Of a stretch of DNA of 64,000 bases, positions 1 to 64,000 are shown piece by piece (within the stretch, counting starts at the first letter, position 1; each line of letters opens with the position of its first letter). A program made the translations under genes and the position numbers. The notes below the pieces were generated by a model. That model saw nothing but the letters and a program-made list of their open reading frames with translations. It did not search any database and was not told the DNA's origin. This stretch comes from an uncultured cyanobacterium. Its GTDB lineage: Bacteria > Cyanobacteriota > Cyanobacteriia > Cyanobacteriales > CAWUOF01. The stretch lies in the NCBI GenBank assembly GCA_963744145.1, contig CAVUSO010000001.1, positions 4,768,001 to 4,832,000 on the forward strand, in the 5' to 3' direction.

Positions 1-97
1 AAATATTTATCAGCCTATCCAATAAAAAACAATGTTGCAAGAGATCTAGTAAATAGCTAAGGTGATCGCTCTTTGAGGGAGTTAGGGTGCGATCGCT

Positions 98-502
98 TTA
101 TAACTCTACCCAATTCTCTAAATTTAAACCCTCTATTCTCGCTAAATCACTATCATTAGAAACCAAAATTAAATCTTTAACCATCGCTGTAGCAGCAATT
201 AAAATATCTTCGATTTGTATTGGTAAACCTCTTAATCTCAGATTAGCATGAATTTCGGCGGCTTTTTCTAATATTGCCAAATCATCTAAGAGAATAATAG
301 GATATCTTTGACAAAAATCTTCAAATCTTGCCCGTTGTTTAGGAGCCTCAATAGCTAAAAATCCTCTCCTAATTTCAAAGTAAGTTATACAGCTAATGAA
401 AATATTTTCTTCTTTAGCATCAACAGCTAAAATTTTTTGCAAAATTTGAAGATTTTGCTTAATTGCCAAAGACACAATATTAGGATCTAATAAATAATTC
501 AT
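98..502 (-). CDS. PIN-domain (VapC-like) toxin
   Basis: N-terminal YLLD.N, central E (TYFEI), C-terminal DILIAATA...LVSND motif typical of VapC/PIN nucleases. Confidence 0.85.
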   Translation of the reverse strand: MNYLLDPNIVSLAIKQNLQILQKILAVDAKEENIFISCITYFEIRRGFLAIEAPKQRARFEDFCQRYPIILLDDLAILEKAAEIHANLRLRGLPIQIEDILIAATAMVKDLILVSNDSDLARIEGLNLENWVEL

Positions 503-508
503 AATTAT

Positions 509-868
509 TTATTTCCGTTTAATTGCATCTTCAAAAATAGCCATTTGCTCAGGGGTAAAATCTTCACCTATTTTAGCCAAAAGTTGTACCGCCATCATTT
601 TATCACAACGATTTTTTAAGCTTTCCTCTGATATCCTATTAAATTCTTCAAAAGATAAGGATTTTTCAAACACTTCAGCTAAGTGTGCCACCAGTTCTGA
701 ATAATTCAGATCCTCTTTAAATAAAGGATCTTCCTCCATCAAAAGAGAAACGATCTTTTCAATTCTTTTAACCATTGATTCTTCTCTAATATCTGTTGAT
801 AACATAATGAGTACCTCGCTAAACTTCATGACTATTGTATCAGTTTTTTGAATTTTCGGCAATGTCAT
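509..868 (-). CDS. Putative antitoxin/hypothetical protein upstream of the PIN toxin (true start may be a later Met)
   Basis: Acidic small ORF ending 6 bp before the PIN gene on the same strand; C-terminal FTPEQMAIFEDAIKRK. Confidence 0.55.
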   Translation of the reverse strand: MTLPKIQKTDTIVMKFSEVLIMLSTDIREESMVKRIEKIVSLLMEEDPLFKEDLNYSELVAHLAEVFEKSLSFEEFNRISEESLKNRCDKMMAVQLLAKIGEDFTPEQMAIFEDAIKRK

Positions 869-1107
869 ACGATCGCTAATCTATACTAACATAGACATCT
901 CCAAATATCCTGGCGCTTCCAATTATCACTAATTACCATTATTGGTGAATTTTTAGGGGTGTTTGAGGTGCGATCGCTGGTTTTGAGGATTTTGGACGGG
1001 TGATTTCTGTGGATAAAATGCCTAAGCTTGAGGATGTTCTGGTTTAGTGGTATAATTATTGGGATGGATCTTGATATGGACTCACCTTAATCTAAACAAG
1101 GAGGAAA

Positions 1108-1524
1108 ATGCCAGCAAAAGATACTTACTATGAGGGATTTAAAAATGCCCTAATTAAAGACTGTTAGGAGATCGTTCGTGATCCCTATACCATTAGATAT
1201 GCAGGGCTAAAGTTGTTTGCTGATTTAGCAGGGAAAAAGTTATTTTCTGCACAAAAAGAAGACACTAATATTATAGTTGAGGTTAAAAGTTTTCTTAACA
1301 TTTCTCCAATCCATGAGTTTCAATGTGCTTTAGGACAGTATATTTTATATCGTACCTTATTAGCTGAAATTCATCCTAATTATCAGTTATACTTAGCAAT
1401 TGAGCAAGAGGTTTATGAAACCTTTTTTCAGCAAAAAGGCATCAAACTTGTTAGAGAACAATATCAAATTTTATTGATTGTAATTAACATTACTACTGAG
1501 GAGATTTTCAAATGGACAAATTAA
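1108..1524 (+). pseudogene. xisH: XisH-family protein with premature stop
   Basis: GGAGG RBS then ATG at 1108: MPAKDTYYEGFKNALIKDC*EIVRDPY...ADL...IIVEVKSF...ALGQY. In-frame TAG at 1165-1167 where XisH normally has W (KDGW). Confidence 0.85.
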
Positions 1525-1856
1525 ATCATTACCGTTTAATTATTAAAAAAATATTAACAGAGTATGATCAAATAGCTAATCAAACTCCTAATATTGCTGG
1601 AGTTGATACGATTTTGTCTTTTGATGAAGAAAGGGATCAATACTTATGGTTTGATGTGGGTTGGCATGAAAGAAAAAGAGTTAAAGCCATTACTGTTTAT
1701 ATTCGCATTAAAAATGAGAAAATTTATATTGAGGAAGATTGGACAGAAGAAGGTATTGCTAATGAGTTATTAAGGGAAGGTGTACCTAAATCTGATATTG
1801 TGTTAGCTTTTCATGATCCTGAAACTCGTAAATTTACTGAGTTTGCTGTAGCTTAA
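1512..1856 (+). CDS. xisI: XisI-family protein
   Basis: MDKLNHYR...FDEERDQY...GW...KIYIEEDWTEEGIANELLREGVPKSDIVLAFH; overlaps the xisH stop. Confidence 0.92.
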   Translation: MDKLNHYRLIIKKILTEYDQIANQTPNIAGVDTILSFDEERDQYLWFDVGWHERKRVKAITVYIRIKNEKIYIEEDWTEEGIANELLREGVPKSDIVLAFHDPETRKFTEFAVA

Positions 1857-2372
1857 ATTAATCAATCAACCTAACTATTTACTACCATGACAATTACCTT
1901 AGAATTACTTCAAGAATTAGAACAATATCACGGCTCCACCGCAAGGAACTTTAGATCCAGAAATTTTAGTTTAATACAGTTATTAACTGGGTCAAACAAG
2001 CTGCTTCTTGGATCTCATCCGAACCCGATTATGAGGAAATTCCGGAAATTGCCCCCTTCTGTAGGGAAAAAAAAATAAAGTTTGGCTGTGGACAGTTGTA
2101 AATAAGGCCATCGCCGGGATTATTGCTTGGGTAAAAAGGCGATCGCAGTGCAGAAACATTTAAACTATTAGGTCATTTGGTTTTCTTCCTTCTTTTCCTC
2201 ATTACGATCATACTCATCTCCTGCCCTAAAAATACTCGTACCCTGATCCAAAATAAATTTGAAAATTTGACGGTGAGTAAGCTACAGTTTGCGAGTACAT
2301 CTTTAATTGCTAAACACTACTAATTTAGAACCCAGTATGATACCAATATAAACGTAAAGTAACTCAAAGCTA

Positions 2373-3152
2373 ATGTTCTTTACCCGCATCACCCGGTTTG
2401 TAACCACGTCGATCCTCATCCTTGTCTTAAGTGTTTCCTGTACTACCCAAAAACCTGTTAAATTAACGGTTTCATCAGGTGCAGGTTTGAAAAATGTGAT
2501 GGAGGCAGTTCAGCAAGCTTATCTTCAAGATGCTCCCAATGTTACCATTAATTATAACTTTGCCGCATCCGGAATACTACGACAACAGATCGAACAGGGA
2601 TCACCTGTAGACATTGCTCTGCTTGCATCTCAACAGGATATTGATGCGTTGCAATCCCAACATCTTCTATTGGATGGGGTGTATAAAAATTTGCTGAAAA
2701 GCGAGGTAGTATTGATCGTGCCCAAAAATTCTACAGGTATATCCAGTTTTAAGGATTTGACCAGTAAAGATATCAAACGGATTGCGATCGGTGAGCCGAA
2801 AACAGTTCCATTAGGACAATATGCAGAAGAGATATTTCAATATTTTGGGATTCGCGATCAGGTTCAATCTAAGCTAATATACGCTCGTAGTGCTTTAGAA
2901 ATTATGAGCTATGTTGATTCAGGTAATGTGGATGCTGGTATTGTACATGACACAACTATCCAACCATCTCATCAAGTTCGGATCGCAGCGATCGCTCCCC
3001 CATCATCTCATACTCCAGTCGTTTATCCGATCGCTATTTTGAAAAATAGTCATGATCCAATTGCAGCTAAAGCCTTGATCCAGTTTCTCAGTAGCGATCG
3101 CGCCAAAGCAATTTTTCACCAGTATGGCTATGGGATTATTTCTGAGCATTGA
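2373..3152 (+). CDS. modA: Molybdate ABC transporter periplasmic binding lipoprotein
   Basis: Lipobox SVSC; NFAASGILRQQIEQG, IAIGEPKTVPLGQYA, HTPVVYPIAI motifs. No modB/modC adjacent. Confidence 0.85.
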   Translation: MFFTRITRFVTTSILILVLSVSCTTQKPVKLTVSSGAGLKNVMEAVQQAYLQDAPNVTINYNFAASGILRQQIEQGSPVDIALLASQQDIDALQSQHLLLDGVYKNLLKSEVVLIVPKNSTGISSFKDLTSKDIKRIAIGEPKTVPLGQYAEEIFQYFGIRDQVQSKLIYARSALEIMSYVDSGNVDAGIVHDTTIQPSHQVRIAAIAPPSSHTPVVYPIAILKNSHDPIAAKALIQFLSSDRAKAIFHQYGYGIISEH

Positions 3153-3163
3153 ATATTGTTTAA

Positions 3164-3916
3164 CTAAATCTGCTCAATTAGCGACTGTAACCACGAAAAA
3201 TCACTCTCGTTTAATGGTGGAACAGGTGGGACTGAATAATCAATTGTTGATTCTAAAGCGGCTTCCTGATAAACTTGTTCTAAAATATCAGATAGATTAA
3301 TTATTGGCTCTCGATCGCCTAACTGCAAAGGCAATAAGAATTGGGGAATTGATTCTTGGATATTAAATGGATAGAGTTCAGCTTCAGGACGAAGATTAGC
3401 TCGACTGATCAGAATGCGGTAATCTGATTGAATCGATTGGATCATTGGCATAAATTTTCCCGCTCTTAGCAGATCAATTTCCACTAAATGAGTTGCACTA
3501 TTTAAAACCTTTTGTCTTTTCTTTAGATACTTATTTCGACCAACCCCAGCTTGTTTATTTTTAGGTGAAAGTATTTCTATAGCTGTGATTACCCGTTTAT
3601 TAGGAACTTCTCGAATCTCTAGATAATATTCATTAATTTCTTCAGTCAAAGGTAATGTTACTTGAATGGGTTTATTTAAAACTGTTGTGATCACAGAACT
3701 TGATTTAATTTCAGGTTTTTGTTGTAAAACAGATGTATCTGGAATACCAATCAGTACAGCATCCAAGTAAACCCGTTTCTCCACAGCAGCACGATATTTA
3801 GGTAATAATAAGGGATTTAGCGATCGCGCCAACCCAGCAATCAGCCAATAGTGGACTTCTGACCATAAAGAAGGATTTTCTAGATAAGGGTTCATTCCTG
3901 GAAATTTTGGTGCCAT
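3164..3916 (-). CDS. DUF4058-family protein (PD-(D/E)xK-like)
   Basis: FPGMNPYLENP..W..VH, IEILSPKNK, HLVEIDLLR motifs. Confidence 0.85.
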   Translation of the reverse strand: MAPKFPGMNPYLENPSLWSEVHYWLIAGLARSLNPLLLPKYRAAVEKRVYLDAVLIGIPDTSVLQQKPEIKSSSVITTVLNKPIQVTLPLTEEINEYYLEIREVPNKRVITAIEILSPKNKQAGVGRNKYLKKRQKVLNSATHLVEIDLLRAGKFMPMIQSIQSDYRILISRANLRPEAELYPFNIQESIPQFLLPLQLGDREPIINLSDILEQVYQEAALESTIDYSVPPVPPLNESDFSWLQSLIEQI

Positions 3917-4081
3917 AATTGAAAAAAAGTAATAGTAGACAAAGATACCCTATATATTATATTTACATGGTTGTTTGTGTGTAGCAAATTCATCAGTAAC
4001 CCTACAGGTAATAAACCTGTTCGGATCTGGGATTATTTAGCAAAAAATCGATGAATTTATGATGACAATCAACCAGGATTT

Positions 4082-4140
4082 GTAGGGGCGGGTTCACCAA
4101 TCAATTTTGCTCCAAACAGATAACTATTATAAACCCGCCC
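4082..4140. repeat. GTAG-initiated REP-like hairpin element (second copy at 8982-9040)
   Basis: gtaggggcgggttcaccaatcaat...actattataaacccgccc; the copy at 8982 has a compensatory stem change (gcaggtt/aacctgc). Confidence 0.75.
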
Positions 4141-4223
4141 AACCAAACGAGATAACTGACTGTACATCAACCACCGAATCCGCTGTAATGTCAAAGCAAA
4201 ACCTTTTCCGGCTCAGTTTCCTG

Positions 4224-6323
4224 TCAATAGGTATAAACTATATAGGGAGAATTAATCGCACCTAATTGTCCAAGATTAACTTTCGCTTGGTAGAGAATTG
4301 CTGCTACTTCTCCTCTGGTAGCATAGCGATCGGGATTAAGTTGTTTTAAATTGGGATAATTAACTACTAAATGAGTTTTTGTCGCTATTGCTACTGCATC
4401 GATCGCGGAGCTAGGAATATGATTATGATCGTCATAAATATTGACTAGATTAATATCTCCTCCAGATAATCCTAACCCATTTACTACTGTAGCGATCGCA
4501 TCAACTCGTTTAATCGGATCATGAGGATGAAAGCTCTGATCAGGAAACCCGGACATAAATCCTGTTCGATGAGCTTGATGAATCGCTGAATTAGCCCAAA
4601 AATCATTTTTGATATCAGTAAACTTAACTTCTGGTTGTCGATCGGGTAAATTAGTTAAATCAAAACATTGGTTTAGTAATCCTGCAAATTGCGCTCTGGT
4701 AATCTCTCCATCAGGTTGAAAACTCCCATCCCCAAAACCTTGCATAATTCCTACTTTCCCTAAACCACGAATAAAAGCTTGAGCCCAATGTCCGCTTATA
4801 TCATTATATAATCTTTGATATTGTTCGGGTTTCATAATGTAAGGAGAATCAATTGATGCTGCTTGATTAATTGCGACTAAGCATTGATAAAGTAAAGCTG
4901 ATAGTTCAGCACGAGTAATATCTCGGAGTGGTTCAATTTGATTAACTTGAGGATAGTTGACGACAATCTGTTTAGCAGTTGCGATCGCGGTGATCGTGGT
5001 TGCATAGCTGGGAATTTGAGCGCGATCGCTATAGATATTTAGTAGTTCTGGATTCCCATCTTTCCATCCTAAACCATTCACTAAAGACGCGATCGCTTGA
5101 ATTCGAGTTAAATTTTGCTGAGGACGAAATCTTCCATCAGAAAACCCCGTGATAAAACCCATACTCTGTGCTTGTTTAATTGCTGATACTGCCCAAAAAG
5201 TATCTGGTATATCGCTAAAATTAATTATATCCTTTTTTGCTGGTAATTTAAACATTTTAGTAATAATCGCTGCATATTGAGCGCGATTGATCTTCCGATC
5301 TGGTTGAAATGTACCATCTGGAAAACCACTAATCATCCCTTTACTAATTAAACGTTCCATAAAATTTTGTGCCCAATGTCCAGCAATATCGGGAAAACGT
5401 CCTTCTGATTGAATTGGGGTGGGAGTGGGGGTAGAAGTTGCGATCGGAATAGGAAGTTTTGGACTAGGAAAAGTATTTGTTGCTAAATTTACTACTCCCT
5501 TAACTTTGGTTGGATTTAATTGATTTCCGACCGATAGAATAGGAGTTGCGGTAGTATTTTGCAAGTCAAATTTGCCATTATTGCGTAAAATATTGCCACC
5601 AGGATCTTGACTTTGACCTAAATCTGGTATAGCATCACTAACTACTCTTAAACCATCATTAGTATTATGTTCTAATAAATTTTTCCGTAGCACTGGACGA
5701 GCATTTCCATCTAAAATAATTCCATCACCATTACCCACAATTTGATTATCAGTAATTAGTGGTGCTCCATTACCTTTAATCAAAATCCCATAACCAGTTC
5801 TTTCCAATCGATTAGCTCGAATTTCTCCTTTAGCATAGCGATCGACTAATATCCCCGATCCCATATTAGCTGAAAATAAATTACCTCCAATCAGAGGTTT
5901 AGCATTACCCGTGACCACAATACAGTCCCGTTGACATTTAGTAAAAGTATTATTAGCAACTGTGGGTGAGGTAGAGTCGATCCAAATTCCGACACCATTA
6001 GGATTGATAATTGTTACTCCTCGTAATTGAGCATCATTTGCTAGTCGGAGGGTAATATTTTGTCCTCCAGCACCAATTCCCCCACCTTGAATCACCATCC
6101 CATTTCCTTTAGTAGCTTCTTTACCGATCACTACTACTCCGTTAGGAAATGCTAACGGAAATATCTCTCCATTATTAATGTCATAAATTCCCGGAGCTAA
6201 GTAAATAATGGTGCCGATATTAGCTTGTTTGAGCGTTTGGGTAAGAGTTTTTTTGGGTGCAGATTCAGTACCGAGGTTAGCATTGTTCCCCGTGCTAGGA
6301 TTAACATATAAAGTTTCTGTCAT
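4224..6323 (-). CDS. DUF1565/parallel beta-helix protein with two sets of S-layer homology (SLH) domains
   Basis: LYVNPSTGNN start, GE.FPL motif, beta-helix repeats, multiple F.DI..HWA / GFPDGTFQPD..I.RA SLH motifs. Confidence 0.88.
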   Translation of the reverse strand: MTETLYVNPSTGNNANLGTESAPKKTLTQTLKQANIGTIIYLAPGIYDINNGEIFPLAFPNGVVVIGKEATKGNGMVIQGGGIGAGGQNITLRLANDAQLRGVTIINPNGVGIWIDSTSPTVANNTFTKCQRDCIVVTGNAKPLIGGNLFSANMGSGILVDRYAKGEIRANRLERTGYGILIKGNGAPLITDNQIVGNGDGIILDGNARPVLRKNLLEHNTNDGLRVVSDAIPDLGQSQDPGGNILRNNGKFDLQNTTATPILSVGNQLNPTKVKGVVNLATNTFPSPKLPIPIATSTPTPTPIQSEGRFPDIAGHWAQNFMERLISKGMISGFPDGTFQPDRKINRAQYAAIITKMFKLPAKKDIINFSDIPDTFWAVSAIKQAQSMGFITGFSDGRFRPQQNLTRIQAIASLVNGLGWKDGNPELLNIYSDRAQIPSYATTITAIATAKQIVVNYPQVNQIEPLRDITRAELSALLYQCLVAINQAASIDSPYIMKPEQYQRLYNDISGHWAQAFIRGLGKVGIMQGFGDGSFQPDGEITRAQFAGLLNQCFDLTNLPDRQPEVKFTDIKNDFWANSAIHQAHRTGFMSGFPDQSFHPHDPIKRVDAIATVVNGLGLSGGDINLVNIYDDHNHIPSSAIDAVAIATKTHLVVNYPNLKQLNPDRYATRGEVAAILYQAKVNLGQLGAINSPYIVYTY

Positions 6324-6362
6324 TATTTTCTCTCTCGCGATCGCTAATTTGATTTAATTCTA

Positions 6363-6899
6363 CTAGCGACAACCCCAATGATCAATTTTCCCAAGACTTT
6401 TCAGAGCTAACATGGCTTTTTTTTCAGCTTCAATCCGATTTGCACCAAATCCCCAAGCTAGATTAGTCGGATTTTTGGCGATCGCGATACATTTATCTTG
6501 ATCAATTTGATTAAAACCAGTCTTTAAGATACAAGTAGCATTAAATTTCTTTTGACATTCCACAACAGCTTGTTTTTCAGCTTCTAATTGACTGGGTAGA
6601 GAGTGAATATAATAATAATCGTTCTTACCAGAAACTGGTGTCGCGATCGCTCCGTAAGTATGAGCGGGATTAGGAACATTCCCACCTGGAGTAATTCTTT
6701 GATCTACCAATTTTGCCGATGGTTGTGGTGATGCTAATTTTGCTGAAGATTGAGGTGTGGTTTGAGGATGGAATGATGCAGAAATGGTGTGCCAAGTTGT
6801 ACCAAGCGCCGTAATTACAGCCGCAAGTCCTCCTAGTATACCCGCCATTCCACCAGGATTACCACTACTTTTTTTATCATCACTATTTTCTTCGCTCAT
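6363..6899 (-). CDS. Membrane-anchored DUF4189-like protein
   Basis: N-terminal hydrophobic helix; YGAIA...EAEKQAVVEC...C...C.AIA...EAEKKA pattern. Confidence 0.6.
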   Translation of the reverse strand: MSEENSDDKKSSGNPGGMAGILGGLAAVITALGTTWHTISASFHPQTTPQSSAKLASPQPSAKLVDQRITPGGNVPNPAHTYGAIATPVSGKNDYYYIHSLPSQLEAEKQAVVECQKKFNATCILKTGFNQIDQDKCIAIAKNPTNLAWGFGANRIEAEKKAMLALKSLGKIDHWGCR

Positions 6900-6946
6900 A
6901 GTTTTATCTTAATTGTTATGGGTAGAAAAATTTGCCATTTTTAGTG

Positions 6947-6973
6947 ATGGGACAGGCAAGATGTCTGTCCCAT
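6947..6973. repeat. Short palindromic element gggacaggcaagatg(t/c)ctgtccc
   Basis: Hairpin; two further inverted copies at 8794-8857. Confidence 0.75.
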
Positions 6974-7039
6974 AAACAGTAAGACCTTACTACAAACTTT
7001 AGCAAAAAAAAGTGTAGTTGGTAGTAAATTGCCGATCAA

Positions 7040-8692
7040 TTAAGCCGTTGGTGCTTTAAAAATATATGGAGAATCAAGTGCAGCCAATTCACCCCGATAA
7101 ACCTTAGCTTGATAAACCATCATAGTCACCTCGGCTCGCGTCACAGCTTGAGTAGGATTAAGGTTATTTAAGGTAGGATAATTAACAATTAATCCCTGAG
7201 TAGCAGCAACAGTAACTTCATCCTGTCCCCAGTTAGGAATCTGATTGTGATCCGTAAAAACTTGCAAACTGAGGGTGCGATCGCTAGTTAATCCCAACCC
7301 ATTTACCAAGGAGACCATGACCTGAACGCGTTGTAAATTTTCATTAGGATGGAAAGTATTATCAGGAAAACCAGAAAGGAATCCACCCCGATAAGCTTGT
7401 TGAATGACTTGAGCAGCCCAAAAATTTGGATCAACATCTTTGAAATTAGATGGATTTCGTTTCGCAGATGGTTTAAAAGTTTTTACCAGTAAAGCAGCAT
7501 ATTGAGCGCGAGTGATTTTTGCATCGGGTTGAAAAGTACCATCGGGAAAACCATTGATCGCACCAATTGACACTAATCCTTCAATAAATGATCCGGTCCA
7601 ATGATTAGCAATGTCTGTTAATTTGACACTAGGAACAGGAGCGGGTGTTGGAGTGGGAACAGGAGCGGGAGTGGGAACAGGTTGAGGAGCTGGACTGGGA
7701 ATAGGAGCGGGATTAGGAACAGGTTGAGGAGCTGGACTGGGAATAGGAGCGGGAGTGGGAACAGGTTGAGGAGCTGGACTGGGAATAGGAGCGGGAGTGG
7801 GAGCAGGTTGAGGAACTGGAGTGGGAATAGCACCAAAATCTACTGCTCCTTTGATTTTGTCTGGATTGAGTTGATTGCCGAGCGCGACTAGACTAACAGA
7901 AGTAGCATTTTGCAAGTCAAATTGACCATTATTGCGAAAAATATTTTTACCGGGATCTTGGGCACTACCTAAATCTGGTAAAGCGCTAATGATAATCGTG
8001 ATCCCATCATCAACATTACTGTCAAATAAATTTTGGCGAATAATCGGTTTAGCCGAACCACCCACAATAATACCGGAACGGTTTTTTAGAATTTGGTTAT
8101 TAATAATCAGAGGAGCAGTATCATCTTTGGTAGAAATAGCATAACCAGTATTTTCAAACCGATTACCACGAATTTCTCCCTTAGCATTACTTTCTAAAGC
8201 TACACCATAAGAGTCATTACTAAGAAAGACATTATCAGTAATCGTTGGATTAGATGTACCAGTGGCAAAAACCCCTTCGCGTTTACATTGAGTGAAGGTA
8301 TTGTTAGCTATAGTCGGAGAAGTGGATTCGATCCAAACCCCACTACCTCGTAAATTAGGATTAGTGACAGTGACACCTCTTAACTGAGCCTGATCATCTA
8401 AACGAAAAGTGATATTTTGACTTGCCGCAGTAGGACTCATAAAAGTGCCACCACCTTGAATCAGAATACCATTACCTTTGCTGCTTTCATCCCCTACTAC
8501 TGTTACTCCCGTAGGAATATATAAAGGAAAAACTTCTCCACTGCTGGGATTATAAGTTCCAGAAGCTAGTTGAATTGTAGTAGTTGGGGTAGAGCTAGTG
8601 AGAGCTTGGGTGATAGTTTTCAATGGGGCGTTTTGACTACCTGTTGCCCCATCATTACCAGTGGTGGGATTGACGTAAAGGGTTTGAGACAT
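7040..8692 (-). CDS. DUF1565/parallel beta-helix protein, Pro-rich linker, SLH domains (paralog of 4224-6323)
   Basis: MSQTLYVNPTTGND start at 8692 aligns with the paralog start; three SLH motifs. Confidence 0.88.
   Translation of the reverse strand: MSQTLYVNPTTGNDGATGSQNAPLKTITQALTSSTPTTTIQLASGTYNPSSGEVFPLYIPTGVTVVGDESSKGNGILIQGGGTFMSPTAASQNITFRLDDQAQLRGVTVTNPNLRGSGVWIESTSPTIANNTFTQCKREGVFATGTSNPTITDNVFLSNDSYGVALESNAKGEIRGNRFENTGYAISTKDDTAPLIINNQILKNRSGIIVGGSAKPIIRQNLFDSNVDDGITIIISALPDLGSAQDPGKNIFRNNGQFDLQNATSVSLVALGNQLNPDKIKGAVDFGAIPTPVPQPAPTPAPIPSPAPQPVPTPAPIPSPAPQPVPNPAPIPSPAPQPVPTPAPVPTPTPAPVPSVKLTDIANHWTGSFIEGLVSIGAINGFPDGTFQPDAKITRAQYAALLVKTFKPSAKRNPSNFKDVDPNFWAAQVIQQAYRGGFLSGFPDNTFHPNENLQRVQVMVSLVNGLGLTSDRTLSLQVFTDHNQIPNWGQDEVTVAATQGLIVNYPTLNNLNPTQAVTRAEVTMMVYQAKVYRGELAALDSPYIFKAPTA
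7632..7830 (-). repeat. Coding tandem repeat, 42-bp unit (PAPIPSPAPQPVPT)
   Basis: About 3 near-identical units ggaacaggttgaggagctggactgggaataggagcggga plus degenerate flanks. Confidence 0.85.
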
Positions 8693-9251
8693 AAAAATTT
8701 TATTTCCTGAAAAAAACACAGAAATTGACTGAACTACAAGATTTAATGTTAAACCGCACTAGAATACAATAGAGAAGAAAGCAAAAATAAATAGGACAGG
8801 CAAGATGCCTGTCCCACAAAAGTGATTTTTTCTGGTGGGACAGGCATCTTGCCTGTCAATAAATAGATCAATAAGGACTTTTGCTTTCTTGTCTAATACT
8901 TCGGACAGGTTTTGATTACCCACCCCTACAGAAATTGGCAAATTTAGAATAAAATTGAACGGAAAATATGTCATTAAATTGGTAGGAGCAGGTTCACCAA
9001 TCAATATTGTCACAAATAGATCACTATTATAAACCTGCCCTGGCCTAACATTCTGGTCGATCGCACCAAAAATTATCATCAGACCATGAATTATATCATA
9101 AGTTTTGCCAAAAAAAAACAGGTGATCTTATATATTTGGATCGGATGGAATCGCGTTTTAGGTTTTCTATTCCGATCGCAAAATTTGAGGTAATATTTCT
9201 AGGGATTGATGATCCGTTTTTCACCCTTGCTTGTCCATCTAGATATTCCTA

Positions 9252-10262
9252 ATGATAGAAGTCGAACACTTAAGTAAAACCTACGGGTCTACATCTGCAA
9301 TCAGTGATCTGACTTTTGTAGTTGAACCTGGAGAAATTCTCGGTTTTTTAGGACCCAATGGTGCTGGAAAAACTACCACTATGCGGATTTTAGCTGGTTA
9401 TTTACCTGCTACTAGCGGGACAGCACGGATTGCTGGACATGATGTACATACAGATGCCATGATTGTACGTCAACGAATTGGTTATTTACCGGAAACTCCT
9501 CCTTTGTATCCAGAAATGACAGTGGAGGGATTTCTACATTTTGTGGCTAAAATTAAAGGTGTTAGTGCGGGCGATCGCCCAGGTAAAGTTAAATCTGCGA
9601 TCGCACGTTGTCATCTGATCGAACAACGGAAAGTTTTGATTCGCAAACTTTCTAAAGGTTTTCGTCAACGAGTGGGGATCGCTCAAGCAATTGTTCATGA
9701 TCCCCCAGCAATTATTTTAGATGAACCTACGGTAGGTTTAGATCCGCGACAAATTATCGAGGTCAGAAATTTAATTAAAAGTTTAGCGGGTGAGCGCACA
9801 ATTATTTTATCTACTCATATTTTGCCAGAAGTTAGTATGACTTGTCATCGGGTAGCAATTATTAATTCCGGTAAACTAGTCGCAACTAATACTCCCACCA
9901 AATTAATGACTCAACTGAGATTGGGAACAGGATATGAATTAGAAATTTCTCCAGATTTAACAAAAGCACAAACGATCCTAGCTAGTTTACCAACCATTAG
10001 TTCCGTTGAATTAATTCCCTCAGAAAATCTAAGTGCCGATCATTACCGTTTACGAGTAATCTCTGATTCCGAGGTAGAGTCAGCCCCAGAAATAGTTGCA
10101 GCTTTAGTACAATCTGATTTAAAGTTGTACGAATTGCGACGTTATGGTGCTAGTCTAGAAGATGTGTTTTTAAAACTAACAACTCAAGAAAAATCGACTG
10201 AAGAAAATCAAAATATTCAGGATACTTCAACGGTAGATCATCAAGCTGAATCATCAATCTAG
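9252..10262 (+). CDS. ABC transporter ATP-binding protein (GldA-like)
   Basis: Walker A GPNGAGKTT, LSKGFRQR signature, ILDEPT, STH. Confidence 0.92.
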   Translation: MIEVEHLSKTYGSTSAISDLTFVVEPGEILGFLGPNGAGKTTTMRILAGYLPATSGTARIAGHDVHTDAMIVRQRIGYLPETPPLYPEMTVEGFLHFVAKIKGVSAGDRPGKVKSAIARCHLIEQRKVLIRKLSKGFRQRVGIAQAIVHDPPAIILDEPTVGLDPRQIIEVRNLIKSLAGERTIILSTHILPEVSMTCHRVAIINSGKLVATNTPTKLMTQLRLGTGYELEISPDLTKAQTILASLPTISSVELIPSENLSADHYRLRVISDSEVESAPEIVAALVQSDLKLYELRRYGASLEDVFLKLTTQEKSTEENQNIQDTSTVDHQAESSI

Positions 10263-10265
10263 GAG

Positions 10266-11078
10266 ATGGACAAATTGCTCAAAGTTGTTGCTAGTATTAT
10301 CGCTATTTATCGCAAAGAACTCCAGAGTTATTTTGCTGCACCTACAGCTTTATTAATCGCAGGAGTTTTTTGGCTATTATCGGGTTTATTTTTGGTAGCT
10401 ATTTTGTTTGGTGATGGAGGTGTAATTGATCAAATTGCCTTAAGAGATCAGATGGGAATAACTACCCCACCAATTGATTTTCCTTATCAATTTATGCAAT
10501 TGTTTTTACTCAATGTACTAGCACCTCTTTCTTTGGTAATCTTACCAATGTTATCAATGGGACTTTATGCGGAAGAACGGAAACGGGGCACCTTAGAATT
10601 ATTAGCAACTTCCCCCATTACTAATTGGGCAGTTGCGATCGGTAAATTATTAGGAGTAGTAACTTTTTTTATTACCTTAATCCTCCCAGTATTGACGGGA
10701 GAAGCGATCGCTTTTAGTGCTGCTGATCCACCCATGTCTCCACTCATACCTCTAGTTGCTCATGGAGGATTAATTTTCATGGCTGCTAGTATTTTATCGT
10801 TAGGAATGTTTGTTTCCTCCCTCACAGAAAGCACTATTTTAGCAGCAATTCTCAGCTTTGCTTTAGTATCGGTATTGTGGATAATTGATGTCCTTGCTAA
10901 AAGCATGGGGGGAATTTATGGACAAGCATTAGCACATCTTTCTTTACTAAACCATTATACTAATCTCGTCAAAGGGATTGTGGATAGTAGTAGTTTAGTT
11001 TTATTTGCTAGCTATATAATTTTGGGCATATTTCTGACTGCTCAATATATTGAAACTTTACGTCATGGACGCTCTTAG
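10266..11078 (+). CDS. ABC-2 type permease (GldF-like)
   Basis: Multiple TM helices, AEERKRGTLELLATSP motif. Confidence 0.88.
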   Translation: MDKLLKVVASIIAIYRKELQSYFAAPTALLIAGVFWLLSGLFLVAILFGDGGVIDQIALRDQMGITTPPIDFPYQFMQLFLLNVLAPLSLVILPMLSMGLYAEERKRGTLELLATSPITNWAVAIGKLLGVVTFFITLILPVLTGEAIAFSAADPPMSPLIPLVAHGGLIFMAASILSLGMFVSSLTESTILAAILSFALVSVLWIIDVLAKSMGGIYGQALAHLSLLNHYTNLVKGIVDSSSLVLFASYIILGIFLTAQYIETLRHGRS

Positions 11079-12679
11079 TGGTGAGCAAAATGAAGACAAA
11101 TAAAATTAATTTCCGTGGGTTAAATAAATACGGGAAATATCTATTCTGGCTCGGTCCAATTTTCATAGTCATGGGAATAACCGCAGCAGTAGTCTCCGGA
11201 ACTTGGGATAATATCCCCCTCGGACTAATAATTACAGGTGCGGTAATTAGCGGATTATGGCTAATATTTTTAGAATATATTGAACAAGGATTTTGGGGAC
11301 GTCGTTCGACCAAAGCTGGAACAAATGCGATCGCATCTACTCTAGTAGTATTAGTGATTTTAGGTCTGGTCAATTTTCTCACTCTGCGCGATCCATTCCA
11401 TCTTGATCTCACCGATAATCAACAGCTCAGTCTTGCTCCTTTATCCCAGCAATTAGTCACCAATTTACCCCAACCAGCGAAAGTATGGATATTTCAATCC
11501 ACCATCCCTCCCCAGTTACAGGAATTACTAGCAAATTATCAACGTTTAAACCCCCAAAAATTTAGTTTTGAGTTAGTAGATCCCCAAGTTTCTCCTGCTC
11601 TAGCTCACCAAAATTTTGATGTTAAAGATGTGGGAGATGTCTATTTAGAATATAACCAAAAGCGACAATTTCTGGGCAGTTTAAAATCCCAGTCAATTTC
11701 CGAAGCAAAACTAACGAGCGGTTTAGAACAACTGATCAGTGGAAGACAAATTAAAATCTATTTTCTCTCCGGTCATGGAGAACGTTCTTTCACCAGTGGA
11801 GAAGGTGGATTTGCTCAAGCTGTTAATAGTCTCAAAGAAAAAAATTATCTAGTAGAAACCCTAAATTTAGCAGGAACCACAGCAGAAGTCCCTCAAGATA
11901 CCGCAGTGGTAGTAGTTGCTGGACCCAAACAAAGTTTATTTCCCGAGGAAGTCAAAGCATTAAATAATTATCTAAATCATGGTGGTGGGGTGTTGCTGAT
12001 GCTTGATCCTAACACTAAACCAGGTTTAGAGTCCTTATTCAAAGACTGGGGGATTCAATTAGATGAACGAATCGCGATCGACCCCACTAAATGGGTCAAG
12101 GGTTTTGGGATGTCTGCTCCCCTAGTCAATACTTATGGAGATCATCCCATTACTAAAGCTTTTGGCAAAGATTATTCACTCTTTCCTTCAGCTCGACCAA
12201 TCTATTTTATCCCAGCTCCTGGCATTAAAGCAACTCCTTTGTTGTTTACCAGTCCCCAAAGTTGGGCAACTAGCAATCTTAAACAAGGACCAAAATGGGA
12301 ATTTAATTCCCAACAAGATGTTAAAGGTCCTTTGGTGTTAGGATTAGCTCTAAGTCGTAATCTGACCAAAAGCGAATCCAATCAAGGTAATCAGTTAAAT
12401 CAAAAAGTTCCTGAATCCCGATTGGTGATTTTGGGAAATTCCGCTTTTGCTACAGATGGTTTATTTGGAGGTCGGTTAAATGGTGATGTCTTAATTAACT
12501 CAGCTACTTGGTTAAGTCAGGAAGATGATCAATTTCTTTCGATTCGTCCCCGAGAAGCCCCAAATCGTCGTCTCAATCTGACTCCCCCACAAGTTAAAAT
12601 CATCTGGTGGTGTGCGATCGTGATTTTTCCTCTCCTGGGATTTGGTGCTGCTGGACTACTTTGGTGGTATCGCCGATAA
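11078..12679 (+). CDS. GldG-family ABC auxiliary component
   Basis: DLT..Q..SL, YFLSGHGE, VVAGP, C-terminal TM ending WWYRR. Confidence 0.85.
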   Translation: MVSKMKTNKINFRGLNKYGKYLFWLGPIFIVMGITAAVVSGTWDNIPLGLIITGAVISGLWLIFLEYIEQGFWGRRSTKAGTNAIASTLVVLVILGLVNFLTLRDPFHLDLTDNQQLSLAPLSQQLVTNLPQPAKVWIFQSTIPPQLQELLANYQRLNPQKFSFELVDPQVSPALAHQNFDVKDVGDVYLEYNQKRQFLGSLKSQSISEAKLTSGLEQLISGRQIKIYFLSGHGERSFTSGEGGFAQAVNSLKEKNYLVETLNLAGTTAEVPQDTAVVVVAGPKQSLFPEEVKALNNYLNHGGGVLLMLDPNTKPGLESLFKDWGIQLDERIAIDPTKWVKGFGMSAPLVNTYGDHPITKAFGKDYSLFPSARPIYFIPAPGIKATPLLFTSPQSWATSNLKQGPKWEFNSQQDVKGPLVLGLALSRNLTKSESNQGNQLNQKVPESRLVILGNSAFATDGLFGGRLNGDVLINSATWLSQEDDQFLSIRPREAPNRRLNLTPPQVKIIWWCAIVIFPLLGFGAAGLLWWYRR

Positions 12680-12995
12680 AACAGATCAGGTTAATATTTG
12701 CGCTGTTTTCCTGGAAATAAATTGTGATTCCCGGTGCAAATACACAATGGAATTGAAAATTACCAATCTCCAGTGGCCAATTACCAGATGTCCCCAAGAA
12801 TTAATTTCAGGAAAAATTATTTATGAGTTGAATCACTCTTATTAATCACCCTGATTTAATTTTAATAATTTTTACCATTAAATCTCGGTAAGTTTGTTTA
12901 CTATTTAATTATGAGGTTATCCTCATTTGTATACCTATATTTTATTTTTTAAATGAAGTTTAGGTAAACCTTAGTCACCTATTTGTAAAGTTTGG

Positions 12996-15476
12996 ATGAA
13001 AACAAACCACCTATTTATGGTTTACTCAACCCTCAAAGCTTTGGTGAAAAAGCGATTGACTCCCTTAGTGCGATCGTCTCAAGTTTTGACAGTGATGAGT
13101 AACTTCATCCTATCTTTAATCCTTTCACAGGGACTAGGAGCTCAAGCAAATGATCGGGTTACTAACCAGAATATACTGACAAAAAGTAATCTATGTTGTG
13201 ATGAAATTTTCCGAACACCAGAATTACCAAGACTTAACCCCTTATACCAATTTTTGATGAGGGTGCAGAGAATTGATCCCCCCAACCCCCTTCTTAAGGG
13301 GGAGCATGAATTTAAAGTGCCCCTTCTTAAGGGGGAGCATGAATTTAAAGTCCCCCTTCTTAAGGGGGAGCATGAATTTAAAGTGCCCCTTCTTAAGGGG
13401 GATTTAGGGGGATCTAGCTCTATGCAACTTCACATTAAATTCGTATTAGTGAGTGAGTATCCTCCCGATCACCAACTCAATCAAGTCGGGTTTCCCAAAA
13501 AAATCTTCAATGACAATGAGTTAACCGGGCAACTCCAACTTTGGTTAAATAAAACTTTACTTATTGTAAAGCAATCTGATTTGATCAAGGTGATCCTGAT
13601 TTCTGGTTGTCTAGTGTTTTTTTTATGGATGAGAAAAACTAATTTTCAGCTAGATCTGAATGAACTGAAAAATACCCAAGCAGCATTACGTCAAAGTGAA
13701 GAACGAATGCGATCGCTTTTCAACGCAATCCCAGACGTAATTTTTCGTCAACGAATCGATCAGACCGATTTAGACTTCCTGAGCAAACCCAGTGACTTCA
13801 TCATCCAATCTGAACAATTGGGGGAGAGTAATTTGTGTGATCTACCCTTGAATGAAGAAATTAAAAATCAATTAAGAGAATTTTTTAAAAAAGCGATCGC
13901 TACCGGAGAATTGCAAACCTGTGAATACGAATTAACCCAAAATGATCAACTGTATAACTATGAAGCGCGGATTGTGAAGAGTGGTGTGGATGAAGTTATT
14001 TGTATTGTCCGCGATATTACTAAACGTAAACAGGTCGAAGAATCTCTCCGAGCTAGTCAACATTTTATCAAAAGTATCACGGATGCTATTCCTAATCTTC
14101 TCTATATTTATGATCTAATTGAAGAACGTAATGTTTATATAAATCGAGCGATCGAAACAGTGCTTGGTTATACAGTAGAAGAAATTAAAAAAATGGAAAC
14201 TATCTTTTTACCATCGCTAATCCACCCAGAAGATATTAACAAAGTAGTAGGTGAACATAAAAAAAGATTTAGCACGGCTAAAGTCGGTGATATTATTGAA
14301 ATTGAATATCGCATCAAACATAAAAATAATCAATGGCGTTGGGTTTCTAGTCGGGAGTCTATTTTTAGTAAAACTACAACTGGGGAACCCAAACAGATTA
14401 TTGGAATTATTAAAGATATTACTATCCGGAAACAGACAGAAGAAGCGCTGCAACAAGCCAATAAAAAATTAATTTTACAAGTCAACGAATTAGAAGATCG
14501 GAATGAAGAAATAACCTTACTGAGTCATATGAGCGATTTACTGCAAACTTGCTTGACTTGTGAAGAAGCTTGTAAAGTAATTGCTCAATTTATCACGCTT
14601 TTATTCCCTCAAAATTCTGGAGGGATTTTTATGATTAGCAATTCGCGAAATATAGTTGAAGCAATTAATACTTGGGGCACAAATTTAACGACACAAACAA
14701 TTTTTTCCACGAATGAATGTATTGCTTTACGTCGTGGTCAACCCCATTTATTTGACGAGGCTAATAGTGGTTTAGTCTGTAAACATATCCATCCAGATTC
14801 TTTTCCTAGTGCTTATTTCTGTATCCCGATGATGGCTCAAGGAGAAGCGATCGGCACCTTGTATTTAAGTTTTCAAGAACCGGGACAATTAACCAAAACT
14901 AAAAAACATTTAGCAGTGACGGTATCGCGACAAATATCCTTAGCTTTAGCTAACTTAAAATTACATGAAACCCTTCAGCAACAGAGTATTCGTGATCCCC
15001 TAACCGGATTATTTAATCGTCGTTATTTAGAAGAATCTCTCGAACGAGAATTAAATCGAGCCGAGCGAAAACAGCAATCTCTCGGAGTAATTATGCTCGA
15101 TGTTGATCATTTTAAACGCTTTAATGATACCTTTGGTCACGAAGCTGGTGATGCGGTATTGCGGGAGTTAGGAATATTTTTGCAAAAACATATACGTGTC
15201 TCTGATATTGCTTGTCGTTATGGAGGTGAAGAGTTAACCCTCATCCTCCCAGAAGCATCTTTAGAAGATACGATGGAACGCGCTGAAAAACTTCGTCAAG
15301 GTGTGAAATATTTGAATGTCCATTATCGTCGTCAACCACTTGGTGGGATTACTCTTTCCTTGGGAATTGCGATGTTCCCTCAACATGGGTTAACGAGTGA
15401 AAGTGTGATTCGTGCTGCTGATGTCGCTTTATATCGTGCTAAAGCTGCTGGACGCGATCGGGTGGTGACAGCTTAG
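12996..15476 (+). CDS. PAS-PAS-GAF-GGDEF diguanylate cyclase
   Basis: PAS/PAC motifs (RDITKRKQ.EE), GAF, RDPLTGLFNRRY, DVDHFKRFNDTFGH, RYGGEEL. Confidence 0.92.
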   Translation: MKTNHLFMVYSTLKALVKKRLTPLVRSSQVLTVMSNFILSLILSQGLGAQANDRVTNQNILTKSNLCCDEIFRTPELPRLNPLYQFLMRVQRIDPPNPLLKGEHEFKVPLLKGEHEFKVPLLKGEHEFKVPLLKGDLGGSSSMQLHIKFVLVSEYPPDHQLNQVGFPKKIFNDNELTGQLQLWLNKTLLIVKQSDLIKVILISGCLVFFLWMRKTNFQLDLNELKNTQAALRQSEERMRSLFNAIPDVIFRQRIDQTDLDFLSKPSDFIIQSEQLGESNLCDLPLNEEIKNQLREFFKKAIATGELQTCEYELTQNDQLYNYEARIVKSGVDEVICIVRDITKRKQVEESLRASQHFIKSITDAIPNLLYIYDLIEERNVYINRAIETVLGYTVEEIKKMETIFLPSLIHPEDINKVVGEHKKRFSTAKVGDIIEIEYRIKHKNNQWRWVSSRESIFSKTTTGEPKQIIGIIKDITIRKQTEEALQQANKKLILQVNELEDRNEEITLLSHMSDLLQTCLTCEEACKVIAQFITLLFPQNSGGIFMISNSRNIVEAINTWGTNLTTQTIFSTNECIALRRGQPHLFDEANSGLVCKHIHPDSFPSAYFCIPMMAQGEAIGTLYLSFQEPGQLTKTKKHLAVTVSRQISLALANLKLHETLQQQSIRDPLTGLFNRRYLEESLERELNRAERKQQSLGVIMLDVDHFKRFNDTFGHEAGDAVLRELGIFLQKHIRVSDIACRYGGEELTLILPEASLEDTMERAEKLRQGVKYLNVHYRRQPLGGITLSLGIAMFPQHGLTSESVIRAADVALYRAKAAGRDRVVTA
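13243..13448. mobile_element. MITE-like element inserted in frame in the cyclase gene, with an internal 33-bp triplication
   Basis: Imperfect terminal inverted repeats (ataccaattt..gtgca / tgcaacttcacattaaattcgtat); 3x cccttcttaagggggagcatgaatttaaagt; translates as PPNPLLKGE...LLKGDLGGS. Confidence 0.7.
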
Positions 15477-15715
15477 TCAATTAAACCAAAAATATCCTCT
15501 AATTACCAACAGTGCTTTTCCCTCAATCCGAGCATTCCCTTGGTAATTGATAAGTAAAATTGATGAATTTTGGCTAAATATCATATTGCACTTGGGGAGA
15601 AACCTGTTATAGTTGTGCTAGGATTTTTGAGCGATGTCCTTTGATTATTAAGAAAAGTCAAGGGTAAAATCGCTCAATTTTGATCAATTAAATGTAATTA
15701 ATTTCCCAAGACAAG

Positions 15716-16573
15716 ATGGTTAATTCTGTTGAACAAACCGCGCTAGAAACATCCAATCTAGAAGAATATTCATCCTCGACAATTAGCCCACAACTACTGT
15801 TTTTACTCAAGCTAATTGAGAATTTTTCCCTAGCAGCATTTATTGGTGCATTGGTTCTGAAAACGCTAGTTCCAGAAACTGAATTGATTCTGATCTGGGC
15901 TTCGATATTTCTGTCTGTGTTTATTTTTTTATTTCTGACTAATAAGAAACTAAATCAGAAGTACCAGGAAACCCAAAAGCAATTAGAGTTTGTGAGAAAA
16001 GCTGAACTGTACTTATTAAACTCCGGTGAGTCATTTAGCACCATTTCCTTAATTAAAGCCCGAGAAAATGCTTTACGTTATACTCAGGAATTGATCGATG
16101 ACTATAAACAAGTTCGCGAATTCTCTAGAAACACTTACTACATTTTTCAGCTAGCAACCGTGGTGCTATCAGGAATCACACCAATTTTAGTGTTGGTAGA
16201 TAAATTAGAAGCTAATCAATCATGGCTGAAGTGGTTACCTGTAATCTGTCCAGCTATTGCGTCGATCGTAGCTAGTATTGTGACATCTTTTCCGTTTCAA
16301 AAAAATTGGTTTAATGCTAATAAGGCAGTTGAGTTGTTGGAAGCAGAACAGGAGAAATTTATCCTGGGCGTAACTCCTGTTTATAGTTCCTACAGTACCA
16401 CTGATGATCCCCAACGTCAACAAAAATCTCTCCAAGCAGTAGAAAATTTTATTATTCAAGTGAATAACATTCATTTGAAGCTGGTCGAAAATCCTGGAGA
16501 TCGAACACAGGTGAAGGAAGAACCTCAAGAAGAGAAAAAGGAAGAGGAAAGCTCATCGAGTGGGCAAAAATAA
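15716..16573 (+). CDS. DUF4231 (SLATT-like) membrane protein
   Basis: Paired TM helices, FQ..W...K..E.L..E.EKF motif. Confidence 0.7.
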   Translation: MVNSVEQTALETSNLEEYSSSTISPQLLFLLKLIENFSLAAFIGALVLKTLVPETELILIWASIFLSVFIFLFLTNKKLNQKYQETQKQLEFVRKAELYLLNSGESFSTISLIKARENALRYTQELIDDYKQVREFSRNTYYIFQLATVVLSGITPILVLVDKLEANQSWLKWLPVICPAIASIVASIVTSFPFQKNWFNANKAVELLEAEQEKFILGVTPVYSSYSTTDDPQRQQKSLQAVENFIIQVNNIHLKLVENPGDRTQVKEEPQEEKKEEESSSSGQK

Positions 16574-16658
16574 CACTTCACTCGCTACCGAATGAGGGTC
16601 AGGGTATTGCTCAACTCAAAGTTGGGACAGTACCCTGACCAATCAAGTTGGGATGAAA

Positions 16659-16835
16659 CTAAACTCGGATTAATCGGCTCAATATGCCCATCGCGATCGC
16701 TAATAAAATTAATAACCAGAGGATATAACCGGGTAAAAACGTGATGATGCCAAAACCTCTTAATAACCAATAAAGTAGGGTAATGACAACTAAAATTAAA
16801 AATATTAAGGTTACTGGGGAGCGATTGGTGTTCAC
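16659..16835 (-). CDS. Small 58-aa two-TM membrane protein (absent from the ORF track)
   Basis: AGGAG RBS 8 nt before GTG; (V)NTNRSPVTLIFLILVVITLLYWLLRGFGIITFLPGYILWLLILLAIAMGILSRLIRV*. Confidence 0.75.
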   Translation of the reverse strand: MNTNRSPVTLIFLILVVITLLYWLLRGFGIITFLPGYILWLLILLAIAMGILSRLIRV

Positions 16836-17065
16836 AAATTTTTCTCCTGATTGAGCTGAACAAAAAATAAATTGTTTGTTTTTTTAATAAATTTATCCAA
16901 CTTTAGGAAATATTTATCATAAATTTATAATCTTTGGATGGAAATTTACTAAATTGGTGATTAAACACCTGAATCTAGTCATTAGTAGCTGAATATAATC
17001 TTAGTATTCAATGGATGGTATTCTCAGCTAAATAGTATCAGTTCCTGCAAATTGGGATCAGCAAA

Positions 17066-17632
17066 ATGACTGGATCTACGTTGAGTTCCATAAATTTAGT
17101 CAAGGATGGAGAGTTTTCCCAAACTGATCGAAAATCACTCCTCCAGGGAGAAATATTACTTTGCACCAGAGACCATTCAGCTTGGGGTGGGGCAGTAACA
17201 GCAAGAATGTATTTGCCCATAGCCCGTCAGCTAGCTTGGGTGCATCTGACTAATTATCCTCGATGGGTACAATATTTTCCAGATTTGTTATGTTCAGAGG
17301 TTTTAAACCGAGGAGACGAACGTAATCAAAACAGTAAACAACTTTACCAAGTAGCTAGTAAAGCTTTTCTATTTTTTACCGCTCAGGTAGAAATATATGT
17401 GAAAGTTTTTGAAATCTTATATCAGCAAGTACAATTTCAATTTGAGAAAGGTAGTTTTTCAGACTTTACTGCCAATTTAAACCTCCAAGATTGGGGTAAT
17501 GGGACTTTAATTATCTATAGCGTACAAGCTACTCCCTGTTTTCCTGTACCTTCATTTTTGATCCAACAAGCGATCAACCTAGAATTACCAGCAAATCTAC
17601 GTCAAATGCGTCAAGTTATTTGTAATAGTTAA
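17066..17632 (+). CDS. SRPBCC/polyketide cyclase-like protein
   Basis: GGAVTA.MYLP...W..LTNYPRWVQYFPD, LPANLRQMR. Confidence 0.8.
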   Translation: MTGSTLSSINLVKDGEFSQTDRKSLLQGEILLCTRDHSAWGGAVTARMYLPIARQLAWVHLTNYPRWVQYFPDLLCSEVLNRGDERNQNSKQLYQVASKAFLFFTAQVEIYVKVFEILYQQVQFQFEKGSFSDFTANLNLQDWGNGTLIIYSVQATPCFPVPSFLIQQAINLELPANLRQMRQVICNS

Positions 17633-17692
17633 ATTTGCTGTTACTTGTTTGAGTATGTAGTTATAATTTGCTAGTCTAGCTCAAACCGTTGT

Positions 17693-18433
17693 ATGAACTT
17701 AATTCACCCCAATTGCCATTGGCTCAAACGTAATCGTGATCGTTTTTTTACTGGGTTGTCACTCCTCTTTTTATGCAATCCAATTTCTGCTCTAGCTCAG
17801 TCCAAGATATTACCTAATGATCCCTCTAACAGCGATCGCTTGAGCCAAATGTTTTCTCCCGATATTCAGGGAACAATGGGTGCTTGTTGGGATCATGGAA
17901 AACCGAATCTAGCTGCGGGTGCTAATGAGAATGGAGCACTAATTTGTAGTGATGGTTCCCCTCATCAATCGGTTAAGTTTAACGAATACACGGAAACTAT
18001 TTCTGATTTCTTTGCGGCTAGTTTTCTGATTGGTATGCGTTCAGTAGTATCGACTAATTCTCAAGTCACACCGACCATATTAGCAAATTATTTTAATAGT
18101 GAGAAAGGACAAGATTTTTTTCGTCAATCATTAGAAAGCTCCCTCGAATCTAGCAAAGTATTACCACCAAATGATCACGAATCAATTCGCATTTTAGTTG
18201 ACAACATCATGCAGCGAAGTCAACCAATTTTAGTCAATCCTAATGCTTTCAATAATTTATTAGGTACAACGGAGCAATATCAAGAAGTCGTCCAAAAATT
18301 TTGCACCCCTCCAGGAATGTCTGTCCGACAAGCTCAAATACAATTACCCCAACTCAATTCGATTCAACTTTATGCTATCTGTCTAAAAGAATCTGGATTA
18401 GTAGATAATTTGACTAGGATCGAAAAAAAATAA
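17693..18433 (+). CDS. Hypothetical exported protein
   Basis: 246-aa ORF with signal-peptide-like segment (ALA-Q) and Cys pairs. Confidence 0.6.
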   Translation: MNLIHPNCHWLKRNRDRFFTGLSLLFLCNPISALAQSKILPNDPSNSDRLSQMFSPDIQGTMGACWDHGKPNLAAGANENGALICSDGSPHQSVKFNEYTETISDFFAASFLIGMRSVVSTNSQVTPTILANYFNSEKGQDFFRQSLESSLESSKVLPPNDHESIRILVDNIMQRSQPILVNPNAFNNLLGTTEQYQEVVQKFCTPPGMSVRQAQIQLPQLNSIQLYAICLKESGLVDNLTRIEKK

Positions 18434-18436
18434 TAG

Positions 18437-18463
18437 TAGAGACGTTCCGGTGGAACGTCTCTA
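18437..18463. terminator. 12-bp hairpin between convergent genes (REP-like or bidirectional terminator)
   Basis: tagagacgttcc-ggt-ggaacgtctcta. Confidence 0.6.
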
Positions 18464-18474
18464 GTCAAATTTAT

Positions 18475-21099
18475 CTATAACTGAGTTGTTATTAACTCAA
18501 TTGGTAAGCGTTTAAAAAAGAGACGTTCATTAGCAACATCAACAAATATGGTATCTCCATCATTGAATTCTCCCCGTAATATGGCTTTAGCAATTTGAGT
18601 TTCTAACTCTCGTTGAATTGCACGTTTTAGAGGTCGGGCACCGAAAACTGGATCATAACCAACTTCTACTAAAAAGTCGATCGCAGCTTCCGCAAGTTTT
18701 AGAGACATATGGCGATCGCTGAGTCTTTTTTCCAACCGAGAAACTTGGATTTTGACAATTTGTCGTAATTCATTCCGAGCTAAACTATGGAAAATAATTA
18801 CTTCATCAATCCGATTCAAAAACTCTGGACGGAAACTCACTCTCATTTCTTCCATCACCCTAGCGCTCATCTGCTCATATTGAGCATCATCTCCACCCAT
18901 ATCTAAAATATAACGTGAGCCGATATTACTGGTCATAATAATAATCGCATTCTTAAAGTCTACCGTATGCCCTTGAGCATCCGTGACGCGACCATCATCC
19001 AGAATTTGCAGCATCACATTAAATACATCAGCATGAGCTTTTTCAATCTCATCAAACAAAATTACCGCATAAGGACGACGACGAATTGCTTCCGTTAATT
19101 GACCTCCCTCATCATAACCGACATAACCTGGAGGGGCACCAATTAATCGGGAAACTGCGTGTTTCTCCATATATTCAGACATATCGATTCGTACTAATGC
19201 TTCTTCAGTATCAAATAGATATGCAGCGATCGCTTTAGCTAACTCAGTTTTTCCGACTCCCGTTGGACCGAGGAAAATAAAACTCGCGACCGGTCGATTG
19301 GGATCAGCTAAACCAGCACGCGATCGCTGAATTGCATCAGCGACTGCGGTCACTGCTTCATTTTGACCAATGACTCGACGATGTAATTCATCTTCTAAAT
19401 GTAAGAGTTTTTCTTTTTCCGATTCGACTAATTTGCTGATCGGAATCCCTGTCCATTTAGAAATAATTTCGGCAATATCTGATTCAGTTACCTCTTCCCG
19501 TAACAGAGATTTTCCTGTTGTTTGTACTTGGGATAATTGCGTTTCTGCTGCTTCTAATTGTCGGTGTAAATCAGTTAATTTGCCATATTTTAACTCAGCG
19601 GCACGATTCAGATCATAATCTCTTTCTGCTTGACCGATTTCCACATTCACTCGATCAATTTCTTCTTTAATCATCTGAATTTTGTTGATTACATCTTTTT
19701 CTGATTGCCATTGAGAACTCAAATGTAGTTGTTCTTCTTTTAAATTAGCTAAGTCTTTTTCTAGTCTTTCTAATCTTTCCAAAGAAGCAGAATTACTTTC
19801 TTTTTGCAGGGATAGTTTCTCCATTTCTAATTGGAGAATTTTGCGATCGATTTCATCTAATTCTTCCGGTTTAGAAGTAATCTCCATTTTCAACCGAGCC
19901 GCAGCTTCATCGACCAAATCGATCGCTTTATCAGGAAGAAACCGATCGCTAATATACCGAGTAGACAAAGTAGCGGCTGCAACTAAAGAACTATCAGAAA
20001 TTTTCACCCCATGATGAACTTCATAACGTTCTTTCAAACCCCGCAAAATTGAAATAGTATCTTCGACACTGGGTTGATCAACATAAACCTGCTGAAAACG
20101 ACGTTCTAAAGCAGCATCTTTTTCGATATATTTGCGATATTCATCTAAAGTAGTAGCCCCAATACAACGCAATTCACCTCGGGCTAACATCGGTTTAAGT
20201 AAATTCCCAGCATCCATTGCTCCTTGAGTAGCACCAGCACCGACCACGGTATGAATTTCATCAATAAACATGATGATCTGTCCCCGGGAGTCAGTCACTT
20301 CTTTCAGAACAGCTTTCAACCGCTCTTCAAATTCTCCTCGGAATTTAGCACCAGCAATTAAAGCACCGAGATCCAACGCGATTAGTTTCCGATCCTTGAG
20401 GGATTGGGGTACATCTCCAGTAATAATTCTTTGAGCTAATCCTTCAGCGATCGCGGTTTTTCCGACCCCAGGTTCCCCAATCAGGACGGGATTATTTTTA
20501 GTTCGACGGGAGAGAATCTGAATTGTCCGTCTAATTTCATCATCTCTACCAATTACCGGGTCTAATTTCCCTTGTCGAGCAGCTTCAGTTAAATCACGAC
20601 CATATTTTTCTAATGATTGGTATTTCCCCTCGGGATTTTGGTCAGTCACTTTTTGGCTCCCCCGGATTTGTTCGATCGCATTTTTGAGCTTCTTTTCATC
20701 GAGCTTAAATTCTTGAAATAAAGCTCTCCCAAAGCGTTCATCTTTATGATAAGCCAACAAAAGATGCTCAATCGAAATGAATTCATCTCCATATTCTTGT
20801 CGATGGGCTTCGGCCCGATCCAGCAAACTATCGAGACTACGTCCCAAATAAACTGAACTACTAGCACCACTAATTTTCGGCTGACGATTGATAAATTCCT
20901 CTGTCCGATCGCGCATCCGCTCGACCTGAACCCCCACCTTGGCAAAAATATTACTCGCTAGTCCATCTTGTTCTAGGAGCGACTTCATCAGATGTTCACT
21001 TTCTAACTGTTGCTGTTGTGCTTGTTTAGCAAGATCCGGAGTCCGAACTATCGATTCCCAGGCTTTTTCAGTAAATTGATTCGGGTTAGTTGGTTGCAT
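18475..21099 (-). CDS. clpB: ATP-dependent chaperone ClpB
   Basis: Two AAA+ modules ([16 protein letters not shown]), middle coiled-coil, [18 protein letters not shown]. Confidence 0.98.
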
Positions 21100-21465
21100 G
21101 GTTTGAGTCTTATTTCTATTTCAGTATCGCTTAGGAATGAAAAATGGTTTTAGTTCGTAGTAAGCGCTTACTACAAGCAAGCTATCTTCTGGATTAAATT
21201 GTATGAAGATCAGCCGATCGCTGTGGATCGGTCTTTACGAAACTATCATTCACAATCTCCGTCTGGGCCGATCGCCAATCTGATCCGATCGCCTTCAACC
21301 CCGCAACTTTTTGGTTTTAGTGGTCAATATTTGGAGATATTGGGGGGAGATCGCATTTAGTTCCGCAAGTCAAGAGCTAATTTTTCTTGGAGTGGCCAGA
21401 TATTTAGAGAGTTATGGAAGGTGATTACTATTAAAATAGTGTTAATACTTAACCTTGATTAAACT

Positions 21466-21816
21466 ATGACTACGCCATCCATGCCCCAACCTGAACTTGA
21501 GTCTAAAAAAATTACTCTTGAGCAATATCACGCCTATTCACCAGAGAAAATAGAACTAATAGATGGTTTATATGGTTTTTGTTATTATAAAGAGGAAATC
21601 ATCAAAGGTTTTTATCTGGCGATGTTGACTAATATGGGTTTAAAGAAAGCCATTCGTTATTTACCACTTTCTTCTTGGTTAGAGGCGATTCAGACGATCG
21701 CATCAAACGATCCGAAGTTAAATTTCGATGATGAGGTAAGTGAAGCGATGCTCAACAGATTCAACCGAGGGTTAGCAGATTTGCAAGTAGTTGCATCTTA
21801 TTTAGAAGAGAAATAG
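21466..21816 (+). CDS. Hypothetical protein (N-terminus resembles Uma2-like T.EQY...PEKIELIDG)
   Basis: 116-aa ORF. Confidence 0.6.
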   Translation: MTTPSMPQPELESKKITLEQYHAYSPEKIELIDGLYGFCYYKEEIIKGFYLAMLTNMGLKKAIRYLPLSSWLEAIQTIASNDPKLNFDDEVSEAMLNRFNRGLADLQVVASYLEEK

Positions 21817-21848
21817 CAAGAATTGAGAATCTAGAAAATGGCGATCGC
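21778..21848 (+). repeat. 71-bp direct repeat, copy 1 (ends in HIP1)
   Basis: 69/71 identical to 23404-23474. Confidence 0.9.
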
Positions 21849-21929
21849 ATCTTACCCAAACTAATATCCGGAGAAATTCGGGTTAAAGACGCCGAATGAA
21901 CCCCGCATCCTTTATCACGGAGATCGACT

Positions 21930-22139
21930 ATGAAAGTTAATCTACCCAAGGAACAACAAGTGATCCAAGAAGCCCTGCAAATTCTCTATGCTCACATGAC
22001 CCCACTCAAAGTCGCCCGCTTTATCACCGCTTGTCAGCTAGGCGAAGGAGACTATCTCCAAACCAAAGACGAACTGTTTGTTGATGAAACTGTAGATAGT
22101 TTGTGTGACAAGATTAAAGCCTTTAAGCAAAGTAAATAG
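21930..22139 (+). CDS. Small hypothetical protein (antitoxin-like)
   Basis: GGAG RBS; EALQIL...KVARFI...G.GDY pattern. Confidence 0.6.
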   Translation: MKVNLPKEQQVIQEALQILYAHMTPLKVARFITACQLGEGDYLQTKDELFVDETVDSLCDKIKAFKQSK

Positions 22140-22712
22140 ACGGTGATCGCCATTTTAATATTTCGCCTAGTTCTCCGCCCAGATTCTCCAAAATATTCTT
22201 AACCGAACCGTATTGGGGGCGATCGCGCTTTAAGTCTACAGTCCAAAAAACTTTCTGATTATGGGAATGATTTCTTGACAATCCTGAGCCACTGGTGTGT
22301 TAGCAGGTAATCTCCCCACAATCCCATTCAAGAAAATAATCACGTCATCAGCTAGATTTTTATTGTCCTGATTACTAGGGTTTTCTATTGCCATAGTTAG
22401 TCCTTCTAGCTCTTTCAGTCCCCAAGTTTTGTATTTATCTAATAAGTAATTATTCTCAAAGTCAAATCAGAGCAGAATATTAGGTGCGATCGCTATTCCA
22501 AAATGCCCTCTGTCTTGGTTTTGTCCAGGATGGCGATCGTGCTTAATTTTTCCTTCCATAATATTGGTTCAACTTAGAATCACTGCTCAAAACTAAGGTC
22601 AATACTCCGGACAGTTTTTTTCGGTAGTCCATGTTTTCATGGTGCAGGTGATGGTAAAATGGGCTGACAACTGGTTCCAGTGGTGAAAGGCAAAAGTAAA
22701 AAGGTAAAAATT

Positions 22713-22940
22713 ATGCACCAAGTCACATTACAAGATGCAGAAAAGCACTTAGCCAATCTCCTCGAAGAAGCTAACAGAGGTGAAGAAGTGATCGTCGTTA
22801 ATGACGAGGGCACATTATTTAAAATAATTGCGATCGGTAAAACTGTGCCAATCCCAAAATTTGGTAGCGCCAAAGGCTTAATCAAAATGTCCGATGACTT
22901 TGACGAACCATTAGAAGATTTTGCGAAGTATGCACCATGA
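22713..22940 (+). CDS. Phd/YefM-like antitoxin (DUF2281-type C-terminus)
   Basis: MHQVTLQDAEKHLANLLEEA..GEEVIV; FGSAKGLIKMSDDFDEPLEDF; overlaps the toxin start (ATGA). Confidence 0.85.
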   Translation: MHQVTLQDAEKHLANLLEEANRGEEVIVVNDEGTLFKIIAIGKTVPIPKFGSAKGLIKMSDDFDEPLEDFAKYAP

Positions 22941-23323
22941 AGTTTCTCCTTGATACCCACGCCTTTTTATGGTTTATTGATGGCAATCAAAATCTAAGTA
23001 TTACCGCCAAAAATGCGATCGAGGCACCAACTAATCAACGATATTTGAGCATTGCTAGTCTCTGGGAGATTGCCATCAAAGTTAGCATTGGCAAACTAGA
23101 GATTGGGATGACCCTCACAGAATTGGTGAAACGTGAGGTTTACGGAAACGCGATCAATTTGCTAGAGATACATTCCGAGCATCTAGATACCCTAACCGCT
23201 TTACCTTTCCATCACAAAGACCCATTTGATCGCCTTATACTTTCTCAAGGATTATCCGAAAATATTGCCATAATCACCAAAGATAGTTTATTTGCCAACT
23301 ACCCCGTAAACCTAATATGGTAA
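22937..23323 (+). CDS. PIN-domain VapC toxin
   Basis: LLDTHAFLW, SIASLWEIAIK, HHKDPFDRLI. Confidence 0.92.
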   Translation: MKFLLDTHAFLWFIDGNQNLSITAKNAIEAPTNQRYLSIASLWEIAIKVSIGKLEIGMTLTELVKREVYGNAINLLEIHSEHLDTLTALPFHHKDPFDRLILSQGLSENIAIITKDSLFANYPVNLIW

Positions 23324-23403
23324 TTGGCAAATAAATTCTCTGTAAATCTAGTTATTTCGGCTACTGCTCACAACGCTTCACCCATGCGACCTATCTCCTG
23401 GCC

Positions 23404-23474
23404 GATTTGCAAGTATTTGCATCTTATTTAGAAGAGAAATAGCAAGAATTGAGAATCTAGAGAATGGCGATCGC
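23404..23474 (+). repeat. 71-bp direct repeat, copy 2
   Basis: Duplicates the 3' end of ORF 21466-21816 plus downstream sequence through HIP1. Confidence 0.9.
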
Positions 23475-23750
23475 GTCTCCCACCCAGATATTATTCTCTG
23501 CTGAAGGTTTGAAATTTTTCAGAACTTGCTGATATTTGGCTGTTTGGTTTAAGTTCCAAATAAAACACTATATGAAGATGAAGTTTTATTACCAAATTGG
23601 GTAGTGCCAAAAATGTAGTTCTATTACTGCATCTGTTGGGAAATTCTGCGGGGCGATCGCGGAAAATTAACGCCTGTTGGCAATGCTTCGATAACCGTTC
23701 AACTCTTCAACTAGATCAGAGCGTCTTACAGGTTTACCTGTAGATACAAC

Positions 23751-25207
23751 CAGGGTAAGAGCATCTCAATTAGGCTTGACACAAGGATTAAGAAGGATCT
23801 AATGTAGACTCAGAGAAACAAGAAAGGAGGATTTGGAGCATATAATTATTATCCATAGCAGCGCGTTTACTTTTCTGGCGTAAACTGCGTTTGTAAGTTG
23901 ACTCGCGATTAAGAGCGTTGAGAGCTAATCGTCTGAGCAGAGAAAAGTTACGAGGACTGTGAAAAGAACGAATGCGACAGCTATCTTCAAAAAAAGTACA
24001 ATCTAAAGTCCAGTGTGCAGAATTTTCGATTTCCCAATGTTGACGAATAGCTCGACCTATGAATTCAGCATTGTTGTCTAAAGAAGTAAGATAGTATTGA
24101 GTCTCGCAAGTAGTTTTGTTCCAAAGATGACGGATACGATGAATGATGACAATACTTTTTAAACCTGCCCATAATTTGGGTTGGTAAAGGTCAGGAATGG
24201 CCGTAATAGGGAACACCCAAACTTCACGAATTTCCACCCGATGATGCCCTTTCTCAATCCGTTTGTCATGAGTGAAATCAATTCCTGAAAAATTATTTTT
24301 CTGTGCAGTTTGGAAGAATTGTTGTACCTGATTATGTAAAGTTGGATGATTGGCTTTAAGTGTCAGAATATAATCAGCTTTTTTATCAATAATCTTTTGA
24401 GCAATTTCGGTTTGGGTCCCCATCGCATCAATAGTAATAATTGAGCCAGCGATATCAAGTAACTCTAGTAATGCTGGAATAGCTGTAATTTCATTGGATT
24501 TATCTTGGACTTTCATTTGTGCTAAAACTAATCGTTGTTCACTAGCCCACGCACTAATCAAATGTAATGCTGATTGTCCTTGATTTCGGTCATAGGAACC
24601 TCTGACAGTCTTCCCATCTATGGCAATTACTTCTCCTCCCATTTGAGTAACTAAGGTGTTTACCCAAGCTTGAAAACATTGCTCCAATTGGTTGGGGTTA
24701 ATACTTTCAAATACTCGACGAAAGGTATCATCTGAGGGAATACCATTGGGTAATTCTAAAAACTCTTCTAGCCAAATTTGTTTACTAATCCCATAATTCT
24801 CAATGTCTTCCCAGCCTTGTGCTCCAGCTATTATGGCCAGAATTGCCATCACTAAAATGTCTATCAATAAGTGTTTTTTTGTTCGGTTTACTCTCGGGTC
24901 TTCAACATCTTCAAAATGCTTGACTAAACTCTGTTGTATTTCCATCAAGTCAGCTACTACTTGGTTTTTCCTAGCAGAATGGGAGTTTTGTTTAGCATTA
25001 GCTATATTGATATCGAACCCTTGAGACATTTGAATATTCCTGGAGATTATGAGTTGGACGGTATAGTTTTTCACCTACCACTCTCTATGCTCTTTTGTCA
25101 ACTATTTTCTCTACCAGATTTGTGATGTTCTGATCTCGATGGCTATATTTCATATTTGATGAAAATATTCTGTATCCTCGGTGACAAAATTAGATGCGCT
25201 AACCCTG
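23751..25207 (-). mobile_element. ISAs1-family insertion sequence
   Basis: TIRs cagggtaagagcatct / agatgcgctaaccctg (14/16); 10-bp target duplication tagatacaac at 23741-23750 and 25208-25217. Confidence 0.95.
23788..25074 (-). CDS. ISAs1-family DDE transposase
   Basis: DPR, GIPSDDTFRRVF, IAIDGKT, KSNEITAIP, IDAMGTQ, R.HW.IEN..HW.LD..F.ED. Confidence 0.95.
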   Translation of the reverse strand: MKNYTVQLIISRNIQMSQGFDINIANAKQNSHSARKNQVVADLMEIQQSLVKHFEDVEDPRVNRTKKHLLIDILVMAILAIIAGAQGWEDIENYGISKQIWLEEFLELPNGIPSDDTFRRVFESINPNQLEQCFQAWVNTLVTQMGGEVIAIDGKTVRGSYDRNQGQSALHLISAWASEQRLVLAQMKVQDKSNEITAIPALLELLDIAGSIITIDAMGTQTEIAQKIIDKKADYILTLKANHPTLHNQVQQFFQTAQKNNFSGIDFTHDKRIEKGHHRVEIREVWVFPITAIPDLYQPKLWAGLKSIVIIHRIRHLWNKTTCETQYYLTSLDNNAEFIGRAIRQHWEIENSAHWTLDCTFFEDSCRIRSFHSPRNFSLLRRLALNALNRESTYKRSLRQKSKRAAMDNNYMLQILLSCFSESTLDPS

Positions 25208-26456
25208 TAGATACAACTTGCTCAACAATATCAGCAGCTCGACTAACTCCCCCGGCTTTGTTAATTGCCTTTTGTAACCTGAGCGCGTTCTGTTGATACT
25301 TTTCTTCTGTTAGTACCTTTTGAATAGCAGTTCTCAGTCTAGAAACATTTAACTTCTTGAGAGTTACAGCTTCACCACATCCCGACCAAACTATACGTGC
25401 CGCTACTCCTGGTTGGTCATTAGTGATAGGAATTGCCACCATTGGCACTCCCTTTGTTAAGGATTCTAATGTGGTATTCATCCCTGCATGGGTAATCGTA
25501 AGCGTTGTTTTTTCTAGTAATTCCAGTTGGGGTGCATAACCAACCACCAGAGGATGTCCGGGTAATCCTTGTAGAACTTCAGGACTTGCAGAACCACCCA
25601 AAGAAATCACCAATTGCACATCTAACTTGTTACAAGCTTCTGCAATACAGTGAAAAATTTCTAATAGTCGATTTTGGATAGTTCCCATCGAGGCATAAAT
25701 TAGCGGTTGTCCAGTCAACTTTTCAAACGGGAAAGGTGTTGGTTCTCGACTGGCAGGATTATTGTAAGCTCCAGTGAAGTGGAAGCAATCAGGCAAATTC
25801 TCTCTAGGAAATTCCAATTCCGCAGGTTGTTGACTTAGTTGTGCTAGTCGGGAGTAGTAGTCGTTAGGGCTAAAGTGTGGTGGTAAATTCCATTGGCGAC
25901 GGTACTCGTTAATCACTTTGCGGATTGGTTTGCTAACTTGGTTTAATAGTTTGTCACCAGCCCAATTGCGTACCTTTGCCCATGTTGCTGGACTATAACT
26001 CCAAGAGGTATTAAAAGGAGGAACACTGACATCCCGATTAATCATTAAGGCACAAGCACAGCTAACAAAGGGAATACCGAGTAATTCCGCAACGCTTCCT
26101 CCCTCTGGTGAAATTTGGTCCACTATGAGCGCATCTACTCCTGCTTGTTTTACTAATGTCGGCAGTTCGCGCAGATTCACTTGTGTGCTTTGCTGTATGG
26201 TATTAACCGTATATTGCAATGCTGCGAATCCACTTAATTTTCCCAGTTGGGTAAACATCTGTTTCATAAGCCCTGAAGGAAAATCAGACTCACCAACTGC
26301 CCGAAATTGTAATCCTGCGGCTAGTGCTTTTGATTGAGCATCAAGTAATCCAAATAAGGTAACTCGATGACCCCGTTTTTGCAACTCATACCCCAAGGTG
26401 GTCATCGGGTTGAGGTGGCCGGATGCCGCTGGACAGATTAGCCCATAGTGAGTCAT
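25143..26456 (-). CDS. GT1/MGT-family UDP-glycosyltransferase; C-terminus replaced by IS sequence
   Basis: GHLNPM, YASMGT, APQLELL..ITHAGMNTTLESL..GVPMVAIP..NDQPGVA; last ~20 codons read into the IS. Confidence 0.9.
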   Translation of the reverse strand: MTHYGLICPAASGHLNPMTTLGYELQKRGHRVTLFGLLDAQSKALAAGLQFRAVGESDFPSGLMKQMFTQLGKLSGFAALQYTVNTIQQSTQVNLRELPTLVKQAGVDALIVDQISPEGGSVAELLGIPFVSCACALMINRDVSVPPFNTSWSYSPATWAKVRNWAGDKLLNQVSKPIRKVINEYRRQWNLPPHFSPNDYYSRLAQLSQQPAELEFPRENLPDCFHFTGAYNNPASREPTPFPFEKLTGQPLIYASMGTIQNRLLEIFHCIAEACNKLDVQLVISLGGSASPEVLQGLPGHPLVVGYAPQLELLEKTTLTITHAGMNTTLESLTKGVPMVAIPITNDQPGVAARIVWSGCGEAVTLKKLNVSRLRTAIQKVLTEEKYQQNALRLQKAINKAGGVSRAADIVEQVVSTGLAHLILSPRIQNIFIKYEI

Positions 26457-26558
26457 TGTCTCTGGTTAATTATAAGGTTGCTGTAGTTTATACCACAGGC
26501 TGTCACCAGCCGCTTGTAAACAGTTACAATAGTAGATTAATGTTCTTCAATCACGATC

Positions 26559-26834
26559 ATGAGTGAAGTGAGTGAAGGACACAGAGAGCGAGTGCTTGGT
26601 TTGGTATACAAAGGTGAAATCTTTGAGTTGATGGTACAGCACCCTATCGTAGTAGAAATAACCGAAGCTATTGTGGGTTCAGACATGACCCTCGGCGGTT
26701 TCTCTGCTCATATCCTCCATCCGGGCGCAACAAATATGGTCTCCAAAAAATTTATTATTCTTCATAAAAATCCCACTGACCTCTTAAAAACCGGGATATC
26801 ATCGAATTTCCGTCATGATCAACTCGATTTTTAG
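26559..26834 (+). pseudogene. Probable truncated phytanoyl-CoA dioxygenase (PhyH)-like fragment
   Basis: RV.GLVYKGEIFE.MVQHP...LGGFSAHILHPGA; similarity is lost before the HxD motif. Confidence 0.5.
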
Positions 26835-27253
26835 ACCAACCGATCAAACTCCTCAATCGAGTTAGTCATGTAAACACCAATCCCATTGACATCCGGGATC
26901 AGCGCTTCACCCATCCTCATCACCATCATGCCAGTTTGCTCGAACCAGAATTTGCCGATCGGGGAATGAAGAGATTAGTTTGTCTTTTGTACCAATTTTT
27001 AGATAATCTGAAACATAAAACTTGAATTTAAGGCAAAAAACCGATTAATAGAGCTTAAAATCGGGAAAATAGGGATAAATAAGCTTTAAAATCTTTTTTA
27101 ATTCCATTTAAGCCCTATAATAGTTTCAGTAGCTCTTTACCTAAACCAGAAACTTGCTCAATAATGCAAGACAACAAGTCAAAAGTTAGCTCGCCAAGAC
27201 AGCCAAAGCTGGGATTTTAACAAGCAACTTCTAAACAAGAGGAGACTGAGAAA

Positions 27254-28117
27254 GTGAAACTAGCAGTTTATGGAAAAGGTGGCATTGGTAAATCTACAAC
27301 CAGCTGTAATATCTCCGTTGCTTTAGCCAAACGGGGCAAAAAAGTATTGCAAATTGGCTGCGATCCGAAGCACGACAGCACATTTACCCTCACCGGTTTT
27401 TTAATTCCGACCATCATAGACACCCTCCAAGCCAAGGACTATCACTACGAAGATGTTTGGCCAGAAGATGTGATTTACAAAGGTTATGGTGGAGTAGACT
27501 GCGTAGAAGCTGGAGGACCGCCCGCTGGTGCTGGTTGTGGTGGCTATGTAGTGGGTGAAACAGTAAAACTGCTCAAAGAACTCAACGCTTTTGATGAATA
27601 CGACATCATTCTCTTTGATGTCTTAGGAGACGTAGTTTGTGGCGGTTTTGCCGCACCATTGAACTATGCTGATTACTGCTTAATTGTCACCGACAACGGC
27701 TTTGATGCTCTATTTGCGGCTAACCGAATTGCTGCTTCCGTCCGCGAAAAAGCTCGCACCCATCCCCTGCGGTTAGCCGGATTAATCGGCAATCGGACCT
27801 CAAAGCGGGATCTGATCGAAAAATATGTGGAAGCAGTACCGATGCCCATTTTGGAAGTCCTGCCCCTGATTGAAGATATTCGTGTTTCTCGGGTGAAAGG
27901 AAAAACCTTGTTTGAAATGGCAGAAAAAGATCCGATGCTTAACTACGTCTGTGATTACTATCTCAGCATTGCTGATCAAATTTTGGCCTTACCAGAAGGT
28001 GTTGTGCCTAAAGATGCTCCCGATCGCGAATTATTCTCACTTTTGTCTGACTTCTACCTCAATCCAAATCAGCCAGAAATTAAGACTGAACCAGTATTGG
28101 ACTTAATGATGGTTTAA
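27254..28117 (+). CDS. chlL: Dark-operative protochlorophyllide reductase iron-sulfur ATP-binding subunit
   Basis: [42 protein letters not shown]. Confidence 0.98.
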
Positions 28118-28233
28118 ACCAAGTATTTTCCAGGGTGAAGGGAATTGCTAATTGGCAGTATGATTCACTACGAGACTGCGGGTCAAATAAAACAGAATCA
28201 TAATGTAATTCAGCAAGACAGGGTCTAAAAATT

Positions 28234-29730
28234 ATGGCTTTTTTTGAAGACTTCACGTCCACTCTCCGACAAAAATGGCTGCAATACTTCCAAGCCAACC
28301 GTGATTGGTTGATTTTGCAAATGAAAGTTTCAGCCGTAAAAACCCCGGATGGTGGCCAGCGTCCTTCTTCCTATTTCATTCTGGGAATCATTAATGCCCT
28401 GGAACCAAAGCTAGCGCAATTAATGTTGCCCTTTTATCGGCTCAATCCAGATGCAGAGACTCTATTAGAGGTTTTGAATCTGAATTTTGATCCGGATTTA
28501 GCCCTAGGTAATCACACCGAAACGCAACCAGCAGCTATTTCTGGAAGTCCAGAAGATATAAATCTCCTAGGAGAAACTCCTGCTTCAACTCCAGTCAAGG
28601 AGGAAGCGAATCTGTTGGGGGAGACTTCTCCCCCAAGTCCAGCTAAAGAGGAATCTCATCCTCCTGCATCTGCACCTCCTACCCCTGAAACTTCATCAGT
28701 AGAACATGAATCAGCTGAAAAAACTTCATCAGGTGGGTTGGGAATAGCAGCAGTAGCTGGATTGGGGGCAGTAGCAGCCGTTGGGTTGGGAATAGCAGCA
28801 ACAGCAGCTTTACATCAGCAATCTACCCCTGAAGAGGTGCCAACACCAACTTCAGAAGTACCACCAGATGACTCTGCTCTATTAGGTCTAGACACGACTG
28901 AAACTCACGATGAAGCCGATTTAGGTGGTTTAGGTCTAGACACGACTGAAACTCACGATGAAGTCGATTTAGGTGGTTTAGGTCTAGACACGACTGAAAC
29001 TCACGATGAAGTCGATTTAGGTGGTTTAGGTCTAGACACGACTGAAACTCACGATGAAGTCGATTTAGGTGGTTTAGGTCTAGATCCGACTGAAACTCAC
29101 GATGAAGTCGATTTAGGTGGTTTAGGTCTAGACACGACTGAAACTCACGATGAAGTCGATTTAGGTGGTTTAGGTCTAGACACGACTGAAACTCACGATG
29201 AAGTCGATTTAGGTGGTTTAGGTCTAGACACGACTGAAACTCACGATGAAGTCGATTTAGGTGGTTTAGGTCTAGACACGACTGAAACTCACGATGAAGT
29301 CGATTTAGGTGGTTTAGGTCTAGATCCCGCTGATGATCTTGGCTTAGAGCAAGATGATTTAGGCTTAGAAACTCCGGAAGGACTGATGAGCTTTGATCCG
29401 GTTGATTTAGCAGTCGGATTGCCAGATGACCTCGAGTCAAATTCGATCGCGATCGATGATACGAGTAGTTCCCTGGATGATCCTTGGGCAGAAGAAAATG
29501 ATGTGCTGGATGAAAGCACTCATAATGCCCTAGATGAAGCCGCTGCTATGATGGATGATTTGGGTGAATTATCTACTGATCCTTTTGGTGGCGAAGATCC
29601 TTTTGGTGGCGAAGTATCCTTAGATTCTGACGATCTATATACTTTTGATGAACTAACAGGTGATGAGCCCAAATCTGATGATGATGATGATCTATCCAGC
29701 TTATTATCATTACCAGACTTTGATTCATAA
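28234..29730 (+). CDS. DUF5331-domain protein with a hydrophobic helix and a long acidic repeat tail
   Basis: LRQKWLQYFQANR...RPSSYFILG...LEP.L...LNFDPD; located between chlL and chlN. Confidence 0.8.
   Translation: MAFFEDFTSTLRQKWLQYFQANRDWLILQMKVSAVKTPDGGQRPSSYFILGIINALEPKLAQLMLPFYRLNPDAETLLEVLNLNFDPDLALGNHTETQPAAISGSPEDINLLGETPASTPVKEEANLLGETSPPSPAKEESHPPASAPPTPETSSVEHESAEKTSSGGLGIAAVAGLGAVAAVGLGIAATAALHQQSTPEEVPTPTSEVPPDDSALLGLDTTETHDEADLGGLGLDTTETHDEVDLGGLGLDTTETHDEVDLGGLGLDTTETHDEVDLGGLGLDPTETHDEVDLGGLGLDTTETHDEVDLGGLGLDTTETHDEVDLGGLGLDTTETHDEVDLGGLGLDTTETHDEVDLGGLGLDPADDLGLEQDDLGLETPEGLMSFDPVDLAVGLPDDLESNSIAIDDTSSSLDDPWAEENDVLDESTHNALDEAAAMMDDLGELSTDPFGGEDPFGGEVSLDSDDLYTFDELTGDEPKSDDDDDLSSLLSLPDFDS
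28882..29328 (+). repeat. Coding tandem repeat, 48-bp unit x9 plus a partial copy (LGLDTTETHDEVDLGG)
   Basis: ttaggtctagacacgactgaaactcacgatgaagtcgatttaggtggt at 48-bp period. Confidence 0.95.
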
Positions 29731-29874
29731 CATCTTGCTTTTGATGGTAATTATTACGATCAGCGGCAGGATAAAAAAAGGGGAAGAACGGTAATAAATT
29801 GTTAATAGCTATGAACTGATAGCGAAAACGCGATCGCCCCTGCTACATCTGGACAACTTAGTGGGATTACTCGT

Positions 29875-30282
29875 GTGAATATCGATCACCTCCGTCAATC
29901 TTTGAAGGCCAAGTGGTTAACCTACTATCGAGACAATCGTCGGTGGCTAGCACACCTCAAAGTTTGGGTAATCTGTGACGGACAGCGTCGTCCTTCTTCT
30001 AGTTTCGTTTTAGCTACCCTCTCAATTTTGGAACCCCGTTTAAGTCGGCTCTTACCTTTAATTGTTGACTTAAACAATCATCCAGATCGGATTGTCTCCT
30101 CTTTAGGTCTCAATTTTAATCCAGAGGAAGAACTGGCTTTACTTCCTAAGCCACGGGTAACTGCTGATGACCATCACTCTGTAAAAATGCTTCCTGCTAG
30201 CAGAGATGATCACAAATCTAAACGTCTTCCGGCGGACCGAGATGATGAATCTTGCCGCGGAGCGCGACCGTATCACGAGTAA
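29875..30282 (+). CDS. DUF5331-domain protein
   Basis: LK.KWL.YYRDNR.W...[15 protein letters not shown]...LGLNFNP; paralogous to the N-terminus of 28234-29730. Confidence 0.8.
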
Positions 30283-30393
30283 AAAAGTGGGAAGCAGTAG
30301 GGGCGCAAAATTTTGCCCCTACATCAATAATTCATGGAACTAAATATCCCAGAAATTGCATTTTTTCCATTAGCGAGAAGAGGAGAAAAATAG

Positions 30394-31800
<1,407 letters not shown>

Positions 31801-31853
31801 TAGGTTATGGTAGAACTGGGTAGGTGCGATCGCACTTACTCAGTTAATTGATT

Positions 31854-32033
31854 GAGATATCGGCACAGCAAAAGAAGGGTTTACCCTGAGTTTACCCTGA
31901 GCGTAGTCGAAGTTTACCCTGAGCGTAGTCGAAGGGGGCGTAGTCGAAGGGTGAAGCATTCGGATATAATATTACTGGTTTGATCATTCAATTATCGCCC
32001 GAATGCTTCACCCCTACAACGGAACGGTATTGG
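31854..32033. repeat. Composite REP/MITE-like element with nested ccctgagcgtagtcgaag units
   Basis: 55-nt core 31953-32007 identical to 39633-39687; hairpin gaagcattcgg...ccgaatgcttc. Confidence 0.8.
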
Positions 32034-32097
32034 CTGATGGCGTTGGTGATTTACGGTATGAATAAATAATTTGTAGGGGCGTATTGCTTTTGCGCCC

Positions 32098-33081
32098 CTA
32101 CAGGATTTTCATACCCTGATTAAGCAACGCCTGGCTGATAATATGTTGGTAATTTGCATAGGATTGTTGTAATTCATCAGCAATTTGCTTGGCTAACCAG
32201 ACTGGTTCTAAAATATGAGCATTTGCCCCATATTTTAAAAGTCTTTGTCGAAACCAAAATAAACAATCTTCTTCTGTTTCAATATCTACAAATCTATTTT
32301 CTTGATTACGTTCAATCACTACTTCATGGACTCGACGCGGTTGGTAATTTTTGAGATATCCTGTCATTCGATAACGAATTTTTAAAGTCGGGATATTAAA
32401 CATATACCAAGGAGTTTTAGAAGATGGAAATACATATTTAATTCGATCAATCCGAAATAATCGATTTTGCTCAACTTGATGATGATCAAAACGCTGAGTT
32501 GAGACAAAAGCAAATAAATAAAGGGTTCCATCATGATAACGGAGTTCAGAATTTCCCAAATCCCAGTTATCTGTTATTCCTTGACTGTTACAATAACGAA
32601 TTACATAAAAACATCGTTCTTGACATCTTTTTTGTAATTCATAGATGAGATTAGATAATTTCTCATTACTATAGTCCGTTGGGGGACTAAAATCGGATTT
32701 AAGTTCGGAAATATAAGCGGAATTACTAACGTCAGTAATTTTTAAAATTTGGGTTGCTTGAGCGCTAAACCCCAGATCTGATAGTAACTGAGCTGCGATC
32801 GCTAAAGCTTGTTTTTGTTCTATTGAGAGAATAACAGGAAAATTTGTCTCTAGTAACTCATAAGGACGATTAGGGGCACTTTTAATTTCAAAACCGCAAT
32901 CTTTCAGTTTACGGATAGTACGAGTGAGTTTTTGAGATACGTCTTCCGTAGTTTTACCGTGTTTTTCTAGGAAAACATTAAGCAAATCCGTTAAATCCTG
33001 TCGGTAGTAGGACTTTTCAGCTAAAAGCTTCAGGATTTCTAGGGCAAAAGCAATTTGATTATAACTGCTATTGGTTGACAT
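32098..33081 (-). CDS. WYL-domain transcriptional regulator of the type I-D locus
   Basis: N-terminal HTH, LYLFA and FRIDRI WYL motifs, RLLKYGA..ILEP WCX; divergent from cas3. Confidence 0.88.
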   Translation of the reverse strand: MSTNSSYNQIAFALEILKLLAEKSYYRQDLTDLLNVFLEKHGKTTEDVSQKLTRTIRKLKDCGFEIKSAPNRPYELLETNFPVILSIEQKQALAIAAQLLSDLGFSAQATQILKITDVSNSAYISELKSDFSPPTDYSNEKLSNLIYELQKRCQERCFYVIRYCNSQGITDNWDLGNSELRYHDGTLYLFAFVSTQRFDHHQVEQNRLFRIDRIKYVFPSSKTPWYMFNIPTLKIRYRMTGYLKNYQPRRVHEVVIERNQENRFVDIETEEDCLFWFRQRLLKYGANAHILEPVWLAKQIADELQQSYANYQHIISQALLNQGMKIL

Positions 33082-33199
33082 CTAAGTAAAAAGTAGCTCT
33101 ACCTCTCCAATTTTAGATGTAGTCATTTTTTGATAACAACGTTTTTTTGAGGGGGTATAGGCTAATTACAGTTGATTTTGCTCCTTTGCTTAAATAGTC

Positions 33200-35308
33200 G
33201 TGAAAATTTCTTTATTACCGCTCTATTCTCAACTTAATCCTGGACCAGGAAATTGTCCTTTAGGTTGTCCACAGGTTTGTCTGGTTCGCAATCGCGCCCC
33301 CCAACTTTTACCACCAGTCGGTCAACTCTGTCCCCTCTCTTCTCACCAAGCTTTAACTTGTGCCCAATTACAACGGGGAAATGCAGATATCATTTTTAAT
33401 ACATCAGCAACCGGAGACGGTAAATCCCTTGCTGCATTTTTACCGACATTTTTAGTTCCCAGTTTTCGGATCATGGGACTATATCCTACCATTGAACTGG
33501 TAGAAGACCAAGCTGAACAACAGAAATTATATCACACTTTATTTAATTTGGATGCTGGGGTGAGAATCGATCGCCTTTTTGGTGCCGAATTGATGCGACG
33601 AGTGGTGGAAGGTGAAAGTAATAAATTTAATGAACTTTTGCAAGCTATTTATCAAAAGCCGATTTTACTCACCAATCCTGATATTTTTCATTTTATCACT
33701 CACTTTCAATATCAAAACCCGGCAATAGGGAAAGATTTGCTTCCTTTAACCTTAGCTGAATGGCCCGATTTATGGGTATTTGACGAATTTCATATTTTTG
33801 GTCCTCATCAAGAAGCAGCAGCTTTAAATAGTTTGATTTTTATTCGTCATACTCAACAGCAATTAAGACATTTTCTCTTTACTTCGGCAACACCTAAGCT
33901 GGAGTTTATTGAGTTATTGAAAAAAGCAGAGTTTCAAGTAGTGGAAGTTAAAGGAGTATATGAAAATCAAGATCATCCTGGGTTTCGTCAAATTTTACAA
34001 GCAGTTGAATTGGAGTTCGTGGAATTAAAAAATAGTGATGTGTTTACCTGGTTAACTGAAAATATTATTAGTCTGCGACAAATTTTGGAGAGGGAATGTT
34101 ATGGAAGAGGATTAATTGTGGTGAATTCTGTAGCTTTAGCAGGTCGGATTACTCGTCAGCTTCAGCAGTTATTACCAGAAGTTATTGTTAATGAAATTAG
34201 CGGACGTATTGATCGAGCATCGCGATCGCGAATTCAAGCAGATTTAAAAAATGCCAAGCAACCAGTTTTAATTGTGGGAACTTCTGCGGTAGATATTGGG
34301 GTTGATTTTAAGATTCACTTGTTGGTTTTTGAAAGTAGCAATGCTGCAACTGTAGTTCAACGTTTAGGAAGATTGGGGAGACATTCTGGATTTTCTGCTT
34401 ATACTGCGTTTGTGTTAATTTCTGATCATACTCCTTGGGTAATTGCTAGGTTGGAAGAAAAACTCCAATCTGGAACTTCGGTAACAAGAGAAGTTTTACA
34501 AGATGCGATCGCTTATGCTTTTGATCCACCCCAACAGTTTCAAGAATATCGTCATCGTTGGGGTGGTGTACAAGCTCAGGGGATGCTGATCAGAATGGGA
34601 TTTACGAAGGTTAATCAACCAGTGCGCGATCGCATGATCGAAGATTTCCAGCGAGTATATAAAAATTTCCATCCAAATTGTAACACTTGGTTTGCAATCG
34701 GACGTGATGAGGTAGGAAAAGCAATTCAAACAGAAATTCTCAGGTTTCGAGGTGGTTCAAATTTGCAATCAGGGGTTTGGGATGGTCATCATTTTTATAC
34801 TTACGATTTGCTCCGACTTATTCCCTATGCTACGGTTGAAGTTGTTGATCGTGAAGTATTTTTACCAGCAGCGATCGCAGCAGGACATAGTGCAGAAGAG
34901 TTTCCGGATCAGTATATATCAATTTATGTCCGGATTCAAACCTGGGTAGATGCGCGGTTTGAGATTAGTCTTTATTGTAATCGCGATCGGGGTGAGCTGA
35001 AATTAAACGAACTTTCTTTAATTAATCGTTTGAGTTTAATTGGACATCCCCAAACTGAGGTTCAGTCTTGTCTAAAAAAGAAAAAATTACTTACCTTTTT
35101 AGTACCAGTCGATCGCACCCAACCTAACAGTCATTGGGATGTGAGTCGGACTCTGCACCTTGGTAATTTATTTGGATTATATCGACTTGAAGATGGTTCT
35201 GGACAAGCTTATGCTTGTGCTTTTAATCAGGATGCTTTGCTGTTAGAAGCACTCAAATGGAGACTGAAAAAATTTAATCAACACCAACCTCAATCTTTAA
35301 TCTTTTAG
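33200..35308 (+). CDS. cas3: Type I-D Cas3' helicase (no HD domain)
   Basis: ATGDGKS, LTNPDIF, DEFH, TSATP, QRLGRLGRH. Confidence 0.93.
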   Translation: MKISLLPLYSQLNPGPGNCPLGCPQVCLVRNRAPQLLPPVGQLCPLSSHQALTCAQLQRGNADIIFNTSATGDGKSLAAFLPTFLVPSFRIMGLYPTIELVEDQAEQQKLYHTLFNLDAGVRIDRLFGAELMRRVVEGESNKFNELLQAIYQKPILLTNPDIFHFITHFQYQNPAIGKDLLPLTLAEWPDLWVFDEFHIFGPHQEAAALNSLIFIRHTQQQLRHFLFTSATPKLEFIELLKKAEFQVVEVKGVYENQDHPGFRQILQAVELEFVELKNSDVFTWLTENIISLRQILERECYGRGLIVVNSVALAGRITRQLQQLLPEVIVNEISGRIDRASRSRIQADLKNAKQPVLIVGTSAVDIGVDFKIHLLVFESSNAATVVQRLGRLGRHSGFSAYTAFVLISDHTPWVIARLEEKLQSGTSVTREVLQDAIAYAFDPPQQFQEYRHRWGGVQAQGMLIRMGFTKVNQPVRDRMIEDFQRVYKNFHPNCNTWFAIGRDEVGKAIQTEILRFRGGSNLQSGVWDGHHFYTYDLLRLIPYATVEVVDREVFLPAAIAAGHSAEEFPDQYISIYVRIQTWVDARFEISLYCNRDRGELKLNELSLINRLSLIGHPQTEVQSCLKKKKLLTFLVPVDRTQPNSHWDVSRTLHLGNLFGLYRLEDGSGQAYACAFNQDALLLEALKWRLKKFNQHQPQSLIF

Positions 35309-35318
35309 GTGAAAAATT

Positions 35319-38249
35319 ATGGCTACTGTTTTACAAACTTTGCTCATTGAAACTCTCCCTGCTAATACTGATCCGATTCTCCGTAGTTACATTGAAACAA
35401 TTTTACCACCAATGGAACAAGAATTTGCCCTAATTTCAGCTTTGGGAGGGTCTTTTGACTTCCATTATCAAATTTTAACTAATTTAGGAGATCCCAACGC
35501 ATCGGAAAAAGCGCAGAGATGGTCGAATAATGCTGACCAAAGTTTATTAGTTCATGTTCTTAATGCTTTATTAACCGCTTGGAATTTATCTGGTTATTTA
35601 AGTCAACTATTTGGTCTATCAGATATTGAAAAAAGACTTCTATGTTTGGGAATTACGTTACATGATTATAACAAATATTGTAATGGTCAAGGTGAGGCAT
35701 CTCCCCAAGCTTATGAAGTTAATGATATTTTGAAACTGTGTGAACAATTAGGTGAGAAATTAGATTTTAACTCTTTTTGGTCAGATTGGAAACAATATCT
35801 TTCAGAAATTAGTTTTCTGGCTCAAAATACCCAGTTTAAAGCTGGAACAAATCCAATTCCTGCCAATTGGCCCAAGTTTACCGTTCCCGATCCTCGTCGT
35901 CTTAAACATCCTCTGCGTCATTTGCTTGCTTTTGGAGATATTGCAGTACATTTGCAAGATCCAGCCGATATTATCACAACTACTGCGGGCGATCGCTTGC
36001 GAGAACATCTCAAGTTTTTAGGAATTCAGAAAAAACTCGTTTATCACCGTTTGCGAGATTGTCTCGGATTACTAACTAATGGAATTCACAATGCTACAGT
36101 ACGCTTTGCTAAAGAATTAGACTGGGAACCAATTTTATTTTTTGCTCAAGGGGTGATATATCTGGCACCTATAAATATAGAAACTCCAGATAAAACTGAC
36201 TTACAAGAATTTACTTGGGAGCAAATTAGTCAACTTTTAGGTAATAAAATGTTAGGAGGAGAGATTGGATTTAAGCGAGATGGTAAAGGAATAAAAGTTG
36301 CACCACAAACTTTAGAATTATTTACTCCGGGTCAACTAATTAAAGAATTAAATAATGTGGTAGTTTCTCGGGTTAAGAATGTTAAAGATCCAGCTACACC
36401 GAAACGATTAGAAAAATTAAAGCTGAGTGAGAGTCAACGAGAATTTCTCACTAAAGGAGCAGATATTCGTGCTGATCAAATAGCGGAGTTTATTCTCCTC
36501 AATCAACGTGAATTTTTTGAAAATTGCCCAGATTATACCACCTGGATTTTAACCGCATTAGATTTATCCGAACAAATTACTCCAGCTCAAACCCAAGAAC
36601 AGTCTGGTGGAGTTATTTATGGATGGTATCGAGCGGCTGCTTGCTATATTGCTAATCATCCAACATTGACTCTTGAAGAAGTTTCAGAAAAACTCTCAGA
36701 TTTAGCAGAAAATTTAGTAATTTGGGCTGAAGAAAATGATTTATTACCAGCACATACCAGTCCCACTCGCGAGGTTTTTTTCAGTTACTTAGATCAGTAT
36801 TTAGAGATTCCAGATTTGGAAATACAAAATCAATCATTTATCGATGAGTTAGATATTTATACAAAAGCTAAAACTAAACCTGCTCAACCACCAATTTGTT
36901 CTTTAAGTTCTGGAGAATTTTCTTCTGAAGACCAAATGGACTCAGTAGTTTTGTTTAAACCCCAACAATATAGTAATAAAAATTCTTTAGGGGAAAGACA
37001 AATCAAACGAGGTATTTCTAAGATTTGGTCTTTAGAAATGTTGCTAAGACAAGCACTTTGGTCTGTACCAGCAGGAAAATTAGAAGATCAACAACCAATT
37101 TTTTTATATATTTTTCCAGCTTACGTTTATTCACCCCAAACAGCAGCAGCAGTCAGATTACTGGTTAATGATATTAAACGAATTAATCTTTGGGAAGTCC
37201 GACGACATTGGAGTGATCCAGAAATGAAATCAACCAAATTTTTGCAAACCATAGATTGGTGCTCAGGTGATGAACCAGAAGCAGGAAATCGTGCTGTCGA
37301 TAAGTATTCAGGTCAAGATTTACCTTTCTTAGCAACTATTTATACAACTACCAGAGGTAAAACAGTCACAGATGCTTGGATCGAGCCTTCTTTTCTAGCT
37401 TTAGCTTTACCTTTACTTTTAGGAGTAAAAGTAGTTGCTAGTAGCAGTTCGGTGCCACTGTATAACAGTGATAATGATTTTTGTGAATCAGTAATTTTAG
37501 ATGGACCTGCGAATTTTTGGAATTTATTAGGAATATCAACGGGATTAAGAATTACAGATTTATCTGAAGCACTACAGCGATTATTAGTTGCTTATATGTT
37601 GCATTTGGATAACCGTAGCGCCCCACCAGATGGACGTTGGCAAGCTTTTAATGGCACAGTAAGGGAGGTGATTACCAATGTTTTAAATATATTTAGTTTA
37701 GGTTTTGAAGGATTGCGTCGTGATCAACGCGAACTAACACCAACAGAAGTCAAACGTTACTGGGAATATGCTCAATTTTGGGCTAAAGGAGACTCTAAGA
37801 TGAAGGAAAATTTGAAGCTGACAGAACGATTAGTGCGAGAATATCGCCATTTTTACCAAGTTAATACTACTGAATCGAGTCATGCGATTTTATTGCCAAT
37901 TGCCAAAGCATTAGAAGTTATTCTCACCAGTCCTAATCATCTTGATGCTGAAGATTTGATTTGGCAAGGTGCAGGACAATTGCATGATGCAATTGATCGT
38001 CGAGAAGTTTATCATCGTCCTTTAATTATGGATAAGTCTGTGGAATATCAGATCCGATACCAGCAAGAATTAGCCGCAATTCATCAGTTTATGAGTACCT
38101 GCGTGAATGATCTATTTTTGGGTTTGTATAAAGGCGATCGCGCCCTACTTCAAGAAAATCGTAATCGGATTAAATCCGGGGCTGAGTTTGCCTATCGCTG
38201 GTTATCTTTGCAAGAAAAATCCGCGAAAATTACTACGAAATCTATCTAA
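35319..38249 (+). CDS. cas10d: Cas10d/Csc3 large subunit with N-terminal HD nuclease
   Basis: DQSLLVHVLN, LHDYNK, PQQYSNK; position between cas3' and cas7. Confidence 0.92.
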   Translation: MATVLQTLLIETLPANTDPILRSYIETILPPMEQEFALISALGGSFDFHYQILTNLGDPNASEKAQRWSNNADQSLLVHVLNALLTAWNLSGYLSQLFGLSDIEKRLLCLGITLHDYNKYCNGQGEASPQAYEVNDILKLCEQLGEKLDFNSFWSDWKQYLSEISFLAQNTQFKAGTNPIPANWPKFTVPDPRRLKHPLRHLLAFGDIAVHLQDPADIITTTAGDRLREHLKFLGIQKKLVYHRLRDCLGLLTNGIHNATVRFAKELDWEPILFFAQGVIYLAPINIETPDKTDLQEFTWEQISQLLGNKMLGGEIGFKRDGKGIKVAPQTLELFTPGQLIKELNNVVVSRVKNVKDPATPKRLEKLKLSESQREFLTKGADIRADQIAEFILLNQREFFENCPDYTTWILTALDLSEQITPAQTQEQSGGVIYGWYRAAACYIANHPTLTLEEVSEKLSDLAENLVIWAEENDLLPAHTSPTREVFFSYLDQYLEIPDLEIQNQSFIDELDIYTKAKTKPAQPPICSLSSGEFSSEDQMDSVVLFKPQQYSNKNSLGERQIKRGISKIWSLEMLLRQALWSVPAGKLEDQQPIFLYIFPAYVYSPQTAAAVRLLVNDIKRINLWEVRRHWSDPEMKSTKFLQTIDWCSGDEPEAGNRAVDKYSGQDLPFLATIYTTTRGKTVTDAWIEPSFLALALPLLLGVKVVASSSSVPLYNSDNDFCESVILDGPANFWNLLGISTGLRITDLSEALQRLLVAYMLHLDNRSAPPDGRWQAFNGTVREVITNVLNIFSLGFEGLRRDQRELTPTEVKRYWEYAQFWAKGDSKMKENLKLTERLVREYRHFYQVNTTESSHAILLPIAKALEVILTSPNHLDAEDLIWQGAGQLHDAIDRREVYHRPLIMDKSVEYQIRYQQELAAIHQFMSTCVNDLFLGLYKGDRALLQENRNRIKSGAEFAYRWLSLQEKSAKITTKSI
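37800..38249 (+). CDS. cas11d: Cas11d small subunit from an internal in-frame start in cas10d (149 aa)
   Basis: AAAGGAG 8 nt before an in-frame ATG (MKENLKLTERLV...YRHFY); internal translation of Cas11d is established for type I-D. Confidence 0.8.
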   Translation: MKENLKLTERLVREYRHFYQVNTTESSHAILLPIAKALEVILTSPNHLDAEDLIWQGAGQLHDAIDRREVYHRPLIMDKSVEYQIRYQQELAAIHQFMSTCVNDLFLGLYKGDRALLQENRNRIKSGAEFAYRWLSLQEKSAKITTKSI

Positions 38250-38299
38250 ATTTTTGTAGTAATTACTGTTGTATAAATATCAAATCTGAAGGAGAAAAA

Positions 38300-39292
38300 A
38301 TGAGCATTATCGAAACCCTCAAACCTCAATTTCAATCCACTTTTCCTCGTTTAGCATCAGGAAAATATGTCCACTTTCTCATGTTACGTCACAGTCAATC
38401 ATTTCCAGTTTTTCAAACTGATGGAGTTTTGAATACAGCTCGAACTCAAGCAGGATTAAAAAGTCAAGAACCAATTAGTCGGTTAGTAATGTTTAAACGC
38501 AAACAAACTACTCCAGAACGTTTAGCAGGAAGAGAATTATTGCGATCGCTTGGTTTAACTACTGCTGACAAAGAAGATAAAGAAAAAGGATGTGAATATA
38601 ACGGAGAAGGTTCTTGTAAAAAATGCCCAGACTGTATCATCTATGGTTTTGCTATTGGTGATAGTGGTTCCGAACGTTCTAAAGTTTATTCTGATTCAGC
38701 TTTTTCTTTAAGTCCTTACGAAGAATCTCATCGTAGTTTCACCTTTAATGCTCCTTTTGAAGGTGGAACAATGAGTGAATCTGGAGAAATGCGAAGTGCA
38801 ATTAATGAATTAGATCATGTTTTACCAGAAATTACTTTTCCCACCATCGAAACTCTCCGGGATTCTACTTATGAAGGGTTTATTTATGTGCTAGGAAATC
38901 TATTACGAACTCGGCGCTATGGGGCTCAAGAATCTCGCACGGGTACAATGAAAAATCATTTACTGGGAATTTGTTTATGTGATGGGGAGATTTTTAGTAA
39001 TCTCTATTTTACTCAAGCACTTCATGATGAGTTAAAAAGTGATATTAATGCTCCCTTCAGTGATGTTTTAACTAAAGCAAGTGAGGTCGCAATGAATTTA
39101 CTGAATCAAGAACCTGTTCGGAAAACTAGCTTAATCTTCGGTGCAGATTTAGAAGCACTTCTGGCTGAAGTTTCTGCAATTTATCAAAATGAAAATGTTG
39201 TCCGAGCAACTTTAACAACCCTATCTCAGCAAACTTACTCTTATGCTGAAAGTTTTGGGGCAATTAATAAGGGTAAAGGTAAAAAGAAATAA
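38300..39292 (+). CDS. cas7: Cas7d/Csc2 backbone subunit
   Basis: KRKQ..PERLAGRELLR, C..CPDC..YGFA.G, RYGAQESRTG. Confidence 0.93.
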   Translation: MSIIETLKPQFQSTFPRLASGKYVHFLMLRHSQSFPVFQTDGVLNTARTQAGLKSQEPISRLVMFKRKQTTPERLAGRELLRSLGLTTADKEDKEKGCEYNGEGSCKKCPDCIIYGFAIGDSGSERSKVYSDSAFSLSPYEESHRSFTFNAPFEGGTMSESGEMRSAINELDHVLPEITFPTIETLRDSTYEGFIYVLGNLLRTRRYGAQESRTGTMKNHLLGICLCDGEIFSNLYFTQALHDELKSDINAPFSDVLTKASEVAMNLLNQEPVRKTSLIFGADLEALLAEVSAIYQNENVVRATLTTLSQQTYSYAESFGAINKGKGKKK

Positions 39293-39296
39293 TCAT

Positions 39297-39343
39297 TTTT
39301 AATTAGGGATAAAGTGGGATTCCTATTTTATTCCTAATTAAAA
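39297..39343 (+). terminator. Long stem-loop directly after the cas7 stop
   Basis: ttttaattagggataaagtggga-t-tcctattttattcctaattaaaa; the only non-Watson-Crick pairs are three G-U. Confidence 0.7.
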
Positions 39344-39346
39344 TTT

Positions 39347-39738
39347 AATCCAGTTCAGTTACCCGTAGGGGCAAAGCATTTCGGCGAATAAATCATTACT
39401 GAAGTGAAGAATAATATGACCGAAATGCTTTGCCCTCACCATCTATGCAGCCAGCAGATCAACCATATAAAATACCATTCAGTTACCATCTTTTTTGGAT
39501 ATCTCGGCGCAGAAGAAGGGCGAAGCATTCGGATATAATATTAACGGATTTAAGCGATTAATTATCGCCCGAATGCTTCGCCCCTACATTTAATTGAACC
39601 GGATTTTGGATATCTCGGCGCAAAAGAAGGGCGAAGCATTCGGATATAATATTACTGGTTTGATCATTCAATTATCGCCCGAATGCTATGCCTCCGGCAC
39701 GCTACGCGATCGCCCCTACATATAACTGAACCGGATTG
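39347..39738. mobile_element. Cluster of three REP/MITE-like hairpin units between cas7 and cas5
   Basis: Termini aatccagttcagtta / taactgaaccggattg; two tandem ttttggatatctcggcgca..gaagggcgaagcattcgg...ccgaatgc..cgcccctac units. Confidence 0.75.
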
Positions 39739-39770
39739 AGATCAAATCTAATTACAGGAGACAAATAATA

Positions 39771-40550
39771 ATGCTTTACCATTGCATTCTAACGCTTCAC
39801 GATAATGTATTTTTTGCCACCAGGGAAATGGGGATTCTCTATGAAACTGAAAAGTATTTGCACAATTGGGCACTGAGTTTTTCTTTGTTTAAAAGTCTTT
39901 ATATTCCCCATCCCTATCGGTTACAAGGAATAGAAGCTCAAAAACCAGGTTATTTAGATGCTCGTAATGAGCAAAACTTATTCCATCTCAATAAAGAGTC
40001 TATTTATGTTTTTCCCGGTTTACCTTTGAGTTGGTCTTACCAAGTAAATACTTTCAAAGCTGCTCAAACTACTTATTATGGTAAACCTAAACAGTTTGGT
40101 GAAAAAGGAGCCGATCGCAACTATCCCGTTAATTATGGACGTGCTAAGGAATTAGCTGTTGGTAGTCAATATCGTACCTATATCATTGGTCCTGAAAAAA
40201 TATCAAAACCGATTCCCCACTGGATACGTTTGGGAAAATGGGGAGCGAAAATTAAGGTGGAAGTTATTCCTATTCCCCCTCAAGCGATCGCCCAATGTTC
40301 CGGACAATATATCTGTCAACATCCTTTAAATCCCTTAGATTTTGCTCCTCATACTAGATTACTCTTGTATAACCGCATTGTGATGCCACCTTCTAGTTTA
40401 GTTAGTCAAGCACAACTAACAGGTAATTATTGGGAAAGTACAGGTCGAGTTTGGGAAGAATTTCAATTACAACATCCAGAATTACCAAAGAGTTTTTGTT
40501 TACCGATCGGATTATCTTATGGAGCCGCTCATGTCATCTCAGTCTCTTAG
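39771..40550 (+). CDS. cas5: Cas5d/Csc1
   Basis: LTLHDNVFFATRE, LHNWAL, GRAKELA, P.WIRLGKW, HPLNPLD. Confidence 0.92.
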   Translation: MLYHCILTLHDNVFFATREMGILYETEKYLHNWALSFSLFKSLYIPHPYRLQGIEAQKPGYLDARNEQNLFHLNKESIYVFPGLPLSWSYQVNTFKAAQTTYYGKPKQFGEKGADRNYPVNYGRAKELAVGSQYRTYIIGPEKISKPIPHWIRLGKWGAKIKVEVIPIPPQAIAQCSGQYICQHPLNPLDFAPHTRLLLYNRIVMPPSSLVSQAQLTGNYWESTGRVWEEFQLQHPELPKSFCLPIGLSYGAAHVISVS

Positions 40551-41340
40551 TTATACTATTCATTCTTTAGTTGTTGAATTAAGTGCAGCAGAAAAAGGAT
40601 TTATGCCCTTAACCCTTGTCCGCGCAATTCATTCCCAAGTAATGACTTGGCTAAAGTTAGGATCTCCTGAAATTGCTGAAATAATTCATCAATCACAAGA
40701 ATCACCTTTAAGTTTATCAGGATTGTTAGGAAATCGTCGTGCTAATGGCACACAACTAGGCGATCGGTTTTATTTTCGGATCTGTTTGTTAGATGGAAAT
40801 TTGATGCAACCGCTTTTAAAAGGTTTTGAACAGTGGGGTACAGAACCTTTAATTTTAGCAAAGTTTCCCTTTGTGATTCGCAGTATTTATACTATGCCTG
40901 GAACCCATCGATGGGCTGGTGCAGCAGAATATCAAGTGCTGGCTAATATTCCGGTCGTTAGTAATGATTTGATCCTGAATTTTATCTCTCCTACCAGTTT
41001 TAAGAAAGGTCAGACTATTCAAGTATTTCCATTACCAGAATTAGTGTTTGGCAATTTACAAAGACGATGGAATGCGTTTGCTCCTGATGAATTAAAGTTT
41101 TCAGTTAGCGAATGGTTGGGATTAGCTTCAGCTTATGAATTGAAAACTCATGCTTTAAAGATGGAAGGGGGTGCAGAAATAGGTACTCAGGGATGGGTAA
41201 GATATCGATTTCCAGATCAGGAACAGGCGAAAATTGCAACTATTTTAGCTCATTTTGCTTTCTTTTCTGGAGTAGGACGTAAGACTTCAATGGGGATGGG
41301 GCAAACAAAATTAGAGTCGGCTCTACCAACTAATAATTAA
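40519..41340 (+). CDS. cas6: Cas6 endoribonuclease (likely start at ATG 40531)
   Basis: F.SPTSF, P.PELVF..L..RWN, G-rich loop GVGRKTSMGMG. Confidence 0.95.
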   Translation: MEPLMSSQSLSYTIHSLVVELSAAEKGFMPLTLVRAIHSQVMTWLKLGSPEIAEIIHQSQESPLSLSGLLGNRRANGTQLGDRFYFRICLLDGNLMQPLLKGFEQWGTEPLILAKFPFVIRSIYTMPGTHRWAGAAEYQVLANIPVVSNDLILNFISPTSFKKGQTIQVFPLPELVFGNLQRRWNAFAPDELKFSVSEWLGLASAYELKTHALKMEGGAEIGTQGWVRYRFPDQEQAKIATILAHFAFFSGVGRKTSMGMGQTKLESALPTNN

Positions 41341-41359
41341 TCAACAGGAATCAACCAAA

Positions 41360-41950
41360 ATGAATGAACCAAATTATTTACCCTTAGCTTCTTTGAATGC
41401 TTGGGAATACTGTCCAAGACGTTTCTATTTTCAATATCAACTGGGAGAAATGGATGAGAATGAACATATTTTGATGGGGCGTTATCTGCATCGCAATATT
41501 AATGAAGAAGGTACAAGTTTAGAAGGAGATACTTTGATTCATCGTCAACAGTGGGTGTGGAGCGATCGCTTATTAGTAAATGGCATCATTGATGCAGTTG
41601 AAGAACGGGATAATCAACTGATTCCTGTGGAATATAAAAAAGGTCGCATGGCGAATCATCTTAATGATCATTTTCAAGTTTGTGCAGCGGCTTTATGTTT
41701 GGAAGAACGTACTGGACAGACGATTAATTATGGCGAAATATTCTATTACGCTAACCGTCGTCGTGAACAAGTACCATTCACATCCCAACTACGTCAATTA
41801 ACTGAAAAAGCGATCGCATCTGCTCGTGCAACAGCCGAAAAAGGCATTATGCCCGCACCAATTACTCATCCGAAAAAATGTCGAGATTGTAGTTTGCAAA
41901 GAATCTGTTTACCGAAAGAAATTCAACAATTACGCAGTGAGGTTTACTAA
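41360..41950 (+). CDS. cas4: Cas4 nuclease
   Basis: YCPRR, G.ID, PVEYKKG, C..CSL...C Fe-S ligands. Confidence 0.95.
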   Translation: MNEPNYLPLASLNAWEYCPRRFYFQYQLGEMDENEHILMGRYLHRNINEEGTSLEGDTLIHRQQWVWSDRLLVNGIIDAVEERDNQLIPVEYKKGRMANHLNDHFQVCAAALCLEERTGQTINYGEIFYYANRRREQVPFTSQLRQLTEKAIASARATAEKGIMPAPITHPKKCRDCSLQRICLPKEIQQLRSEVY

Positions 41951-41952
41951 AT

Positions 41953-42930
41953 ATGTCTGTTCTTTATGTAACTCAACCTGATGCTGTAGTTAGCAAAAAC
42001 TATGAAGCTTTTACTGTTGCTTTAAAGCAAGAAGATGGTTCTTGGCAAAAGCAAAGCGTACCTGCTCAAACTATCGAGCAAATGGTTTTAATCGGCAACC
42101 CTCAAGTTACTGGAGATGCTTTAATGTACGCTTTAGAATTGGGAATATCTGTACATTACCTATCTAATTTTGGAAAATATCTGGGATCGGCATTACCAGG
42201 TTATTCTCGCAACGGTCAATTACGATTAGCACAATATGGTGTTTATCAAGACAAAAATCGACGCTTAGAATTAGCAAAAGCGATCGTTACTGGGAAAATT
42301 CACAATCAATATGCCGTATTATATCGACACAACATTCGGGATAATCCCCTCAAACTAAGGGAAAAACAAGTCAAAGAACAAAACACCCTTGATGAGACGA
42401 GAGGAATGGAAGGTAAAGCAGCACAAGAATATTTTAGTTACTGGCAAGAAATGGTAGGAAATAAATGGAGTTTTAACGGTCGTCATCGTCGTCCACCTAC
42501 CGATCCAGTAAATGCTTTGTTAGGATTTGCCTATGGTTTATTGCGAGTGCAAATTACCGCTGCAATTCATCTAGCAGGACTAGATCCTTATATTGGTTAT
42601 TTGCACGAAGTAACTCGCGGTCAACCAGCAATGGTATTAGATTTAATGGAAGAATTTCGAGCTTTAATTGCTGACAATTTAATTTTATCTGTTTTGAGTC
42701 ATCAGCAGCTAAAACCAACTGATTTTAGTGAAAGTTTAGGTGCCTATCGTTTGGAAGAAAAAGGGCGGAAACTGTTTCTAGAAGCTTGGGAAACCAAAAT
42801 GAATAATGAATTCAAACACCCTACTTTTAAATATAGCTGTACCTATCGCAAATCGATTGAATTACAAGCTCGTTTACTCAGTCGTCACCTCCAAGAACAA
42901 GTTACCTATAAACCACTAACACTACGATGA
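41953..42930 (+). CDS. cas1: Cas1 integrase
   Basis: RGMEG, R.RRPPTDPVNALL, GLDPYIGYLH, LDLMEEFR. Confidence 0.97.
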   Translation: MSVLYVTQPDAVVSKNYEAFTVALKQEDGSWQKQSVPAQTIEQMVLIGNPQVTGDALMYALELGISVHYLSNFGKYLGSALPGYSRNGQLRLAQYGVYQDKNRRLELAKAIVTGKIHNQYAVLYRHNIRDNPLKLREKQVKEQNTLDETRGMEGKAAQEYFSYWQEMVGNKWSFNGRHRRPPTDPVNALLGFAYGLLRVQITAAIHLAGLDPYIGYLHEVTRGQPAMVLDLMEEFRALIADNLILSVLSHQQLKPTDFSESLGAYRLEEKGRKLFLEAWETKMNNEFKHPTFKYSCTYRKSIELQARLLSRHLQEQVTYKPLTLR

Positions 42931-43220
42931 CCACCCTTTTTTACCTAGTTATTTACGACTTACCCGATACCAAAGCTGCGAATAAGCGTCGTAAGCGTTT
43001 ACACAAATTGCTTTCGGGTTATGGGAAATGGACCCAATACAGCGTTTTCGAGTTATTTTTGACAAGTATGCAATTTGTCAAGCTTCAGCAACAAATCGAA
43101 ACACTCATTCAGCCCAAAGAGGATGCAGTCAAAATCTATATATTAGATGTAGGCTCGGTGAAGCGGACAATAACTTATGGTTGTGAAAAGCCTAGACAAG
43201 ATCGAACAATCATACTATGA
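42927..43220 (+). CDS. cas2: Cas2
   Basis: YLVIYDL, GYGKWTQYSVFE. Confidence 0.96.
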   Translation: MTTLFYLVIYDLPDTKAANKRRKRLHKLLSGYGKWTQYSVFELFLTSMQFVKLQQQIETLIQPKEDAVKIYILDVGSVKRTITYGCEKPRQDRTIIL

Positions 43221-43438
43221 TGTTTCCATTGGGATTTTTGGCAAGGCGAAGCGAGGTTGAAAAACCAGGGGGTGCCGCCAAAATCTCTAGAACCTTGAAA
43301 AATCAATAGTTTTGCTCTTTTAGAGCTATCAAAAAATCGCCAAAAAGAGGTTGGGGCGATCGCTGAAATGAAGTTTTTTTGGAGACCTGCCAAAACTGCT
43401 TTTCAAAGCTAGTCCCAGTAACCCTTCTAGACCCCGCT
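43221..43438 (+). promoter_or_regulatory. CRISPR leader
   Basis: 218-bp non-coding stretch between cas2 and the first repeat, with repeated gccaaaa motifs. Confidence 0.75.
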
Positions 43439-46400
43439 CTTTCTCAATACTGAATCCCGGTAACGGGACTGAAACGGTTAATCTGATGAACAGTTATTCA
43501 GGTAACATACCCACTTTCTCAATACTGAATCCCGGTAACGGGACTGAAACCAGTTATCGTTTGCGATGGGTTTCCGATCCTGAGATATAGCTTTCTCAAT
43601 ACTGAATCCCGGTAACGGGACTGAAACTGATCGAATTTGCTAGAAGCACTAAACCTAAATCAGCGAACTTTCTCAATACTGAATCCCGGTAACGGGACTG
43701 AAACATCGGTAGATTGTCTTATCCAATTTTTATTTATTTCTTTCTCAATACTGAATCCCGGTAACGGGACTGAAACTTAAAGAATATTGAGTTCTTAAAC
43801 TCTCATAGACCACTTTCTCAATACTGAATCCCGGTAACGGGACTGAAACTTGTTCTAGTATATTTTCTTCTAAGGAAGCCTGATAACTTTCTCAATACTG
43901 AATCCCGGTAACGGGACTGAAACTTGATAATTTTACCGATTACCAAATCTTGGTCTAACTCTTTCTCAATACTGAATCCCGGTAACGGGACTGAAACCTA
44001 CCTGTACTGCCTGCAACGGGACATATTGTCCCGTCTTTCTCAATACTGAATCCCGGTAACGGGACTGAAACGAGAAAGAGTTAACTGTATCGGGTTATGC
44101 TAGAGTACAGTACTTTCTCAATACTGAATCCCGGTAACGGGACTGAAACTGGAGGTGCAGGTATTAATCTGCAACATCGTTGTTTAACTTTCTCAATACT
44201 GAATCCCGGTAACGGGACTGAAACTCTGAAATGTCATCTAGCTTACTAGAATCCTTCAAGAAAACTTTCTCAATACTGAATCCCGGTAACGGGACTGAAA
44301 CTATAGGACTATATTTAATTTTATATATTTTACCTTCTACAGCTTTCTCAATACTGAATCCCGGTAACGGGACTGAAACCGTTAATGTAGCTACTCCAGC
44401 ACTACCTGGGAAATTTGCATCTTTCTCAATACTGAATCCCGGTAACGGGACTGAAACCTGCTACTCTATTAATACATTGATTAAAGTCTTTTTCTGCTTT
44501 CTCAATACTGAATCCCGGTAACGGGACTGAAACTTGTTATGTAACATATCATGAACTTGTTGTGCTATGGCTTTCTCAATACTGAATCCCGGTAACGGGA
44601 CTGAAACATCTTAATAACTTACATAAAGATGTATGTAGAGATTGTAAATTAGCTTTCTCAATACTGAATCCCGGTAACGGGACTGAAACGTATCAATTTC
44701 TGTCCAGTTACTACCATCAGCAGCAGGAACTGTACTAGATAATCCAAGCTTTCTCAATACTGAATCCCGGTAACGGGACTGAAACTACTAATCTAATTCT
44801 AACTTCTAATCAATATACACCTTTCTCAATACTGAATCCCGGTAACGGGACTGAAACGAGTACGAGAATTGTATGAAGATGAGAAACAAAGACTTTCTCA
44901 ATACTGAATCCCGGTAACGGGACTGAAACTATCGCCTTTATGGCAATCTGCTATGTAATATTTAATACTTTCTCAATACTGAATCCCGGTAACGGGACTG
45001 AAACTTGTAAAAGAATGTTTACAGCACTATATGAATAAAGATACTTTCTCAATACTGAATCCCGGTAACGGGACTGAAACCATAAAGAATATGGCGGAAA
45101 GTTTTTATTTAAAAAAGCAGACTTTCTCAATACTGAATCCCGGTAACGGGACTGAAACTTGGTTACAAGAAATATATGTAGAGTATGATACTTTCTCAAT
45201 ACTGAATCCCGGTAACGGGACTGAAACCCGATGTATCTCGAAGTATCAGGTAGAATTTTTCTTGATCACTTTCTCAATACTGAATCCCGGTAACGGGACT
45301 GAAACTATTAAATTCTATTACTAATATAAATAAGACGTTCTTTCTCAATACTGAATCCCGGTAACGGGACTGAAACTTGTAGGTATTTGCTCCCTGTTCC
45401 CAAGTTTGTGATCTACTTTCTCAATACTGAATCCCGGTAACGGGACTGAAACTTAATAATATTTCATTATCCAACCTACGTTGGATTACTCTTTCTCAAT
45501 ACTGAATCCCGGTAACGGGACTGAAACGCTAATACTACTTGGTTAACTCCTAGTAATCGTACTATCTTTCTCAATACTGAATCCCGGTAACGGGACTGAA
45601 ACTACCGTCAGCTCTATAGGGCTTATTTCTCAATGTAGACTTTCTCAATACTGAATCCCGGTAACGGGACTGAAACAAATCTAAACATACATAAATATGG
45701 TTTAATTCTTCTTCTTTCTCAATACTGAATCCCGGTAACGGGACTGAAACTTTATTATTTATAAGAGAAACTACATATACTAAACAACGTCTTTCTCAAT
45801 ACTGAATCCCGGTAACGGGACTGAAACTTTCTAGTTCACAGTTTTCTACGAACCATTGTTTTAACTTTCTCAATACTGAATCCCGGTAACGGGACTGAAA
45901 CCATAAATTTGGTATCCCTACTAATCCTAAACATTGGCTTTCTCAATACTGAATCCCGGTAACGGGACTGAAACTACAAATCCCCAATATGCCTCCTGTA
46001 TATCCAGGTCTTTCTCAATACTGAATCCCGGTAACGGGACTGAAACTCTAAATAATCCGCCAATTCATCAGTAGAGATTTGACTTTCTCAATACTGAATC
46101 CCGGTAACGGGACTGAAACACATTAAAACTCCTGCGGGTTGACAAGATGTCTGTAACTTACTTTCTCAATACTGAATCCCGGTAACGGGACTGAAACTAT
46201 AACAATAGGTATCTATATTCTCTATAGAATCTATACTTTCTCAATACTGAATCCCGGTAACGGGACTGAAACTAACAGGTTTAAAGCATCACTAACTTTG
46301 GCGTAAAGCTTTCTCAATACTGAATCCCGGTAACGGGACTGAAACAAATATTCCTATTAAATCTATTAAATTTATAGATAACTTTCTCAATACTGAATCC

Positions 46401-49400
46401 CGGTAACGGGACTGAAACTGTTGTTCAGTCATACATATACGGAAATTACTTAGGACTTTCTCAATACTGAATCCCGGTAACGGGACTGAAACTTAGATTC
46501 GACGGAAATAACGCTAGGGTGATAACGGCTTTCTCAATACTGAATCCCGGTAACGGGACTGAAACAACTCTAAGTGTACGTTATGGTTTAATCGTATAGT
46601 TAACTTTCTCAATACTGAATCCCGGTAACGGGACTGAAACCTTACTAACGATACTGTTGTAAAATTGCGTTTTAAAAACTTTCTCAATACTGAATCCCGG
46701 TAACGGGACTGAAACCAATATTGATTGTACAAAAAGTTTGTATTATATCAACTTTCTCAATACTGAATCCCGGTAACGGGACTGAAACCAGGACTTATTT
46801 CTAAATCTATACATAGTAGATCAGACTTTCTCAATACTGAATCCCGGTAACGGGACTGAAACGATCAGGATAATTTCTTAACTGCCATTTAAGGACAGTT
46901 CTAGAGCTTTCTCAATACTGAATCCCGGTAACGGGACTGAAACACACTCTAACCCGTCAACCTTAAACCACAAGGAAAACTTTCTCAATACTGAATCCCG
47001 GTAACGGGACTGAAACTAACCACCTACTGTTGTTTTAGGAGATAACGTAAATCTCACTTTCTCAATACTGAATCCCGGTAACGGGACTGAAACTTAGACA
47101 ACATAACAAACTCCTTGATCATTGTGCTTTCTCAATACTGAATCCCGGTAACGGGACTGAAACGATTTATAAGAGTTTAAATAAACTCCAGATAACCCTA
47201 CTTTCTCAATACTGAATCCCGGTAACGGGACTGAAACTGAAAGAACAAAGTATGTGTTCATCACCAATCATGATGCTTTCTCAATACTGAATCCCGGTAA
47301 CGGGACTGAAACTCTACCTATTCTTTTATTAAGATAGAGAGCAAGATAGCTTTCTCAATACTGAATCCCGGTAACGGGACTGAAACAAGTGAATTGTTTT
47401 TAATCCGTCTTTTGTAGGTTGATCCTTTCTCAATACTGAATCCCGGTAACGGGACTGAAACTACGCTGAACTGTTCCAAACAACAGAACAAGAAACTTTC
47501 TCAATACTGAATCCCGGTAACGGGACTGAAACAATGTATTATAAAAAGCTAGTTCTTCTAAACTTGTCATAGCTTTCTCAATACTGAATCCCGGTAACGG
47601 GACTGAAACTCTCAAAATACTTATGTGCTTTTTGTTTTAATAGCTTTCTCAATACTGAATCCCGGTAACGGGACTGAAACGTGCAATACCATAATGATGT
47701 TTTCCTACCTAGTACTTTCTCAATACTGAATCCCGGTAACGGGACTGAAACTATCATGATCTAGAGATAGAAGAATTAAATAATCATCTTAACAGCTTTC
47801 TCAATACTGAATCCCGGTAACGGGACTGAAACGAGAAGAACAAACAAAACAAAACACCAACTAAGGAGATTACAGCTTTCTCAATACTGAATCCCGGTAA
47901 CGGGACTGAAACCTAGAGTTATCAATTAATCCCATAGTAGATAAAGGCTTTCTCAATACTGAATCCCGGTAACGGGACTGAAACGTCTTATTTCATTCCT
48001 TCTAGAATCCAAATAATCTGGACTTTCTCAATACTGAATCCCGGTAACGGGACTGAAACTTATCCAATGCAGATGTTATATGGTCTATTATCCAGCGCTT
48101 TCTCAATACTGAATCCCGGTAACGGGACTGAAACGTAGCCATCAATGCAATGGATAAAACGCAACCAACTACTTTCTCAATACTGAATCCCGGTAACGGG
48201 ACTGAAACATAAGAAACTTTAGAAAAAACAGTCAACATAACTAACTTTCTCAATACTGAATCCCGGTAACGGGACTGAAACAATCGCGTTGATAGAGAAC
48301 ATTGGCACAATTTCTAACTTTCTCAATACTGAATCCCGGTAACGGGACTGAAACAGCAATAATTATCCTTGTCGCGTTTGCCTTTAGAGCCGCTTTCTCA
48401 ATACTGAATCCCGGTAACGGGACTGAAACCTTCCCTACAAAATCTTCGATTCCTAATAGCCCTCGGCTCTTTCTCAATACTGAATCCCGGTAACGGGACT
48501 GAAACCTAATAAAGTTGGCCAGATTGGTTCCAACCTCTTGCTTTCTCAATACTGAATCCCGGTAACGGGACTGAAACCTGTTAATATTGGAGAGTTAACT
48601 GTATCGGGTTATGCCCGCTTTCTCAATACTGAATCCCGGTAACGGGACTGAAACAAGAAACATATCTATGTATATACATGGATATAAATATAGCTTTCTC
48701 AATACTGAATCCCGGTAACGGGACTGAAACGCATTATTATTAAATTCCATTTTGTAAGGGCGTTCCCTGGGGACTTTCTCAATACTGAATCCCGGTAACG
48801 GGACTGAAACTCCAGAAAAAATACTAAGTGCGGATAATTATAGCCACTTTCTCAATACTGAATCCCGGTAACGGGACTGAAACTCGACCTGTGCAAACAA
48901 GTCGGCCAACTCATCGCCTGCGCTTTCTCAATACTGAATCCCGGTAACGGGACTGAAACAAATAATCACTACCTCCAAAATTAGGGTCAATCCCTGCAAT
49001 ATAAGTGTTGCCTGGAAATGGTTGCAGCCAAGTCCCGCTTTCTCAATACTGAATCCCGGTAACGGGACTGAAACGCTTTCAAAAATGGATATCGGTAAGA
49101 TGGATTGAAAAATCTTTCTCAATACTGAATCCCGGTAACGGGACTGAAACCTAATTGGATTTCTTGCTCCTCAATCCACCGACTTTCTCAATACTGAATC
49201 CCGGTAACGGGACTGAAACTCTTATAATCTATCTTTGTTATTCACAAACTCAGATCTTTCTCAATACTGAATCCCGGTAACGGGACTGAAACTCTATAGA
49301 TCTGATAAGAGATTGATATCTAAGATCATGACTTTCTCAATACTGAATCCCGGTAACGGGACTGAAACAATCTCTGTAGTTGGTAGTAGCTGAGTTCTAC

Positions 49401-52400
49401 ATTATTAGCTTTCTCAATACTGAATCCCGGTAACGGGACTGAAACTCTGATCTATAGCTACATATATTAGATTGTTATGGGTTCTTTCTCAATACTGAAT
49501 CCCGGTAACGGGACTGAAACAACAATACTGGATCATGCAAGACCGACAAGAAAAAACAGCTTTCTCAATACTGAATCCCGGTAACGGGACTGAAACTTGA
49601 GAAAGCTTCGCTTCGGTGACTGGGTTAAAATTGTGCGATCTTTCTCAATACTGAATCCCGGTAACGGGACTGAAACATGAAATAGTTAGTATTCTTATTC
49701 TGAGATAAGAACTTTCTCAATACTGAATCCCGGTAACGGGACTGAAACGATTCAGAAGCTCGTAAATTGGGGTCTTTGGTATCACTTTCTCAATACTGAA
49801 TCCCGGTAACGGGACTGAAACTATAATTTTTATTTTTCTTTGCCCTAAAGGGGAATAATTCTTTCTCAATACTGAATCCCGGTAACGGGACTGAAACCGG
49901 AAATTATCTAGAAAATTAGTGTGATTCAAATCTTTCTCAATACTGAATCCCGGTAACGGGACTGAAACGATTTTTTCTATGAGGATAAGAACAGCGAGAG
50001 TTCTGCTTTCTCAATACTGAATCCCGGTAACGGGACTGAAACTTTTATACGCCATCGATGATAAATGCACCTATAGCTGCTTTCTCAATACTGAATCCCG
50101 GTAACGGGACTGAAACATTAATATCCCTAGCTGTTTCTTTTTGAAATTAGCTTCTTTCTCAATACTGAATCCCGGTAACGGGACTGAAACTTTTCAAGCT
50201 CCCACTCACGGAAAACTTCTTTTCTCTGCTTTCTCAATACTGAATCCCGGTAACGGGACTGAAACATTACCAAAACGAACGGCCCGAACTGGATGCTGAA
50301 CTCTTTCTCAATACTGAATCCCGGTAACGGGACTGAAACTTTCCCTGCAACCCAAGCATTAATGGTTACTTCAGGAACTTTCTCAATACTGAATCCCGGT
50401 AACGGGACTGAAACTTTGTACGGTCCATATTTTATGTTTTTCGTTCCATGCTTTCTCAATACTGAATCCCGGTAACGGGACTGAAACATTCAGATATTGT
50501 ATTGCAATAAATCAATCTGTAGCTGCTTTCTCAATACTGAATCCCGGTAACGGGACTGAAACCACTACCCACGGTCTTAACCCAGACACAGCAAGCATCT
50601 TTCTCAATACTGAATCCCGGTAACGGGACTGAAACAATCTGGGAATGACATTTCAACTAGGTCTGACGGATCGGCTACTTTCTCAATACTGAATCCCGGT
50701 AACGGGACTGAAACATTCTGCCTTGCAACCACGGGCTTGAGCTAAAAGACTTTCTCAATACTGAATCCCGGTAACGGGACTGAAACGAAGATTGGCTCAG
50801 GAAGCGAATGAAATTTCATAGGTTTCAGTCCCGCTTTCTCAATACTGAATCCCGGTAACGGGACTGAAACTGCCCACGATACTACCCACACTACCCACGA
50901 TCATTTTGACTTTCTCAATACTGAATCCCGGTAACGGGACTGAAACTTTTTATTAGAAATATAGATTTGTTTGAAACGTTGGCTTTCTCAATACTGAATC
51001 CCGGTAACGGGACTGAAACAAGAGCAGATTTTTACCCAAATTGCCTATGACGACTTTCTCAATACTGAATCCCGGTAACGGGACTGAAACAATAATTCTT
51101 CTACTTGACAAACATGGTAAGGTGGTGCTTTCTCAATACTGAATCCCGGTAACGGGACTGAAACTTTTACAGCTAACGTTTCCCCAGTTAATTTAGTTTC
51201 TGACTTTCTCAATACTGAATCCCGGTAACGGGACTGAAACCCGTCCTTATTTAGCTGTACTGGGAGGGAGTTTTTTGACAGCTTTCTCAATACTGAATCC
51301 CGGTAACGGGACTGAAACGCTTGAACTGGGGTAGCAGTAACGGTAATTGGAGGCTTTCTCAATACTGAATCCCGGTAACGGGACTGAAACGATTGTTAAT
51401 CGCGATCGCACCTACTGATCGAAACGGCTTTCTCAATACTGAATCCCGGTAACGGGACTGAAACCTGCTCAAATAGTTTTTGATTTAACCAAATTTATTA
51501 GCCTTTCTCAATACTGAATCCCGGTAACGGGACTGAAACCCAATATAATGCCTTTAAATCCTACTGTAAAACCTAGTCTTTCTCAATACTGAATCCCGGT
51601 AACGGGACTGAAACTTATCTTTTTTATATACAATTCGGACTGGTTGTGACGGCTTTCTCAATACTGAATCCCGGTAACGGGACTGAAACTTTTCCTTGCT
51701 GTTTAAGGTTGACGGGTTAGAGTGACTTTCTCAATACTGAATCCCGGTAACGGGACTGAAACACATCACAATTATCCCATAAATGACAAAACCCATCCTA
51801 CTTTCTCAATACTGAATCCCGGTAACGGGACTGAAACAATTAATCTTAACTAAGAACGAGAACGACTAAAGCTTTCTCAATACTGAATCCCGGTAACGGG
51901 ACTGAAACAAATAAAATCTTTGCTTGCAACTAAAAAGTTAAACTCCTTTCTCAATACTGAATCCCGGTAACGGGACTGAAACTATTACCTTTACTAGAGA
52001 AGTATGGTATACACCTCTTTCTCAATACTGAATCCCGGTAACGGGACTGAAACCCTTTCTGTTGTATCCAAAACAGAAAACAATCTAGTCCTTTCTCAAT
52101 ACTGAATCCCGGTAACGGGACTGAAACTCCTGACTGCCATTGTTCTGAGGGTGAGTTTTTTGATCTTTCTCAATACTGAATCCCGGTAACGGGACTGAAA
52201 CATTTCATCATAATCAATGTACTGCCAACCATTGTCAGCTTTCTCAATACTGAATCCCGGTAACGGGACTGAAACAAATCTTGTTTGGTAGTCATTTGTC
52301 TTGTCCTGCGTCTTTCTCAATACTGAATCCCGGTAACGGGACTGAAACATGACACGAGAACCATCGGGTTCTCCGCCTTTTATTCCTTTCTCAATACTGA

Positions 52401-55400
52401 ATCCCGGTAACGGGACTGAAACTTTATATTGTCGCAAAGGGGCAGGAAACTCCAGTCCGGGCTTTCTCAATACTGAATCCCGGTAACGGGACTGAAACGA
52501 GAAAATTTAGGAGCAAAAAATGAGATTAGAAGCCTTTCTCAATACTGAATCCCGGTAACGGGACTGAAACTTCAGATTTAGTAAACGACTGCTGAATAAG
52601 TCCCAACTTTCTCAATACTGAATCCCGGTAACGGGACTGAAACAATATAACCAGATCAGCAATGATCTGGTTTTTTAATCTTTCTCAATACTGAATCCCG
52701 GTAACGGGACTGAAACTATCTATATTATATAGTTACTAGGGATTCTCTGAAGTAACTTTCTCAATACTGAATCCCGGTAACGGGACTGAAACTTGCTGGG
52801 CTGATATTGTTTATCGTCAATGTACTGATTCTGCTTTCTCAATACTGAATCCCGGTAACGGGACTGAAACTAACAGAAATGATGCGATCGCACGCCCGCG
52901 AAATTTGCTTTCTCAATACTGAATCCCGGTAACGGGACTGAAACTGGTTTATACTTATGATCATAAACCACAAGAACGGATGCACTTTCTCAATACTGAA
53001 TCCCGGTAACGGGACTGAAACCACTAAATGAACAAGAGGGAATAGAATACTCACCCATCTTTCTCAATACTGAATCCCGGTAACGGGACTGAAACTTCTA
53101 CAATCTGGCTCGACACAACTTTGCTAAAGACTTTCACTACTTTCTCAATACTGAATCCCGGTAACGGGACTGAAACATATCTATAGACGGATATTCCCCA
53201 GACCATCTGGCTTGTCAACTTTCTCAATACTGAATCCCGGTAACGGGACTGAAACTTTATTAATTCATCTCTAAAAGATATAATCTCTAATCTTTCTCAA
53301 TACTGAATCCCGGTAACGGGACTGAAACGTTATTAAGTTCTTCTACATCTAGATCATGATATACATCTTTCTCAATACTGAATCCCGGTAACGGGACTGA
53401 AACTATACATCTATACCATCGATACTAGATATAGATGCTTTCTCAATACTGAATCCCGGTAACGGGACTGAAACAAGGTTAGTTATATAATATAGGTTCG
53501 AGTCCTATACTACTTTCTCAATACTGAATCCCGGTAACGGGACTGAAACTTTTTATATAGTTTGTATAGATTCACCAACAATGGATGCTTTCTCAATACT
53601 GAATCCCGGTAACGGGACTGAAACCGATTGAGTTTTTTGCCAGAAAAGATAAAAAGCTTTCTCAATACTGAATCCCGGTAACGGGACTGAAACATCCTTT
53701 TTAGTATCTATATTTTTACATAGGTAATCTTTCTCAATACTGAATCCCGGTAACGGGACTGAAACATTATATAAAAGTAAAAGATCCATTAGCGTGGACG
53801 CCTTTCTCAATACTGAATCCCGGTAACGGGACTGAAACTATTAACAACGTCAATAATAGAAATCCTTAACTACTTTCTCAATACTGAATCCCGGTAACGG
53901 GACTGAAACTTAGATGTTTTCTTATCCCTAGGCGGTATTCCCGCCACTTTCTCAATACTGAATCCCGGTAACGGGACTGAAACAATTATTTAGGAGACAG
54001 TTTATGAACCCCATTCCACTTTCTCAATACTGAATCCCGGTAACGGGACTGAAACTTGGACGGAAACATTCCCACTTCAATCGTTGAACTGAACTTTCTC
54101 AATACTGAATCCCGGTAACGGGACTGAAACGATTTTTGCCAGATTGGTCGGATCTTATCCGCCTCGCTTTCTCAATACTGAATCCCGGTAACGGGACTGA
54201 AACTTCCCAAGGAGTGGAAAACCGAGGAGCTGTAAAGCCAACTTTCTCAATACTGAATCCCGGTAACGGGACTGAAACTTTCGATTAATTCTGGATCATG
54301 TTCAGGAACTCGACTTTCTCAATACTGAATCCCGGTAACGGGACTGAAACACAGTGCCAAATGATGCTCCTAGCCACAATTCACCCACCTTTCTCAATAC
54401 TGAATCCCGGTAACGGGACTGAAACCCCCCAAAACCGGGGGATAGGATAGAATATTCATGTCCTTTCTCAATACTGAATCCCGGTAACGGGACTGAAACT
54501 TGAGAAAATAAATTCTTATCGGTTGATCAGAGAAGAACTTTCTCAATACTGAATCCCGGTAACGGGACTGAAACGACCCACAAAATTCGCTATTTTTGCG
54601 AAGGTTGCCACTTTCTCAATACTGAATCCCGGTAACGGGACTGAAACTCGTATGGCTTAAGTTGGCTAGATTCATTCCTTTCCAACTTTCTCAATACTGA
54701 ATCCCGGTAACGGGACTGAAACTCCAGGCCAATTGATTTTGCTAAATATTCCAAAGAAACATCTTTCTCAATACTGAATCCCGGTAACGGGACTGAAACC
54801 GGATTGTTGCACTACTGGCGCAGGTTGTGGTGGATGGCTTTCTCAATACTGAATCCCGGTAACGGGACTGAAACCAATGAAACGGCTCAATACTCTTTGG
54901 ATAAATTTACCGACTTTCTCAATACTGAATCCCGGTAACGGGACTGAAACTTGTGCGAGCGGTTTTGTTGGTAGTAGTCATTGTCTTTCTCAATACTGAA
55001 TCCCGGTAACGGGACTGAAACTATTTTTTTATAGTTCTTGTTTTAAGAGAAAATTGAGCTTTCTCAATACTGAATCCCGGTAACGGGACTGAAACTTACC
55101 AATCGGCGATCGCCCATCCGTACTCAAAGCAAGCTTTCTCAATACTGAATCCCGGTAACGGGACTGAAACATACACAGTAATCGTTACAGCGATTTTAAA
55201 AAAACTTTCCGACTTTCTCAATACTGAATCCCGGTAACGGGACTGAAACAACAGCAGAAGAATGTTGTCTTCTCATTAATGAAGCCGCTTTCTCAATACT
55301 GAATCCCGGTAACGGGACTGAAACTCGAACGATGTAACTATAGCCTTTTCGCTGTAAAAACTTTCTCAATACTGAATCCCGGTAACGGGACTGAAACGCA

Positions 55401-55631
55401 TCTTGGCTTAACGTTCTTGAAAACATTACTTCATCATTACTTCTTTCTCAATACTGAATCCCGGTAACGGGACTGAAACTATGCGTCTTTGTCGTCCAAA
55501 GACCACTGCTTACGGTCAGACTTTCTCAATACTGAATCCCGGTAACGGGACTGAAACTTCTTCCATCTACTCCATCTCCGTTAACTTTGCAGCACTTTCT
55601 CAATACTGAATCCCGGTAACGGGACTGAAAC
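43439..55631 (+). CRISPR. Type I-D CRISPR array, about 163 repeats / 162 spacers (manual count)
   Basis: Invariant 37-nt repeat CTTTCTCAATACTGAATCCCGGTAACGGGACTGAAAC (hairpin TCCCG-GTAA-CGGGA, 3' GAAAC); spacers mostly 32-45 nt. Confidence 0.99.
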
Positions 55632-55934
55632 AAGGACCTGAATGGAAAATCATATTGGCGATCGTAAATGGTAACGAATTTATTTGGGAAGACGATTTTA
55701 ATACTATTGAAACCAATAAAATAATTTTGGATTCTGATGAAAAAGCAAGACAAAAAAGAAAAACCAACTAAGACTTTAATTGAAAAAAATCAATAAGAAA
55801 TAGAATTGAACGGACAAAAAATGCCAAAACTTTCTTCCCATCAATCAATTGTTTAGGGATAAACTGTATTGATATATTGGATGATCGTTATTCATGAAAA
55901 TAAGACTTTGCAATTTATCGTTACAAGTCATCAC
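55632..55934 (+). pseudogene. Fragmented AAA/ABC-type ATPase (AAA_21/AAA_15-like) remnant
   Basis: Broken frames GPEWKIILAIVNGNEFIWEDDF.., LIEKNQ*EIELNGQKMPKLSSHQSI, LGINCIDIL, HENKTLQFIVTSHH (H-loop). Confidence 0.65.
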
Positions 55935-56101
55935 AATACGGTTCGTTTAAGGATATTTTGGGAGATATCGACGGAAGTTGGGTGAAGCAAGACACCCAAA
56001 TATGATTATTTGGGATTGAGCAAGCTCCAGTAAAAACTCGAACCTCATCAAGATCATTCTTACTCCCCTTTCCTCTTAGGAGAGGGGTCGGGGGAGAGGT
56101 C
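55934..56101. repeat. MITE-like terminus and short dispersed repeat
   Basis: caatacggttcgtttaag matches the reverse complement of 22198-22215; ctcccctttcctcttaggagaggggtcgggggagagg. Confidence 0.6.
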
Positions 56102-56180
56102 AATCTTGACAATCGCTCAAATAACGACTATTACCAAAGACTATCCCAGAACCTCTTTAGTCAATATTGCTCAAATCTTA

Positions 56181-56232
56181 ATTACCCAAATATTAACTAA
56201 ATAGCCAACCAAAATTAACCCAATATTAACTT
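56181..56232 (+). promoter_or_regulatory. Putative Pho box (SphR/PhoB site)
   Basis: attaccca 56181, attaacta 56192, attaaccc 56214, attaactt 56225: 11-bp phasing, resembling the cyanobacterial PyTTAAPyPy(T/A) consensus, upstream of a P-acquisition operon. Confidence 0.65.
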
Positions 56233-56297
56233 ATTTCATAAAGATTTCGTTCTACTGTCTTTTCTAAACATCTACATATAAATACAGGTGAGGAAGT

Positions 56298-57414
56298 ATG
56301 GTTAGAAAAAGCAGATGGTTTCGATTTTGCTGGGCAAGCAGCACTTTCCTGTATTTTAACAGTCGTAGTCAGTGCTTGTGTTGTCCAGAAACAAAATGGG
56401 CCAAATACAAGTGCGAGTGGAACACCAACAACTGCTCCTAGTAGTGCTGCTGCGGGAAGTGCTATTACAGTCTACACTGCTTTAGAAGATGACCAACTTG
56501 GTAAATACTTACCCTTATTTCAAAAAGTTCATCCAGAAATAAAAATTAACAAAGTTAGAGATTCTACCGGAGTAGTTACAGCGAAACTATTAGCAGAAAA
56601 AGAAAACCCTCAAGCAGATGTAGTTTGGGGACTAGCAGTTTCTAGTTTATTAGTTGCGGATCAACAAGGAATGTTAGAACCCTATGCTCCCCAAGGACTA
56701 GAAGCTGTTGGTGCTAAGTTTAAAGATGAACGTACTCCTCCCCATTGGGTAGGAATTGATGCGTGGATGTCTGCATTTTGTGTCAATACAAAAGAAATGC
56801 AAAAGAAAAATTTACCCATTCCCCAGTCTTGGGATGATCTAACCAAACCAGACTATAAAGGGATGATTGTAATGTCGAATCCAGCATCCTCTGGGACAGG
56901 TTTTCTCTCGGTTTCTGCACTTTTACAAATGAAGGGAGAAAAAGCAGGTTGGGATTACCTTGATGCGTTAGATAAAAATGTAGCTCAATATGTGCATTCA
57001 GGTTCCAAACCTTGCAAAATTGCTGGTTCAGGGGAATATCCCATTGGTATTTCTTTTGATTACCGAGCTGTAAAACAAAAGAATGATGGAGAACCCATTG
57101 AAGCAGTGTTCCCGAAAGAAGGATCAGGATGGGATATTGAAGCTAATGCTTTAGTGAAGAAAAGTACCATTAATCCAGCTGCAAAAACATTCTTAGATTG
57201 GGCGATTTCCCCAGAAATAACTAAATTATATGCCGAATCATATCCAGTAACTGCGTTGAAAAGCGGTGTACCAATTCCCAAAGGATATCCAGAAGATCCG
57301 GTGAAACAATTGAGCGAAAAGAATGATTTTAATTGGGCTGCTAAAAATCGTGAAGCAATTTTAACTGAGTGGACTAAACGCTACGACTCTAAGTCAGAAC
57401 CGAAGAAGAGTTAA
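56298..57414 (+). pseudogene. 2-aminoethylphosphonate-type ABC substrate-binding lipoprotein (PhnS2-like), frameshifted in the signal peptide
   Basis: GAGG RBS and ATG at 56298; removing one T from TTTT at 56325-56328 gives [27 protein letters not shown] in frame with [34 protein letters not shown] and ORF 56671-57414. Confidence 0.8.
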
Positions 57415-57434
57415 TCATCATATCGGAGTTTTCC

Positions 57435-58631
57435 ATGACTAATTCATCTGACGATCTGACAATTGAGCGGGATGAGCGATCGCACCAACCAACCCCAATT
57501 AAACCAGGTGCAGGAACACCACCAGCGATCGCACCCTTATCACCTAATGAAGGGGTTGAACCTTATCTCCAAATCGATAACATTCACAAAAACTTCGGTC
57601 AATTTGTCGCTCTTCGAGATATTTATCTTCATGTTTATCCGGGAGAATTTGTCTGTTTACTCGGTCCGAGCGGTTGTGGTAAAACTACCTTACTCCGAAT
57701 TATTGCTGGATTAGAACAGCAAAATACTGGTCGGATTATTCAAGGGGGAAAAGATATTTCTCGTCTACCCCCAGCAAAAAGAGATTTTGGAATTGTGTTC
57801 CAATCCTATGCGCTGTTTCCCAATTTAACCGCTGCGGAAAATATTGCTTATGGACTACAAAATGCCCAACTCCCTAAACCAGAGATTGAAACTAGAGTTA
57901 AGGAACTATTAGCGAAAGTAGGACTAGAGGGATTCGGTCCTAAATATCCTGCTCAAATGTCTGGTGGTCAACAACAAAGGATTGCTCTAGCTCGAGCTTT
58001 AGCTCTATCACCAGGACTATTGTTATTAGATGAACCCTTATCAGCTTTAGACGCAAAAGTTAGAGTCAAATTGAGAACTGAGATTACCAAACTCCAAAAA
58101 CAGTTAGGAGTCACTACTATTATGGTAACTCATGATCAAGCTGAAGCTCTAGCAATGGCTGATCGAATTGTAGTAATGGATCGGGGATATATTGCTCAAA
58201 TTGGTACACCGCGATCGGTTTACCAACACCCAAATACTCCTTTCGTCGCTAACTTTATTGGGGTGATGAATTTCATTCCTGGAGTAGTAGTTAGCGACGA
58301 AGAAGTACGATGTGGCAATATTTGCTTAAAAACTCCTCCCACCGATCTAACACCTGATACTAAGGTAAAAGTGGCAATTCGTCCTGAAGATATCAACGCT
58401 TTCAATTCAACTGACGACACCACCAATTTCCCTAATGTATTAACGACAGAAATAGAAGGAATTGAATTTCTTGGATCGGTTTATCAACTAGCTCTACGTC
58501 CAGATGGAGATGCAAAAGAACAGTTGATCTGTGAAGTGTCAATCCATGAAGCTCGTGATCTGGATTTAGCTCCCAACACTTCTTTAAAGATTCAATTACC
58601 AACCGAATTAATTCGCGTCTTCCCTGACTAA
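57435..58631 (+). CDS. Aminophosphonate ABC transporter ATP-binding protein (PhnT2-like)
   Basis: GPSGCGKTT, VFQSYALFPNLT, MSGGQQQR, LLDEP, TOBE-like C-terminus. Confidence 0.88.
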   Translation: MTNSSDDLTIERDERSHQPTPIKPGAGTPPAIAPLSPNEGVEPYLQIDNIHKNFGQFVALRDIYLHVYPGEFVCLLGPSGCGKTTLLRIIAGLEQQNTGRIIQGGKDISRLPPAKRDFGIVFQSYALFPNLTAAENIAYGLQNAQLPKPEIETRVKELLAKVGLEGFGPKYPAQMSGGQQQRIALARALALSPGLLLLDEPLSALDAKVRVKLRTEITKLQKQLGVTTIMVTHDQAEALAMADRIVVMDRGYIAQIGTPRSVYQHPNTPFVANFIGVMNFIPGVVVSDEEVRCGNICLKTPPTDLTPDTKVKVAIRPEDINAFNSTDDTTNFPNVLTTEIEGIEFLGSVYQLALRPDGDAKEQLICEVSIHEARDLDLAPNTSLKIQLPTELIRVFPD

Positions 58632-58637
58632 ATTATT

Positions 58638-60404
58638 ATGACTCCATCAACCTCACCCCTAGTCCAACGGTTGTTTCCCAAAAAGATCAACCATGTCATC
58701 ACCCGTGAAGACTGGATTATGATCGCTTTGCTGGTTTTGGGAATGCTGTTTTTATTAGTGGGAATCGTTTTTCCCCTGTATCCAATTATTGTACGGAGTT
58801 TGCAAGATACCGATGGTAATTGGGTGGGATTGACGAATTATCAAAAATATCTCAGTACACCAGCTCTCACTACTTCCTTATTCAACACCTTTTTCATGTC
58901 AATTGTGACAGCGGTAATTTCAGTAGTCTTAGGTTTTATTTATGCTTATGCTCTTACTAGAACTGCAATGAGTGGTAAATTTGTCTTCCGATTACTGGGG
59001 ATTTTACCTTTATATATTCGTCCCATTGCTAATGCGATCGGACTGCAATATCTATTCGGGAATAAGGGTTTGGTGACTGAGGGACTTTTGGGAATCTTAC
59101 CAGGTTGGAATATTGGACTTTATGGACTACATGGAATTGTGATGGGTGAATTTCTCAACTGCTTTCCCCAAGCAGTAGTGATTTTAACCACAGCCTTAAG
59201 TCTAACTGATGCTAGACTTTATGAAGCAGCAGAATCTCTCCGAACTCATCCCCTCCGGACTTTTTTTACCATTACAATTCCTAGTGTAAAGTTTGGGTTA
59301 ATTAATACTATTTTCGTTTGTTTTATTGTTGCATTTACTGACTTTGGTGTACCTAAAGTAGTTGGGGGAGACTTTAATGTTTTAGCGATCGAAGTTTATA
59401 AGCAAGTAATTGGACAACAGAACTTTTCTATGGGAGCGACAATTAGTGTATTCCTCCTCTTACCAACAGTTTTTGCTTTTATTATCGATCGCATTCTCCA
59501 ACGTCGTCAAACTGCGCTAGTTAGTGCCAAATCAGTTCCCCTCCAACCAAAACCAAATCCGACTGTAGATTGGTTAATGTTTGTAGTTTGTTCTGTGATT
59601 GCTGGATTTGGTTTGATTGTATTCTTAACTGTGATCATGGCATCTTTTGTTAAAGTTTGGCCCTATGACTTCAGTTTAACTTTCAAACATTACGATTTTA
59701 GCACAGCTGGGGGTGGTGGATATGAAGCCTATTGGAACAGTATCCAAATGTCACTTTATACAGCAATTTTTGGCACGATCGCGGTTTTTGTAGGTGCTTA
59801 TTTAGTCGAAAAAGCCAAAGGTTTTCAATGGTTACGATTAATTAACTATTTCCTTTCCACTCTTCCGCTAGCTCTCCCAGGTCTAGTATTAGGGTTAGGA
59901 TATGTGTTCTTTTTCAATAAACCATTATGGCCAATTCCAGGTACAGATTTTTCCCTAGTTAATCCCTTTAATTGGATTTATAGCACCATGACAATCCTTG
60001 TGCTGTGTAATATTATTCACTTTTACACAGTCTCTTTTCTCACGGGGACAACTACTCTCAAACAAATTGATCCAGAATTTGAAGCAGTTTCTGCTTCCAT
60101 GAGAGTTCCCTTTTACAAAACTTTTTGGCGCGTTACTGTACCTTTATCTGTACCAGCAATTTTGGAAATTGGCATTTATTATTTTATTAATTCAATGGTG
60201 ACAATTTCCGCTTTAATCTTCATTTATCCACCTAGTATTCCTCTCGCTTCTGTTGCTATTATCAACATGGATGATGCGGGAGATGTTGCTCCAGCAGCAG
60301 CTATGTCTACTTTGGTAATTGCTACCAGTATTGGGGTGCGACTACTTTACTCATTTTTCACCAGAGGATTGTATCAACGCACTCAAGCATGGCTAAAACG
60401 TTAA
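58638..60404 (+). CDS. Aminophosphonate ABC transporter fused permease (PhnU2-like)
   Basis: Two permease repeats; DARLYEAA, TDFGVPKVVGG, YKQVIGQQNF, MDDAGD. Confidence 0.88.
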   Translation: MTPSTSPLVQRLFPKKINHVITREDWIMIALLVLGMLFLLVGIVFPLYPIIVRSLQDTDGNWVGLTNYQKYLSTPALTTSLFNTFFMSIVTAVISVVLGFIYAYALTRTAMSGKFVFRLLGILPLYIRPIANAIGLQYLFGNKGLVTEGLLGILPGWNIGLYGLHGIVMGEFLNCFPQAVVILTTALSLTDARLYEAAESLRTHPLRTFFTITIPSVKFGLINTIFVCFIVAFTDFGVPKVVGGDFNVLAIEVYKQVIGQQNFSMGATISVFLLLPTVFAFIIDRILQRRQTALVSAKSVPLQPKPNPTVDWLMFVVCSVIAGFGLIVFLTVIMASFVKVWPYDFSLTFKHYDFSTAGGGGYEAYWNSIQMSLYTAIFGTIAVFVGAYLVEKAKGFQWLRLINYFLSTLPLALPGLVLGLGYVFFFNKPLWPIPGTDFSLVNPFNWIYSTMTILVLCNIIHFYTVSFLTGTTTLKQIDPEFEAVSASMRVPFYKTFWRVTVPLSVPAILEIGIYYFINSMVTISALIFIYPPSIPLASVAIINMDDAGDVAPAAAMSTLVIATSIGVRLLYSFFTRGLYQRTQAWLKR

Positions 60405-60420
60405 TCAGGGAAGGTGTTCT

Positions 60421-61149
60421 ATGGTAATGATTAAATTAGTTGTTTTCGATATGGCTGGTACAACGGTTAAAGATGAACGAGAAGTAGAAAAATGTTTTTT
60501 TACTGCTGCGGAAAGGACTGATTTAACCGCTAGTTCTGAAAAAGTTGTAGCGATGATGGGATTACCGAAAAAAGTCGTGTTCCAAACCCTGTGGGATGAC
60601 CAAATTGGGAAAAATCATCCTAGTTATGCAACCAAGGTGGAAACTTCTTTTGCCGCATTTAAAGACATTTTAGAAAATCATTATCGCACCGAACCAATTA
60701 CACCAACGGAGGGTTGTTTAGAAATATTCACATGGTTAAAATCCCAGGGTATTAAAATTGCTCTGACTACAGGATTCTATCGACAAGTTACAGATATTAT
60801 CCTCGATCGCTTAGGTTGGAGTCAGGGATTAAATAGTGAATATATTGGTTCAGAACAGTCAATTATCCAAATGTCTGTGACACCTTCAGAGATTTTTAAA
60901 GAAGAGGGTCGTCCGGCACCTTACATGATTCAAAAAGCCATGTATAGTCTCGGAATTATTGACTCAAAAAACGTTGTCACGCTCGGCGATACCCCCTCCG
61001 ATCTCCAAGCTGGAATTAATGCAAATTGTCTTTATTCCTTTGGAATTACCAACGGTACTCATACCAAAGCCCAATTAACTCTACATCCTAATGATGGTTT
61101 ATTTAGTTGTTTGTCAGAATTTCAAACACATTTAGCTGGGTTGTTGTAA
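60421..61149 (+). CDS. HAD-family phosphonatase-like hydrolase (PhnX-like)
   Basis: FDMAGTTV, MGLPKK, LTTGF, GRPAPYMI, GDTPSDLQAG. Confidence 0.8.
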   Translation: MVMIKLVVFDMAGTTVKDEREVEKCFFTAAERTDLTASSEKVVAMMGLPKKVVFQTLWDDQIGKNHPSYATKVETSFAAFKDILENHYRTEPITPTEGCLEIFTWLKSQGIKIALTTGFYRQVTDIILDRLGWSQGLNSEYIGSEQSIIQMSVTPSEIFKEEGRPAPYMIQKAMYSLGIIDSKNVVTLGDTPSDLQAGINANCLYSFGITNGTHTKAQLTLHPNDGLFSCLSEFQTHLAGLL

Positions 61150-61155
61150 ACCACT

Positions 61156-62292
61156 ATGAGTCAAACATATCACTCGGAAGTTGCTATAGTTGGAGCCGGA
61201 ATTGTAGGTCTAGCTCATGCTTTAGCCGCAGCTAAAAAAGGAGCTAAAGTAACAGTATTCGATCGCCATCCGATCGCAATCGGTGCATCAATCCGCAATT
61301 TTGGTATGGTTTGGCCCATTGGTCAACCTACGGGAAAACTGCTCGATCGAGCTTTGCGATCGCGACAAATTTGGACTGAACTATCTGCTCAAGTCGGGTT
61401 TCATGCTGATCCCTGTGGTTCTTTACATCTAGTTTATAATCAAGATGAATTAGATGTCTTAGAAGAGTTTGTCGAAACTCGACAGGAACATCAATATGCG
61501 ATCGCTCTTCTCAAACCTGAGCAGGTAGCTGAAAAAAGTGCTGGAGCTGTAGTTCAGGGATTACTGGGAGCATTATGGAGTGGGACAGAAGTAATAGTTG
61601 ATCCTCGAGAAGCGATCGGCAAAATTCCTGATTTTTTACATCAAGAATATGGAGTGGAATTCCAGTTTAACACTGCGGTTACTCATATTTCCTATCCCAA
61701 CTTTATCGCTGGGGGAGAAAATTGGACTTGTGAGCGACTTTATGTATGTAGTGGAGCGGATTTTGAAACTCTTTATCCCAAAATTTATCAGGAAAGTGGG
61801 ATTACCAAAGTTAAATTGCAAATGCTCAGAACTAGACCTCAACCAAATTTTTGGAGATTAGGTCCTGCACTCTGTGCTGGTTTAACTCTTACCCATTATA
61901 CTGCATTTGCCCATTGTCAATCCCTAACTAAGTTAAAAACCAGAATTCAAACCGAAACTCCTTATTTTGTTGACTGGGGAATTCATGTTATGGTTTCCCA
62001 AAACAACACAGGAGAATTAACTATTGGTGATACCCATGAATATGGTTTAAATCTCGATCCTTTTGATCGAAATGATTTGAACCAATATATCCTCAATTAC
62101 TTTCAATCTTTTGCCAAAGTTCCTGCTCTAGAAATCGCTCAAACTTGGCACGGGATCTACGCCAAAATTCCTCAGAAAACTGAATTAGTAGTTCATCCAG
62201 AACCAGGAGTAACAATTATTAATGCTCTCGGAGGTGCAGGAATGACTCTATCCTTTGGTTTAGCTGAGGAAGTTATGACAATGGAGTCATAA
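61156..62292 (+). CDS. FAD-dependent oxidoreductase, TIGR03364-like (phosphonate-cluster associated)
   Basis: GAGIVGLAHA, GASIRNFGMVWPIGQ, KLQM, IGDTHEY, W.G.YAK, GGAGMTLSFGLAE. Confidence 0.85.
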   Translation: MSQTYHSEVAIVGAGIVGLAHALAAAKKGAKVTVFDRHPIAIGASIRNFGMVWPIGQPTGKLLDRALRSRQIWTELSAQVGFHADPCGSLHLVYNQDELDVLEEFVETRQEHQYAIALLKPEQVAEKSAGAVVQGLLGALWSGTEVIVDPREAIGKIPDFLHQEYGVEFQFNTAVTHISYPNFIAGGENWTCERLYVCSGADFETLYPKIYQESGITKVKLQMLRTRPQPNFWRLGPALCAGLTLTHYTAFAHCQSLTKLKTRIQTETPYFVDWGIHVMVSQNNTGELTIGDTHEYGLNLDPFDRNDLNQYILNYFQSFAKVPALEIAQTWHGIYAKIPQKTELVVHPEPGVTIINALGGAGMTLSFGLAEEVMTMES

Positions 62293-62295
62293 ATT

Positions 62296-62739
62296 ATGAG
62301 TTCACAAATTCGATTGAGAGTAAGTGTAGTGGGGTTATTTATAGACAACAATGAAGTATTACTTTTGCATCAAACTACTCCCCCAGAACCAAATTGTTGG
62401 GATTTACCAGGGGGAGGATTAGAACCTGGTGAAACTTTAATGAATGGACTCCAACGAGAAATTCAAGAAGAAACCGGGTTAACTCAGTTTCAGGTAGAAG
62501 GTTTACTCACAGTAATCGAAAGCTTTTTTCCCGAACCTGAGCAAAGGATGATGCACACTTTAAATCTGGTCTACAAATGTAAAATTACCCCCAAACCTTT
62601 AACCTTTACCACTAGCGATCCTGAAGTTGGTTCCCAAGGAATTCAATGGTTAGCGATCGCGACTCTCAATCGGGAAATTTGTTCAACTCGAACTTGGAAA
62701 GCTTTAATAGCTGCTGGATTAGTTGATGATTGTTTGTAA
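62296..62739 (+). CDS. NUDIX hydrolase
   Basis: WDLPGGGLEPGETLMNGLQREIQEETGL Nudix box. Confidence 0.9.
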   Translation: MSSQIRLRVSVVGLFIDNNEVLLLHQTTPPEPNCWDLPGGGLEPGETLMNGLQREIQEETGLTQFQVEGLLTVIESFFPEPEQRMMHTLNLVYKCKITPKPLTFTTSDPEVGSQGIQWLAIATLNREICSTRTWKALIAAGLVDDCL

Positions 62740-62769
62740 TTAATTTTGCGATGCGGATGTGAGGAGATA

Positions 62770-64000
62770 ATGATGTTTAAATTGTTTCAGTCTAGTGTAA
62801 AATTAAATCCCCTAGGATTAGGTTTGATTTCTTTGCTATCAGCAACCAGTTTAGCAAGTGCAGCAGCAGCAGTTCCCACTAAACAAAACCATGATCAACT
62901 TAATTTCGCAAATTCTTACCAAGGGTTAGATAAACTAGAGCAATCCCTTAAATTAGCTCAAACTGCTGACCAAATAACACCAATTCAACCCCTAAATTCG
63001 ACAGGAACACAATTATCTCAACCCAATCTCCAGACAACGGAAGAACCAAATGACTCAATAGAACAAGTTACATCTGTTTCTCAACTCACAGATGTTGCTC
63101 CCACCGATTGGGCATTTCAAGCACTACAATCTTTAGTTGAGCGTTATGGTTGTATAGCAGGATATCCAGACAGAACTTATCGAGGTAATCGCGGAATTAC
63201 TCGCTATGAATTTGCGGCTGGTTTAAATAGTTGTATGGATAAAATTCAGCAATTAATCGGAGCAGGAGGTAGTAATACAATCCAGAAAGGAGACTTAGAA
63301 ATCCTCAAAAAACTCCAAGAACAATTTGCTGGAGAATTAGCTACTCTTCGGGGTCGAGTTGATTCCCTCGAAACCCGGACTGCGACCCTTGAAAGTCACC
63401 AGTTTTCCACCACTGTCAAACTAACCGGAGAGGCTATTTTTAACCTTTCTGATGTTTTTGGAAATACGGTTGGGAGTAACAAAAATAATGTTAATGCTAA
63501 CCTAGGCGATCGTCTTCGTTTATATCTGGATGGAAGTTTAATCGGTAAAGATAACTTCCATATTGGTATACAAGCCAACAGTATAACCCCCTATAATACC
63601 AGCGTTACTGGTACTAACATGACCCGTTTTGGTTATGATGGTAGTAGCAATAACACCGTTGATTTGTTTGAATTGTCTTACTCTTTTCCTGTCGGTAATA
63701 AACTCAATTTAACCCTCAGTGCTTATGGGATTGAACCCTACGATTTAATTACCAATTTCAGTCCTTTTAGCAGCAGTGGTACTGGTTCTTTATCTCGTTT
63801 TGGACGTTTTAATCCGGTCTATCGTGCTACCAGTAATGGGACAGCTTTAGCTGCTACCTACAAACTCTCCGATAAAATTGCCCTGGAAGCAGTTTATCAA
63901 GCGGGAGATGATAGTAGTAATCCTAGTCCTAAAAATGGCTTATTTAATGGTCGTTATAAAGCGATCGGTCAAGTGGTTTTTACTCCCTCACAAATGCTAT
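62770..64000 (+). CDS. Cyanobacterial SLH-domain outer-membrane porin (Som/OprB-like), runs off the window end
   Basis: GAGGAG RBS; signal peptide; QVTSVSQLTDVAPTDWAFQALQSLVERYGCIAGYPD..YRGNR..TRYEFAAGL; QFSTTVKLTGE. Confidence 0.92.
   Translation, partial: MMFKLFQSSVKLNPLGLGLISLLSATSLASAAAAVPTKQNHDQLNFANSYQGLDKLEQSLKLAQTADQITPIQPLNSTGTQLSQPNLQTTEEPNDSIEQVTSVSQLTDVAPTDWAFQALQSLVERYGCIAGYPDRTYRGNRGITRYEFAAGLNSCMDKIQQLIGAGGSNTIQKGDLEILKKLQEQFAGELATLRGRVDSLETRTATLESHQFSTTVKLTGEAIFNLSDVFGNTVGSNKNNVNANLGDRLRLYLDGSLIGKDNFHIGIQANSITPYNTSVTGTNMTRFGYDGSSNNTVDLFELSYSFPVGNKLNLTLSAYGIEPYDLITNFSPFSSSGTGSLSRFGRFNPVYRATSNGTALAATYKLSDKIALEAVYQAGDDSSNPSPKNGLFNGRYKAIGQVVFTPSQML

Follow-up and report, generated by a model that had tools for sequence, protein, structure and literature searches.

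Three of the 162 spacers in a type I-D CRISPR array of an uncultured cyanobacterium are chimeras, in which a core of prespacer length is joined to an inverted piece of the array's own repeat (12, 9 and 7 nt). They are not the result of chance, and the phenomenon is not unique to spacer 98, in which it was originally noticed. The chimeras look like scars of re-used, repeat-joined DNA rather than a new kind of element, and they are probably functionless by-products.

The array and its cas locus

The window (the whole 64-kb stretch of DNA that was analysed) contains a type I-D array on the forward strand at 43439-55631, composed of 163 identical 37-nt repeats and 162 spacers. It is located directly 3' of the adaptation genes cas4-cas1d-cas2 (41360-43220, +), with a leader extending from cas2 to the first repeat (43221-43438, +). 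The adaptation genes matched NCBIfam models TIGR00372 (cas4, 41360-41950, +; 131.8 bits), TIGR04093 cas1_CYANO (cas1d, 41953-42930, +; 407 bits, cut-off 385) and TIGR01573 (cas2, 42927-43220, +). The genes for type I-D interference (cas3', cas10d/csc3, cas7/csc2, cas5/csc1 and cas6) occupy 33200-41340 on the same strand, with matches to TIGR03158, TIGR03174 (679.9 bits), TIGR03157, TIGR03159 and TIGR01877. The Rfam family CRISPR-DR52 scored 26.6 bits against the array repeats, below its gathering score of 50.

The lengths of the 162 spacers have their mode at 36-38 nt and a normal range of 32-45 nt; leaving the three chimeras aside, spacers shorter than 50 nt have a mean length of 37.5 nt (sd 2.5). 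Spacers 17 and 75, which are long, were considered as hiding places of degenerate repeats and dismissed, their local alignment scores lying inside the shuffle range. In the non-array part of the window, leader and cas genes included, no spacer had a match of more than 14 exact nucleotides.

Anatomy of the chimeric spacers

Spacer 98 (50787-50833, +) is bounded by perfect repeats at 50750-50786 and 50834-50870. Its first 35 nt (50787-50821, +) form a core unrelated to the repeat, within which lies the 12-nt palindrome ATGAAATTTCAT. In the remaining 12 nt (50822-50833, +), GTTTCAGTCCCG, the last 12 nt of the repeat (positions 26-37), CGGGACTGAAAC, recur as a perfect reverse complement. The tail thus corresponds to the 5' end of the bottom repeat strand, the match beginning at its very first base, and the repeat sequence is contiguous with the repeat boundary, as expected of a self-derived spacer. 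With intact repeats on both sides and the type I-D cas operon adjacent, spacer 98 is placed like any other spacer of the array; its length of 47 nt lies outside the normal range, and only two of the other 159 spacers (59 and 78 nt) are at least as long. The first-pass annotation had described it as 35 nt plus an inverted copy of the repeat end, reading on the opposite strand as a repeat end followed by an ordinary-length spacer, and the coordinates bear out both descriptions (12 nt + 35 nt). A full reverse-complement repeat was absent from the 64-kb window even when up to six mismatches were allowed, so spacer 98 is not an inverted segment of the array.

Two further spacers mirror this arrangement at the opposite end. 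Spacer 82 (49597-49639, +; 43 nt) begins with a 9-nt head, TTGAGAAAG (49597-49605), which is the reverse complement of the first 9 nt of the repeat, followed by a core of 34 nt. Spacer 9 (44072-44112, +; 41 nt) begins with the repeat's initial 7 nt in reverse complement, GAGAAAG (44072-44078), and again continues with a 34-nt core. This core has a counterpart in spacer 69 (48578-48617, +), an independent spacer against the same target and in the same orientation, with which it has 24 nt in common. The similarity stops at the repeat-derived head, where spacer 9 reads GAGAA and spacer 69 ATTGG. The two spacers thus record two samplings of one target, which supplied the core of spacer 9 but not its head.

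Non-randomness and lengths

The terminal test, in four classes, compared the ends of each spacer with the ends of the repeat, in forward or inverted orientation, and shuffled arrays provided the null distribution. Inverted terminal pieces of 12, 9 and 7 nt were found in 3 of the 162 spacers; none of the 162 carried a forward-orientation terminal piece longer than 3 nt. A shuffled array has on average 0.053 spacers whose terminal match reaches 7 nt, and three such spacers never occurred together in 20000 shuffled arrays. A chance origin of the 12-mer in spacer 98, which the first-pass annotation had named among the outcomes that would overturn its reading, can be set aside: a terminal match of 12 nt arose in one of 20000 shuffled arrays, and hand arithmetic from the base composition of the spacers gives about 3e-6 exact terminal 12-mers per array. 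A 12-nt match between a spacer and the repeat at any position and on either strand was seen in 3 of 200 shuffles.

Every one of the three repeat pieces begins with nucleotide 1 of a repeat strand. Ranked against the other 159 spacers, the chimeras' total lengths of 41, 43 and 47 nt belong to the longest 12.6%, 5.7% and 1.3%, respectively, whereas the non-repeat cores of 34, 34 and 35 nt are within the normal range. Since the totals are over-long and the cores normal, the repeat nucleotides look as if they had been added to a measured prespacer and not counted within it. Each chimera thus combines a repeat piece at the nucleotide to which Cas1 joins with a remainder of prespacer length, the two features expected of a scar of an aborted or re-processed Cas1 integration.

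For comparison, 475 spacer-sized intervals were collected from related I-D-type arrays (61 of 68, 129 of 133, 123 of 124, and 162), intervals above 100 nt being dropped as non-spacers; some of these arrays share duplicated spacers, so that the intervals are partly non-independent. None of the 475 had an inverted terminal repeat piece of at least 7 nt, which suggests that the process forming the chimeras is rare or host-specific. Direct terminal pieces of 7 nt were present in two of them, spacer 1 of locus L001 and spacer 23 of locus L015.

Two other regularities were considered for tails ending in CCCG. An origin from the last bases of the leader was rejected, the leader ending in GCT and a single spacer sharing at least 3 nt with it, against 1.6 expected. 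A fixed stop at repeat position 11 was suggested by spacers 98, 74 and 69, which all end in CCCG, but three such spacers are unexceptional in comparison with shuffles of 4-nt words.

A possible origin in integration intermediates

Cas1 joins the 3'-OH of the prespacer to the first nucleotide of a repeat strand, according to PMC10212523 and the Figure 7 legend of PMC5737086. One-ended insertions by Cas1-Cas2 are described as frequent and reversible in PMC8390005. For type I-D, PMC10212523 proposes that the non-PAM end integrates first, on the leader side, and that Cas4-Cas1 processes the other end; the functional PAM is given there and in PMC5896167 as GTN.

The explanation that we tentatively prefer is that the chimeras arose as a by-product of adaptation, when a prespacer joined to the leader-proximal repeat was excised together with 7-12 nt of that repeat and re-inserted backwards. 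The agent would be the type I-D adaptation machinery, Cas4-Cas1-Cas2. Cas1 would join the 3' end of a prespacer of 34-35 bp to one end of the leader-proximal repeat, which would be the bottom-strand (spacer-side) end in the case of spacer 98 and the top-strand (leader-side) end in the case of spacers 82 and 9. Before completion or repair, the repeat strand would be cut internally, at a distance of 7-12 nt from the junction. This cut might act on the one-ended product, on a two-ended intermediate with gaps, in which the repeat strands would be single-stranded, or on a just-finished unit on another copy of the chromosome. The released prespacer, carrying repeat nucleotides on one 3' end, would then integrate again in the opposite orientation, so that the core would come to lie between an intact repeat end and an inverted copy of that end. 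The anatomy of the chimeras, its departure from chance, the exact junctions and the lengths are observed; we infer the order of these events, the nuclease making the cut and the flip. Judging by the lengths of the chimeras and by the core that spacer 9 shares with spacer 69, the starting material was more likely a newly captured prespacer than an old spacer of the array.

Several observations count against this proposal. Inverted terminal pieces are missing from the 475 comparator intervals. The cores are rather short for this array, in which 17.6% of the other spacers do not exceed 35 nt, and all three events were flipped; a flip is not strictly required by the proposal, and the non-flipped products that it would lead one to expect are absent.

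The extension lengths could, as a weak suggestion from the sequence of the repeat, go back to a Cas4 cut at the first NAC, the complement of the GTN PAM. Counted from the 5' end of the repeat, the first NAC predicts an extension of 9 nt, as in spacer 82; on the bottom strand a reading of the repeat by hand predicts 13 nt, compared with 12 in spacer 98. The rule is therefore exact for spacer 82, off by 1 nt for spacer 98 and off by 2 nt for spacer 9, and it does not fit the two direct 7-nt cases in related arrays, where no NAC lies close to position 7 of the repeat. A more specific and rather unlikely version of the proposal would see the chimeras as footprints left when the adaptation complex processes its own gapped intermediate of integration a second time, with a NAC cut by Cas4-Cas1 setting the flip. 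A new spacer duplex flanked by two single-stranded repeat strands would resemble a prespacer with long 3' overhangs. Trimming by Cas4-Cas1 at whichever PAM-like NAC comes first would leave 9 nt on the top strand and 13 nt on the bottom strand (9 and 12 nt are observed), and the cut end would be marked as the PAM end, so that the spacer would flip when re-integrated. If this were true, sequenced arrays would record the order of integration and the specificity of Cas4 in vivo, and every one of the 163 repeats would offer the spacer 82 crRNA a GTA PAM together with 9 nt of seed match.

Alternative explanations

The main alternative is to regard the chimeras as ordinary acquisitions from pre-existing array DNA with the same repeat, a junction fragment having served as protospacer on the strand that runs against transcription of the array. 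Such DNA might reside in a second array of the host, on a sister copy of the chromosome, or on a phage or plasmid in the form of a mini-array or solitary repeat unit. Hotspots of protospacer uptake at arrays are on record for P. furiosus and E. coli, the strand preference switching near the first spacer (PMC5737086). Directly before the 9-nt head shared by spacers 82 and 148, the reverse complement of the repeat reads GTA, which fits the GTN PAM, and spacer 148 (54500-54537), whose first nucleotides match 8 of the 9 nt of the spacer 82 head, has a normal length of 38 nt. However, uptake limited by a molecular ruler implies normal total lengths, whereas all three totals are long and the non-repeat parts are near full length. 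The PAM-proximal end of spacer 98 would moreover lie on the wrong side, with a slip of 1 nt, and captures in forward orientation were not seen. Nor did the searches that the first-pass annotation had recommended, in relatives' arrays, phages and plasmids, reveal a source copy of spacer 98. None of the three cores occurs as a reverse complement among the other spacers of the complete array, and no source spacer was present in the related loci L001-L022 or in PLSDB. For the core of spacer 98 the search covered the window, L001-L022 with their flanks, the INPHARED phages and the PLSDB plasmids, and gave no source. When all spacers were compared with L001-L022, only spacer 98 matched, and the three loci concerned (L004, L009 and L020) were rejected as sources, the matches consisting of the repeat-derived tail and a few chance bases. 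A contig scan with the 3' 20-mer of the repeat returned nine loci, arrays of Scytonema, Rhizonema and Aetokthonos, plus two single chance matches; none of the nine loci contained a source spacer and none was the studied array. Spacer 98 alone had five weak partial matches to unrelated phages (E at least 0.3), and the array repeat, the whole array being searched as two halves, had no match in 50,697 phage records. Spacer 98 with its flanking repeats gave no match to plasmids, and for the whole array the PLSDB alignments were all periodic, array against array, and involved other cyanobacterial I-D arrays with different repeats. No mobile element with the repeat of the array, and no protospacer of spacer 98 (foreign DNA next to a GTN PAM), was found among the INPHARED phages or PLSDB plasmids. 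We consider capture from an array somewhat less probable than the preferred reading. Of the earlier suggestion that spacer 98 is a backward-inserted repeat-spacer junction, the general part holds, given the exact start at the boundary and the two mirror-image spacers elsewhere in the array; either of the sources that it had offered, array capture or an excised unit, may apply, and no source copy turned up in the material searched.

Events after integration offer another way to an inverted repeat end. A template switch of the quasi-palindrome or hairpin type might have copied the end of the neighbouring repeat inverted into a normal 35-nt spacer. The product is a perfect inverted repeat with a 12-bp stem, whose loop is formed either by the core (35 nt) or by 25 nt belonging to the next repeat; the core is of normal length, and core and repeat end share a TGAAA/TTTCA microhomology. 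Insertions of 7-12 nt without a prior imperfect palindrome are atypical of template switching, however, the junction of spacer 98 as read by eye has no priming homology, and all three independent events start precisely at a repeat boundary, which the mechanism does not call for. We regard template switching as improbable. An error of assembly or sequencing, or a chance match, is more doubtful still: 163 identical repeats are hard to assemble, but an error of this kind would need to generate three clean inverted pieces of different lengths, all anchored at the boundary, and leave all 163 repeats perfect, and chance is excluded by the shuffles. The idea of a selected regulatory element, kept for its effect on crRNA processing, on other crRNAs or on the array itself via a PAM-plus-seed match, is the hardest to credit. 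In its favour, the fold predicted for the pre-crRNA (both MFE and centroid) contains a 12-bp helix between the tail of spacer 98 and the last 12 nt of the upstream repeat (50775-50786, +), which would displace and abolish the Cas6 hairpin of that repeat. The head of spacer 82 is likewise predicted to close its upstream repeat in a 9-bp stem, and its crRNA, as read from the repeat, would find its GTA PAM and seed at every repeat. Against it, the pieces are not conserved (0 of the 475 comparator spacers) and the three cases are unlike in length and position; Cas6, furthermore, could bind co-transcriptionally before the tail exists. Capture of a cDNA made from crRNA was rejected, there being no reverse transcriptase at the locus and spacers 82 and 9 not fitting this model.

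Effects on crRNA

Whatever their origin, the chimeras are predicted to have as a side effect an alternative pre-crRNA helix able to compete with the Cas6 hairpin. The fold prediction agrees in this with the first-pass annotation, which had suggested that the tail of spacer 98 can pair with the upstream repeat. Its further idea, that spacer 98 could act as an antisense to other crRNA handles, found no support and is unlikely because the handles are protein-bound in Cascade. The host is probably little affected: of its 162 crRNAs, one or a few would be poorly processed or without function.

Relation to known systems and significance

Nicks on either side of the first repeat turn active arrays into hotspots of protospacer sampling, and these hotspots are asymmetric between the strands; PMC5737086 describes this for Pyrococcus furiosus and cites it also for the type I-E system of E. 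coli. Like this self-sampling, our preferred reading has its source in an array region nicked by Cas1, and the strand asymmetry would yield inverted spacers. The events in P. furiosus and E. coli are transient, seen by deep sequencing and of normal spacer length. Here, by contrast, three events are fixed in a natural array, over-long, with a full-length core and a source spacer absent from the array. Re-insertion of a repeat-joined prespacer also shares the bond between the prespacer 3' end and the first repeat nucleotide with half-site integration and disintegration (PMC8390005) and with the two-step model for type I-D (PMC10212523), and failure of second-site integration is common in vitro. 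Published disintegration restores the prespacer precisely, however, and release with 7-12 nt of the repeat is not described in the literature examined. A literature search in a limited library found no paper on spacers with inverted repeat ends.

Within the array, spacers 47 and 110 represent one 36-bp stretch with identical ends in opposite orientation (33 of 36 positions identical), and this flipped pair indicates that orientation infidelity is present, which speaks for the preferred reading. Imprecise acquisition giving slipped or flipped spacers was reportedly described by Jackson et al. in 2019 and by Shmakov et al. in 2014. The chimeras resemble such spacers as rare products of mis-processing with shifted ends or reversed orientation, as in the flipped pair 47/110. 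Slipping, however, adds PAM nucleotides of the target, whereas the extra nucleotides of the chimeras are the host's own repeat. Mini-arrays of viruses and plasmids, solitary repeat units and RNA anti-CRISPRs are said to have been treated by Medvedeva et al. (2019), Faure et al. (2019) and Camara-Wilpert et al. (2023). These would place a host-type repeat on foreign DNA beside a spacer-like sequence, an arrangement that the reverse strand of spacer 98 resembles. They differ in that no INPHARED or PLSDB record contains the repeat of this array, and in that three cores of prespacer length are not predicted by such a source.

Integration intermediates are known almost only from work in vitro and from deep sequencing of laboratory adaptation assays. 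In the natural array described here, three spacers retain a piece of the repeat at the exact site of Cas1 joining. If such chimeras were common, they would provide a signature, readable from genomes only, of the failure rate of integration, of the repeat end attacked first and of the site at which the intermediate is cut.

Chimeric spacers also confuse the mapping of spacers to hosts, since a query containing the 12-mer matches every array that shares the repeat end. They need to be recognised and trimmed before mapping; among L001-L022, spacer 98 matched three other arrays through its tail alone.

Type I-D locus and CRISPR array

The window contained a complete type I-D CRISPR-Cas locus, all cas genes of which were named with NCBIfam models, mostly above the curated cut-offs: cas3' (33200-35308), cas10d (35319-38249), csc2/cas7 (38300-39292), csc1/cas5 (39771-40550), cas6 (40519-41340), cas4 (41360-41950), cas1d (41953-42930) and cas2 (42927-43220). 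A leader of 218 nt separates cas2 from a plus-strand array (43439-55631) composed of 163 identical 37-nt repeats and 162 spacers. The repeat ends with ACTGAAAC at its 3' side and holds a 5-bp stem with a GTAA loop, the predicted Cas6 hairpin. In the genome collection scanned, array-borne copies of its 3' 20-mer were found in Scytonema, Rhizonema and Aetokthonos only. The best plasmid-borne relatives of Cas1d were from Nostoc (73-74% identity). The organism is probably a cyanobacterium of Nostocales type.

Some further features of the array may be mentioned. The last repeat is identical to the other 162, so the array lacks a degenerate terminal repeat. A bias is seen at the spacer ends: of the 162 spacers, 74 begin with T, 120 end with A or G, and only 10 end with C. 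The leader contains, at 43411-43424 and some 15 nt before the first repeat, the sequence AGTCCCAGTAACCC, which is similar to the central hairpin region of the repeat.

Inverted repeat ends in spacers

Spacer 98 (50787-50833; numbered within the array) is 47 nt long and closes with an exact reverse complement of the repeat's final 12 nt, just as the first-pass annotation had described. Only two of the 162 spacers (59 and 78 nt) are longer, the length mode being 36-38 nt. Comparison of every spacer end with every repeat end in both orientations identified the 12-nt tail of spacer 98 as the start of the reverse-complement repeat and revealed two more chimeric spacers. At the start of spacer 82 (49597-49639, 43 nt) stand the final 9 nt of the reverse-complement repeat, which correspond to the first 9 nt of the repeat in inverted form; at the start of spacer 9 (44072-44112, 41 nt) stand the final 7 nt. 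Forward-orientation terminal matches of both classes never exceeded 3 nt in the 162 spacers. Among 20000 composition-preserving shuffles of all spacers, a mean of 0.053 spacers per array had any terminal match of at least 7 nt, no shuffled array had three such spacers and a 12-nt match arose once. The inverted repeat ends are therefore real and recurrent, and each is anchored at a repeat boundary; the observation on spacer 98 is confirmed and extended to three spacers. Since no full reverse-complement repeat was present in the window, even with up to 6 mismatches allowed, there is no inverted array segment.

The anatomy of the chimeras is established, and so are their statistics. In all three the repeat-derived piece starts from nucleotide 1 of a repeat strand: that of spacer 98 starts at the bottom-strand 5' end of the repeat, and those of spacers 82 and 9, in bottom-strand reading, start at the top-strand 5' end. 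These two nucleotides are described as the sites where Cas1 joins the 3'-OH groups of the prespacer (PMC5737086, Figure 7; review PMC10212523). The cores, i.e. the non-repeat parts of spacers 98, 82 and 9, measure 35, 34 and 34 nt, which is inside the normal range of the array and rather short (17.6% of the other spacers have 35 nt or less), and the total lengths of 47, 43 and 41 nt rank within the top 1.3%, 5.7% and 12.6% when set against the other 159 spacers. The repeat nucleotides look as if they had been added onto a measured prespacer. The core of spacer 9 and spacer 69 (48578-48617) share 24 nt that run the same way in both, and this likeness breaks off where the repeat-like head of spacer 9 starts. 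The core therefore derives from a target that was sampled twice, to which the head is foreign.

Related arrays

For comparison we used 475 spacer-sized intervals (those above 100 nt being left out) from related arrays of Scytonema, Rhizonema, Aetokthonos, Sphaerospermopsis, four Picosynechococcus plasmids, Gloeothece, Anabaena cylindrica, Allocoleopsis, Synechocystis pSYSA and two Nostoc plasmids. None of the 475 carried an inverted terminal fragment of at least 7 nt. The one-sided probability of 3/162 versus 0/475 is about 0.016 by our own arithmetic, some comparator spacers being duplicated between or within arrays, and the array of the window is thus unusually rich in the inverted form. Two of the 475 intervals possess a direct 7-nt copy of the first bases of their own repeat at the spacer 3' end: spacer 1 of locus L001 (85-124, 40 nt) and spacer 23 of locus L015 (minus-strand position 15168, 42 nt). 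These are the non-flipped equivalent of the inverted chimeras. Both occupy atypical places, the former lying at a contig end in a stub of two repeats, the latter being the oldest spacer of its array.

On plasmid pAQ4 of Picosynechococcus PCC 7002 (locus L012), two I-D repeats with 1-nt indels in the hairpin loop caused our substitution-only parser to merge neighbouring spacers into intervals of 109 nt (5910-6018) and 113 nt (6627-6739).

Possible origin of the chimeras

The chimeras may be by-products of adaptation, a reading whose chances we put a little short of even. A prespacer would first be joined by Cas1 to the leader-proximal repeat; a cut 7-12 nt into the repeat strand would release it together with repeat nucleotides, and the released molecule would be integrated again in the opposite orientation. 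We infer this order of events, including the cut and the flip. The repeat's 5' start, the product of leader-side joining, is carried in four of five events when the two direct cases of relatives are included, a number too small for a test; the I-D model outlined in PMC10212523 puts leader-side joining first. One-ended Cas1-Cas2 insertions are reported as frequent and reversible in vitro (PMC8390005), and active arrays as protospacer hotspots, which is put down to nicks on either side of the first repeat (PMC5737086). That prespacers are inserted both ways round is seen in spacers 47 (46944-46979) and 110 (51690-51725), reverse complements with the same boundaries over 36 bp (33/36 identical): they represent the same protospacer from variant targets, and flipping occurs in this array. 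The cores of spacers 98, 82 and 9 did not recur in reverse complement as other spacers of the complete array. Cas4 might be a candidate for the nuclease cutting inside the repeat strand. Going into the repeat along its top strand, one meets the first NAC (complementary to the GTN PAM) at 9 nt, exactly the length of the repeat piece in spacer 82; along the bottom strand it is met at 13 nt, against the 12 nt of spacer 98. Because the 7-nt cases do not match this rule, we hold the suggestion weakly.

The main rival is ordinary capture from an existing array with the same repeat, either the host's or that of a mobile element. In the reverse-complement repeat a GTA stands before the 9-nt head, which capture explains, and capture also agrees with spacer 148 (54500-54537), which has a normal length of 38 nt and begins with TTGAGAAA, i.e. 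8 of the 9 nt of the spacer 82 head with the final G missing; this could be chance or capture from a variant repeat. However, capture predicts normal total lengths, whereas those of the chimeras are over-long, and it predicts a findable source spacer. The first-pass annotation had inferred that spacer 98 was captured from an array or was an excised unit re-integrated backwards, which is right in kind. A source copy was found neither in the array nor in the related loci, phages and plasmids searched. Spacer 98 alone gave only weak partial matches to unrelated phages (E 0.3 or worse), and its matches in Rhizonema and Nostoc loci were carried by the repeat-derived tail. The spacer with its flanking repeats matched no plasmid; the entire array matched no phage and, among plasmids, aligned array to array with nothing but further I-D arrays of cyanobacteria. 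We consider capture somewhat less likely than re-integration. The two readings merge if the source was a unit freshly integrated into another copy of the chromosome in a polyploid cell.

The chimeras are a rare mis-product of a known machine and no new system. Their moderate interest lies in the natural record of integration intermediates that they may provide.

Predicted effects on the transcript

The first-pass annotation had suggested that the tail of spacer 98 can compete with the Cas6 hairpin, and RNA folding agrees at the level of prediction. In the modelled repeat-spacer98-repeat fold (-36.9 kcal/mol, z = -3.2, equalled in 0 of 200 shuffles) the tail would pair with the 3' half of the upstream repeat, and this helix is predicted to displace the hairpin of that repeat in both the MFE and the centroid structure. 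Cas6 might already be bound to the upstream repeat by the time the tail is transcribed. The head of spacer 82 is predicted to pair with the first 9 nt of the upstream repeat, enclosing the repeat hairpin.

Other observations

Spacer 74 (48960-49037) comprises 78 nt, the size of about two spacers without a repeat to separate them. It ends with AGTCCCG, 7 nt of the reverse-complement repeat that stop at the repeat position where the tail of spacer 98 also stops. CCCG is likewise the ending of spacer 69; the shared ending was not significant against the shuffle null. In spacer 17 (44690-44748, 59 nt) positions 8-22 agree at 13 of 15 bases with the beginning of the reverse-complement repeat and are followed by 37 nt, with an alignment score inside the shuffle range. 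Spacers 58 (47752-47795) and 132 (53329-53366) represent opposite strands of related targets, over stretches that overlap, and the context provided by spacer 132 places GTA immediately upstream of spacer 58, in agreement with the GTN PAM.

The first gene past the array (56671-57414) encodes a homologue of 2-aminoethylphosphonate ABC substrate-binding proteins. Its product covers model positions 93-334 of 334 with 350.5 bits, below the cut-off of 392.75, and the gene may be N-terminally truncated beside the array end. Outside the array, tandem repeats were located at 28882-29324 (48 nt x 9.2 copies, 98% matches, within the ORF 28234-29730), 7649-7830 (42 nt x 4.3) and 13287-13402 (33 nt x 3.5).
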